The translations under genes were made by a program, and so were the position numbers. 64,000 nt of DNA from the NCBI GenBank assembly GCA_017499595.2, contig CM039004.1:2604001-2668000 (forward strand). The letters run 5' to 3'. This stretch comes from Psilocybe cubensis. Its lineage: Eukaryota. The notes under the pieces were generated by a model. The model saw only the letters and a list, made by a program, of their open reading frames with translations, was not told the DNA's origin and ran no database searches. Of this stretch, positions 1 to 64,000 are shown piece by piece; within the stretch, counting starts at the first letter, position 1; every line of letters starts with the position of its first letter.

Positions 1-158
1 TCAGAGGAGCAGCAGGTGACATCAGAGTCGCTGAAGTCAACTACAATGAGAAACGGACGTTGATGTCAATCATCCTGACCCGACCAGGGAGAAATGAAAG
101 TTTGCTTACAGTCAGGGTGTGTAGTTGGATTAGTCTCTCCAGCACTTTCCCCCGACAT
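1..158 (-). CDS. BTB/POZ-like protein, 5' end only (runs off left edge)
   Basis: ATG at 158, MSGESAGETNPTTHPD, then a GTAAGC..TAG intron, then FDFSDSDVTCCSS. The HPxF..DxDV...SSD start is typical of agaricomycete BTB proteins; same intron position as the 5016 gene. Confidence 0.55.
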
Positions 159-937
159 GGCAGGATGGTAAAGGATGTCCTATAAGAGCGTAAGAGTATG
201 CAAAAAGCCTTTTAATCCTTCAATGATGTTGAAACATGGATCACAACGATGTCCCAGACAAGCGAGCAGATTTGCTTCCTTCCCCCATAAGAAACATAAC
301 TCCTATGGTGAGGCATTCCGAGGTAAAACGGAGACCTTGTGCCTATCGACTTCAATAGACCTGGGTTTCAGAGCCTGAGCAAGCAGTGAAGAAAGCCTAT
401 AGTAAAAAATAACGTTGATCAATTAACTGAACGTAACAAAAGGCTTAGGGCACGGAAAGGAAATTAGGAGATTTACCATTGACGGTTTCATGATATCCCG
501 CATTCATTTGTCCCTGTCCAGAGTCTATATCCAAAGCCTCTCCGGCCCCCGTTGGAATTCATGTGGAGAAGTTCGCGGTTGAATGCCTTTCAATTTGAGT
601 CGCAAGGAGTCCCGCTTGTCAAAAAGGCCATGATCCAAGTGTCCAAAGCACAGACAGTAGAACCATAGAATGCTTTCAATGTGTTCAAAAGATCCGACAG
701 CGAACGGCAGCCCGGTGCATGCACCCAAGTCTCAGTAGGTTTGCAAACCTTAGCTGCGTTGACGGTGGAGGTGAGACATTTGCACAATACCCGCACAGAC
801 TCGGACAACGAAGGGCCATTTTTACACCCCCTGTGAGTGTACTAGCGCAGTGCGGCACCAGGGCACGACATCAGCGGGAAAACTGGCGTGGTTCTTGACT
901 CCCCGCCCGATAAGAGCTAAAATGGATGTTTTAGTCC

Positions 938-3900
938 ATGAGCAGATCATCATCTGGGCCTAATTGTAGCACGAGGAAGGTCTCACGAGGGGCTATGACT
1001 ATATCACCCTCTACGTCGTCTGTTGTTCGAGACGCCTACTTCCAGATCCCCAGGGAATGGCATCTGGTGAGCAACATTTTATCATCTGCTAGTATTTTCT
1101 CTCAATATGAGCCAGGAAGTGTCTCTTTCCCTGTGTCCGAATCTCATGGGAAACCAGCATCGCCGTTGAAGGCGCCCCATCTGCCGTTTAGGAGAATATC
1201 ACTACCAACTGCCCCTTCCTTGTTACATCGTGTCTCTGTTGTCAGTGCCACATCGTCTGAAGAGGCGGCAGATAGTTCGAACTCTCAGAGTGTGCGGCCA
1301 GCCATCAAGACCCATGGAAAGGTCGCGCAGAGTCGACCTGTTTCATCCGCGTCGCCTAGGAATCGGAATCGAAAGCGCGATTCGAGTGTTAAACCAACCG
1401 ACGACAAACAAGCAGCTAAGCGAAGAAAGGTTGTTGACGAATTTTACGAGACGGAGAAAGCATACGTCGATGGCTTAGAACTAATTTATGCAGTGAGCTA
1501 CATAAATGCTTCAGACTTGATTGCATGCTGACTTGAATGTAGCATTTTCTGACACCAATCATTTCTTCTTTGGATACTCCGGATCCCTTGCTGAATCGCT
1601 CAGCATTAACCTCAATATTCTCAAATTTCATTGATATATGGAATCTTCATCGATCCTTTCTCTCAGCCCTTACTTCTATCTTAGAACCGACGCAAGCAGG
1701 ATCAAATGTACCACCACCAAACCTTTCTTCTTTCCTATTGGCGCACTTCCCCTATCTTTCTCTGTACACTCCCTTTGTAACAGCATTTCCATCGACGATC
1801 TCATCCCTTAACGAACTTATCACGAACACCAGTCCACAATATAATCAACGCTTTGCCGCCTTTCTTGCGGGCCAGGAAGCCGACCCGCGCTGCGGAAAAC
1901 TTAAACTGAGGGATTGGCTCTTGACGATCGTCCAGCGTTGCCCACGATATTTACTTTTACTCAAAGACCTTATAAATTCGACAAGTAAAGAGGACCCAGA
2001 ACATGCACAGTTGACGGCTGTTCATGCACTTGTTTCAAAAAGTTTGTTTGTTATGACCACCCTATACTGGACACTGACTTTTTTAAATCTAGTTACGTTG
2101 TCACTTAATACGTCATTGCATACCCATGCTCAGACGATGGCGTTGCTAGCTCTTCAGAAAGCCACACCAAATTTACCTTTTCAGTTGATCTCTCCTGGTC
2201 GCACATTCCTCAAGCGTGGCTCTTTACTCCAGGTCGAAAGAAGCGATGATCCCGTTGAACGCGAATTTCTTCTATTCTCGGATTGCATGGTTTGGCTTGC
2301 ACCTGCTGAGTCCTCCATGTCGTCCTGGGATTGGAGTTGGAGTGGCAGCGGGAGTAGTGGCAGCGGAAGCGGTTCTGGGAACATTTCTGGAACAACAGCA
2401 GTCAGTCAGACTCATCATAATACCCCAGCTTCAGTGCCTACACCACCAGCCCTGCAACGACCACGCATGACGCGAACCAGGAGCAAGAGCGAAGCCGAGC
2501 TTGAATCGCTGCGCGTGGAAACAAATGCCGATGCTCGTCGTGGTTATGCACACCTCAAGGAATCTCCGTCAACACCCAGCTCTCCTCGAACTCCACCCCG
2601 TAGCAATGATAGTGACGGCGGAACTAAACTTAAATCACATCCTCACGTGCCTCCGTCCCGCCCTGCCCCTCCTCCGCCGATTATGCCCAGCAAAAGAACC
2701 GTGTCATCAGATGATAAGTGGGTTTATAAAGGTCGAGTGGAGCTTGTGGATGTGCAGATCGTAGTTGGTTCCGCCCTGGAGGATGAACGGAAATTTGAAG
2801 TTTTGAGCCCCGAAGGCAGTTTCTTGCTTTATGCAGGTGTGGCTCTACATTGACAACTTTCTATCTCGTTTCGGTTGTCTGATATTACTTCACCACTTCA
2901 CAGCTTCTTTACAGGAACGCGACACATGGACATCAGAAATTCGCAACGCGAAAGCGCAGCTGCTTGCCTCTCTTAACATCACAAACCCAAACTCTACATT
3001 GACCTCATCAGCATCAACAAATCATGTGCGCAGAGTGCTGCAGGCTCTGCCGTATCCCCCTTCCGACGAAAGGCTGGCGACAATCAGGGCGAGCAGCAGC
3101 GTTGACGTCTTTAATCCATCTTCTGCGTCCAACTCGACAACGAACTTCAACCTAAGCAGCAAAATCAAACTGCACATAAAAGACAAAGAAAAAGATAAAA
3201 ATGAAGGGAAAGTCCCAGAGCGCAGGAGGAAAGTGGAACATTGGGTTCCAGCGATATGGATTCCAGACGGAAAGGCGACGGCTTGTATGCGCTGCGGTCG
3301 TCTGTTTGGTTGGAGAAGAAGGAGACATCATTGCCGCCTTTGTGGGAGATGTGTATGTGCCGGATGTTCTGGACAGGTACGGTTTCCCGCAATTGTTCTC
3401 ATGAATTGGTTCGGTTGACGGGCATCCTCTTGCGTGTTTAGACTTTCTTTATCACAGATGCCAATTCTAAATCCGACTCTGCAGGCAAACCTGCTCGTGC
3501 ATGCGACGCATGCTACGAGAGCGTATTCCCGCTCATTGACCCTCCATCGGACGCCGTTGCCGTTGATCAGAACGAAAACACCGCAGACATAAAAGGAGAA
3601 ACCTCTGCTGCTGCAAAATCTACCGAAGTTAGAGACACAGACACGATTTCTTCGTTGTCTCGTCTGCCTTCGTGGCTTTCAATGCCTGCGCTACCCGTGC
3701 AACGCCAGCCACATCCACAAGCCCTGATGGACATAGACCTCAATTCAAGTCGAGATTTGGATGTGTCTCTAGACGTAACCGGGGAGGATTTTGTCTCCGG
3801 CGAGAACGCTCATGGGCATGACGAGCGCGAGGGTGGGGCAAGGAGGAGGGTCAGGATGAAAAAGTCTATGTCACACCAGAGGCTGAGGAGCTACCATCAG

Positions 3901-4533
3901 ATATTGGAAGACTTCCAGGAACAGGCGAAAGCCGTAAGGGAAGCCAAAGTTGTTGCATTTGAGAATGAAAATCAACTGAAGAAGGCCCCAATTCCCATTC
4001 CTGTTCGGGAGGACGAGGACGAACGGGCAGAAGTTGAAGGGAATGACACTTTCGATGATTATGATGACAGCATCTTAGGCGAGGTCGAGGACGAAGATGA
4101 ACTGGACCAGGATCATGTGGACATGTGGTTTACGCCAAGTCACTCCCTGGCGTCTTCTCCTGCGTCATCTCCTCGAAAACAACGCGAGCAGAAAAGAGAG
4201 GATACGACTAGAAGAAGTAAACGGTTCTCACTCCCCGCTATCGCCCTACATACAACTGTCGTCACTGCCAGAACAAGCACCATAGCAGACGGTGGGGGTG
4301 ATGGGCCGTCGCTTTCTCGTGAGGGCTCTTTGGGTGATCAAACGCCACTTGGTATGGGAAGGTCTAGGAGGTTCTCACTCGTTTCTGGAAGAGGGAGCTA
4401 TTACGATGGTGCTAGCAGTTCGCCTACAAAAAGCCTTGGTGGGGCAGATGACGGCGGGGGAAGTGACCTGTCGAGAGGCCTTGCTGCTGCTAGGCTTAGT
4501 GAACTGTTGGGGCGGAAAACAAAGGTTGTGTAA
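938..4533 (+). CDS. RhoGEF (DH)-PH-FYVE domain protein (FGD-like), 5 exons
   Basis: DH motifs EFYETEKAYVDGL and LLTIVQRCPRYLLLLKDL; PH motif REFLLFSDCMVW; FYVE motifs WIPD, RRRHHCRLCGRCVC, RACDAC. Introns about 1493-1542, 2042-2092, 2837-2902, 3377-3441. Start could be 995. Confidence 0.9.
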
Positions 4534-5015
4534 GATTATTGTTATTGGAATCGGCTGGGACTTTGTATGTATGTAACTTGTATCTCTAACCCCTTGTTGG
4601 ATTAACGCTGGACAGTCAAGGCATGTGTTGTACTATGTCTAGGATATCATTTTTTGTTCTGTGTGAAAGCAATAGACCAACGATAGTGGAACAGAACATG
4701 TCAAACGAAACACGACAACTCGACGGCGGGTGTAGAACACTGGATTCAAAGTGAATCGATTTTCGCCGATTGAAATATCCAGGCATTTCCCGTCGAAGCT
4801 TACGTAGGTCAAATACTCCTTCACAAAGCAAAAACGAACACCACCAGTAATGTGCACGTCCATTAACTGAGTGAGTGCCTTTGGCGTGTCTTTTTCAGAA
4901 CCTGCTTCGCGAACCCTTTCCAGCCAAAGTAGATTCTACTCTGTTCCCTCTTACTAATATTACTCCCTCAAAGCTTGTCACTTCATTTTCCACGTTTTGC
5001 GCCACCTACGCAACG

Positions 5016-5364
5016 ATGTCAACACAGGCTCAAGACGCGAGGACGCACCCAAAATGTAAGTAAATAACACAACCCGCCCTTGATCCTATGAATTTTACCA
5101 GCATTCACTCGCCTTTCACTTAAAGTTGATCTCCCTGACTCGGATGTGACCATCTTGTCTTCTGATAATATGCGTTTCAATTTGCACCAAGCCAAGCTGG
5201 CTCTAAATACTGGAGGGTTACCCTCAAATCTCAGTACTATGGAAGAGACCGTGCAGCTTTCTGAACCTTCTAGCGTTCTGGAAATTGCATTTCAATTCGT
5301 GTATATCGATATGCTCTTCGACGATGATGCGAAGATCTCATTTTTGATGCGTCGCGCGGTGTAA
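5016..5364 (+). pseudogene. Truncated BTB/POZ-like gene
   Basis: MSTQAQDARTHPK, intron 5056-5125, then FDLPDSDVTILSSDNMRFNLH..VQLSEPSSVLEIAFQFVY, then loses family character and stops at 5364. Confidence 0.6.
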
Positions 5365-5867
5365 TTATCAAGTTAAGTAGGCAAGTTGTAGGTCAGCCGA
5401 TGATGAAGATGTCGAGGGCTAGGAGGCCACTTGTTTCCAGGGCATAGGAGACCGATGCAAGTAAGTCATGATCATAGTATGAAGTCATGTGTGAGCTGTA
5501 CATCTGCACAACAGCATGGACGGTTTTCTTTTCCCTTCGCTCAAAGCATGCTAACGTCGGGTTCCACTGAGTTGTGAGTTTGAGCTTCAATTGAAATTTC
5601 TGCTGCTAATTATATTCAGGTGCTAGATATTTCTGCTAAAATATGTTCAGTCTGTCATATTGCAACACGTCATCCTACCGCAAACTATTAACAAGCGCCC
5701 TAGTCACCTTGAAGCTTCACCTGAAATCTCCTACGTCATTTTGCCGGACTGTGGATTCTGGAGATTATAAAATGGGCCAGCGATGCTGACTTTCACGCAC
5801 TGGCAACTAATATTGCACCTGTCGCTCAGCTTCCTTTGTTCCTAGTATCGTTGAGCCGCGTTCAACA

Positions 5868-7396
5868 ATGGTATCGACAACAAAACTCTTTGCTTCACCC
5901 TCTCCTCCAGCAACAGGTCTTGGACGTTACCGTATGTTATCGGCCACCGCCGGAGCTCACGTCTCGCCCCTCCAACTCGGAGCGATGAGTATCGGAGATA
6001 AATGGGATGAGCTCGGAATGGGAAGCATGGACAAAGACTCTAGTTTCAAGCTCCTCGACGCCTTTTTTGACAACGGAGGAAACTTTATTGACACGGCAAA
6101 TTTCTAGTAGGTTCTAATATATTGTGCTATCAGCTAACAGAACAAGATTAACAAATTCGATTTATAGTCAGGACGAGACGTCTGAGATGTTTATTGGAGA
6201 ATGGGCAGAAGCAAGGGGCATTCGCGATCAGCTTTTCATAGCCACGAAGGTGGGTGTGACTGCATCATTGACCCTATGAGAGCAGAATTGTCATTTAACG
6301 ACAAGTGCTCCAGTATTCTAATAACATGAAGAACAGAACTGGGGCGACCAAACAAGCCGCTTTGTACACCGGTAATAGTGCAAAGTCGATGCATATTTCA
6401 ATTGAGGGATCTTTGAAAAAGCTTCGAACGACCTACATTGACTTATTTTACGTTCATTGGTGGGACTGGGATACAAGCATCGAGGAAGTAATGAAGGCGC
6501 TCCATACACTCATCATCCAAGGGAAAGTTTTGTACCTAGTGCGTGCTACGTTTATTTGCTTTTTGAAGCAATTTATATATCGTGTTTTACCATTGTTACT
6601 TCCTAGGGAATTTCCAACACACCTGCATGGGTGGTCTCCAAGGCCAATCAATACACGAGAGATCACGACCTTACACCTTTCGTAATTTACCAAGGACTAT
6701 GGAACATACTTGATCGATCATTCGAGAGAGAGATAATACCAATGGCAAGAAGTGAAGGTAAAAGCGTTGTCACACTTGATGCAACGTTGTTTTTCTGATA
6801 TCTATTCAGGCATGGCGCTCGCACCATTCTACGTACTCGGCGGAGGAAAAATTCGCACTGACGAGGAAGAAGAACGACGTCGCTCCAGTGGCGAGAATGG
6901 CCGCACTGTATTTGATCCGAATTGGGAACGCTCGGATACCGAAAAGGCCATCTGTAAGGCACTCGAGAAGGTCGCAGCTGAAGTAGGAGCAAAAAGTATC
7001 ACATCAGGTAATCCAATTTCTCGTCGTTGATTAGTACATTACCAATTTCACTCTTCAATCCGCTCTAGTTGCCATTGCATATGTCATGCAGAAGACGACG
7101 TACGTTTTTCCAATAATTGGAGGACGTAAAGTCGAACATTTGCTCTCCAATGTCGAGGCGCTGGATATCTCTTTGACAAAGGAACATATTCATTATCTGG
7201 AGCAATTTTCTCCGCTAGATCCAGGGTTCCCTACCTGGCTGATTGTGAGTCGCTACCAATCTATCTTCTATAAATTTTCGGTATCTGATATCTACAATAG
7301 AAGGACGGAACTGGACGCACCGGAAAACTGAATGTTTTCTTCTATAATGAACCAAGACCCGCCCCTGAGCCTCTCCGTCCTGGTACCGACTACTAA
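5868..7396 (+). CDS. Aryl-alcohol dehydrogenase-type aldo-keto reductase, multi-exon
   Basis: [23 protein letters not shown] (Tyr codon split by an intron), [27 protein letters not shown]. Last exon ends PGTDY* at 7396. Confidence 0.92.
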
Positions 7397-7847
7397 GATG
7401 TATAGGAGAGCTGGGAACCTTTTAGATTAGATGTTAACATGTTTCCCTTTGTATCCGAACAGCCGCTAAATATATGATCGGATTTTTCATTATTCAAGTT
7501 CTTGACTTGTTAGCCATCCGGCGTAGCCAAAAAAGGCAAGAACAATTCCACATATGGTGTAATCGCCGAGCTCACTGCGCAGGTCGCCTCAATATCGATC
7601 TCGATACGGGATCTGCCTAGATCTGCATTAACATCGCCCAGAACGACTGTACTGGTCCTCTGGTTCGCCCAATGGCGCTTATATCTCGACCTTTTGGGTC
7701 AACTTAGCCAAATATTCGGGTATTTCATTTTATGAATAAAAAATTCGGTGCTGGGTTCAAGTTGAACCACAGATATAAACGAACATTCCTTGATTTAAAG
7801 ACACATGTGTCCTATGCCAGTACATTTGATCTAGAAACAAAACGTTT

Positions 7848-8381
7848 TCAAGTGTCCAATGTAATATCGTTGACCCAGGCAAGCCTCTCATGTGCGAAAG
7901 ACTCGGCATTAGGAACTATAATAACCAAACATACGCCGTTATCGATGGTCATCCTTTTATGTTAAACTCAGATACCTTACCCCAGTTATTCCCCTTAATT
8001 ACGCTTGGGTGTACTAGCAAAATTCCTTCGAGCTGAGGCTTCACAAATAGACGAGACCCGCAGCTCTTGCAGAAGGAACGTGTCAACGTTCTCCCGCTTT
8101 TGATTTGGTTGCCATCCACGTAGTGCGTTATGTTGTCTTCTCCTTCTGTGACTTTTATTTGCTACAAGTCCAAAATACAGACGTCAGTCGATATATTAGT
8201 TCGATATTGGTAGTAAATTACTTACCGTTGAGTTGAATACTACTTGACTTGAGAAGGCGGATCCGCTTGCTTGCTTGCAATTCTGACAGTTGCATATGGA
8301 GTATCTCGTTGGTTCGCCTTGAATTTCGAACTTGACTTTAGAGCACAGGCAAGCACCGTGATAAGTCTTTGCTTCAGCCAT
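7848..8381 (-). CDS. GFA/Mss4-like zinc-binding protein, 3 exons
   Basis: YHGACLC, CNCQNCKQASGSAF, RSFCKSCGS; last exon ESFAHERLAWVNDITLDT*. Confidence 0.88.
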
Positions 8382-9136
8382 GAATGTTGCTGGCGCTTGA
8401 TAAAGATAATTGATGATGTGTAACTGTTGATAGTTTTGATGACCTTGTCTGAGCAGGTTGGTTTTATATGAATTCTGTTGGCGTTGGCCCTGAGAACATT
8501 GAATATAATGCGTTTGGCTTCACAGTAAGTTCAATCTTGTAAGAGAGGCCGGGGTGCTCGGGGTGCGCCCTTACCGGACTCGCTGCGCAGATATCCTTGT
8601 CATAGTCGGTTGGCAAAAAGAAGAAGCACTTAGTAAGAAAGCATTCCTTGAATAAATTTCCACGACAGTAATCGCTTAATATAGCACGTCGCCTTTACAA
8701 ACCAAAAAGCGACTCAAGTCAGCTTGTATGAGGATGCGGGAAGGTCTCTGTCAAACCTTAATCATTCAAGAGTTAGAAGCCCAGTTAACCCACACGACGA
8801 TCAGACGGTTTTTGATTGCACTTGCCACAAAGGAAAATAAGGTAAACTGACCATCCAAAAGGGCGATGTGTGTGAAAAGGTGGCGTTGTATGTTAGTCAT
8901 GCACTTCGTTGTATGAATAAGATTTATGAATTGGCGAGTTAGCGCGGTAATCGAGGCTATCGGGTATCCAGATTTACAACGTTATCGTTTGGAATACGGG
9001 TATATTTGAGAGCGTACTGCTTATGTCCGCGTTGATTTGTACTCATCGCCATTGTGTTCGGAATTGCGCCGCTGAATTGACGAGTACGCTTTATCTACCG
9101 CATATATTTGGTACCATAATATATGCCACATATTTG

Positions 9137-9689
9137 TTACAGTCTGGCCTTTGGAGATTTTGCCTTGAAGGTTAATTCCTTTATCCAAGGCCAGCGCTGT
9201 TCATTGTGCAGCTCTTTCTTTGGGACTGTCAAAGGTCGTGCGGTGAGCCCCTGTCTATAGAATCGAGAAGATATCGTGCCACAAGTACTCACCCCATGAT
9301 ATATCCTCTTCAATAAGGCTTGGGTGGGTAATAAAGAATCCATGATCCTTTGCTGGCTTAATGAACAGCGTTGACCCGCATGACGAACAGAAGGAACGTG
9401 TGATGGTGTTTCCGCTCAGAGTGTTACTATCTGCGTAATTCGTGATGAATTCTTGGCCTCGGGTTACATTCAATTGCTGTACATCGTTAACTGGTATGTG
9501 AACTGGAAGCTCTACAGGTAAAGCAAAACGTACTGCATGTTTGAACATTGTATTTGCCAGGAAGGCAGATCCACTGACTTGCTTGCAATTGCGGCAATGA
9601 CATACCACGAAATGGAACGGGTCTCCAGTAAGAGTGAATTCGACTTCCGAACACAAGCACTTCGCATGGTATACTTTGCTGTCAGACAT
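9137..9689 (-). CDS. GFA/Mss4-like zinc-binding protein (tandem paralogue), 3 exons
   Basis: YHAKCLC, CHCRNCKQVSGSAF, RSFCSSCGS; last exon KKELHNEQRWPWIKEL..ARL*. Confidence 0.88.
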
Positions 9690-9984
9690 GTCGATGCCCT
9701 GTAAAACTCGGAATGAGGTTGATAGCGAAGAGCACCCTTCAAATTCGGAGTCGGAATGAACGGTTAACGCGGGGTCCGGAGTTTAGATCAATCACATGCG
9801 ATGGTACCTGAGCGCGGGATTGATTTGATTGGATGAATGGATATCCTCCCGAAATAAGCACACCACAACATTTGCACTGCCACATACATTCCTTCACTTG
9901 CTCGAACGTCAGCGAACAATTCACGAACGCGACTTCAATCGACGGTGACGAAACTACGTCCACAAGAGCCTTTACATTCAAAGC

Positions 9985-10641
9985 ATGCTTCCTTCAAGAC
10001 TTTTTCGCAATACAGGCATTCCACCATCCCTTCGCAGCTTGATCACCCCGCACGCGAACCTACCATCGAATGTTGCCGTACAGTTGCGTCTGCGCTTGGG
10101 TGTCATACCGGGCACTGTTTCTAGCGCATCGAGAACAATAGGAACGAATGCTGCATCAAATACATCCTCTTCCTCTACTTCTCCATCTTCGTCTTCAAAA
10201 CCAACCACCAAAGACCCAGTAGTCCCACCACCTCCATCCGCCTCAGCATCTGAATCATCAACCTCAGCCACGACAACAACCGACTCACAACCACTACCAG
10301 AAAAAATCGAGCCCAAATTGTCGCTGACGTTCACTTGCACTGTCAGTGGATGCGGTGAACGTTCAACACATCAGTTTACAAAGAAGGCATACGAAAAGGG
10401 GATCGTATTGGTGCAATGTCCAGGATGCAAGAACAGGTACGTGTTTTCTCTTGTTTCAATGCATTTATCCGAACATTTATCTTTATTCTATAGACATCTG
10501 ATTGCTGACCATCTGGGGTGGTTCAAAGACTCGACCCAAGGGGGCAAATTGCGGACAGTGGAGGATATTTTGAAAGAAAAGGGCGAGACTGTAAAGCGCG
10601 GCGCGTTGAGCCCCAACGGTGATGTTTCATATTTTGAGTAA
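9985..10641 (+). CDS. ZIM17: Mitochondrial DNL zinc-finger Hsp70 escort protein (Zim17/Tim15/Hep1)
   Basis: Arg/Ser/Leu-rich presequence-like N-terminus; LTFTCTVSGCGERS..KGIVLVQCPGCKNR|HLIADHLGWF; intron 10437-10493. Confidence 0.9.
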   Translation: MLPSRLFRNTGIPPSLRSLITPHANLPSNVAVQLRLRLGVIPGTVSSASRTIGTNAASNTSSSSTSPSSSSKPTTKDPVVPPPPSASASESSTSATTTTDSQPLPEKIEPKLSLTFTCTVSGCGERSTHQFTKKAYEKGIVLVQCPGCKNRYVFSLVSMHLSEHLSLFYRHLIADHLGWFKDSTQGGKLRTVEDILKEKGETVKRGALSPNGDVSYFE

Positions 10642-11376
10642 CAAGTTCATCTTGGTGCTACATACCCTGTCAGGACCTTCCTGCTCATCTCTGTTCATGG
10701 TCAACCGCTTATCCTCTCCACCCCATCAAAAAAAGCTATCGATAACTGCACAAAATCATTAGCTATCCAATCTAGACTACGACATCACGACCGACGCGCA
10801 CATTATACATCTATCTTGCAGATATATTTTCAGCGAACATTCCAGCAGTGTATATTACAATATTACCCAATAATCTAACCACCTCTTTTCATACATCTTT
10901 GTCGGGGTCCACCAATGCCCTTTTGCAACTACCACTCAAAGGTAAAGTCAAACCATTCATTTCAATGCATCACCCAACTGCTATATCAGATCTGATATAT
11001 GCATGTCCAGAGTGTTATTTGCTGACGCACATATCCATGTTACAAGATGTAGCACCCTCAGAATGATTTTGCAAGACAATTCTGTTCTACGCCAATCCTC
11101 TGAATAAGATGCAAGGGTGACTTGATTCTCGAATTCCATATGCACACACGACTGCATGGTTGGTATACCAAATCGGTGTTGTTCCTCTCACAGTGATAAC
11201 TCTTCTCGATCCCAGGCAAAGACATTTTTTAATTGTTCATCAATGAGAGTATTAGACTCATGATCTGGGATCCTTATTATATCTACCCCTTGAGCATATT
11301 CACCCCTTCTCACCTTTCTCTCTTCATCCCATTCACATCGCTCCTCTCTCAGTGAAGCCAAGTTTTCAAGAAACTC

Positions 11377-13060
11377 ATGTCCGAGACACAATACCACCAC
11401 CACGGCCGCTTCCCGGTTGCAGGCGGGGTTCTGCCCGACGCTATTACCGCATACAGGACGTATGGCGACCCCAAGAACCCATGCATCGTCTTCCCAACGT
11501 GCTACGGAGGGAGGCTGGACAGTGAGTGTCGTGTATAATTTACTCTCGTTATTGAGAAAATAGAATGTGAGATCCGAATTTGAGACGACTCCCTTTTAGG
11601 CCAGGATTACATGGTCGGGGAGGATAAAGTGAGTTGGTTTGCGGTAGCAACTTTTTGGATTGCACAATGTGACCGTTCTTCAAAAGGTCCTGAGTACCAA
11701 GAAATATTATGTTGTTACTTTGGCGTTATTCTCGAATGGAGAGGTCAGTTTTGAAGGTGCAGCTTTTAAGTGGTAATACTCATGTATAAATCGGCCGGTT
11801 GTTTAGTCCTCTTCTCCATCTAACACGGTACGCCAATGTCATAGTGCTGCATACATGCAAACGTCGGTATGCTGATTTATCGATCCTTCTTAGCCAGCGC
11901 CATACAATGGCCCCTACTTCCCAGCCGTGTCATACGAAGATAACATGTATGTGTTCTAAATTTGTAAACTCAGTCTCAAATGCACGCACGTCTCAATGAC
12001 GGTATTGAAAACGCAGTCGCGCACAATACGCTGTTCTCCAGAAACTGGGAGTCCAGAAGGCCTTCGCAGTCGTCGGTTTCTCTATGGGTGGTCAACAGGT
12101 TCGCAGTCTAATATCTGAGTCATTTGATAATGATAACGAATTTTTAATGATCGTATTACTATTTTTTGTGTGCAGGCTTATTACTGGGCAGTTATGTATC
12201 CTGACTTCGTCGAGCGGTATGTGGCGTAGCTATATCTTTCTATCTTTCAGAAATTCAATTGGTTATATAGCTACGTTGCAATTTGCGGCTCAGCGCGTAC
12301 AAGTCCGCACAACCAATGGTCAGTTTCTTCACTAGTCCCCTCGAACGTGTAACTTAACGGATAAACTATAGTTTCCTGGAAGGACCTAAAGCCGCATTGC
12401 TGGCTTCGAAGGACTTCGATGGCGGCCACTACAAGACCCAGCCCGAAATCGGGAAACGCGCGTTTGGAAGGGTTTACAGTGCATGGGCATACGGCCAAAC
12501 TGTACGTGCTCCTTTCAATTAGGCAAAATGAGATGGAGCTGACCCCTATTTCAATAGTGGTTCAGGCAGCACGGTCATCTCCATGGTGGGAAATACCCGA
12601 ACCTCGAATCGTTCCTGCGCGAAGATTGGGAAGGCGGCTTCCTTGGCTGGGACGCGAACGATTTGCTCACGCTCTTACACACCTGGCAGACTGGGGATGT
12701 CTCGCTCGTCAGGGATGGAGGAGACCTAGGAAAATGTTTGAGCAGCATCAAGGCGAAGGGGTTGATTATGCCCAGTAAGACGGATTTATATTTCCCAGTG
12801 AGTTGGCAAGCCGCTTTTATTACGGATGGATGTTTATTCGTGTTTAGCCGGAGGACAGTGTAGACGAGGTGGCGAATCTGCAGAACACTGCGAGGCTTGT
12901 GGTTATTGATACTGTGTGGGGCCATATGGGTGCGTTTGCTTTGTATAACATAGACGTTTTTTGATGTGATTATTTTCATCGCACCACAGCTGGAGGAGGA
13001 GCAAATGAAGCAGACGACAAGTTTATCGCTGACGAGATAACAAAGTTCTTTGAAGAATGA
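11377..13060 (+). CDS. Homoserine O-acetyltransferase-like alpha/beta hydrolase, about 12 short exons
   Basis: Hand-spliced: AYRTYGD..PTCYGG, ALFSNGE|SSSPSNT, YPAVSYEDN-like segment, VVGFSMGGQQ (nucleophile elbow), KTDLYFP (acid), WGHMAGGG (His). Not visible in the ORF track. Confidence 0.82.
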
Positions 13061-13188
13061 ATTTTCCAGGCATCTTGAACTCGAAGATATCAATTCTGAA
13101 ATATCAAGTATGTATGATGTATATATCGTTAAAAGATAAATTTATGTCTTTGTGGTACACCAAAACATTCAAGCACTCACACACGCGT

Positions 13189-14341
13189 CTACTTTGTAAG
13201 GAGATTTACCGCCTCCGCATATCTTTCCCTCGTGCCTTGCACAATATCCTCGTCAATCACCCAACCTTGACCTTCCTTGCCAAGGGGGCCGCTCTCCAAC
13301 CCCTTCTTGAAACCAGAGCGTACGAGCCAGTCTCTGAGATATTGCTTGTCAAAGCTTGGTTGTGCACCGCCCACTTTGTAACCATCGACAGGCCAGTACC
13401 GCGACGAATCGGGGGTAAGCAGCTCGTCTATGAGAATGAGCTGCTTTTTGTCCGAGCCGTCGGATGAAGGGATGAGGCCAAATTCGAACTTAGTGTCGGC
13501 GAGAATGACCCCCCGGGCGCGCGCGTGCTGAGAGGCGGTTGTATACAATTTGAGGGCGGCGGTGGAGATCTGGTCATACAGCTCCTGGCCCACTATCTTC
13601 GCCGCTAAAACGCAAAACACAAAATAATCAGAGACGTGTGATATATATCCAGGGAGGTAAGTACTGACCTTGCTCGGGTGAGATGTTTTCGTCATGCGCT
13701 CCCTGCTCCGCCTTCGTCGAAGGAGTAAAGATAGGCTGAGGGAGTTGCTGCCCTTCAAGAAGTCCTTCCGGCATAGGGATAGAATGAACCGTTCCGCTCT
13801 TCTTATACTCCGACCATGCAGATCCTTAGAGAGAGAGAAATGGACAGCACAGCTTGAGAAAAAGACAAGAAGATTGTCGTGGGCTTTCAAAGCGTACCAG
13901 CCATGTAACCTCTCACAATCGCTTCCAGGGGGACGACCTCGGCCTTCTTCACAAGCATCGCGCGTCCTTCTAGCTGATCTTTATATTTATGGATCTCGGC
14001 GGGCATCTCATCGACGTTGGCAGTGACGAAGTGGTTGGGGATGATGTCCCCGAGCTTTTGAAACCAGAACAGCGAAATTTGCGTCAGAAGCTTGCCCTTG
14101 TCTGGAATACCCTGGACATATCATTGACATATGGTTGTACGCGTGTTTAATGTCAGAAATATCTCCAACGACGAGGAACAAATGCGTGGCGTACATTTTT
14201 CAAGATGACATCGTATGCAGAGATTCTGTCTGACGCGACAAATAGGAGGTGGTCCGGAGAAGAGGTACTGTAGATGTCCCTCACTTTTCCTTTCGAAATG
14301 AGTTTGAGATCGGGGAGATCAGAGTCTATGAGAGCGGCCAT
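13189..14341 (-). CDS. ADE1: SAICAR synthetase
   Basis: [62 protein letters not shown]. Confidence 0.96.
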
Positions 14342-15653
14342 GAAGAGCAATAAATGAGTTTTATAAAGATAAGTGAATGGCACAAATTCTGTCTCTGCTT
14401 TCGAAAATCTAAAAATCAAGTCTAATCTAGCCGAATCACGCTGTTTTTTGTACCACGGTGGTGTGACTTCAAACCGGTTACCGTCCTCGTGGAGCACGGC
14501 CACAACCGGAGCCAGATTCAACTCTTACAGCGGTATTCACGACATGATGTATACAAGCTTGTGTACCGTGGCCAACTGGTTAGGGACATGTGGGTTCATA
14601 ACATGAGTCATCTAGACGCCCAGTTCACTTTGATTGAATGTCTTTGCACTTGACAACGATATCTTCACTTGTGAATCGGCCAAGCAGGAATCCAGTTTAT
14701 CAACATGATTTGGGAGAAGATACGACAAAGTCATATGGCGCGGTGTTAACCATGTGGAATGCGGGGGCTCTGTTGCTGAAAGCCATCTTCAATCATTATC
14801 AGCATACAGACATCCACGGACGGAATTTGGCGGTCCTTGGGTGCATCTTGGCCTATTCTACTCCGGGGAAAACAGCGGGAGTATGCACGTCTAGAAGGCA
14901 ATAGAAGCGCTTCGAAGAACCGATTTCATTCTCCTCGAGGATCGCATCTTGATGAAGAATCATCAGGAATACGTATGGGGTCATCTTAACCAGGTGCGAA
15001 GTGTGGTATGGCGCCTTCGGCGCCTTCAATTGCTACGTCTATTAAACCTCAAGCAATTCAGCGCAGCAAAGTTGTACCAAAGCCCTTCTGTACAACACGA
15101 GGTTCACAGGGCACCCAAGCGCTCAACGTTATTGCCACCGACCTTTACATAGAATATACCCTGTTATAGAGATGGTTTTCGAGCTGGCGAGATTGTCCAT
15201 GACTATTGCAAGGGTCTTCAAGCCGCCTTAAGCAATCATCTTACGAGGAGGCCACATCTGGGCGACAGTTAACATATGCAAATTCAACTTTATCATCCTT
15301 TCCTATCTCCTCTCCTTGCCATGGGGCAGGCAACTTTGAACGACTTGGCGATGTTGTTCCACGCTTACTTTCAACCACAACCTTGTCGACGAGCAGACCC
15401 ATCGTAATCACATTATCACAAACCTCCACCGGCTAAGGAACGATCTTACTTACGTGCAAAATATGCGCGTCTTTCCTCGTGCTTCCTAGGCTGGGCGCAG
15501 TCTATGCACTCGTGCAAACCTCACCAAGGCATTCAATGTAATCGCGCCATGTTGGCGCCAATTCGCTGCCCGAACCATAGGCCTCAGTATATAATCCAGC
15601 AGAATGAGCAGGCTGTTCTGTAGTTGGTCTTCTCGTTCATTTCCCCAACGACA

Positions 15654-17360
15654 ATGAAGCTCTCCGCAACTTTCGTCCTCCTCGCCGTCGCTGGCTTTTC
15701 CGCTGCCCAGGACATTGATGTCCAGGGAGGATTCGGATTCTTCCCCATCCCCATCTCCAAGAGGCCTCTCGTTGTGTCATCTCTCCTCCAAAGCTCGATC
15801 AAGTCCTCCAATCTGCTTACACACGCGAGGAAGTTCACCGAGTTCTCCAAACTCAGCAACGGAACGCGCGCATTTGGCTCTGCTGGTCACAACGCGACTG
15901 TGAAGTACATCAAGGCTGAGCTTGACAAGACTGGTTATTACGATACCGAGCTCCAGACTTTCCCATACCTCTATTCCCAGGGAACTGCTGCCTTCTCTGC
16001 TAATGGAACCGACTATGCCACCGCTTGGTTCACTTATGGCCCGGGAGGAGAGGTCACTGCCCCTCTTGTTGTCGTCAACAACCTTGGTTGCACTCTTGTA
16101 AGTTTACTTTCATATATACTTTTTGTCTATTTATTCTGACTTGTTTTATTTGTTACAGGAAGACTACCCCGCTTCTGTCGTTGGCAAGATCGCCCTTGTC
16201 AAGCGCGGTGAATGTACTTTCGGACTGAAGACCGCCCTCTCTGGTGCTTCTGGTGCTGCCGGTGTTATCATCTATAACAACGCCGACGGTGCTGTTGGTG
16301 GAGGAACCCTTGGAGACATCGTAAACCCTGCTGGTCCCTATGTCCCCGGGGCCTCCCTCACCGGTATTGATGGATCCGCTCTTGTTGCCACCATCAACGC
16401 TGGCTCCGAGGTCATTGGAACGATCAAGGTCGAAGCCGTCACTGAGGACCGCTACTCCAGCAATGTCATTGCCACCACCAAGATCGGCGACAGGAAGAAC
16501 ATCGTGTTTGCCGGAGGCCACTCTGACTCTGTCCCTGCTGGACCTGTATGTGTTCTCACTTAACATCTACTCAAATATGTTTTCTAATTATTTAACTGCA
16601 TAGGGTATCAATGATGATGGATCTGGAACCATGGGTATCCTCGAAGTGGCTCTTAAATTGGCCAGCTACAAAGTCAACAATGCTGTCCGATTTGGTTTCT
16701 GGACCGCTGAAGAATTCGGTCTTGTCGGCTCTGAGTACTACGTGCAGAACCTCCCCGAGGCTGAACGCCAAAAGATCGCCCTCTACCTCAACTTCGACAT
16801 GATTGCCTCCCCCAACATTGCATACCTCATCTACGATGGCGACGGCAGCGCATTCAACCTCACTGGCCCTGCTGGCTCCGACAAGATTGAGAAGCTCTTC
16901 GAGGACTTCTACAAGGTTAACAAGGTCCGCAGCGCCCCCACCGAATTCAGCGGCCGCTCCGATTACGGTCCTTTCTTGGATGTCGGTATCCCTGCTGGAG
17001 GAATCTTCAGCGGTGCTGAGGGATTGAAGACTGCTGAGCAGGCCAAATGGTAAGTTCTTGCTTTTTTCGTCGAGTCAATCCGGTAGTTGACATGTTTTGT
17101 TCTTCAGGTGGGGAGGTGAAGCCGGTGTCTCCTACGATCCTTGCTACCACAAAGCGTGCGACAACATTGCCAACCTGAACGTTCCTGCCTGGGTCCTCAA
17201 CACCAAGGCTGCTGCCCACTCCATTGCCACTTATGCCCGTTCATTGAGCGGAATCCCTCGCACCCGCAAGTCAACCGCCTCTGCTGAGCTCAGGGTCGCT
17301 GGCCTCTCTTACGACGACCGCCGCCACTTCTCTTGCGGACACGAAATTGCAGCTCTCTAA
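15654..17360 (+). CDS. Secreted M28 aminopeptidase with PA domain (aminopeptidase Y-like)
   Basis: Signal peptide MKLSATFVLLAVAGFSAA; PA domain GKIALVKRGECTF; GHSDSVPAGP|GINDDGSG, FWTAEEFGLVGS, LNFDMIASP, GRSDY, DPCYH. Confidence 0.93.
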
Positions 17361-17695
17361 GTAAATGATACCATAATGTACTTATTTATTTTATCGATAT
17401 CCTAATGCTTTCTCAAACTCAACTTTTTTGGTGTGAAATGTGTTGTTAACGAAAGTTTTGAACATCGTTTGTAAGTATGGTTTAATCCTTGTCGTATTCC
17501 GAGGAGCCTGAATGGAAGTAATCACTGATCGTGGCAGGGATATATTAATAATGATAAGAAGTATCAGTATATAGAGTACACATGTCATGAGTATGCGCAT
17601 ATAGGTCAGATAATTAACAACAAATCCATTACACATGTGCATGGTATACATTTTGTCATCTCTGTAACAAGCCCGTTATCTCACAAAGGGGTTTT

Positions 17696-20671
17696 TCAAG
17701 GTCGTACATATCCGTCGTGATCATTGTCGTCCTCCTCACGCGGTGTCAACATCTCCCCGCTCGGTCTGCGCTGGTCGTCCTCGACCCCAAATGACGGTCT
17801 ACGAGCAGAAGGTTGCCGGCTCTCTGGCTCGTCGCGGTACTTGGGCGTTAGTCCCGCAGATGGTTCATCATCGTCCAAGAAGCCAGAGTGGAAACCCAAT
17901 CCGCGCGCAGAGGGCGGGTTCACATTGGTGTCGTCCCTTCTCTCCCTATCCACGAGGTTATCAGACGATGAAGGCTCGCCGAACGAATCGTATAGGGCGC
18001 GCGTGGTACGTGGCCCACCGCTGCCTGCGATGACACGGCTCCTACTTTGTCCATCGATCGCGTCCATGCTAATGTCGTCCGCCGCGAGGGAGCGGTATTC
18101 TGCTAGCCTGAGGCGGTCCGCACGGCGTTTATAGAAGTAGGCGAGGGCTGCGAGGCCAAAAACGACAACGGCGCCCAGAGCAGCGAAGAACCACTTCTGC
18201 GCAGACATGAGGCTGGACATATGATCATACCACGCTTTGCTGGGTTCGTCGTCTCCTGCCGTGTTGTCGTCTTGCTGGGGCTTGCTCGGAGGCTTGGGTT
18301 TGTTCGATGGCGAAGGGAAAGCGGCTTTGGTGTTTTCTCCCGTTGCATGGCCATGGTCTTCTGGAAGAAGATCTGTTGGTTTCGCGTGTTGGGTGGACGA
18401 GATGAGGTCAGGATCGTTTGGCTCTGGCCGTGGTGGCGTGTCCTCTGGTGGGAGGGCGTTGTCGATAACGGGTTCTACCAGCTTGGTCGCCTTTGTGGGG
18501 TCAATGGCGCTTCCCCAGAGAACCATGTTCCACCCGAGGAACTTGCCATGTTGCTCAGGGTCGTTTTGATCAAAGACGCGTAGTGTCCACTCTCCAACTG
18601 GATTTTCACCCCTATAGAATTGAACACATCAACACTCCATTGTGAATCAGGTCAAATATATGCGCCATACCAGTGTTTGACTGACATGAACCTCCATCCA
18701 GGGAATCCAGTGTCATCCTCATCCTCCTCGCGCGTGCTAGCCAAAATACTCCTGATGCCATTTGGACTCTCGATCTCGACCTCCACATCTCCTCGACGCG
18801 TATGGCTGATCCACACCCTCACATCAACATGCTCAAGACTCTCTAAATTGTTCTTCAACATCATCTCCTTCGTAATCATCATCTTCTGTTCAACACCATC
18901 TGGACCTATCGGCTCGCCACCTTCGTATCTGTAATTCCTATGCGGCAAGCTGTGCATCCGCCCGTTGTTGACGATGACGGTGTCCGTAAATAGCCATGCC
19001 TGGGGTTTGACAAGTTGCCAGGATTTTGCAGCTGTAACATAAGCGTACGCGTCGATTGCGCCGTACCCGTACTTGTAGCTATAGAGTCGACCACTGGCTG
19101 TCTTTTCCCAGTCGGGGTCGTTTGGGTTAACCTTGCGTGCAGTTTCGACGCAGAGATGTTGGATGTCCCGCCACGTAAGGTCAGGTCTGCGTTTATGTCT
19201 ATGTAAGTGGCGTATCAAAGTGAAAAAAAGCAATCTTCCGTACCGAGCTTGTAAAGCCAAAGCAAATACTCCAACTGCATTCGGCGCAGCAGCCGATGTA
19301 CCGCCATGGGTCATGGCGCACTCATTGTCCCTATCTGTGGTGACCTAAAACGATCATGATGAGTACACATATCATTCGATAGGTGAATTAATAGACTCAC
19401 AATGTGATTTTTGCTTCCCGAGCTATACGCAACAATCATGTTTGCGGCACAAGCTTCCGAGTAATCCGGGTGCAGGCCTTTCCAGTCAATCGACGACACA
19501 GTTACCGAATAAATGCTGTTGGTGTATCCGTCGAAGTTACACTGATCTTGGTGTCGCCCACCATTGCCGCTAGCAAACACATAAATCGAGCCTTTGCCGT
19601 ACCGTCCGTTATTGATACCATTAACCACTGCCTTTCTGATGAGATAGTTTGGCCCGTCCATAGTTTGTCCGTTATCTCGTGGACCCCAACTGCAGCTGTA
19701 GAGCGAGACATCTTTGTATCCATAGTTGAGCGCAGCAGCCTCGTCCACCGTTGAGATCTTGCCGCCCAGAATGCGCACCCCTGCTGCTTTGGCATCGTAG
19801 GCGATTCCAACACCACAAGCATTGTTTCTCCTTGCCGCCACTTGCCCAGCACACCTTGTTCCATGGTGGTCACGGGCACCTGTCGGTCGAGGTAGGTCTA
19901 CATGGGCATTGAAGTCATACGAGTGTTCCGCGTCCTAATAGGAGAATGGCATTCAGTAAAAGGTTTGAACACATAAAACGTAGAAATAGTATTTACGAAA
20001 GCATCTCTGAGATCATCACTCTCAAAATCTAGCCCATCATCCAGAAAAGACGTCAAAACGCCCTTTCCCGTTAGACCCATGTCCCATACGGGAGTCACAT
20101 TCATCATATGCTCTGGGTAATCATCGTTGACTAGATGCCATTGCGCTGTGAAAAGTGGATCGTGCAAGCCAAAATGTTCCGCCGCTCCTTGTGCAGTAGG
20201 TCGTGTCGGAGGTCGTATTGGCGGCGGAGCGCGCTTGACAAGTTCTTTCGGGGTCTGTAGCTCCAGGTAGTTGACAGACGATACCACTCTTTTGGCGTGC
20301 AGCACATCCTCTGACCGTGAAGTTAATGGTGAACTGGCCCGCTGCTTTAGGTCTTGGAAGGCAGAAATTACAGGGTCAAGCACATCTTCGTCTTCGTCTT
20401 CTCGAAAATCGAGGGCTTTTCGATCGAAGGTGTTGTTTTCGGTTTTGGGAACCCGCACAAGCCACACATCCTTCAGTTCTCCAGCTTGCTCGACAACCTC
20501 CACCCCCAACGCGCTTGCTACTTCTTCAAGGGATGCACCCAGTCTCTCGTCGAATTTATGTTCCAATGCATAATATCTATGCGTGTCATAATGGCGTTTG
20601 GCAGGCTTGGCAAGGACGCTCGTGGTCGTCGATAGAGCTGTAGAAGCCAGGCAGACCCAGAGGAAGCGCAT
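17696..20671 (-). CDS. KEX2: Kexin-type subtilisin proprotein convertase, paralogue 1
   Basis: Signal peptide, prodomain ending LVKR|APP, FLDDGLD, HGTRCAG, ASGNGG, HGGTSAAAP, P-domain (LEHVDV, RRGDV), TM helix, acidic tail GFHSGFLDDDEP. Confidence 0.94.
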
Positions 20672-21205
20672 TCCTGACCAGCAGATGGTGGCGGGAGGTT
20701 GATAAAAAGCACAAATGCCAGGGACTAACGGAAATGCCAATTCTTACACGAGAGTCCGTCGTTGCTGGGCCCGGGCGCATAGCCCGGATAGCCACACTTG
20801 TAGAAATAGATCATGATGGGACATATGTTACAGATGTCAACCCCATACGCCGAGCTTAACGTGAGCCAATCATCTCGTGACCATTTTACGCGCTGAGAAC
20901 GCGAAGAAACGTTCGTGTCTGCATTCTACCATAAGAGGGGTACGATACAGTATTGAACAAAAAGAATTCAATTAGATGTACATGCTCCTTAGGCACTGCA
21001 ATAAATCCAGGTAAATATAATATACACACATACATGTAGCCAATGGTGGGCTGCCTGTACATTGACAAGATGCCAGTCGTTTAGTACGACTTCTAATGTA
21101 CTCGAAGGTATTCGTCGAGCAGCTAGTATACACAAGCTCGAATACTGAACGTTAAGAAACGTCCTTTTAGTTAAATAACGGATGTCGGATCACAGCCAAG
21201 GTATC

Positions 21206-24098
21206 TCATGGACGGGGGTCTGGGAACGAGCCAAAGCCTCCAGTCGGGTGTGAAGACGCGGGTGGTATTTCTGTCGGACTGCGCAGCGAGACGTGAGTAA
21301 ACATTTCAGGATGGTCGCGATAATTGGGCGATAGGCCAGGAGACGGTTCATCATCGTCGAGGAATGACGAGTGGAATCCTAGCGTTTGAGGGTTTGGTGG
21401 GACGATGGTATGGTCTTCTTCTGAAGAACGTCGCTCCATTGACGCTCGTGGCGACGCGTCTTCATCCTCTGCTTCGTCCACGAACCTGACGCTCCTCGTC
21501 GAACGTGGGCCTGCACCTCCGGCCAAAACATCGTTTTGCGCTACAGAGTCCATGTGTATGTCATCCGCAGCCAGAGACGTGTATTCCTCCATCTTCTTCC
21601 GTGCGACTCGTCTCCTCCAGAGCACGATCAAGGCGCTAATAAAGCAAACCAAACCGGCTCCAAGCGCAGCAAACGTCCATTTATGCGTTTTCGCCATGTT
21701 GGTAAGTTCACCGTACCAAGTCTCTTCTGAATCCTTGTCTACTTCATCTTGCTGCGGCTTTGACTTGCTGGGAGTCCCGGTAGGGAAAGCTGGATGAGAG
21801 TCATCGCCAGTAACCTTCCCATGGTCAGTTGGTAGCCGGTCTGTGGGCTTGGCGTGGACTGTCGTCGAAGTTGGGGCAGGGTCATGAATAACAGGACGAT
21901 CAGGAATATTATTTGGTGGCAAAGCATTATCCTCAACAGGTTCCACGAATTTCTGTGCTTTCGCTGGATCAATCGCACTACCCCAAAGTGCCATGTTCCA
22001 GCCCAAAAATTTCCCTGTATGATCTGGGCCAGGATTGCCCTTATCAGTCACTTTCAAAGTCCACTCGCCGACAGGATTTTCGCCCCTAACATCAAATTGT
22101 TAAGAATAAATCAAGCAAAGAAATTGCGATGAAGCGTACCAATGCTTAATTGTCATAAACCTCCAACCAGGGAAACCAGTATCTGCATCGTCATACGCTC
22201 GAGTACCGGCCAGCACGCTCGTGATTCCGTTTGGACTGACGATCTCCACCTTGACATCCCCTCTCCTGGAATGTTCGATCCATACCCTTACGTCCACGTG
22301 CTCAAGCGTCTCCAGATTGTTCTCCTTCATCATCTCTTGTGTGATGGTCATCTTCTGTTCATACACGCCCATCCCGATCGCTTCTCCCCCTTCGTAACTG
22401 TACTTTTTGTGCCCGAGCGAGGTCAGCGTTCCATTGTTAACAACGACGGTCTTGGTATGGATCCATGCTTGTGGTTTGACGAGCTTCCAGGATTGTGCGG
22501 CTTTAACGTAAGCATAAGCATCGAGGGCCCCGTATCCGTACTTGTAACTGTATAAACGCCCGCTGGCGGTTTTCTCCCAGTCAGGGTCTTCTGGATTAAC
22601 CTTGCGCGCGGTTTCCACACAAAGATGTTGTATATCTCGCCATGTCAGGTCTGGCCTAAGTTGATGATAAGATATATGATTAAAACTTCAAGATTATTCG
22701 TACCGCGCTTGCAAGGCTAATGCAAAGACACCAACAGCATTCGGTGCGGCAGCCGACGTTCCACCATGAGTACGCGCGCATCTATTTTTGCCAACATCCG
22801 TTGTCACCTACAAATTGTAAGCTCGAAAATCTAAGCATTCGAAAACACAAGGCTCACAATATATTTCTGGCTCCCTGAACTGTATGCAGCTATCATGTTC
22901 GCCGCACACGCCTCCGAATACGCAGGCTTCTTGCCTGTGTGATCAATCGCTGACACTGTCACCGAATATATGCTATTCGTGTACCCATCATAATTGCACT
23001 GGTCCTCTCCAATACCCCCATTCCCGCTCGCAAACACAAACACGCTACCCTTCCCGTCTCTGCCCTCGTTGATGCCCTTCACAACGGCTTTGCGGATAAG
23101 ATAGTTTGGCCCCTCCATTGTCATCCCATCATCCCGGGGGCCCCAGCTGCAACTGTAGATGGATACGTTTTTAAAGCCATAGTTAAGCGCGGCCGCTTCG
23201 TCGACGGTGGTAATGGGCCCACCGAGAATACGCACCGCTGCGGCTTTGGCGTCATATGCGATCCCCACTCCGCAGACATCGTTGCGCCGCGCCGCGACTT
23301 GTCCTGCGCACCGCGTGCCGTGGTGGTCGAGCTCTGTGACAGGGCGTGGTAGATCGACATGGTCATTGAAGTCATAAGAGTTTTCCGCGTCCTATTCGAA
23401 AATTAGCACTCATATAAAGGAGGCGGATATGATAAAATGAGACTTACAAAAGCATCCTTCAAATCCTCGCTATCAAAATCTAGCCCGTCGTCCAAAAATG
23501 AAGTTAAGATGCCCTTCCCAGTGAACCCCATATCCCACACCGGTGTCGTGTTCATCATATGTTCAGGGTGCTCGTCGTTGATCAAATGCCATTGCTCCCC
23601 AAACAACGGGTCCTTAAGGCCCAACCTCTTCGCCACATCCATAGATGACCCTGGTTGTACAAGCGGCGGTGCGCGTTTCACGAGCCACTGCGGCGTCTGA
23701 GCTTCCAAGTAGCTAACAGAAGATACAACCCGTTTCGCTAACAAGCTCTCTTGTGAGCGCGAGGACAGTGGAAGAGCCGCTCGTTTCTGCAGTTCTGAAA
23801 ACGCAGCAATGACAGGATCGCCTCCGTCTCGCTCGACGACGCCTTCCCGGGCCTTCGGTACACGCACAAGCCATACATCGTCCAGTTCACCAGCCTGTTC
23901 AACAACCTCTACACCCAATGCCTGCGCAACCTCCTGCAAACTCGCACTTTCCGCCCCAGGTACGTGTTCCAGCGCATAATATCTATGTGTGTCATGGTAT
24001 CTCCTGGTTGGTGGTCTAGCAGCGTTAGCGTGGTCGGCGACTAGACCAAGCACACTTGCAAGTGCGAGAAACCGGACGGCTTGCAGCACAGCTGGCAT
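21206..24098 (-). CDS. KEX2: Kexin-type subtilisin proprotein convertase, paralogue 2
   Basis: Same architecture, intron pattern and catalytic motifs as paralogue 1; tail GFHSSFLDDDEP. Confidence 0.94.
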
Positions 24099-24407
24099 AT
24101 TGACCTCCTGGTCGACCACCGGGCTTTTGGTATGAAGTCAAAAGACGATCCATGCTATGCGGACAGATATGATTAGTTGTCCCGTCGCGCTTGCCCCGGA
24201 GAGATGGCTGAAACGGAAATCACTTGATGCGGGTGTGTTGGCACAGCTACGTGTAACAACGACCCCGTCACATGTTGGTCAGTAAGGCTCTTTCGACAGC
24301 TCTTGGATTGCATGAAGGGGCACAAAACAAATGTATTGGGCATATAAGCATAGTAGTGTATATAGTAGCATCATATATCATAAACAAATTATCCTGGACT
24401 CTGTGCC

Positions 24408-25424
24408 TCAGGTCCTCCTGATAGGGAAAATAAACATGGACGGGAAATAAAAAACAGACAAGAAGACGGTGTAAATGCCCCCCACCATGGCCTTCATCCA
24501 GCGATAGTAAAATCCCTCGTATGGTCTATGAGCCGGTTGTTGAAAGGACGTCTCGACAGAATCAGATATGTCGGATAACATGCAAAGCAGGGCAACGAAT
24601 AAAGGTAAGCACACGAAAATCCACAAAACCAATGTCGCGAATGGCGAAAGTGGGGCGTGTCTGCCTTTTTGTCTAGTGTTCCAAAGTCTAGGCCTCTCTG
24701 TTCTGCGAGTATCGGTAGGAAGCAGGAGAGGAAGTGACATTGAGGACGACGGCCGGACTGAGGTTGAAGGTTTGAAGTTGGCCAGAGTGCACTCCTCGGG
24801 AGCCACCGTGGATGGGGAACTGTCCTCCTCCTCCTCCTTTATAAGTTCATAGTCCTTCAGAATATCAAAATGCTGTTGTTCAGAAAGGGTGGGATTTATA
24901 GCACTGAACTCCCGCCCCCAGGTCTGCACTACCCGATTACTGAAGTTTTCATCAGCAGTTGCCGTCGGATTCCACGGATTGCTAAATATCTCGTGTAAAG
25001 ATGATTTAGATAGGTCATTAATGGTCGGTGTAGAGCTCGATTCCACGTTAATGAATCCAAGCTCGGTAAGCTTCTGCAGAACTTCCTGTACAGACTGGGG
25101 AGATTGATTTATCACCAGCTGAATAACGACAGGTTGTACGTCTGCGGCAGGAGCCACTTGCTTGCTATGACGAAAAGTGAACTTTGATACGAGTCAGGTT
25201 TGTGGTATACACGATTACAAATTGAAAGAGATACTCACAACTCGTCCGGCTTGCACTGGAGGTGCGACATCTGCGATTGCAGGGATGTGTTCGTCGCCTT
25301 CTGTAGAGTCTTCTAGCGATATAAAGGAGCTTCCAGGAGAGGAAAATTCGCATTCGTCAAGGTCCAGCGGAACATCAAGTCCAACTGGGCTTCCGTCGAC
25401 AATGGGTGGGGGTCGAGTCTGCAT
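24408..25424 (-). CDS. Hypothetical protein with two C-terminal hydrophobic segments, 2 exons
   Basis: ATG 25424, GTGAGT intron about 25238-25161 joins in frame to the 249-aa ORF; TM-like FATLVLWIFVCLPLFVALL and GGIYTVFLSVFYFPSMFIF. Confidence 0.6.
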
Positions 25425-25875
25425 CCTCCAAGTCGTTGAACACACCAGAGTGTAACAGTTTGCGGTGGTGGAAAACAGAAAGTATAGTAAAGAAGCACCT
25501 GAGGTAGATCTGTATGTTCAGCGCGGAGTTTTGGACGCTACAAAATCCCTTTGTGGTGACTATTCCTTTATACACTGTGCATCTTGCCAATAGCCGCTTT
25601 GTTGACTCGTGGCCCGCACGAAATCATGGTTAGACAGGAGGATGCAACATGCCTAATAGTAATATTAATATGGAAAAAGCGACTCGCAACGAAGTGATCT
25701 ACGAGCACAAAGCGCGAGTATATATCGGTGGCTTGTGCAGGACTTGGGTATGGGCCCGGTGGCGGAGAGACAGTTGTGGTGTGGTGGTCAGAAGAAAGAA
25801 AAGGCGGGTATCCGGTCCGGAGCCATTTGTTTGTGTGACTGGGTTCACCATCATCGACTTTGTACTCAAACTACG

Positions 25876-26825
25876 ATGTCTTCACTTTTGAAAGCAAGCT
25901 CAATATTAGAGCCCTCGATTTATACAACAATATCAAAAAATCTCTACTCAACAAAGCGAAACATATGGGCTAATGCTCAAACAGCAGAATTTGTAGCTTC
26001 AGCAAATTCGATTTCAACCATTCCGAAATCTACCGGGTTACCAGAGGTAAAGTAACGCGTATATGGTCAATGGAATAAAAGACTCGACGTCACTCTGACC
26101 ATAAGAACTTCTAAAGATCGTAGTTACAGGTTAGTCGCGTCTGGCAACTACCAAAACGGATTGCTGACACCTAATTGTAATATACCAATAGGACGTGCCA
26201 ATGTTGGAAAATCCACGTTGCTTAACTGTATTTTAGGAAGGAAATCACTTGTAAACACCAGTAAAAAAGCTGTGAGTCGAATGCAAATGTGAAGAAGAAA
26301 TCACTGACACAACAGATGATGAAGGGACACACAAAAGCTCTGAATCTCTTCCGCGTCGGGGCAGAACCCGGAAAGCTTATCCTTGTAGATGCGCCTGGTT
26401 ATGGTACTCGCGGAAGAGTCGAATGGGGGGAACTTTTTAAGCATTACATCCAAAACCGACCAGAGTTTGTGCCCTTCCACTTCCACTTACATTTAAATTA
26501 CTAATTTGTGCATAGACTCAAACGCGTCTACATCCTCTTCAATGCCAAACACGGGCTAAATGAAACTGACAAGCTCATGCTTGCTGCTCTCTCCTCGTCT
26601 CTGCTCTCCGAGCGCGGTGCACAAGCCTTCACACTGCAGTCCATAATCACCAAAGCCGACACAGTGCCTACAGCAAAACTACAGGGCACTATTTCTAACA
26701 TGAAAAAGGACATATGGGATGCGGCACCTCTCTGTCTACCTCCAATTATTACAAGTGCGGAGATGAGCCCACCGTTTGGGATCAATCAAGTGAGGCAGAG
26801 CATCGCTGAAGCATGCGGGTTATAG
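25876..26825 (+). CDS. EngB/YihA(YsxC)-family GTPase
   Basis: G1 GRANVGKS, G2 GHTK, G3 DAPGYG, G4 TKAD, G5 TSA; includes a 13-nt microexon 26117-26129. Confidence 0.9.
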
Positions 26826-27816
26826 CTTGCGACCGACATTCTTTTCCCTCCTCCGTTGCTGCTATACCATTTCTACGATGTCGATCGCGTGTGCTCATAG
26901 GTAGGGCGCTAGTTGCCCACCGGCTGAAGATCTGGTTTAACCAGCCCAGAATTCTATCGCGAAATCGGGTGGCGAGATATCCAAGATTCAAATCCATTAG
27001 ACCGAAGATCAGCACGAATAGGGAAACCAATCACAAAATGGGGTGTACCGGTTGGTGGATGGTTGAATGTGGCGGAATCTAGTGACAAATGCCGGTAGCT
27101 GAAATTTGACTGGTCAGCCCGATGGACCCTTTGTGGGTGCCACAACTGGAATGTACTGCTCGCCTGAGCGGACTCCCGCTGCCTAATAGGATGTGTCAAT
27201 GGCAATCCTTCATTTTCAATGGTCATGCTCCGAATGTCAAATCGCAAATAGGATATTTCGATGAATTGCGACAGGGATAATGCCAAACGGCGATGTTCAA
27301 TATTCAATCGCTTCCACTAATCAAATGGTATCTGTCCTCAATATCCTGCTTGTCAATTATACCCTAAAATCAAATTTCTTATGATGAATATCCCGTAAAA
27401 GGTAGATGTCCGTTGCAAGTACCTTGCTCTTTCCCGGAGGATCCTGCGCAGTACACATCTGCTTTTCGTGGGGCACACCCTGGCACACCTCTTCAAACCT
27501 ATTACTCCTCAGTATTAGCGTTCGTATCTCCGCGAAACTGCATGAAGTGAAGGATTTACAAACACGGCCCCTGGCTAAGACGATCAACATGCACGGAGAG
27601 CACCCAAAAGTGGCAATTTATTCCTTCGTTGTAAGTGGGAGTCCACCGAACTGCGAATGACGGCCATCGACAGATACTGTATGCGTACCTACCGCTTTTT
27701 AATTTCGAAATGGATCATCAATGAAATAGTAAAGAAGTCCGATAAATTAAAACTTCAAGAAAAGGATTGAGATGGATTGAGATGATGCTACCAGATGCGC
27801 GTTGGTAAAAAGCTCA

Positions 27817-28524
27817 TTAATCTAGACATACTTCTTGGAATTTGTAGTACTGCATAGATATGTACAGTTGAACAATGAAGTCGCTGCGGACCTTGTCTGG
27901 CACGTATAAAAGATGCTGTATATGACTTCCACGACGTCCGAGATTCATGGCAGTAGAAACTTTGACTTTTTCTAGCCCGAGAGTTTGTAGGTTGCCCAAT
28001 GCATTCACAGAGACCACCGCTTTATCATCAATGTCAACGTTTTGCAAGTGGAGGGCCGTTAATCCATTATACTTCCGAAGATATCCTGTAAAGATAGGCC
28101 ACATGATGTCGTTGTATTCGCTGGCTGCAAGTTGATCGCTCGTCGGTTCCTGGTTCGTATACAGATCATCATCCGACTCGGACCCAAACTCTGAAAAAGG
28201 TCCTTCGTACCGCCAGTAGCGCACATAGCTGACAAATCGACTAGAAGAAAGCTGATCAAATCTTTCACGAGAAGAGTCGACCTTGGATACAAGGACAGCA
28301 CGATACTCTTCTGAATCGAGTTCCTGGCTTTCCACTTTGGCAGGAAATAGATATTTGACAGTGAAGCTCAAATCCCTAAAACGGATAAGTAGAGCACTTT
28401 CGCGGATACTCCTGGAGATTGAATTTGAGCAAAGAGTTCGTACTGTATCGTCATCGCAGAAATAGGCGATTCTGGTCCACAGCTCCGGCGCCAGTGCAGC
28501 AGCTGTGCTTTGATTCGACATCAT
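27817..28524 (-). CDS. F-box-like/LRR-like protein, first exon (downstream exons toward about 27 kb unresolved)
   Basis: LAPELWTRIAYFC..SIRESALLIRFRDLSF, YVRYWRY, MWPIF..GLTALHLQNVDID; homologous to the 35822 and 62912 genes. Confidence 0.7.
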   Translation of the reverse strand: MMSNQSTAAALAPELWTRIAYFCDDDTVRTLCSNSISRSIRESALLIRFRDLSFTVKYLFPAKVESQELDSEEYRAVLVSKVDSSRERFDQLSSSRFVSYVRYWRYEGPFSEFGSESDDDLYTNQEPTSDQLAASEYNDIMWPIFTGYLRKYNGLTALHLQNVDIDDKAVVSVNALGNLQTLGLEKVKVSTAMNLGRRGSHIQHLLYVPDKVRSDFIVQLYISMQYYKFQEVCLD

Positions 28525-30157
28525 ATCTACTTGATTTCAGCGACGTGTGGTAGAGTGATTAAAATAGCTCATGGTAGTTGAATGTTTGAGTGCGCACAGC
28601 GAGCAAATTGCACATGACAGTCTTCAATAAATAATAGATTTCATTTGTTTTATGGGTAACAATAGCTGACAATTGGGTCATGGTCGTTGTGCAAAAAATC
28701 TTCAGAGAAGTTGACTGAAAATTAAAATTGGTTAGAGAAACAAACGGATAACATGACTCACCACTATTGTTCTATAACATGATCGCAAGGAGCTGATAAA
28801 AATTACCCTAATCGACCAACAACGTTGAGTGACATTTCGCAAAAAACAATTGAATGGTTGCAAACCGTGAGAGGCACCTGTACCTTTAGACTCCGAAGTG
28901 GTGCGTGGTATGCACGCCTCTGGCGAAAAGGCCACTTTTGTTGTGTAATGAGGCGCCACACAGCATAGATTGCAACAGGACCATAAAGAATCGAATTCAG
29001 TGAGCTGTTTGAACGTGTGAATGAGTGACCGTGCAGTGTGAAGCAATAGAGATTACATCTCCTAGGGATATGTAGATATCCGATGAGGCTCAATCCTATT
29101 GTACTATGTTTTTATCATTGTACGTAGCGAAAACAGAAGATAAAGCGAACAGAAATACGTACAATAAATCCCGTTAACAACCTGTATCCTTGATCCTAAC
29201 ACTGGATCCAACAACACCTCACACTGCTAACATGGTTTTAGACAGTCATTCTTCTATGTTGTGTATTGCAATTTCGAAGGTTTTACGTAGTACCCAGTCG
29301 AACGACTTTGCGGTAATCTAGCGATTCGGATCCAATAACGATTTGACGTAAACGGGGGCAAGAATGGACTGGCTCAGAGAAGAGTGCATTGATAATGGGT
29401 GATTAGCACGAGCGTCATGGTGGTTTGCAGAAATATACTGTCTTTGTTTACGATATTATAAGCTGAAAGGCCATACTGGTTTACTGGTTTGAAAGAATGT
29501 TGACGGTCGAAGACTCGAGGAGAGCACATCACAAAGCGTGGGAATATATTCAAAAAAGTAAATAGGGGTGCAAGGGAGTGTCAAGGCCCCTGAGAGTCGG
29601 AGTCGCTGCCACAGTGCTTCACTAGTCACTCCTTGGTACGAGATTTCTACATAAGAGTTATATATTGCGCAGTAGTTTATAAATACTACATCCAAATATT
29701 TTAATTTGGGTGCTTATTTAATGATCGTGATGTTCATAGACCTGAACCGTATAGGTGAAGGTTGGTTCTGAGTTTACTTTCAAGACTCCCAAAGTTTTCG
29801 AGTCTTACCTCTTGCTTGAACACCAAATAATTGATGAAAAAGAACTTTTAAAATAAGATGTATGGTTCATTTAGATGCAGCTATTATGACAAACTTTGGC
29901 ACGCCACCGGTTAATGACAACTAAAAAAACATTGTCTGAATACAGGTAGGCTCAGAACAACCCGTTAGATCCATTAAGACTTGGTGGTGGTTTCGAGATT
30001 TGGAGCAATCCGCTGTTTGGCCAACATAATCTGCTTGCTCGTCGGTCAAAGTACGAACCAGTAGAAAAAATATAACAAAGAGACCGAAATCAAAGTAGAT
30101 GAGCGACATTCAGCAGTACTAGATAGTGGTTGTTGACCGTCTCGAGTCTTCAATTAT

Positions 30158-30275
30158 TCCCCAGAGACTTGATGCTTCCTATGCACACAACTCGTCGATT
30201 TGAGCATGCGTTAACATTAATCAAGCCGAGTCGAAGCAGAGCTGTGAGGGTAGTGTACCATCAAGACGCTGGGGA
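30158..30275 (-). ncRNA. Hairpin family copy 1 (candidate milRNA precursor)
   Basis: TCCCCAG/CTGGGGA, CTTGATG/CATCAAG and CACAACTC/GAGCTGTG stems; invariant 23-mer at 30167-30189. Confidence 0.55.
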
Positions 30276-30926
30276 GGAATGAGAGGACAGAGTGGTCAGA
30301 CCGCCTATCACGCCCCAATGGCAGCAGTGAATACTCCAAGAAAAAATGCACAGAGAAGTATGCAGAGTAACACACTGCCCAGAGCACCAAGTAAGAGACA
30401 GAATGGCAGACCCAAAGCGCAACGGATGAAACTGCATTTCCAATCACAACCAAAACCAGAATAGCGCATATATGCGGGCAGCAAAACAGATTAGAACCGT
30501 AAGCTGCAGCCTATCGTCGTGAACTAAATGGACACCAGAAAACCAACATGGGTTCCGAGTGCGCCGGCGAATGCAACAGATAGCATGAGAGAGGGAAGTA
30601 GACCGAGAAACGGCGCATATATGCGCATACATAGCAGCATAAACCCTATGAGTTCCCCAATAAAATGAGCAGGCAGCAGCCAATACCAGACCCGCTTTAC
30701 ATCTTCTTTGAGGGGATGGAAGGGTGAGCCAGATGGGATGCCGTAGACATGAATGAACTGTACTTAGCTTGCTTGTATCTGCGCGCGGTGGTTTGAGCTA
30801 GCCTGGGCGCCTAGGCGATTTGCGAAAAATTGGGGAGTGAATTGGTTTGGTGCCAAAATAAGTCAGAGCGTATGCGACTCGTAAAGGATAGAGATGGTAG
30901 GCGAGGATGAATTGAAAGGCGAAAAT

Positions 30927-30982
30927 GGAGAGATGGTGGTGGTTGGAATGAAACCTGCATCGACGTGACGCCTGTTTAAATA
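30927..30982 (-). promoter_or_regulatory. Putative TATA box and leader of hairpin unit 1
   Basis: Minus-strand TATTTAAA (30982-30975), then about 32 nt later ACCACCACCATCTCTCC, identical to 58550-58566. Confidence 0.45.
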
Positions 30983-31388
30983 GGCGAGCCCACAGTTTGC
31001 GTCACAGAATATTCGAAATGTGGTTCCCGTCACAGCGGTTACCTCCTATCATTCATTGAGCTGTCTTCTAACTAGTCGAATGCCACTCAATTTGCTCGTG
31101 CAGTTTTCAAGGTTTCAAGCGTATCCAAACAGGCCACGCGAATCCGACTCAGTCCCACTAACTGCATAATCTGGGCTCTATCATCTGCTGACAAAAATAA
31201 AAACGGAGACATGTTCGTACGTCTTATGAAGGACCGGATCCAACTCGATTGTTTTTAAGTATAGTCAGAGGCAAAGAGATAGCCAACCAACACTGACGGA
31301 AAGGTAAAGTTGATTGAAAACATCGTACTAGGTAATTTCGACTATTTGTTGTTTCTTAGTCTGGCGCCTTCAGCTTGGATTCACTCCA

Positions 31389-31612
31389 TCAATAATCATC
31401 CATTTCACTGCCATGATCATCCGGGTCGCCGCCAAAGAATTCTTGGCCTTCTCCGTCGAGGTTCAAGTCATTATATCCCACGAGCCCCACTCCGATCTGC
31501 ACCACGTTTGCTGAGAGCAGTCTGCCACCGCAGCAATCAATGTTTGCACATTGGAAAATTTGCTAGAGTTTCTGAGAGCTGATACTACCGTGTCGGGTGG
31601 AAGTGGTGCTAT
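31389..31612 (-). pseudogene. Relic of F-box-like gene C-terminal exon
   Basis: VVSALRNSSKFSNVQTLI..QTWCRSEWGSWDIM* then shifted LDGEGQEFF aligns with VVEALRHSANFANLQKLV..QTWGKSEYGIWEMV..FDGEGWEYY of the 34248-35822 gene. Confidence 0.7.
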
Positions 31613-32257
31613 CTGAGCAAGTCGCATCAAACCCATTGACAATCACGATGGTTTGTCTAATTCGGCAATAATTCCCATATATAGGTCATTGCAATAGCCC
31701 CTAGCCCTCGCGTCTGGCAAGTTGGATTCCCTGCACCTGCAACTCAAACCTACGCCACATTTTCACAGACCCACATGTAACAGCACTGAAATATCAAAAG
31801 CGAGCAAGCCTTTCTGAGCGTCTCATCACGACTAGGAACGAGCTGGACGTACGCGTCGGGTTTATCGTAATGATGTGAAGTGAGAGAACATTCACAAAAC
31901 ACAAGGTCAAAGGCATCACTAATAGTAACAGTGAAAATCTGGGGCCACGCAAGACACTGTGATATAAAGGAGGAGCACGATTGCTATGAGTAAAGAAAAG
32001 ATAATAACATTGTTAATTAGAGATGAAGCAAAGTCTCGTTACACGGCATACCATTGTTATGACCACGTATGGCTGTAGCTATTTTCAATTAGGCCTGATC
32101 CAGAGGTTTGAAATGACCCCACCACAATGGCGGGGACACAATGGGCATTTATTGAGATGCAAACTTTGCAAACAGTAAATGGTCAACTTTTGGCAAGTTG
32201 AAAGAGAACAATCAAATATTGGGAGCAGAAAGTCAATCCAAATGCAACATCCTGAAT

Positions 32258-32378
32258 TCTTCCCCAGCGACTTGATGCTTCCTATGCACACAATCCGTTG
32301 ATTTGAGCATGATTTATCGCCAGTCAATCCGAGGCGCGGAACTGTGAAGGTAGTGTAATATCAAGACGCTGTGGAAGA
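32258..32378 (-). ncRNA. Hairpin family copy 2 (candidate milRNA precursor)
   Basis: TCTTCC/GGAAGA, CAGCG/CGCTG and CTTGAT/ATCAAG stems; invariant 23-mer at 32270-32292. Confidence 0.55.
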
Positions 32379-32795
32379 GTACAGAGAGAAGACATTTGAC
32401 TGCCATCAGTTTCAAGTGAGCCTGCAGACACAGCGCATAGAATAAGGCGGCAATGTATATATGCGCGGGGTGTCTGAAATCGACGAAGAACAACCCGAGA
32501 ATAAAAAATACACGAGGAGAAAGCGTGAAAGTTGCACCAGTAGAAGGATCAGTGCATATATGCGCACATCGGAGAGCGCTGGAAAGTCGCAGAGAACCCA
32601 CAAATGTCAGGAACAAAATTGGGAAAACATAAAAGCCAGATAAAGAACCCGAAAACCAGCGAAAACGTGCTTGTATATGCGCAAGCAGAGCAGCATATAC
32701 TTTCCAAACATTCGAGAATAGTGAAATTCAGCTGGTTGGGTTGAGACAAATGTCACCACGAGTACCCCCCGGAACGCGAGAGACGAAATCAAAAA

Positions 32796-32916
32796 CCTTC
32801 CCCAGAAACTTGATGCTTCCTATGCACACAGTTCGTCGATGTCAGCATGAGTTATCGATCAAGTCAGGTCAAAGAAGAGCTGTGAAGGTAGTTTACCATC
32901 AAGACGCTGGGGAGGG
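32796..32916 (-). ncRNA. Hairpin family copy 3 (candidate milRNA precursor)
   Basis: TCCCCAG/CTGGGGA, CTTGATG/CATCAAG and CACAG/CTGTG stems; invariant 23-mer at 32808-32830. Confidence 0.55.
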
Positions 32917-33704
32917 ATGAAAGCTCATCGTCCAACTGTCAATGATGGAAGGAGTGATAACTGAGAATGTATGCGCAGCTCAGAAGGAAGTGCATCAAAA
33001 CGTAGACCCAAGATACAAGTCAGAAGATAAGGAAAATCGCAAGGACAGCAGCAACAGCTCCCAGAAACGCGCATATACGAGGGATGCAGAGCAGTTTAGA
33101 GCTATAGCCCGCTTCTTATGAACCGCAGACTTTTAAATGGAAAACATGAAAAACCAAGAACCAGGCATAGAAAGTGAAATGCCAAATACACCTCAATGCA
33201 GCGAGAATATGTGCGTATATGCACAAACAAAGCCGTGTATCTTCTTCACCATGCATCCGAAAATAGGCAAGGTGCAACGGGTTGGGTCAAGCCAAATGGA
33301 AACAGTCCTACTCGTAGAGCAATACGTCGAAAAAGATCCAGAATCAGCGCATATATGCGCACCAGAGAGTCCTTGCCAAGAAACAGAAAAACAAAGGAAC
33401 CAGGTAGCAGTTGGGGCGTCATGTGGGTTATGAATTCCTCCAGTCAACATGACTTTAAATGATTTCATACGACTGTGAAAGGACCTGTGCATGTAGTCAG
33501 CTTGGTTGGGGTACGAGGGCGAAGGTAACCAGCCAGGGGCAATAGATATGAGTCCCACCCTCTCAGGCGGGTAAGGTTTAGAGACAACCTGTAAAAGTAC
33601 TTAGCTTGGGCGGGATACTAAAATGGAACTTTGTGAAACGATGTTTGAAATTAAGAGCGGGAATGCTTGAGTGTGAGTATATGTGGTGGAAGTATGGAAA
33701 AATC

Positions 33705-33771
33705 GAGGATTGTGGTGGTTGAGAGTCAAATGCGATACAAACGATGAGGAGGGCGTGACGAGGATTTAATA
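33705..33771 (-). promoter_or_regulatory. Putative TATA box and leader of the unit carrying hairpins 2 and 3
   Basis: Minus-strand TATTAAA, CGTCACG, then AACCACCACAATCCTC; same order as at 30.9 kb. Confidence 0.4.
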
Positions 33772-34247
33772 ATCTGGGCCGTGACGGCGCTGATGTAATC
33801 CGCCCACAACATGTCACAGCACACCATGTTTTTTTCGCCTTGCCACCTGCTCTTGATTTCGACCTCTAATGTACCGAATTCCATCGTTTGGATTCCCCTT
33901 CCTTGATGCTGTACAGGGTTTTATAAATTGAAAGGCTCTGTAGCCTGCACACTTTGTACGCACTCGCACCTACGATGCCCGTCCAAGGCGAAGCTTCCGC
34001 TGACTTGAACACTGACTACAACTCGTTTCTGGACGCGGAATAAAGGTTATTGACACGGCCACTGGTTAGCACCCTCAGCCTGACATACTCAAGTGGACCG
34101 TTTTATTCTCCAGTGTTACTGATAATATATTCAATGTTCTGATTACACGTAACTACAAACATTTAGGTACGTTTAATGTTCCAGTTGTTCCTTTGGCTAT
34201 CATCTTCAGCTAATCTGCAGTCTCGGATTCATCACTCGCGGAAGTGG

Positions 34248-35822
34248 TCAAATATCTATAGACGCCTCTTCCCCCTCCGTTATATCTCTCCGATCATCTG
34301 ATGTGTCTTCAAAGTCGCTGTAGTACTCCCAGCCTTCTCCATCAAAGTCAAAACTTGTTTCTTCGAGCACCATTTCCCAGATTCCATATTCCGATTTCCC
34401 CCATGTCTGGAAGCGTTCAAGAGTACCAACGACCAATTTTTGCAGATTTGCAAAGTTCGCAGAGTGCCTCAGTGCCTCTACGACATCCCAAAAAATAGTA
34501 TGAATTGGGTGCCTTTCATATTCTGTGTCAGTGACTAGCTCCAAGGTCCGCAAGGTCGGTGGTATCTTGTATGGGAGAGGTGCACTCAGAATGTGCAGGA
34601 TATTCTGACGCAATATTAATGAAATGCGCACTTGCAAAAATAGTTCAGCCAGACAAAATCAACTTACAAGGTAATGCAATGTATTGTATCTCTCTCTTTC
34701 TGCTTCGTCACGCAGATTGACGTCCTCATTCAGCTGAAACGGTGCAATGATAAGTCGCAACGACACTAAATGAGGGAATTCGTGAAACAGTGTTGGGAAC
34801 GTTTCGTCAATGCATGCACTCGCCGGCCATTGAGGACTCTCAAAGACTTCCACAGGCACGGTTCCTCTTTTAAAATGCTCCCTGATCCAGTCAATGCATG
34901 GATGCTCTAGAGCCCGATCAGGTAATTGGACGAGCTTGATCGTGTGCACCGGCCGACCTGTAATGATGTCTGCGGCGTAGTAGGCAGGTCCCGTGTATTC
35001 GGATAAATGTGGGCAGGCTGTGATAGAGAGATGCGCCTCTGGCGAGGGTCTTTCAAAAGCCACCTCGTCGATTGCGGTAAATTCGATACAGAGTTCCTGT
35101 AGGAGAGGGCACTGCTCCAAAGCGGAGTAGAGCTCGCGGTAGTGTCCTTTACCGGCAGAGATATTCAAGTTGGTCAGGGTGGGACAAACTCCAATCATGA
35201 GCTCAACGCGGAAGGTTGGGTTGGCCTCTTGTTGTAGATATCCCGTTAAATGGTCGAAGCAACGCAAGCACTTCGTGGTAATGGAAACAATGCAGTTGAT
35301 GAACCGCAGTAATTCCAGGTTGTCCAAAGTGTTCAAAGCTGTAACAGTCTCATCGTCAATGACAACGTTTGCCATAATGAGGCTCGTCAATCCGATGTAG
35401 AGCGGAAGGCTTGCTCTGAACAATGGCCACATCGCGTCAGCATACGTTCGCAAAAAAATTTTCTTTGCGCTCTCCTTGTTGACCAAATCAGGGGTAGTAG
35501 GCTGGGGCAAATATCCTATATAGTTCCAAAAGCGGACATGGCGCGCCAGAGGGCTCAATGGGAGCTCGGTAAACCTTCGGCGAGATAGTTCTTGCATTTC
35601 AATCACGGAGCTTGGGTATTGATGAGGTTCGACCTTGCTAAAATCAAAACGGTCTATCATGTTGTATGCTCTAAACATCAGACTTCGGAATAGAACAGGT
35701 CGAGCACTGTCCCGGATGTGCCGTGGCATTTCAGGAGAGCAAAGGGCGCGGACTTCATCAGGTGAGTAGCACTCGTCCGCAATCTTCGTCCATAGTTCGG
35801 CCGCGAGTTGATCCCACCCCAT
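34248..35822 (-). CDS. F-box-like/LRR-like protein, full length, 2 exons
   Basis: MGWDQLAAELWTKIA F-box-like start; LRR-like LTSLxMxNV, CPTLTNLNI, CPLLQELCI, CPHLSEYTGP; intron about 34667-34605; acidic C-terminus. Confidence 0.8.
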
Positions 35823-36448
35823 TTGCGCAGGAGGTTATCCAGAAGTGAAATAGACCCACGATGAAATGGATGGGTTGAAAATAACATAGTGCCACCTTAA
35901 ATAGGGTCATATTGACAAAGGCGTTACCATGGAGCAGATCTGTAGACCAATGTAATTGTTAACAAAGGACAAAAGACATGACGATTACTACCGAGATCTA
36001 ATGCACCAAAAGGCTTCCTGACAATAGGCTAGCTAACTGCTACCACTCTGGTACTACCCACGGGGACACAGACAAAAAAACTACAACACAATTCAACGAC
36101 GTAAAATTAAAACAAAGTCGTGTGATAAGATATAAGGCGAGTAAGGGCGGGTCCGAATCACGTCGTTTGGCATAATACCTTGAAGCTATACCTTTAACTA
36201 GTCAAAGTGTGCAAGCCAGAAAATACGCCTTTACTCTGGCATTTCGAGTGGGTGTAAGTGTGTTAACATACATCAGGTTAAGCAAATTTTTAGTAGATTA
36301 AGAACATACACCCCTGATAAATAGCTACAGGAATGTACAAGGATGACTATGCATAATGTCCGGCTCTAGGCGGGCGACTGGCAATCAAGTCGATAAAGGC
36401 CTGCCCCATATTTAATTCTTTTTTCCAGCTCATGAGTCCTGCAGTAAT

Positions 36449-36703
36449 ATGGCATACATCATATCATTCCCTGCTCCTTCACTGAGATATCTCAGAATCC
36501 GTTTCGTTGTTGGCATCAGCGATTTTATGACCCAAACTGTCGAGGAGCTACAAAAGGTTGGCAACACCTCAGACTATCGTGTCCAGCATCTCAGCCTTAA
36601 TATATGTACAGCTGATGTGGCACCTACCCTTGATTTCCGCCTTATTCAAAGCATTTTCGGTGATCTTAACAAGTGGCCTGCCTTGGAAAGATTTTCATTT
36701 TGA
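36449..36703 (+). pseudogene. Short ORF resembling an LRR-like C-terminal fragment (also 46627-46881 and 56805-57059)
   Basis: PSLRYLRIRF, VQHLSLNI, WPALERFSF; no recognisable upstream exons. Confidence 0.3.
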
Positions 36704-36980
36704 TCTCTCTCAATGAAGATTGGGATACAAATTTGCGACTTTGACCTGAGGGACAGAAAATTTCGATTCTTTCACTAATTTATTGTTAGAAGATGATAAA
36801 ATTTGTGGCAGGTTGGAAACTATGTACGTAGAAGCCTCGCGTTAAAGTCGGGTAGATATTTATTTCCAGCTCCAGTCAGGCTGAGACCAAGAAACAGATA
36901 GTCGTAGAGAGTCAAAAATCGGGATAAGACAGCCAGAAAGTCCCGAGTCAGTTTCCCATTAGTACATCTATAAATGAGAG

Positions 36981-38039
36981 TCAAGACTTTGGTGTACATG
37001 TGGTATAGCTCCGCCGATGATACACCAGAGGCAGTGGCCGTTCTTCAGCTTCAGCTTCAGCCTCTGCATCCACCACACCCTCTCCCTGCACCGGTTCCAC
37101 CCTCACCACCCGCGCAATAAACAACTCCGATGCAACCTCGCCTTTCTCGCTCCTTAGCGGCGGCATAACCGCCTCTCCTTTTCGCTGCCTTTGCTCCAGG
37201 TGATTCAAGTCGTATAGGGGTATTGGCCTACCTACGAGGCTGCACGACAGCGCGCCTACAGAACCATCTATAACGGGAAGTCCATCGGCGCTGAGCGTAT
37301 ACCGCGTCAGCTTTGATCTCCCGCTATTACTGAAAGGCGTGGGGTGTAAATCCGGCCTCGAGAACGTAAACGCCGTCTGCGCCTGCGACGCCGCGAGAAG
37401 GTTGATTACCATATGCGCGCGTTCTTCTTCTCCTTCTCCGGAGGATTCTTGAGCTTCTGCCATAGCCGTCAGCGCACTGGCCATACGTGACGGAATACGC
37501 AGCGCGAACGCTACGAGCGGGTATGGGTCCATTGCAATCGATGTGAACGACGAGAGCGTCGCACCGTGGTACTCTGGAAGCACCGCGCTGCGCAATGATA
37601 GCTCTGGATCGTCATCAGATGCGGAACGCGAGGAGGAGAGGGAAGGGGATTTGATAGATGTTACGACTGCCACGGGCTGTGCGACGTCCCGCAGGAGCGC
37701 GCACACGTCGGCTTTGAGCTGCTTCTGTTTCTGTTTCTGCGTTGCAAATGTTTGCCTGTTATCGAGGTCTACGGGGGTTGATGTCGAAGTGGAGGCGGAA
37801 GAACCCTTGGAAGTTGAAGAAAAGGCGTATTTAGATGTGGAATCTGCAGCTGCAGCTGCATTTGTATACCTCCTTCTCTGCACTGAACGCGCCTTTGCTG
37901 TGCACCCAACACCCTGCCCATCCCTACAACCACTCCCGCTTGAAACCGCGAAGGACGTTGAAAATTAAAGAGAACCGTTTGCACTGGCGGTGCTAATAAG
38001 CCTCTGTATGCATGCATGAGATTTAGCCACTGCAAACAT
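36981..38039 (-). pseudogene. Flavin-reductase-like gene copy with nonsense codon
   Basis: Closely similar to 57337-58425, but TCA>TAA at codon 25 (37965-37967) plus in-frame deletions of 9, 12 and 9 nt; upstream region replaced. Confidence 0.85.
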
Positions 38040-38083
38040 GGAGAAAATTCTTGGGCGCCCCTCCATCCCAAGTCGCTGTAGTA

Positions 38084-38555
38084 CTCCAGCACCAGCACCA
38101 TACCCCTCCGTTGTTATCATCCTCAACCTTGTCCTCGCTCATCACAACGGCCCCTGTCCATCCCTGCTCGATCAGCGGTCAGTTATCGCCCTTCAAAACG
38201 CGATGCCTCTTACCTTGTCTTCCACCTCGGTGCGCCCCTCCCCATCCTCACGACCTCTCCGCCCCTCGCACTCGTACTCCCGCGCGCCAATCACAGACAC
38301 ATACGCGTACTAGTACGCTTTGCCCGCCACACTGTGACTATATGCTTCTTCCTCCCTTTCCCTCCTGTCTCTGACCTCCCTCCTTCTACAAGGTATGATA
38401 AACAAAAATCAGAACACAGGAAAGAAAATATATATACTCACACTCAACCCAACCAGTGCCGCGCTCACAGCGGTCGGCACAATCGAGCCGCGGGCGGTTC
38501 ATTGTCAGTGGCGGCGGCGGTGTTATCTGTAGTTGGGAGCACGGTGGTAGGGGAG
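38084..38555 (-). pseudogene. Inverted, internally deleted fragment of the 59453-62170 gene
   Basis: Collinear blocks match the reverse complement of about 60896-61811, including intron sequence. Confidence 0.85.
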
Positions 38556-39128
38556 GCGTTAATGCGTGGTGCAGGCCGCTAGTTCCGTCGTGGCGGACAA
38601 TGGGGATGGGCGTGGCTCAACGACGACTCGACTGATGCTGCATCACGCCCATGCGCTTCCCCTCCTCTTTGTCCATGGCGACTGCGGCCCATTCTACATC
38701 GCGCTGTTCGACAACTCACACGTATGCTTCTATGCGGCCAGCCATACGAGCGGCTGACGGTATGTCCGTTAGCACAGTATCATAACACTGCTGCTTTACT
38801 CACTGTCTCTCGTTACTTTTATGCAGTAGGACCCAGGCGTATTGGGCATTGCAAAATGGGGCCCACCAAGACGTTGCACTCTTTTGGACGTGGGGAGGAC
38901 GAGGTGAGTCCTCAACGTGCTGCCTATCGTGTTTGCTCTGCTGAACAACTCTCAGCGTGTGTCAGACACAGCTCGTCATCGCGGAAATGCTACTCACCGT
39001 CGCGTCGAAATTACCCCGCCCTACCGCCACACTCACCACGCCGTTGTACTCTTTTGGACCGACGGTACGCGCATGGGTCTAGGTATAGCTGGGGTGGTGC
39101 GTACTCACAACATGCTATGGTCTAATAT

Positions 39129-39570
39129 AATCAACGATTCTGTACAGCATTGAGGGGGGCATTAGACACGGTTTGGCATCGAGAGGACTCACCTTCATGT
39201 CGAGGCTACCTCGCCCTTCCGCCGCCGTCGTCAACAAAGTGCGAATGCGAGTGTTTGAGCACGTGGGCTGTTCTACAGGGTGCGTCTTTGATTGTACCTT
39301 GCCCTGTCGCCGCACTCACCACTGTTTTAGATTGACGTTACGCGCATGGGTCCAGTGACAGGTGGGGTGGTGTTACAAGGTCCTCGTAGCGCGTTGGTCT
39401 GACATAATCGACGTTTCTGTACAAAATTGAAGGGGCATTAGACAGCGCTCGGCATCAAGAACATGCGTCTCACCTTCATGTCGAAGCCACCCCGCCCTGC
39501 CGTAGTGCGTTCCTGTACAGAATTGAAGGCGCGTCAGAAAGAGCTCAACACTAGGGGAATGCGACTCACC
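39129..39570 (-). repeat. Degenerate tandem repeat, period about 277 bp (also at +10178)
   Basis: AATCRACGWTTCTGTACA..GGGGCATTAGACA..CTCACCTTCATGTCGA at 39129 and 39406; partial third copy near 39510. Confidence 0.75.
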
Positions 39571-42500
39571 ATTGCATCGACGCCGCTGTCGATGAAGCCG
39601 GGAGGAGGGAACGAGAGCGCAGAGCACAGAGAAGAAGAGGGGATGAGCGGATGAAGGATGCCAGCAAGGTCAGTGTCCTTTATATACCCGTGTGGTTCTA
39701 GTACTAGCGTTACTAGTACGCCTGTTACATGTCGTAAGGAGGCGGAATATACAGTTTTTTTTCTATCTCGCTTGTCGCTTGTTAGTGCGGATGTTGTTAC
39801 GCGAATGGTGGGCCAATCGTCCATCCACATTGTTTTTGAATCGCTGAGTGTTGTACATTTCCGTTTGGATGATATCCGGAGTGAATATTGATTGGATAGG
39901 TTCAGTATTGAGTGATGTGCACGCAGCGTGGTGAACTAACATGTTTGAACAGATTGACAGAACCCTCGACAAAAATCTCAAGATATACAGATGCAGATAA
40001 GCGTTGAACACTGCATCTTTAAAGCATTTGATGATGAGCATTTAACAAGCTGTCTCTCATATTCATAATTCGCTGGTACACACTTGAATTCTCAGAATAG
40101 CCCAGAGAACGGATACCGGAAATTCGTCGTATCTCAATCAAATCTCTCAAACATTTGAAAATTTCTCGACTCGGGAACTCGTACGTACTGAGAAACACCC
40201 AAATCTACGTACTCGACGCGAAATGGAGTTCTAGCACTCCCGGTGAGTGGACAATTGTCCAGGAGTTGACCCAGCAAACTCTTCTTCTGAGCAGCAACAA
40301 ATTGAACGCCGCTGCTCCAGCTAGTGGATCTGCCGTCATGAATAGCCGACGGTTCTGGAACTAGTACCGTGACGGAGCCGAAGTAAAAGAAAACGATTGG
40401 AATTGGGTGGAATGCGGATTTTGGAGAGGAGGAGGGGATCCAGTTAGACGGAGATTGGTTAGTCAGTTGAATATCTTCAGCTGGGCGGGTGCGTTTGAGG
40501 GGTGCGTTAGGGTACTGTTGGCCCCTCTGTGAGTTGAGAATAGGTATGTGATCAATGTTTAAGGTGTTATTTGCATCATATGCAAAAAGCTCATTCTCGG
40601 CGCTTAATTGATGTTGATCTTCAATGCAAAGTTGCATATTGCACACCGGGTACAACAAATCTCAAAGACATACAGACAGTCCAGGTAATAACTCTACATC
40701 TAATTTGGGCCTACTAGACATTGAAAAATACGTATTCTAGGTAAACTTGATATTTGAACAATGGGGGCATCTCGCTGATGACTCCGCACTGCAATACCCA
40801 GCTAGAGCAAAATTTCAGACCTTCTAGCCAATAATCCGGATATTATCGGCAGACTTTCACAACTACCAACGTACTCGGAGGCTCTAATGTTCGGAAAAGA
40901 GGTGGAAACAACGCAGAATGGCGCACCATGAATCCTCCAAATGCTGGGGGACCAATGTTGCTTCCCTCATTTTTCAGACCTTCTAGGTCGTATGACGGCA
41001 GCTTAGCCGAGCCAGGCAGGTCCCCGCTAGTGCCCGAGAAGACCCGTAACGAAAGGAAACGTTGGAAACAGGCTGGAATTGCGAATTGGGGGAGCGGGAG
41101 GATGTGTACATGTACGTGAGTCCAAATTTTTGATAATTTTTTGTAGTTGCTGACTTGGGATGAATAATGTGAGTGTTACTGGGCGTACTTTACCATCTAG
41201 TAGTACAGGGGCTACTGTCAATTGCCTTTGAATTTCGGTATTCCCTCATTTCTCTCCGAGTTTGTTTAAAGTGCGTTCGGGCGCTTAAGACATTTTGACA
41301 TTTCCAAGTTTGCTCGACGTCACAGAACTCAAATAAAACGTTGCACCAAGTGTAGTATATTTAAATACACACCCCTAGTAATTCGGATTCACCATAGAAG
41401 TTCCCAGTCCATGTAAATGCGCAGTATACGCGGGTACACGGCTCGGCGCGAACATGTAAGAATTTCGACCATTTTCTCGCGACCACGCACCACCAACTCT
41501 TCAACCAGACATCACAGCACACAGGCGTGTATACTAATTCCCCTTAAGAGCCGGAAACGCAAAAAATGGCAGAGGTATGTATGCCACGTCGTTGCTACGA
41601 GCCTGCAATATCTGCAATCGAGTACGTCTTACGGCGGCCTTCTGGGCTCTGGAGCACCGAGTTACAACGTGATTCGCTAGCCGAGGAGTTCTATACAGGT
41701 CTATATTAAGATACGGGAAGATTGAACCGACGTAAATCGATGAATTGGGGGAGGTGGAGGGTGTTATTCGTTTGAATATTAAACTGTTTGCTTCTTTCTC
41801 TATTCAATTTCTGTCATTCCTGAGTAGAATTTCTGTCCTTGTACACTATAATATATGCATGAATGCTAAGTATTCTGCTGTGAATTCTGAAATGCTAGAA
41901 AACAGAGGTTTACGGGTCGTATACTGTTTTTACATCTCATTTTGCTTCGAATTAAACTTGATTCTTGAAATGCCGAATGTATTGATTAATTTTGTTTACT
42001 ATCTACACTCCGTATAAGCTTGAAAGGCTCTTATGAACGCCGCAAAACTCCGAATACGTATGCCACGTCATTATATCTCTTACAATTTCACTCGCAAAAT
42101 ATAGCAGTTTTGACCTTGTGATGGCTCTGAACAGCCGATGCACTAGTGTTATTGGATTTATGCATGCGATTGACTTGAGTTGGGCTCGCAATGTGCACAC
42201 AAATGTACAACGGGGGTCGGGGAGCTCGTATATGTAATGTTTGATTGCCTGTTTCCGGGACAAAAATGTATGAGCGGGCCTTGACTAGCGTGTTTCCGAG
42301 CGCGTAAATCTCATATCTAGACAGATAAACGCCACAGTTATCTTCTCAGAGCCTGAAATGTGACCTATTGCGCTCGTTAAACCTGGTTCTGGCTGATATA
42401 ACTTGACCCTTTGAGTGGATTCATCTACTGTGAACTCGGGTAAACAAACATAGGGCGCTTATTTAAATTATCCTAGAAAACACTACTGTCTGCAAGGTCT

Positions 42501-43541
42501 GATTAGCAGGTGCAATACTATTCAAACGACACTGTAGAATGACCTGGAAAGCACTTACGTAAAAGCGGGCCTGAATGTCAGATTAAGATTAGTTGACAAT
42601 CGCGATTGGGATGCAAAAGTAAATCGGGTGCGAGTCCGACTATCCCTAATGCGGATTCCTAGGAAGCAGCGGCGCTTATTGGATGTTACAGCATCTTTTT
42701 CTGTAGCATTTCGTCATTAAGTTAGTTGTGGCCATGGCCATTCAGCAGCCCTAAGACGCGTCTGACGCGTCGCGTCGCGTTCAGGTGACTTGAAACCTGG
42801 TTATTTTAGGAATACACGTTTCGCGTTCGTGTCGTGCCAGCGGGTGTTTTATTTTGAGTCCACCTAGCTGAGGCGGTTTGGGCCCGTATGAACGTAATGA
42901 TGACTGAACGTTGTGAGGCAACGTTCAACAAAACCACGGAGTTCTACACGAATGTGGATGTCCGGGTCTACAGTGTTACACCCAGCGGATGCTACATGTT
43001 GGATTGCGTACAAGTCTTGGAGTTCAGAAGCTAATACTCGGTCATGGAGTAAAAGGGGTGTTGTAATTTTGTTTGCTAAATCTACATGATTTTGGATACT
43101 AGGATGCGGATGTACTATACTTTTTCCAATGTATTGCATACTCCAATGAATAGAATCCAAGATTGAATGCAGAAAAGTGTGCCAAAGAAAAGCGGAATTG
43201 CACATAGCCAAGAACTCCTAAGAAAAGAGTTATGGCATTTCAATAGAGAAAATTTACTTGCCTCGTAATCTTCGGAAACGAAGTGCAGTGAAGCGAGGCT
43301 AGTGGAATTGATGAAGCTAAAGAAAATGGCCTGAGGTGCCAATTAAAATGCAATGCGACCCTTGGAAAAAAGGTATAAAGAGGGACTCACATTTCATTGA
43401 CTCCAGCTATGCGTTATGCCCTAATGCTGGGGGCATGCCATTCCATTATTTCTTCGTTGTCGAGACTCGCCCCTATCTTGTGTTTGGCCATACCAAACAT
43501 GATGTTGCGGCACGCGTCTTGACCTTGATCTATGACCATGC

Positions 43542-44794
43542 GTAAGTCTTTCATCTTTTCACAAGGCTTTCAGAGTACTGACATCACGTTGCAGTCTTCG
43601 ATTTAAGATTCAAACGTCCCGGGAACGCTATTAAGAAGATAATTAGGTATGTGACTTGACATGTAGTTTATCCCGTGTACTGACTGTGTATTAGATGGCA
43701 TATGGAAGCCATACGTCGATACCTAGGGAGGATAGAAGGTAAGTTTAATACCTTTCAGAGTTCTGTGTGTGATCTAACCTTGTTTATGTAGCCAGGATGC
43801 TCCGACGCTATATATCGCTTTCCGGCGACCGCCCTCACATTGGAATACATGTAGACAGCTAGGGGTCAGGTTGATCATGGTAAGTACATTACTTTTGTGG
43901 GTTCTGGATATGATCTGACCTTGATTTTGTCGATCAGACTGCCCCAAGATGATGTATCGTGTTCCCGCGACCTGCTGTTGCACCTCGAGACGATGTATGG
44001 AGGCCCCGCGATCCGACATTCAAACGACTCCATGTTTTGCCAGCGAGTCCCACCCCTACGCGATAGACCTGGTAAGTTTATAATCTTTCAGGGTGTTGGA
44101 CCTTTTTTGACCGTGTTTTTTGTAGCCAAATGCTCCGACACGACATATCAGTTTCCCGCAACCTTCACACGTTTGGGTATGCATTGATGGTTAGGCCTGT
44201 ATTAAGCCTAGGTTATGGTAAGTACCCTATTTGGGATGTGTTCTGACGTTGTTTTTGTAGCTCAGAATGCTGCGACACCATGTATCGCGTTCCCGCAAGC
44301 TACCCATCATTCCGGCGCCTTTGTCATTCCATCCAACACGATACAACGAGCCCCGTCAGCATGCAACGTTACGCACCCGCACCAACTTCCACGACCAGCC
44401 TGTTTTCATCAAGTACGTCTCTCGGCCACATACGCATTTCGCCCCAACACAACATGTCACCGTCCGGCGAGCTGGCACGTTGCTCCGATGCAACGTACAG
44501 ACATCCGGCGAGCTAGAGAGACAGGAAGGACCTTCCCCGCCAGGTGCAGACACCGTGTCGTATGTCCTGGTGACCTTTGCGTTGCCACGGTGTTGTACGC
44601 GTTAACACGTCATTGGACTTGTAAGCAATAACCATCTTTCCTGTGGTTAACAATGACTGACCAGCCTGTTTCCATCAAGTATCCGCACCAGCCAGTCTCG
44701 CAGCCACGCCCCAACACAACGTATTACCAAACGTTGGAGAGACTTGGGTAACTTGTAAGCAATCCCCGTCTTTCCATGGTTAACAATGACTGAC
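43542..44794 (+). other. Multi-intron repeat-built transcript or pseudogene with no long spliced ORF found (also 53720-54972)
   Basis: Six canonical introns (43542-43594, 43647-43694, 43739-43791, 43880-43937, 44072-44125, 44218-44260/65); exons begin with related TGCTCCGAC..TATCG..CCCGCRA motifs. Confidence 0.55.
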
Positions 44795-45106
44795 TTGTTG
44801 CCTTTAGCAGGACTGACTTTGATTTGAAACTTGGGATCAGGTATGTTTCTTGGAGTAGATAGACCGGTTACGCCCCTGCTTGGCCTTTGGGCGGGGCTAA
44901 CCTCTGCTCGTACAATAAATTGAAGGTGTTGTGTTGCATGGACTACGCTCTTTTTTCGTGCTATAATTAGATCTCGACATTTTACCGACCCAAAACACAC
45001 CAGAAAAAATCTCAAGCGAGCATCAAGTACGCAATTCACAGATGAGGACTCTCAAAGACTTCCTCTTTTAAAATGCTCCCTGATCCAGTCAATGCATAGA
45101 GCCCGA

Positions 45107-46000
45107 TCAGGTAATTGGACGAGCTTGATCCCGACCTGTAATGATGTCTGCGGCGTAGTAGGCAGGTCCCGTGTATTCGGATAAATGTGGGCAGGCTGTG
45201 ATAGAGAGATGCGCCTCTGGCGAGGGTCTTTCAAAAGCCACCTCGTCGATTGCGGTAAATTCGATACAGAGTTCCTGTAGGAGAGGGCACTGCTCCAAAG
45301 CGGAGTAGAGCTCGCGGTAGTGTCCTTTACCGGCAGAGATATTCAAGTTGGTCAGGGTGGGACAAACTCCAATCATGAGCTCAACGCGGAAGGTTGGGTT
45401 GGCCTCTTGTTGTAGATATCCCGTTAAATGGTCGAAGCAACGCAAGCACTTCGTGGTAATGGAAACAATGCAGTTGATGAACCGCAGTAATTCCAGGTTG
45501 TCCAAAGTGTTCAAAGCTGTAACAGTCTCATCGTCAATGACAACGTTTGCCATAATGAGGCTCGTCAATCCGATGTAGAGCGGAAGGCTTGCTCTGAACA
45601 ATGGCCACATCGCGTCAGCATACGTTCGCAAAAAAATTTTCTTTGCGCTCTCCTTGTTGACCAAATCAGGGGTAGTAGGCTGGGGCAAATATCCTATATA
45701 GTTCCAAAAGCGGACATGGCGCGCCAGAGGGCTCAATGGGAGCTCGGTAAACCTTCGGCGAGATAGTTCTTGCATTTCAATCACGGAGCTTGGGTATTGA
45801 TGAGGTTCGACCTTGCTAAAATCAAAACGGTCTATCATGTTGTATGCTCTAAACATCAGACTTCGGAATAGAACAGGTCGAGCACTGTCCCGGATGTGCC
45901 GTGGCATTTCAGGAGAGCAAAGGGCGCGGACTTCATCAGGTGAGTAGCACTCGTCCGCAATCTTCGTCCATAGTTCGGCCGCGAGTTGATCCCACCCCAT
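45107..46000 (-). pseudogene. 3'-truncated copy of the F-box-like gene
   Basis: Identical to the 35822 gene up to ITGR, then frameshifted by an 11-nt deletion; homology ends at 45043. Confidence 0.85.
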
Positions 46001-47158
46001 TTGCGCAGGAGGTTATCCAGAAGTGAAATAGACCCACGATGAAATGGATGGGTTGAAAATAACATAGTGCCACCTTAAATAGGGTCATATTGACAAAGGC
46101 GTTACCATGGAGCAGATCTGTAGACCAATGTAATTGTTAACAAAGGACAAAAGACATGACGATTACTACCGAGATCTAATGCACCAAAAGGCTTCCTGAC
46201 AATAGGCTAGCTAACTGCTACCACTCTGGTACTACCCACGGGGACACAGACAAAAAAACTACAACACAATTCAACGACGTAAAATTAAAACAAAGTCGTG
46301 TGATAAGATATAAGGCGAGTAAGGGCGGGTCCGAATCACGTCGTTTGGCATAATACCTTGAAGCTATACCTTTAACTAGTCAAAGTGTGCAAGCCAGAAA
46401 ATACGCCTTTACTCTGGCATTTCGAGTGGGTGTAAGTGTGTTAACATACATCAGGTTAAGCAAATTTTTAGTAGATTAAGAACATACACCCCTGATAAAT
46501 AGCTACAGGAATGTACAAGGATGACTATGCATAATGTCCGGCTCTAGGCGGGCGACTGGCAATCAAGTCGATAAAGGCCTGCCCCATATTTAATTCTTTT
46601 TTCCAGCTCATGAGTCCTGCAGTAATATGGCATACATCATATCATTCCCTGCTCCTTCACTGAGATATCTCAGAATCCGTTTCGTTGTTGGCATCAGCGA
46701 TTTTATGACCCAAACTGTCGAGGAGCTACAAAAGGTTGGCAACACCTCAGACTATCGTGTCCAGCATCTCAGCCTTAATATATGTACAGCTGATGTGGCA
46801 CCTACCCTTGATTTCCGCCTTATTCAAAGCATTTTCGGTGATCTTAACAAGTGGCCTGCCTTGGAAAGATTTTCATTTTGATCTCTCTCAATGAAGATTG
46901 GGATACAAATTTGCGACTTTGACCTGAGGGACAGAAAATTTCGATTCTTTCACTAATTTATTGTTAGAAGATGATAAAATTTGTGGCAGGTTGGAAACTA
47001 TGTACGTAGAAGCCTCGCGTTAAAGTCGGGTAGATATTTATTTCCAGCTCCAGTCAGGCTGAGACCAAGAAACAGATAGTCGTAGAGAGTCAAAAATCGG
47101 GATAAGACAGCCAGAAAGTCCCGAGTCAGTTTCCCATTAGTACATCTATAAATGAGAG

Positions 47159-48217
47159 TCAAGACTTTGGTGTACATGTGGTATAGCTCCGCCGATGATA
47201 CACCAGAGGCAGTGGCCGTTCTTCAGCTTCAGCTTCAGCCTCTGCATCCACCACACCCTCTCCCTGCACCGGTTCCACCCTCACCACCCGCGCAATAAAC
47301 AACTCCGATGCAACCTCGCCTTTCTCGCTCCTTAGCGGCGGCATAACCGCCTCTCCTTTTCGCTGCCTTTGCTCCAGGTGATTCAAGTCGTATAGGGGTA
47401 TTGGCCTACCTACGAGGCTGCACGACAGCGCGCCTACAGAACCATCTATAACGGGAAGTCCATCGGCGCTGAGCGTATACCGCGTCAGCTTTGATCTCCC
47501 GCTATTACTGAAAGGCGTGGGGTGTAAATCCGGCCTCGAGAACGTAAACGCCGTCTGCGCCTGCGACGCCGCGAGAAGGTTGATTACCATATGCGCGCGT
47601 TCTTCTTCTCCTTCTCCGGAGGATTCTTGAGCTTCTGCCATAGCCGTCAGCGCACTGGCCATACGTGACGGAATACGCAGCGCGAACGCTACGAGCGGGT
47701 ATGGGTCCATTGCAATCGATGTGAACGACGAGAGCGTCGCACCGTGGTACTCTGGAAGCACCGCGCTGCGCAATGATAGCTCTGGATCGTCATCAGATGC
47801 GGAACGCGAGGAGGAGAGGGAAGGGGATTTGATAGATGTTACGACTGCCACGGGCTGTGCGACGTCCCGCAGGAGCGCGCACACGTCGGCTTTGAGCTGC
47901 TTCTGTTTCTGTTTCTGCGTTGCAAATGTTTGCCTGTTATCGAGGTCTACGGGGGTTGATGTCGAAGTGGAGGCGGAAGAACCCTTGGAAGTTGAAGAAA
48001 AGGCGTATTTAGATGTGGAATCTGCAGCTGCAGCTGCATTTGTATACCTCCTTCTCTGCACTGAACGCGCCTTTGCTGTGCACCCAACACCCTGCCCATC
48101 CCTACAACCACTCCCGCTTGAAACCGCGAAGGACGTTGAAAATTAAAGAGAACCGTTTGCACTGGCGGTGCTAATAAGCCTCTGTATGCATGCATGAGAT
48201 TTAGCCACTGCAAACAT
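47159..48217 (-). pseudogene. Flavin-reductase-like pseudogene, second copy
   Basis: Same as 36981-38039 at +10178. Confidence 0.85.
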
Positions 48218-48261
48218 GGAGAAAATTCTTGGGCGCCCCTCCATCCCAAGTCGCTGTAGTA

Positions 48262-48733
48262 CTCCAGCACCAGCACCATACCCCTCCGTTGTTATCATCC
48301 TCAACCTTGTCCTCGCTCATCACAACGGCCCCTGTCCATCCCTGCTCGATCAGCGGTCAGTTATCGCCCTTCAAAACGCGATGCCTCTTACCTTGTCTTC
48401 CACCTCGGTGCGCCCCTCCCCATCCTCACGACCTCTCCGCCCCTCGCACTCGTACTCCCGCGCGCCAATCACAGACACATACGCGTACTAGTACGCTTTG
48501 CCCGCCACACTGTGACTATATGCTTCTTCCTCCCTTTCCCTCCTGTCTCTGACCTCCCTCCTTCTACAAGGTATGATAAACAAAAATCAGAACACAGGAA
48601 AGAAAATATATATACTCACACTCAACCCAACCAGTGCCGCGCTCACAGCGGTCGGCACAATCGAGCCGCGGGCGGTTCATTGTCAGTGGCGGCGGCGGTG
48701 TTATCTGTAGTTGGGAGCACGGTGGTAGGGGAG
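48262..48733 (-). pseudogene. Inverted deleted fragment of the 59453-62170 gene, second copy
   Basis: Same as 38084-38555 at +10178. Confidence 0.85.
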
Positions 48734-51700
48734 GCGTTAATGCGTGGTGCAGGCCGCTAGTTCCGTCGTGGCGGACAATGGGGATGGGCGTGGCTCAACG
48801 ACGACTCGACTGATGCTGCATCACGCCCATGCGCTTCCCCTCCTCTTTGTCCATGGCGACTGCGGCCCATTCTACATCGCGCTGTTCGACAACTCACACG
48901 TATGCTTCTATGCGGCCAGCCATACGAGCGGCTGACGGTATGTCCGTTAGCACAGTATCATAACACTGCTGCTTTACTCACTGTCTCTCGTTACTTTTAT
49001 GCAGTAGGACCCAGGCGTATTGGGCATTGCAAAATGGGGCCCACCAAGACGTTGCACTCTTTTGGACGTGGGGAGGACGAGGTGAGTCCTCAACGTGCTG
49101 CCTATCGTGTTTGCTCTGCTGAACAACTCTCAGCGTGTGTCAGACACAGCTCGTCATCGCGGAAATGCTACTCACCGTCGCGTCGAAATTACCCCGCCCT
49201 ACCGCCACACTCACCACGCCGTTGTACTCTTTTGGACCGACGGTACGCGCATGGGTCTAGGTATAGCTGGGGTGGTGCGTACTCACAACATGCTATGGTC
49301 TAATATAATCAACGATTCTGTACAGCATTGAGGGGGGCATTAGACACGGTTTGGCATCGAGAGGACTCACCTTCATGTCGAGGCTACCTCGCCCTTCCGC
49401 CGCCGTCGTCAACAAAGTGCGAATGCGAGTGTTTGAGCACGTGGGCTGTTCTACAGGGTGCGTCTTTGATTGTACCTTGCCCTGTCGCCGCACTCACCAC
49501 TGTTTTAGATTGACGTTACGCGCATGGGTCCAGTGACAGGTGGGGTGGTGTTACAAGGTCCTCGTAGCGCGTTGGTCTGACATAATCGACGTTTCTGTAC
49601 AAAATTGAAGGGGCATTAGACAGCGCTCGGCATCAAGAACATGCGTCTCACCTTCATGTCGAAGCCACCCCGCCCTGCCGTAGTGCGTTCCTGTACAGAA
49701 TTGAAGGCGCGTCAGAAAGAGCTCAACACTAGGGGAATGCGACTCACCATTGCATCGACGCCGCTGTCGATGAAGCCGGGAGGAGGGAACGAGAGCGCAG
49801 AGCACAGAGAAGAAGAGGGGATGAGCGGATGAAGGATGCCAGCAAGGTCAGTGTCCTTTATATACCCGTGTGGTTCTAGTACTAGCGTTACTAGTACGCC
49901 TGTTACATGTCGTAAGGAGGCGGAATATACAGTTTTTTTTCTATCTCGCTTGTCGCTTGTTAGTGCGGATGTTGTTACGCGAATGGTGGGCCAATCGTCC
50001 ATCCACATTGTTTTTGAATCGCTGAGTGTTGTACATTTCCGTTTGGATGATATCCGGAGTGAATATTGATTGGATAGGTTCAGTATTGAGTGATGTGCAC
50101 GCAGCGTGGTGAACTAACATGTTTGAACAGATTGACAGAACCCTCGACAAAAATCTCAAGATATACAGATGCAGATAAGCGTTGAACACTGCATCTTTAA
50201 AGCATTTGATGATGAGCATTTAACAAGCTGTCTCTCATATTCATAATTCGCTGGTACACACTTGAATTCTCAGAATAGCCCAGAGAACGGATACCGGAAA
50301 TTCGTCGTATCTCAATCAAATCTCTCAAACATTTGAAAATTTCTCGACTCGGGAACTCGTACGTACTGAGAAACACCCAAATCTACGTACTCGACGCGAA
50401 ATGGAGTTCTAGCACTCCCGGTGAGTGGACAATTGTCCAGGAGTTGACCCAGCAAACTCTTCTTCTGAGCAGCAACAAATTGAACGCCGCTGCTCCAGCT
50501 AGTGGATCTGCCGTCATGAATAGCCGACGGTTCTGGAACTAGTACCGTGACGGAGCCGAAGTAAAAGAAAACGATTGGAATTGGGTGGAATGCGGATTTT
50601 GGAGAGGAGGAGGGGATCCAGTTAGACGGAGATTGGTTAGTCAGTTGAATATCTTCAGCTGGGCGGGTGCGTTTGAGGGGTGCGTTAGGGTACTGTTGGC
50701 CCCTCTGTGAGTTGAGAATAGGTATGTGATCAATGTTTAAGGTGTTATTTGCATCATATGCAAAAAGCTCATTCTCGGCGCTTAATTGATGTTGATCTTC
50801 AATGCAAAGTTGCATATTGCACACCGGGTACAACAAATCTCAAAGACATACAGACAGTCCAGGTAATAACTCTACATCTAATTTGGGCCTACTAGACATT
50901 GAAAAATACGTATTCTAGGTAAACTTGATATTTGAACAATGGGGGCATCTCGCTGATGACTCCGCACTGCAATACCCAGCTAGAGCAAAATTTCAGACCT
51001 TCTAGCCAATAATCCGGATATTATCGGCAGACTTTCACAACTACCAACGTACTCGGAGGCTCTAATGTTCGGAAAAGAGGTGGAAACAACGCAGAATGGC
51101 GCACCATGAATCCTCCAAATGCTGGGGGACCAATGTTGCTTCCCTCATTTTTCAGACCTTCTAGGTCGTATGACGGCAGCTTAGCCGAGCCAGGCAGGTC
51201 CCCGCTAGTGCCCGAGAAGACCCGTAACGAAAGGAAACGTTGGAAACAGGCTGGAATTGCGAATTGGGGGAGCGGGAGGATGTGTACATGTACGTGAGTC
51301 CAAATTTTTGATAATTTTTTGTAGTTGCTGACTTGGGATGAATAATGTGAGTGTTACTGGGCGTACTTTACCATCTAGTAGTACAGGGGCTACTGTCAAT
51401 TGCCTTTGAATTTCGGTATTCCCTCATTTCTCTCCGAGTTTGTTTAAAGTGCGTTCGGGCGCTTAAGACATTTTGACATTTCCAAGTTTGCTCGACGTCA
51501 CAGAACTCAAATAAAACGTTGCACCAAGTGTAGTATATTTAAATACACACCCCTAGTAATTCGGATTCACCATAGAAGTTCCCAGTCCATGTAAATGCGC
51601 AGTATACGCGGGTACACGGCTCGGCGCGAACATGTAAGAATTTCGACCATTTTCTCGCGACCACGCACCACCAACTCTTCAACCAGACATCACAGCACAC

Positions 51701-54700
51701 AGGCGTGTATACTAATTCCCCTTAAGAGCCGGAAACGCAAAAAATGGCAGAGGTATGTATGCCACGTCGTTGCTACGAGCCTGCAATATCTGCAATCGAG
51801 TACGTCTTACGGCGGCCTTCTGGGCTCTGGAGCACCGAGTTACAACGTGATTCGCTAGCCGAGGAGTTCTATACAGGTCTATATTAAGATACGGGAAGAT
51901 TGAACCGACGTAAATCGATGAATTGGGGGAGGTGGAGGGTGTTATTCGTTTGAATATTAAACTGTTTGCTTCTTTCTCTATTCAATTTCTGTCATTCCTG
52001 AGTAGAATTTCTGTCCTTGTACACTATAATATATGCATGAATGCTAAGTATTCTGCTGTGAATTCTGAAATGCTAGAAAACAGAGGTTTACGGGTCGTAT
52101 ACTGTTTTTACATCTCATTTTGCTTCGAATTAAACTTGATTCTTGAAATGCCGAATGTATTGATTAATTTTGTTTACTATCTACACTCCGTATAAGCTTG
52201 AAAGGCTCTTATGAACGCCGCAAAACTCCGAATACGTATGCCACGTCATTATATCTCTTACAATTTCACTCGCAAAATATAGCAGTTTTGACCTTGTGAT
52301 GGCTCTGAACAGCCGATGCACTAGTGTTATTGGATTTATGCATGCGATTGACTTGAGTTGGGCTCGCAATGTGCACACAAATGTACAACGGGGGTCGGGG
52401 AGCTCGTATATGTAATGTTTGATTGCCTGTTTCCGGGACAAAAATGTATGAGCGGGCCTTGACTAGCGTGTTTCCGAGCGCGTAAATCTCATATCTAGAC
52501 AGATAAACGCCACAGTTATCTTCTCAGAGCCTGAAATGTGACCTATTGCGCTCGTTAAACCTGGTTCTGGCTGATATAACTTGACCCTTTGAGTGGATTC
52601 ATCTACTGTGAACTCGGGTAAACAAACATAGGGCGCTTATTTAAATTATCCTAGAAAACACTACTGTCTGCAAGGTCTGATTAGCAGGTGCAATACTATT
52701 CAAACGACACTGTAGAATGACCTGGAAAGCACTTACGTAAAAGCGGGCCTGAATGTCAGATTAAGATTAGTTGACAATCGCGATTGGGATGCAAAAGTAA
52801 ATCGGGTGCGAGTCCGACTATCCCTAATGCGGATTCCTAGGAAGCAGCGGCGCTTATTGGATGTTACAGCATCTTTTTCTGTAGCATTTCGTCATTAAGT
52901 TAGTTGTGGCCATGGCCATTCAGCAGCCCTAAGACGCGTCTGACGCGTCGCGTCGCGTTCAGGTGACTTGAAACCTGGTTATTTTAGGAATACACGTTTC
53001 GCGTTCGTGTCGTGCCAGCGGGTGTTTTATTTTGAGTCCACCTAGCTGAGGCGGTTTGGGCCCGTATGAACGTAATGATGACTGAACGTTGTGAGGCAAC
53101 GTTCAACAAAACCACGGAGTTCTACACGAATGTGGATGTCCGGGTCTACAGTGTTACACCCAGCGGATGCTACATGTTGGATTGCGTACAAGTCTTGGAG
53201 TTCAGAAGCTAATACTCGGTCATGGAGTAAAAGGGGTGTTGTAATTTTGTTTGCTAAATCTACATGATTTTGGATACTAGGATGCGGATGTACTATACTT
53301 TTTCCAATGTATTGCATACTCCAATGAATAGAATCCAAGATTGAATGCAGAAAAGTGTGCCAAAGAAAAGCGGAATTGCACATAGCCAAGAACTCCTAAG
53401 AAAAGAGTTATGGCATTTCAATAGAGAAAATTTACTTGCCTCGTAATCTTCGGAAACGAAGTGCAGTGAAGCGAGGCTAGTGGAATTGATGAAGCTAAAG
53501 AAAATGGCCTGAGGTGCCAATTAAAATGCAATGCGACCCTTGGAAAAAAGGTATAAAGAGGGACTCACATTTCATTGACTCCAGCTATGCGTTATGCCCT
53601 AATGCTGGGGGCATGCCATTCCATTATTTCTTCGTTGTCGAGACTCGCCCCTATCTTGTGTTTGGCCATACCAAACATGATGTTGCGGCACGCGTCTTGA
53701 CCTTGATCTATGACCATGCGTAAGTCTTTCATCTTTTCACAAGGCTTTCAGAGTACTGACATCACGTTGCAGTCTTCGATTTAAGATTCAAACGTCCCGG
53801 GAACGCTATTAAGAAGATAATTAGGTATGTGACTTGACATGTAGTTTATCCCGTGTACTGACTGTGTATTAGATGGCATATGGAAGCCATACGTCGATAC
53901 CTAGGGAGGATAGAAGGTAAGTTTAATACCTTTCAGAGTTCTGTGTGTGATCTAACCTTGTTTATGTAGCCAGGATGCTCCGACGCTATATATCGCTTTC
54001 CGGCGACCGCCCTCACATTGGAATACATGTAGACAGCTAGGGGTCAGGTTGATCATGGTAAGTACATTACTTTTGTGGGTTCTGGATATGATCTGACCTT
54101 GATTTTGTCGATCAGACTGCCCCAAGATGATGTATCGTGTTCCCGCGACCTGCTGTTGCACCTCGAGACGATGTATGGAGGCCCCGCGATCCGACATTCA
54201 AACGACTCCATGTTTTGCCAGCGAGTCCCACCCCTACGCGATAGACCTGGTAAGTTTATAATCTTTCAGGGTGTTGGACCTTTTTTGACCGTGTTTTTTG
54301 TAGCCAAATGCTCCGACACGACATATCAGTTTCCCGCAACCTTCACACGTTTGGGTATGCATTGATGGTTAGGCCTGTATTAAGCCTAGGTTATGGTAAG
54401 TACCCTATTTGGGATGTGTTCTGACGTTGTTTTTGTAGCTCAGAATGCTGCGACACCATGTATCGCGTTCCCGCAAGCTACCCATCATTCCGGCGCCTTT
54501 GTCATTCCATCCAACACGATACAACGAGCCCCGTCAGCATGCAACGTTACGCACCCGCACCAACTTCCACGACCAGCCTGTTTTCATCAAGTACGTCTCT
54601 CGGCCACATACGCATTTCGCCCCAACACAACATGTCACCGTCCGGCGAGCTGGCACGTTGCTCCGATGCAACGTACAGACATCCGGCGAGCTAGAGAGAC

Positions 54701-55284
54701 AGGAAGGACCTTCCCCGCCAGGTGCAGACACCGTGTCGTATGTCCTGGTGACCTTTGCGTTGCCACGGTGTTGTACGCGTTAACACGTCATTGGACTTGT
54801 AAGCAATAACCATCTTTCCTGTGGTTAACAATGACTGACCAGCCTGTTTCCATCAAGTATCCGCACCAGCCAGTCTCGCAGCCACGCCCCAACACAACGT
54901 ATTACCAAACGTTGGAGAGACTTGGGTAACTTGTAAGCAATCCCCGTCTTTCCATGGTTAACAATGACTGACTTGTTGCCTTTAGCAGGACTGACTTTGA
55001 TTTGAAACTTGGGATCAGGTATGTTTCTTGGAGTAGATAGACCGGTTACGCCCCTGCTTGGCCTTTGGGCGGGGCTAACCTCTGCTCGTACAATAAATTG
55101 AAGGTGTTGTGTTGCATGGACTACGCTCTTTTTTCGTGCTATAATTAGATCTCGACATTTTACCGACCCAAAACACACCAGAAAAAATCTCAAGCGAGCA
55201 TCAAGTACGCAATTCACAGATGAGGACTCTCAAAGACTTCCTCTTTTAAAATGCTCCCTGATCCAGTCAATGCATAGAGCCCGA

Positions 55285-56178
55285 TCAGGTAATTGGACGA
55301 GCTTGATCCCGACCTGTAATGATGTCTGCGGCGTAGTAGGCAGGTCCCGTGTATTCGGATAAATGTGGGCAGGCTGTGATAGAGAGATGCGCCTCTGGCG
55401 AGGGTCTTTCAAAAGCCACCTCGTCGATTGCGGTAAATTCGATACAGAGTTCCTGTAGGAGAGGGCACTGCTCCAAAGCGGAGTAGAGCTCGCGGTAGTG
55501 TCCTTTACCGGCAGAGATATTCAAGTTGGTCAGGGTGGGACAAACTCCAATCATGAGCTCAACGCGGAAGGTTGGGTTGGCCTCTTGTTGTAGATATCCC
55601 GTTAAATGGTCGAAGCAACGCAAGCACTTCGTGGTAATGGAAACAATGCAGTTGATGAACCGCAGTAATTCCAGGTTGTCCAAAGTGTTCAAAGCTGTAA
55701 CAGTCTCATCGTCAATGACAACGTTTGCCATAATGAGGCTCGTCAATCCGATGTAGAGCGGAAGGCTTGCTCTGAACAATGGCCACATCGCGTCAGCATA
55801 CGTTCGCAAAAAAATTTTCTTTGCGCTCTCCTTGTTGACCAAATCAGGGGTAGTAGGCTGGGGCAAATATCCTATATAGTTCCAAAAGCGGACATGGCGC
55901 GCCAGAGGGCTCAATGGGAGCTCGGTAAACCTTCGGCGAGATAGTTCTTGCATTTCAATCACGGAGCTTGGGTATTGATGAGGTTCGACCTTGCTAAAAT
56001 CAAAACGGTCTATCATGTTGTATGCTCTAAACATCAGACTTCGGAATAGAACAGGTCGAGCACTGTCCCGGATGTGCCGTGGCATTTCAGGAGAGCAAAG
56101 GGCGCGGACTTCATCAGGTGAGTAGCACTCGTCCGCAATCTTCGTCCATAGTTCGGCCGCGAGTTGATCCCACCCCAT
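55285..56178 (-). pseudogene. 3'-truncated copy of the F-box-like gene, second copy
   Basis: Same as 45107-46000 at +10178. Confidence 0.85.
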
Positions 56179-57336
56179 TTGCGCAGGAGGTTATCCAGAA
56201 GTGAAATAGACCCACGATGAAATGGATGGGTTGAAAATAACATAGTGCCACCTTAAATAGGGTCATATTGACAAAGGCGTTACCATGGAGCAGATCTGTA
56301 GACCAATGTAATTGTTAACAAAGGACAAAAGACATGACGATTACTACCGAGATCTAATGCACCAAAAGGCTTCCTGACAATAGGCTAGCTAACTGCTACC
56401 ACTCTGGTACTACCCACGGGGACACAGACAAAAAAACTACAACACAATTCAACGACGTAAAATTAAAACAAAGTCGTGTGATAAGATATAAGGCGAGTAA
56501 GGGCGGGTCCGAATCACGTCGTTTGGCATAATACCTTGAAGCTATACCTTTAACTAGTCAAAGTGTGCAAGCCAGAAAATACGCCTTTACTCTGGCATTT
56601 CGAGTGGGTGTAAGTGTGTTAACATACATCAGGTTAAGCAAATTTTTAGTAGATTAAGAACATACACCCCTGATAAATAGCTACAGGAATGTACAAGGAT
56701 GACTATGCATAATGTCCGGCTCTAGGCGGGCGACTGGCAATCAAGTCGATAAAGGCCTGCCCCATATTTAATTCTTTTTTCCAGCTCATGAGTCCTGCAG
56801 TAATATGGCATACATCATATCATTCCCTGCTCCTTCACTGAGATATCTCAGAATCCGTTTCGTTGTTGGCATCAGCGATTTTATGACCCAAACTGTCGAG
56901 GAGCTACAAAAGGTTGGCAACACCTCAGACTATCGTGTCCAGCATCTCAGCCTTAATATATGTACAGCTGATGTGGCACCTACCCTTGATTTCCGCCTTA
57001 TTCAAAGCATTTTCGGTGATCTTAACAAGTGGCCTGCCTTGGAAAGATTTTCATTTTGATCTCTCTCAATGAAGATTGGGATACAAATTTGCGACTTTGA
57101 CCTGAGGGACAGAAAATTTCGATTCTTTCACTAATTTATTGTTAGAAGATGATAAAATTTGTGGCAGGTTGGAAACTATGTACGTAGAAGCCTCACGTTA
57201 AAGTCAGGTAGATATTTATTTCCAGCTCCAGTCAGGCTGAGACCAAGAAACAGATAGTCGTGGAGAGTCAAAAATCGGGATAAGACAGCCAGAAAGTCCC
57301 GAGTCAGTTTCCCATTAGTACATCTATAAATGAGAG

Positions 57337-58425
57337 TCAAGACTTTGGTGTACATGTGGTATAGCTCCGCCGATGATACACCAGAGGCAGTGGCCGTTCT
57401 TCAGCTTCAGCTTCAGCCTCTGCATCCACCACACCCTCTCCCTGCACCGGCTCCACCCTCACCACCCGCGCAATAAACAACTCTGATGCAACCTCGCCCT
57501 TCTCGCTCCTTAGCGGCGGCATAACCGCCTCTCCTTTTCGCTGCCTCTGCTCCAGGTAATTCAAGTCGTATAGGGGTATTGGCCTACCTACGAGGCGGCA
57601 CGACAGCGCGCCTACAGAACCATCTATAACAGGCAGCCCATCGGCGCTGAGCGTATACCGCGTCAGCTTTGATCTCCCGCTATTACTGAAAGGCGTGGGG
57701 TGTAAATCCGGCCTCGAGAACGTAAACGCCGTCTGCGCCTGCGACGCCGCGAGAAGGTTGATTACCATATGTGCGCGTTCTTCTTCTCCTTCTCCGGAGG
57801 ATTCTTGAGCTTCTGCCATAGTTGTCAGCGCACTGGCCATACGTGACGGAATACGCAGCGCGAACGCTACGAGCGGGTATGGGTCCATTGCAATCGATGT
57901 GAACGACGAGAGCGTCGCACCGTGGTACTCTGGAAGCACCGCGCTGCGCAATGATAGCTCTGGATCGTCAGCGTCTGAGACAGATGCGGAACGCGAGGAG
58001 GAGAGGGAAGGGGATTTGATAGATGTTACGACTGCCACGGGCTGTGCGACGTCCCGCAGGAGCGCACACACGTCGGCTTTGAGCTTCTTCTGTTTCTGTT
58101 TCTGCGTCGCAAATGTTTGTCTGCTTTCGAGGTCTACGGGGGTTGATGTCGAAGTGGAGGCGGAAGAACCCTTGGACGTTGAAGAAAAGACGTATTTAGA
58201 TGTGGAATCTGCAGCTGCAGCTGCATTTGTATACCTCCTTCTCTGCACTGAACGCGCCTTCGCTGTGCACCCAACACCCTCCCCCGCCCCTTGTCGATCC
58301 CTACATCCGCTCCCGCTCGAAACCCCGAAGGATGTTGAAAATGAAAGAGAACCATGTGCGCTGGCAGTGCTAACAAGCCTCTGTATGCATCTTGGCTTTG
58401 CATGGGATTTAGCCACTGCAAACAT
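57337..58425 (-). CDS. Flavin-reductase-like (FMN-binding split barrel) protein, probably mitochondrial
   Basis: LRDVAQPVAVVT, HGATLSSFTSIAMDPYPLVAFAL, SELFIARV, PLVYHRRSY; Arg/Ser-rich presequence-like start MFAVAK; single intact ORF. Confidence 0.85.
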   Translation of the reverse strand: MFAVAKSHAKPRCIQRLVSTASAHGSLSFSTSFGVSSGSGCRDRQGAGEGVGCTAKARSVQRRRYTNAAAAADSTSKYVFSSTSKGSSASTSTSTPVDLESRQTFATQKQKQKKLKADVCALLRDVAQPVAVVTSIKSPSLSSSRSASVSDADDPELSLRSAVLPEYHGATLSSFTSIAMDPYPLVAFALRIPSRMASALTTMAEAQESSGEGEEERAHMVINLLAASQAQTAFTFSRPDLHPTPFSNSGRSKLTRYTLSADGLPVIDGSVGALSCRLVGRPIPLYDLNYLEQRQRKGEAVMPPLRSEKGEVASELFIARVVRVEPVQGEGVVDAEAEAEAEERPLPLVYHRRSYTTCTPKS

Positions 58426-58512
58426 GGAGAAAATTCTTGGGCGTAAGATGAGAAAACCGTGTGACGCGCACTGGAGGCGCATCACGGATGATGTCACCTG
58501 TCACATATCGAA

Positions 58513-58566
58513 TATAACTTGTCGAGGTTTTGGTGGGGGTTTGCTCTTGACCACCACCATCTCTCC
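58513..58566 (+). promoter_or_regulatory. Putative TATA box and leader of the third hairpin unit, divergent from the flavin reductase gene
   Basis: TATAA at 58513, then ACCACCACCATCTCTCC at 58550, identical to the unit 1 leader; possible intron 58663-58732. Confidence 0.45.
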
Positions 58567-59049
58567 CTTTGTGACATCCTTTTCTCGAGTGAGCTCTAAA
58601 TATCTGCGATTCATCCATATCAATCATCCATTTCTCAACACATCGCATAAGTGGCGAGTCTGGTAAGCCACACCTATTACCCGTTCGTTTAACCTGTTTG
58701 AGTCTATAATACTCGACAATTATCGATTTCAGAGATAACCAACCCTATGGGCGAGGAAATTTGTGGTTTCTTAGTCCTGCATGCGCATATATGCGCTTAT
58801 TTTTTAGCAGCACATCGGAATTCTATGCTGCTGTCGGCAGAATTTCACAGCTTTTTTGCGTATATATGCGCATATATGCGATGTGTGTGGCTTCCTCCCC
58901 TTGTGCCTTGTGTGCTCGTTTTTGCATTTCGGTTTCTTCAAACCTTTCTGGCTCGACGGTGTTCTACATGCGCATATATGCGTTGACTCTCGTTCTGGTG
59001 ACAGCTTTTATCCTTTGCGTTTTCTTTTTTGACTCTCGTACTATGTGTT

Positions 59050-59140
59050 ATTGGAGACAGGTTGCCTGCATCCCTCTGTCCCGCGCATACAAGGCCCTCC
59101 GCCGCTTTTGTGCCATGTGATGCACAGACCTATCTTCAAT
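59050..59140 (+). ncRNA. Distinct 91-nt imperfect hairpin
   Basis: ATTGGAGACAGGT/ACCTATCTTCAAT, TGCATC/GATGCA and GCATACAAGGC/GCTTTTGTGC stems, with G:U pairs favouring the + strand. Confidence 0.4.
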
Positions 59141-59177
59141 CTGTTCAAGGTTAAATGTTTGCAACTTGCGCCCATAT

Positions 59178-59272
59178 TCTTGATGCTATACCGCATTCAC
59201 AATTCCGTGCCTCGGACTGACTGAAATAATTCACGCTTTAATCAACGGATGGTGTCAATAGGAAGCATAACT
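59178..59272 (+). ncRNA. Hairpin family copy 4, degenerate and inverted
   Basis: Aligns end to end with the reverse complement of copy 2 (TCTTGAT..TTCACA.TTCCG.GCCTCGGA.TGACTG..AATCAACGGAT.GTGT..ATAGGAAGCAT); basal stem lost. Confidence 0.5.
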
Positions 59273-59452
59273 GTATCTTTTTTGGCACAAGTTGGCCGGC
59301 AATCACGTCACGTCTGCGGCGAGTCACGGCACATGACCAAGTTGAATATGCGGCGTAACGGGTCACATTCACAGGCGTGTTTCTTTTACTTGGACGGACC
59401 TCATTAGGAAGCGGGCTTGCCACATTCCATTCACACTGGACTCGGCCTGATC

Positions 59453-62170
59453 ATGATATTTCCATTCTCCTTCCGCTTCGCTATTCCGGGGCTCTTCAAT
59501 CCCTTTGCGGTGCCCCAGCAGCCTCCCCCGACGACCCAGCCAGCAACGGCGAACAGGGACAGCCTGCGTGCTGCTGCTCTTCGGATCCAGCAATCTCCGA
59601 CGTCAAGGATTATAGCGGGTTCACAGGAGCCATATCAATACCCCGCAGCGCCTGCTTATCCATCTTCATCTTCATCTTCCTCCTCCATCCCGCTACCGAC
59701 TAACAACAACAGGCGGATATCCCGCTCACAGCTGCCCAAGATCCCACGGCGACACCACTCGCCGGACACCACTCCGACAACACTCCGCGCGCTGCCGCTG
59801 TCCCGCAAGCGCGGGTGGGAGCCGACATTCGGTGCTGAGAGTCTTGCATCGTCTACGGGGAGCCTGAATAGCACAGGCAAGGCGAGCTCGACCACCTCGC
59901 TCAGTTTCACGTCGCCAGAGGGATACCTTGATACGCCCGCTCGGTACCGCGAGATGATGGAAGGGGATATGGATATGCGTATGAGTGATGAGAGGCGCTT
60001 TGCGCAGGGTGAGTTCTGTTTTGCTCTGTCTGGGTGCTTGGGTCGGGATGTCTGCGCCCTTTGTTTTATCGAGTATGAGACTTTACTTTTTTGTGTTCTT
60101 GTTTCTCTTTATGTTTCTCTTTTGTGTTATGCTCTCTTCATTTGAGGGCAGGGAGGGTGATCATCACATTCGCATCAGCAATGATTTCCACTACGTGCAC
60201 CGTAGTCGCTGCCTCGCGTCATCCACGACGCTCATATATCTTGTTTTCACTCGAGGCGTATCGGCATACACCCTGTCCCACCACCTCGCGCACACCACGT
60301 GCATGATGACCCCTGTGTGGCTACTGCATGGCGCAGGGCATTTATACCTGCTTCATCTCTGCCTGTTTTCCCCTTCATCTACTTTCACTGTCATCGCATC
60401 AGTCTTCATCGCAGCGCAGTACTACAACACTCGTGCACATCACTCTTGAGGGGGAGGATTATCCCCCTGCTTATTTTATTCGTTACTCTTCATTTGCGCC
60501 TTTGATTTTATAGGCTGAGCTGCGCTCGCCTTCCCCCTTTTCCATTACATTTCAACAACCCAATGCCGTACTTTGCGAGTCCAAAGACCAAGCGCAGGCA
60601 GCAGCTTGCGCTCTTACAGCTGCGCGCGCGGATCGTCGCGTTTTTGCGCACGCACTTTCCTTTTTTGTTCTCTTCATCTCCTTCGCGTTCAACGTTGACG
60701 CCGCTCTCGACTGAGTCGGAGCGGTCGTTGCTTTTACCACGGGCACTCTCGCCTCTCTCTCCGCGCCTTTCTCTTTCTCCTCATCCCTATTCATACTCTC
60801 ATTTCCATTCACATTCACATTCCTATTTGTCCCTAACTCAAGCACCTCCCTCTTCTACAATGTCCGAATCATCAACTAATCTCCTCCCCATCCATCTCCC
60901 CCACCACCCCGCTCCTACAACTACAGATGAGACCGCCGCCGCCACTGACTCGGAACCACCGCACAAGAAACGCCGCGGCCTCGCGGGTTCGATCGTGTCG
61001 ACCGCTGTGAGCGCGGCGCTCATTGGCACGGCTGTTGGGTTGACTGTATACCGCCTGTGAGTTTATGTCTTCCCTTTCCTGTTATCTTGCTTTCGTTTAT
61101 CATACATTGTAGATGGAGGGATAGGGGCAAAGAGGGTCAAATCGCGAACAGTGCACATAATGCTACAGACTCGGACTCGGATCAGCCACCGCCTCCGCCA
61201 TACGACGAAGCCGTCGGTTCCCGCATTACCCAACATCCCACCGTGCCTCTTTCATCCTCTTCTTCCACCTCAACATCTACAACTACGACACAGCGCGTGG
61301 TGCCAACAACACCCGGAACACCCACACCACACACTCGCTTTGGGTCAGGGACAGGAACGGCGAAAGGGAGGAAGAAGCATACAGTCACGGTGCGGCGGGC
61401 AAAGCGTAACACGCCTAGGCAGGGGTATGTGTCTGCGTTTGGCTCGCCCCGTGCGCGCGGGAGTACGAGTGCAGGTGCGAGGGGCGGGGAGTTTGATTTT
61501 GGATATGATTATGCGGGTCGTGAGGATGCTGGGGAGGGGCGCACTGAGGTGGAAGACAAGGTGAGAGGCATTGTGTTTGTATGGGCGATAACTGACCTTT
61601 CTGCAGATGGACTGGATGGGCGACAAGCTGAGCCAGCTGATCGAGCAGGGACGGCGCGCGCTACAGACAGAGGTCGTCGTGATGAGCGAGGCCCGCGAGG
61701 ATGAGGTGGATGATGGTGCTGGGGGTTGGGTGGAGGATGATAACGACGACGACGACGAGGGTGTGGATTCGGATGCAGACTCGATGCGGGGGTATGGTGC
61801 TGGTGCTGGAGGGGGGAGGCGGAGAGCAGGGTCGGTAAGGAGTTTGAGGAGTCTGAGGAGTAAGGCAACGGTGACCCCTAGGAAAACAGACGGGTTGGGT
61901 CTCGGGATATCTGTCCCTTCGTCTTCGTCCATGGCAGCTGCAGCCCCGTTCTACACCGCGTCGTTCGAGCGACCGCCCGTACACGGGCATACGAGGGGCG
62001 TGTCGCATGAGAGCGGACTTGGCTTTGGGCTCAGTACGCCCGGCGGACAAGGAGGATTTGGAGTGACAGAGGAGGAGAGCGGGGCCTGGGAGAGTCCTGA
62101 GATTCGCGCGAGTATGGAGCGGGCGCGTGCGAGGGTGTTGGCTGCGCGCCGGGGTGGGGGTGGTGTATAG
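59453..62170 (+). CDS. Low-complexity hypothetical protein with one TM-like segment, 4 exons
   Basis: MIFPFSFRF..SRKRGWEP..GYLDTPARY | KKRRGLAGSIVSTAVSAALIGTAVGLTVYRL|WRDRG | MDWMGDKLSQLIEQGRRAL. Introns 60009-(60842 or 60926), 61057-61112, 61561-61606 all keep frame. Confidence 0.75.
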
Positions 62171-62911
62171 GTGTGAGGGATATGTGTAGGATAGAAGGAA
62201 GAAAGGATCGGCGGCAGCGTCCACCACACCACAACATTCTACGCCGCGCTCAGAGTTCAAAGCGCGGTCAAAGTCATAGGCATCACCACCCGGTCTCCCC
62301 TCTCGCCATGACTGGCAATGCTACACATTGGTCTTTGGTTTTGCGTAGATGCACTTGGGTATTGCTGGATGATAGAGTGCGACATGCACGCATTTGTATG
62401 TGTATATCCTACCAATGATCACACCACGCGCTTTCAGAGGCAGAGGTGTGGAAATGTAGGAGCAGGGTAGGAAGAAGAGTATGAGGTGCGGTTACAGATA
62501 GAGAAAGGAAAACTTAAAGAAGCGCAATGTTATGTTATGTTTTGTAATCTGCTGTGTGTAAATTAATATTCTTTATTGCTCGAAAAGTCATTTTGAGTAA
62601 GATGAAAATAGTTGAAATCTGTGCTTCATTGGATTCTACAAGCTAACATCATACCCTATGCGTTTGGAGAGTCAAATTACAATATTTACGCCGTAGATTG
62701 TTTACAAGGATTCACGTCGGCTGTTTTCAGGATCGGGTGCAGTATAGTTTTTGTGGATTTTGGAGGTCAAAGCGAGTGGTTTCCAGGGTCCTGCAGTGAC
62801 TAGGGTATTTAAGGCGGTGCTGCTTTGTTCAACCGATGCCGCCGTTTATCCATCGTAAGTATATGGCATTTCTTCTAGGATGCGCTTTACTGATTCAGAC
62901 CTCCTACAGAA

Positions 62912-64000
62912 ATGGCGTGGAATCAACTCGCAGCCGAACTATGGACAATGATTGCAGACGAGTGCGACGAAGACGGAGTCCGTGCACTATGCTCGCCCGA
63001 AATGCCACCGCACATCCGGGACAGCGCTCGCCCAGTTCAGTTCAGAAATCTGAACTTCGCGGCATACAACGTGCTAGACAAACTTGATTTTAACATCGAT
63101 CGATATCAATTTGCAAGATCTCTGGCCATAACTCAAATATTGAGCAATCGAAGGTTTACAGAACTCCCGAAAAGCCCACTTGTACGCCACGTCCGCTCCT
63201 GGAGGTATACAGGATATTTGGTTCATTCACCTCATCCTGGTATATCCAAACGGGAAAAGTTGATCGATTTAACAATGCAATTTCACGTTGACAAGGTGTG
63301 GCCACTGTTCCTAGCAAATCTTCACCTCTACGTTGGATTGACTAGACTTGCATTGCAAAATGTTGTCATTGACGATGTGGCCGTAACGTCTTTCAATGCG
63401 TTGGACAACCTGCAATCTCTTGAAATCACCCACTCTATTATCTCCTGCACAACAATTTTGCGTCCCTTTGACCGTTTAACACATTATACGCAACAAGAGG
63501 CCCGCGGCACCTTCCATGTTGAGTTTATGATGCCAGTGTGCTCTACTCTGACCTATTTGAATGTTGTCATCGGCACAGGTGACTACCGCAAACTGTATTC
63601 CGCTCTGGAGCAGTGCCATGTCCTAGATGCACTTTCAATTTATCTGATCAAAGAACAAGGGAAAGCGTTTGAATGTCCACCACCAGGGGTGGATCTTTCT
63701 ATCACAGCTTGTCCTAATTTATCCGAGTACATTGGACCTGCTTACTATTATGCTGCAGATATCATTCCAGGTCGGCCTTTACACACGATCAAGCTGAACC
63801 GATTACCGTGTAATGCAGAACTTGTCCATCCGGGATGCGTTGAATGGATCAAGGTGCTCTTTACCAGTGGAACGGTGCCCGTGGAACACTTTGACGTTGC
63901 TCAATGGCCGGCGTCTGCACTGTGTGCTGAAGAAACGTTCCCAACGTTGTTTCATAAATTTCCGCATCTAATATCATTGCGAATTGTCATCGAGCCGTTT
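62912..64000 (+). CDS. F-box-like/LRR-like paralogue, open to the right edge
   Basis: MAWNQLAAELWTMIADEC..RALCSPEMPPHIRDSARPV..LYSALEQC..LSITACPNLSEYIGPAYY..ETFPTLFHKFPHLISLRI; TATTTAAGG box upstream as for the 35822 gene; absent from the ORF track because no stop is in the window. Confidence 0.85.
   Translation, partial: MAWNQLAAELWTMIADECDEDGVRALCSPEMPPHIRDSARPVQFRNLNFAAYNVLDKLDFNIDRYQFARSLAITQILSNRRFTELPKSPLVRHVRSWRYTGYLVHSPHPGISKREKLIDLTMQFHVDKVWPLFLANLHLYVGLTRLALQNVVIDDVAVTSFNALDNLQSLEITHSIISCTTILRPFDRLTHYTQQEARGTFHVEFMMPVCSTLTYLNVVIGTGDYRKLYSALEQCHVLDALSIYLIKEQGKAFECPPPGVDLSITACPNLSEYIGPAYYYAADIIPGRPLHTIKLNRLPCNAELVHPGCVEWIKVLFTSGTVPVEHFDVAQWPASALCAEETFPTLFHKFPHLISLRIVIEPF

Follow-up and report, generated by a model that had tools for sequence, protein, structure and literature searches.

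Fungi, to our knowledge, possess neither Drosha nor DGCR8, and we know of no answer to the question of how primary transcripts are handed over to Dicer in mushrooms. For a basidiomycete, Cryptococcus neoformans, Dumesic et al. 2013 are cited as a source on spliceosome-coupled RNAi (SCANR). Well-supported loci of fungal microRNA-like RNAs (milRNAs) are scarce: in the accessible part of the survey by Johnson et al. 2022 (PMC9757828), 15 of 1727 loci met strict plant-type rules, the duplex region of conserved loci was described as being under selection, and intronic loci were reported to be frequent in Cryptococcus.

The window considered here, the whole analysed stretch of 64,000 nucleotides from Psilocybe cubensis, contains members of a multi-copy family with an invariant hairpin arm and with intact, decayed and hairpin-less paralogues. 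Such a family makes a ready natural test set. Its members share a palindromic word which is rare in the window and common in the genome. If this strand-symmetric word, with about 500 copies and a bias towards introns, serves as a functional site, it would represent a new class of cis-elements for Agaricales.

Results

The units form a local family of paralogues

Three loci had been singled out in the preliminary description because of their shared architecture. They are paralogues within a local family of duplicated, apparently non-coding genes (Table 1). The family comprises five units, five full hairpins, one decayed hairpin and one half copy, and a genome-wide search placed all five full hairpins inside 40 kb on one contig. 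Unit 4 is an inverted duplicate of unit 2 (98% identity); unit 5 has a motif cluster and no hairpin. Because the 5´ regions of four units align as homologues, the common layout is inherited rather than convergent, and architecture shared by descent does not make the units independent evidence of selection. Outside small elements the units are unalignable: among units 1, 2 and 3, blastn returns hairpins, leader, motifs with short flanks and nothing further. The proposed divergence between motifs thus holds at the sensitivity of blastn, although the 5´ regions are homologous.

Units 2, 4 and 5 each start a few hundred bases past a protein gene of a fast-evolving family, which argues that the duplicated block consists of gene plus unit. 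A protein-coding, small peptide or pheromone gene was rejected as identity of the units, since no unspliced reading frame is conserved among paralogues, the frames of the hairpins having been read by eye. The longest unspliced ATG frames have 62, 99 and 109 codons at unrelated positions. RNA evidence comes from assembled contigs, and two presumed RNA runs proved to be spliced; run X5 does not cover the units and counts neither way.

Table 1. Coordinates of features in the window, and motif clusters in long introns of protein genes
Feature	Position or length	Strand	Remark
Unit 1: promoter-like region, leader, T-rich intron-like tract, one hairpin	30150..30990	-	partial RNA-contig cover, run X1
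Hairpin 1, unit 1; basal stem holds 3´ splice-site-like CAG	30158..30278	-	first base after CAG 30268, score 5.7
Invariant 23-nt 3´ arm, unit 1, candidate small RNA	30167..30189	-	starts with U on minus strand
Palindrome, unit 1	30464..30477	.	13 of 14 positions
Perfect 14-nt palindrome, unit 1	30613..30626	.	two overlapped GCGCATATA half-sites
CAAGCTAAGTAC, unit 1; homologue of branch point of short leader intron	30760..30771	-	aligned to canonical 45-nt intron of unit 5; splice signals look degraded
ACCACCAC leader, putative start region, unit 1	30927..30943	-	17 nt identical to 58550-58566
Unit 2: promoter-like region, leader with short introns, two tract-plus-hairpin modules	32250..33800	-	
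Hairpin 2b, unit 2	32258..32378	-	invariant arm 32270-32292
One near-perfect (32552) and two partial (32453, 32669) motif copies, unit 2	32453..32682	.	
Hairpin 2a, unit 2; acceptor-like CAG in basal stem	32797..32916	-	first base after CAG 32906; invariant arm 32808-32830
Three partial motif copies (32963, 33069, 33211), unit 2	32963..33224	.	
Perfect palindrome, unit 2	33347..33360	.	
Probable short intron, unit 2: branch point, CAG, weak donor	33485..33533	-	CAG score 5.6; absent from one RNA contig
CAAGCTAAG branch-point-like word, then acceptor-like CAG, unit 2	33589..33608	-	CAG score 4.6; donor search without a good candidate
ACCACCAC leader word, unit 2	33712..33719	-	
Protein gene, fast-evolving family	34248..35822	-	no Pfam match
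Unit 3: homologous promoter and leader, T-rich tract, decayed hairpin	58480..59290	+	donor-like GTAAGC at 58663
Motif cluster, unit 3 (58783, 58858-58881 tandem, 58970)	58783..58983	.	
Decayed hairpin paralogue, unit 3	59170..59270	+	no significant fold
Motif cluster, long intron of NSE3/MAGE-like gene	416 nt		domain support
Motif cluster, long intron of F-box/WD40 gene	941 nt		domain support
Motif cluster, long intron of DENN/SPA-like gene	657 nt		weak Pfam match, one side only

Leader and splice signals

The 17-nt leader identity between units 1 and 3 was confirmed, as was CAAGCTAAGTAC common to both minus-strand units. A TATA box as common element had to be abandoned: it is absent in unit 5, weak in unit 3 and itself an insertion in unit 2. 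The transcription direction originally proposed is probably right, judging from the T-rich strand, the splice signals and one RNA contig that lacks a short minus-strand intron; this contig derives from a diverged allele or paralogue. The word CAAGCTAAG looks like an intron branch point. In unit 5 the corresponding word, CAAGCTAA, is the branch point of a canonical intron (donor score 5.1, acceptor score 7.5).

The tracts preceding the hairpins resemble three long introns in base composition (A 0.16-0.19 and T 0.36-0.38 in tracts, A 0.16-0.18 and T 0.35-0.36 in introns). Since the RNA contigs list no joint across the tracts and the donors upstream of them are weak, the tracts are described as intron-like.

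Hairpins and the invariant arm

Hairpins had been assumed at all three loci. The three hairpins of units 1 and 2, two of which belong to unit 2, fold better than shuffled sequences on either strand (z -2.6 to -4.3). Unit 3 carries a decayed version of the hairpin at 32258 (79% identity across 92 nt) that folds no better than shuffles (z 0.39 and -0.51). The CAG score of hairpin 1 falls inside the range of predicted real acceptors.

The arm is better conserved than loop and flanks: all 5 copies, of which three are independent, agree in 23 columns. A comparison of units 2 and 4 places none of the 22 differing bases in the arm and 8 elsewhere in the hairpins or at their base. The consensus fold pairs 14 of 22 arm positions, and some single folds pair more. 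Covariation in the hairpin alignment (5 rows) was not above that of shuffles.

Searches for relatives and targets were negative within their scopes. Besides the five copies, the genome holds no site within 3 mismatches of the arm, and the 103-kb neighbourhood none under penalty 7. Rfam gave no match at gathering score in the window and none at E up to 1 in 29800-34200. The hairpins have no conserved ACA, H or D box by eye, and snoRNA identity was rejected. A scan of metagenomes yielded 10 chance-like loci; a profile search of the 7 inspected revealed no family member (best E 0.019). Nothing relevant on the arm sequence was found in the openly readable literature, to which the search was largely confined. 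On the basis of its sequence, the family most likely provides primary transcripts for one microRNA-like small RNA, and its units would be candidate milRNA host genes.

The palindrome in the window and in the genome

All motif coordinates given in the preliminary description proved correct. Exact 13-mers of the palindrome start at 30464, 30613, 33347, 58783, 58868 and 58970; two variants start at 32552 and 58858. When up to 2 mismatches are allowed, the window contains 19 matches against 1.3 expected, a number that none of 100 shuffles reached. The palindrome consists of two overlapped copies of GCGCATATA(T). This half-site occurs 14 times in the 3.2 kb of the three units and 2 times in the remaining 60.8 kb, and no hairpin copy lacks a motif, full or partial, in the 600 nt upstream of it. 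By eye the full motif had been seen nowhere else in the window. Of the 19 loose matches 1 (18653) lies outside the units; the genome, however, contains the 10-mer 539 times (control 53, Markov expectation about 112).

Longer words are enriched as well, the 12-mer with 111 occurrences versus 6 and the everted palindrome with 48 sites versus 1, and repeat families inflate such long-word counts (17 of 71 loci in one set, 14 of 36 in another). The spacer TATA is found in 22 of 58 GCGCA-N4-TGCGC sites, a specificity that rules out a generic GCGCA stem with any loop. Among the 50 RYRCATATATGYRY sites listed, a GCGC half was counted by hand in 37, and only 7 have two such halves; the partner half is GTGC 13 times and GCAC 4 times. 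Plain symmetry cannot account for these counts, nor can a symmetric decay of CpG. Moreover, the word is held at the same place in two repeat subfamilies otherwise about 72-75% alike. Alternating purine-pyrimidine words are enriched in general; the motif 9-mer ranks 328 of 126,917 and is not in the top 14 of 505 alternating 9-mers. No record of the motif was found in print, again in a search of largely open literature. Of the earlier suggestion that the motif is selected, what is supported is that its occurrence is non-random and sequence-specific. The recurrence in the units themselves is no independent evidence of selection, as they are related by descent; 3 of the 22 differences between units 2 and 4 fall in motif copies.

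The motif favours introns

Introns were called with a predictor of our own. It reproduced 4 of 4 introns of the kexin gene, then misplaced the intron of the next gene and fused the two genes. On contig C1, taken whole and unselected, 15 of 42 motif loci lie in predicted introns against a background of 13.3% (P 2e-4), or 19.2% for words containing ATATAT or TATATA (P 0.009). The other 27 lie outside predicted introns, and five close site pairs fall in exon or intergenic calls. Both strands are used without bias (23 vs 19 in short introns, 16 vs 22 in longer ones). A stranded intronic splicing enhancer is not supported, the predicted introns showing enrichment and no bias towards the transcribed strand. 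A local RNA stem-loop under selection was rejected too, as G-U-compatible variants (5) are not favoured over incompatible ones (7).

Most sites are single copies in introns of roughly 55 nt. Clusters occur also in long introns of protein genes without a family hairpin (Table 1) and in genes with long low-complexity protein insertions; one long intron carries the motif in a tandem repeat. The homologue search with the NSE3-like exon matched 10 proteins and no DNA. The motif is no requirement of long introns, since the 9-mer occurs in just 1 of 24 other predicted introns of at least 200 nt, some of these predictions being doubtful, and its density in long introns is below that in short ones (11 in 768). 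When predicted introns were scanned for hexamers and heptamers, the 40 highest-ranking words included no part of the motif.

Discussion

We suggest, at about even chances, that the units are candidate host genes of a milRNA, spliced and of polymerase II type. On this reading their intron-like tracts gather a protein site that is general and associated with introns, and this site is no licence for the hairpin. Local duplication together with the neighbouring protein gene would have produced the paralogous non-coding units. Each would begin with a GTCAC-rich promoter-like region and a ACCACCAC start region, followed by one or two short leader introns, the first with CAAGCTAA as its putative branch point. 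Next would come a tract of 400-600 nt with the composition of long introns and then a hairpin of roughly 120 nt with the invariant 3´ arm. Paralogy, fold, invariant arm and splice signals are observed; the start sites, transcription by polymerase II and processing by Dicer are what we infer. Points against the milRNA part are the pairing of just 14 arm positions in the consensus fold, covariation no higher than in shuffles and the missing near-perfect target. Points against the motif part are its scarcity in other long introns, the general enrichment of alternating words, the 27 C1 loci outside predicted introns and the inflation of long-word counts by repeat families.

The half-site GCGCATATA(T) is a genome-wide, orientation-independent word, enriched in introns and piling up in some long ones. 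Most likely it is a binding site of a general factor acting within transcribed intron-type sequence, and its presence in the tracts probably reflects their being long introns or behaving as such. Double-stranded DNA or chromatin is a more probable target than folded RNA. Enrichment, intron bias and lack of strand bias are direct counts; the factor and its role are deduced from them, specificity and strand symmetry being compatible with a site for a transcription or chromatin factor. Of the original reading of the palindromes, a site for a protein is most likely the part that survives. A bolder version, which we regard as a long shot, is that an as yet undescribed mushroom factor marks intron-type sequence through GCGCATATA(T) and retains the splicing machinery where introns are long or weak. 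In the units, the spliceosome would then stall on a motif-rich pseudo-intron whose terminal 3´ splice site is masked by the hairpin, and the hairpin would pass to Dicer, resulting in a splicing-coupled route to microRNA-like RNA in a lineage without Drosha.

The other part of the original reading, an RNA element licensing the processing of the downstream hairpin, now deserves very little credence. The placement of motifs upstream of every hairpin copy and the density of half-sites in the units speak for it. A genome scan had been proposed to link motif clusters to hairpins, and the link largely fails: hundreds of sites lie elsewhere, clusters reside in hairpin-less long introns, and no family hairpin was found at any other fetched locus or elsewhere in the genome. 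The 13 candidate rods near 12 other clusters are mostly exonic or non-significant (one has z -7.3), the cluster of unit 5 lacks a hairpin, and the units are not independent. Alternatively, two self-complementary copies might pair as RNA and loop out 100-300 nt, drawing distant splice sites or the hairpin closer, like complementary intronic repeats in fish introns. Equilibrium folds do pair motif copies in unit 1 (0.88), unit 3 (0.5-0.8), unit 5 (0.89) and three long introns, and both orientations are in use. Palindromy alone, however, yields such pairing automatically; it is absent in 3 of 10 folded tracts (unit 2b, L111, L144) and weak in unit 2a. The solitary sites in short introns have no partner, and an exact sequence is preferred where pairing needs none, G-U-compatible variants being unfavoured. 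We consider this looping highly unlikely.

Two further explanations concern the motif and the hairpin. The motif may be a functionless mutational by-product: slippage and template switching would lengthen alternating purine-pyrimidine runs where T-rich sequence is unconstrained, with the word as a favoured end point and the unit clusters partly inherited from one ancestor. The finding would then reduce to an ordinary candidate milRNA cluster. Several-fold enrichment of many alternating words, some outranking the motif, fits this proposal, as do the clusters in genes with low-complexity insertions, the tandem repeat in one long intron, the decay of motif copies in unit 4 and the lack of the motif in most long introns. 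The TATA spacer, the skewed halves of RYRCATATATGYRY sites, the word kept in place between diverged repeat subfamilies and an intron bias persisting against matched words make us place it on the unlikely side. As for the hairpin, it might be no substrate of Dicer and instead serve a spliced long non-coding RNA as a structured exon or as a module that binds protein. Each hairpin starts at an acceptor-like CAG; on this view the hairpins would be exons, preceded by tracts that are true long introns. Acceptor scores at hairpin bases (5.7, 4.7 and 5.0 in units 1, 2a and 4a; median of predicted real introns 5.0) and large internal loops with invariant unpaired bases agree with this. Yet conservation of the CAG can also be explained by its place in the basal stem, the half copy reaches a score of -1.8, unit 3 has lost the CAG, and Rfam has no match. 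A small-RNA guide would be expected to show just such a single invariant arm of 22-23 nt with a 5´ U, and an exon module is distinctly unlikely.

Comparison with known systems

Fungal milRNAs, as far as the consulted portions of PMC9757828, PMC6145500 and PMC3547838 describe them, resemble the units in having intergenic hairpins of about 120 nt with one conserved arm. The unit hairpins match no milRNA sequence in 9 supplements of PMC9757828, in part of the Coprinopsis cinerea table (PMC6145500) or in a full-text search. The units, as candidate loci, differ in forming a multi-copy family whose spliced, T-tract-rich leaders suggest polymerase II, unlike the major Neurospora milRNAs, which use polymerase III according to the available text of PMC3547838. 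Animal splice-site-overlapping miRNAs (Mattioli et al. 2013, PMC3794580, in the sections accessible) share with the units a hairpin that overlaps a sequence resembling a 3´ splice site, which might bring splicing into competition with hairpin processing; the acceptor of the units, in contrast, is a predicted one.

SCANR of C. neoformans, in the excerpted review PMC5851062, shows how a basidiomycete can turn poorly spliced transcripts into small RNA, and the weak donors and hairpin-masked acceptors of the units recall it. That route produces siRNA via double-stranded RNA synthesis on transposon-like transcripts, whereas the units have a conserved hairpin arm, and the excerpt makes no mention of an intronic motif like the palindrome. 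Complementary intronic repeats that aid splicing (Lin et al. 2016, PMC4691745, as partially available) are likewise simple intronic words able to pair at a distance; our motif differs as a fixed word of 9-14 nt, mostly single-copy in short introns and without apparent placement at intron ends. In Agaricomycetes, atromentin synthetase genes have a tandem palindromic motif in their promoters (10.1101/2020.03.25.008516, in its accessible part) that is, like our motif, a mushroom palindrome and a proposed site for a dimeric factor. It has another sequence, lies upstream of the start codon and is cluster-specific, while the motif of the units favours introns and is spread genome-wide.

Family of units and its origin

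The hairpin-RNA units of the window are paralogous to each other and to two units beyond it. Their 5´ regions can be aligned among units 1, 2, 3 and 5; ACCACCAC is the same in all four, and words of the GTCAC type lie upstream. Ahead of the leaders, the putative start regions, the units have in common a TGAT/TGAC-G-T-like word and GTCAC words (window 33790-33801, 58496-58506 and 31006-30998; ~8325-8345 of locus L001, past the window); this resembles a bZIP-type site. Every coordinate of the preliminary description was correct, but the TATA-like box that it named as a shared part had to be dropped, because this stretch is not common to the aligned 5´ regions.

Unit 4, just past the window end, is an inverted duplicate of unit 2 (98% identity). 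Unit 5 begins ~8 kb past the window end, with upstream region and leader as in the other units. It has kept its tract (the T-rich, intron-like stretch that lies upstream of the hairpin elsewhere) with three motif copies, its hairpin is absent, and just after the first intron it is interrupted by a retrotransposon (G000:C7:2676599-2682110, from the end of L001 to L061) with terminal repeats of 417 nt, 100% identical. A second LTR-like insertion lies after the tract. The host genome (46.6 Mb, 21 contigs) holds five full hairpin copies, all within 40 kb on the window's contig. A profile search adds the decayed copy of unit 3 and, ~6 kb past the window end, a half copy (L001:5949-6042) with the 5´ arm only and a tract 77% like that of unit 2, immediately ahead of a further gene of the neighbouring protein family. 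A gene of this family, which has no Pfam hit, lies a few hundred bases before the start of each of units 2, 4 and 5; gene and unit therefore make up a duplicated block. Judging from the alignments, the common order of parts has an ordinary origin, inheritance, so the three units do not amount to three independent pieces of evidence for selection. The tandem duplication between units 2 and 3 (see table) is either very recent or an assembly artefact.

Features of the window, motif-bearing introns and loci
Feature	Position or length	Strand	Remarks
Unit 1	30150..30990	-	
Unit 2	32250..33800	-	
Unit 3	58480..59290	+	
Kexin-like protease genes, two, tandem	window 17696-24098	-	full-length; named from sequence
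RNA-supported intron	window 26464-26516	+	outside long reading frames; in X1 and X5
RNA-supported intron	window 28806-28865	-	outside long reading frames; in X1 and X5; between unit 1 and next protein gene
Tandem duplication	window 34831-58443		period 10,178 nt; 99.2% identity across 13.4 kb; stops just short of unit 3
Array inside duplicated block	window 43797-44513 and 53975-54691		six diverged 34-nt repeats, spacing 140-190 nt
Cluster intron, NSE3/MAGE-like gene	416 nt		MAGE positions 31-59 upstream, 140-207 downstream
Cluster intron, F-box/WD40 gene	941 nt		
Cluster intron, DENN/SPA-like gene	657 nt		weak Pfam hit, upstream side only
Cluster intron, membrane-protein gene	950 nt predicted, ~1.6 kb by eye		without domain support
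Cluster intron, further gene	459 nt		
Motif in COG3 intron	185 nt		domain continuity
Dispersed repeat family, everted palindrome	centres of L135, L139, L140, L142, L143, L146, L147, L153, L155, L157, L159, L162, L164, L165		directly behind 5´ splice-site-like word in both subfamilies
Repeat family with palindrome	centres of L002, L007, L008, L012, L013, L024, L045, L056, L062, L068, L073		mostly near contig ends
Single sites after predicted stop codon	centres of L003, L016, L033, L044, L059, L169, L179, L199		120-320 nt after stop
Motif-rich longer-intron genes	L006, L010, L020, L026, L111		proteins with long low-complexity insertions

Hairpins and invariant arm

A hairpin had been described at all three loci. 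This holds for units 1 and 2, whose three hairpins fold well above shuffles on both strands (z -2.6 to -4.3), but the unit 3 copy, a decayed paralogue of the 32258 hairpin (79% over 92 nt), folds no better than shuffles (z 0.39). A search of Rfam gave no match. One arm is invariant across 23 columns in all five copies, with U as first base on the presumed strand, and the 22 bases that differ between units 2 and 4 all fall outside it. We regard the copies as a good but unproven candidate family of fungal microRNA-like RNAs (milRNAs). A canonical miRNA is another matter: only 14 of 22 arm positions are paired in the consensus fold, covariation does not exceed that of shuffles, folding is slightly better on the opposite strand, and the genome search yielded no target site at up to 3 mismatches. 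Searches for the arm in the supplements of the eLife re-analysis, in full-text literature and in metagenomes gave no match.

Leader introns and transcription

Intron and exon calls come from a simple gene predictor trained on fetched DNA of this genome. They are approximate, because the predictor recovered four of four RNA-confirmed introns of the second kexin-like gene, all within its training set, but misplaced the intron of the next gene and merged the two genes. Since these four introns are missing from the assembled contigs of both sequencing runs X1 and X5, both runs are RNA. Window G+C is 42-55%, and by the predictor this fungus is intron-rich, with fungal-type signals and a median intron of 56 nt.

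In unit 5, a canonical intron of 45 nt (donor score 5.1, acceptor score 7.5; medians of predicted real introns 4.8 and 5.0) has the homologue of CAAGCTAAGTAC as its branch point. A good donor is also present at the aligned position of unit 3 (58663); unit 2 has the branch point and acceptor without a good donor, and the copy in unit 1 looks degraded. Units 1 and 2 are partly covered by contigs of X1. One such contig, from an allele or paralogue as it differs at several bases, lacks 33485-33533; this segment has a strong branch point and acceptor (5.6) at its end on the minus strand, and a weak donor in the window's copy. Minus-strand, spliced transcription of the units is moderately supported by this contig; among the RNA joints listed, none crosses a tract.

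Motif across the genome

Within the window, the 13-mer with up to two mismatches has 19 matches (1.3 expected), 18 of them inside the three units. On both strands genome-wide, and compared with the reversed word, the 13-mer occurs 61 times (control 5), the 12-mer 111 (6), the 11-mer 158 (13) and the 10-mer GCGCATATAT 539 (53; Markov expectation ~112). TATA is the spacer in 22 of 58 GCGCA-N4-TGCGC sites, and ATATGCGCATAT, the everted palindrome, occurs 48 times (control 1). Among 50 listed of the 130 sites of RYRCATATATGYRY, a hand count gave 37 with one GCGC half and only 7 with two, which makes the half-site the basic element of the signal and the palindrome an overlapping pair of such halves. 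Repeats inflate these counts: three repeat groups account for 17 of 71 fetched loci, and a single family for 14 of 36 everted sites. In the repeat family of the L002 group, the palindrome may encode a short conserved peptide.

The predictor placed 20 of the 71 loci with the 11-mer in introns, 13 in exons and 38 elsewhere. The unselected test, with every 10-mer locus of contig C1 (4 of 42 classified within other locus sets), gave 15 intronic, 9 exonic and 18 other loci. This intronic share exceeds the background (13.3%, P 2e-4), alternating words (15.2%, P 9e-4) and words containing ATATAT/TATATA (19.2%, P 0.009). Intronic sites are mostly single copies in introns of 50-70 nt; dense clusters lie in some long introns of ordinary genes, and the unit tracts match three of these introns in base composition. 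Sense-strand orientation is unbiased (23 vs 19; 16 vs 22) and the G-U-compatible variant is not favoured (5 vs 7). The motif is an undescribed intron-leaning word, and our literature search found no paper describing it. The 3´ ends of genes may be a second preferred place. The low-complexity insertions in motif-rich genes may point to local regions with raised insertion rate.

Interpretation

The likeliest reading, to which we give an even chance, is that the units are spliced non-coding host genes for one milRNA and that their intron-like tracts accumulate a protein site that is general, associated with introns and symmetric between strands. The units would be transcribed, presumably by polymerase II from the putative start sites, and spliced; Dicer would process the hairpin into one milRNA; and long intron-like tracts would gather a site for some binding factor. 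The basal stem of the hairpins holds an acceptor-like CAG (5.7, 4.7 and 5.0 in three copies), which may reflect pairing or splicing, and that these hairpins with their invariant arm are structured exons we consider rather improbable.

Selection on the motif, as claimed in the preliminary description, may be indicated by its sequence-specificity and by the fact that two diverged repeat subfamilies have both kept it. Several results run counter to our main reading. Among the 24 other predicted introns of at least 200 nt, a single one has the 9-mer, versus 11 hits in 768 short introns; five close pairs of sites lie outside introns; three motif positions are altered between units 2 and 4; and 25 random loci gave 4 hits (1 intron, 1 exon, 2 other). 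Alternating purine-pyrimidine words are generally enriched, and the 9-mer, found away from anchored sites 15 times versus 4.9 expected (top 0.3% of all 9-mers), stays outside the top 14 of 505 alternating 9-mers. That the motif is a mutational by-product seems unlikely to us. Its copies might also pair as an RNA zipper, and computed folds show them paired in 6 of 10 tracts; such pairing is automatic for palindromes, however, and we find the idea very unlikely. Most improbable is a dedicated licence for hairpin processing. With lenient settings, a scan for rods flagged 9 of the 12 other loci with clusters versus 4 of 14 random ones. Of 13 flagged windows inspected, 8 lie in predicted exons and one is made of motif copies themselves; three have z < -3, one strongly (z -7.3), an isolated hairpin ~680 nt from a motif pair (L152:2681-2815). 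None near other clusters belongs to the units' hairpin family by genome-wide search, and unit 5 has a cluster without hairpin, which argues against the licence proposed earlier.

Returning to milRNA host genes, the literature offers several parallels. In Cryptococcus, weak splicing is coupled to small RNA (PMC5851062). The hairpin-masked acceptor of the units is similar to animal-type splice-site-overlapping miRNAs (PMC3794580). The units appear to work like fungal milRNA loci (PMC9757828, PMC6145500, PMC3547838), for which we propose them as candidates rather than members.
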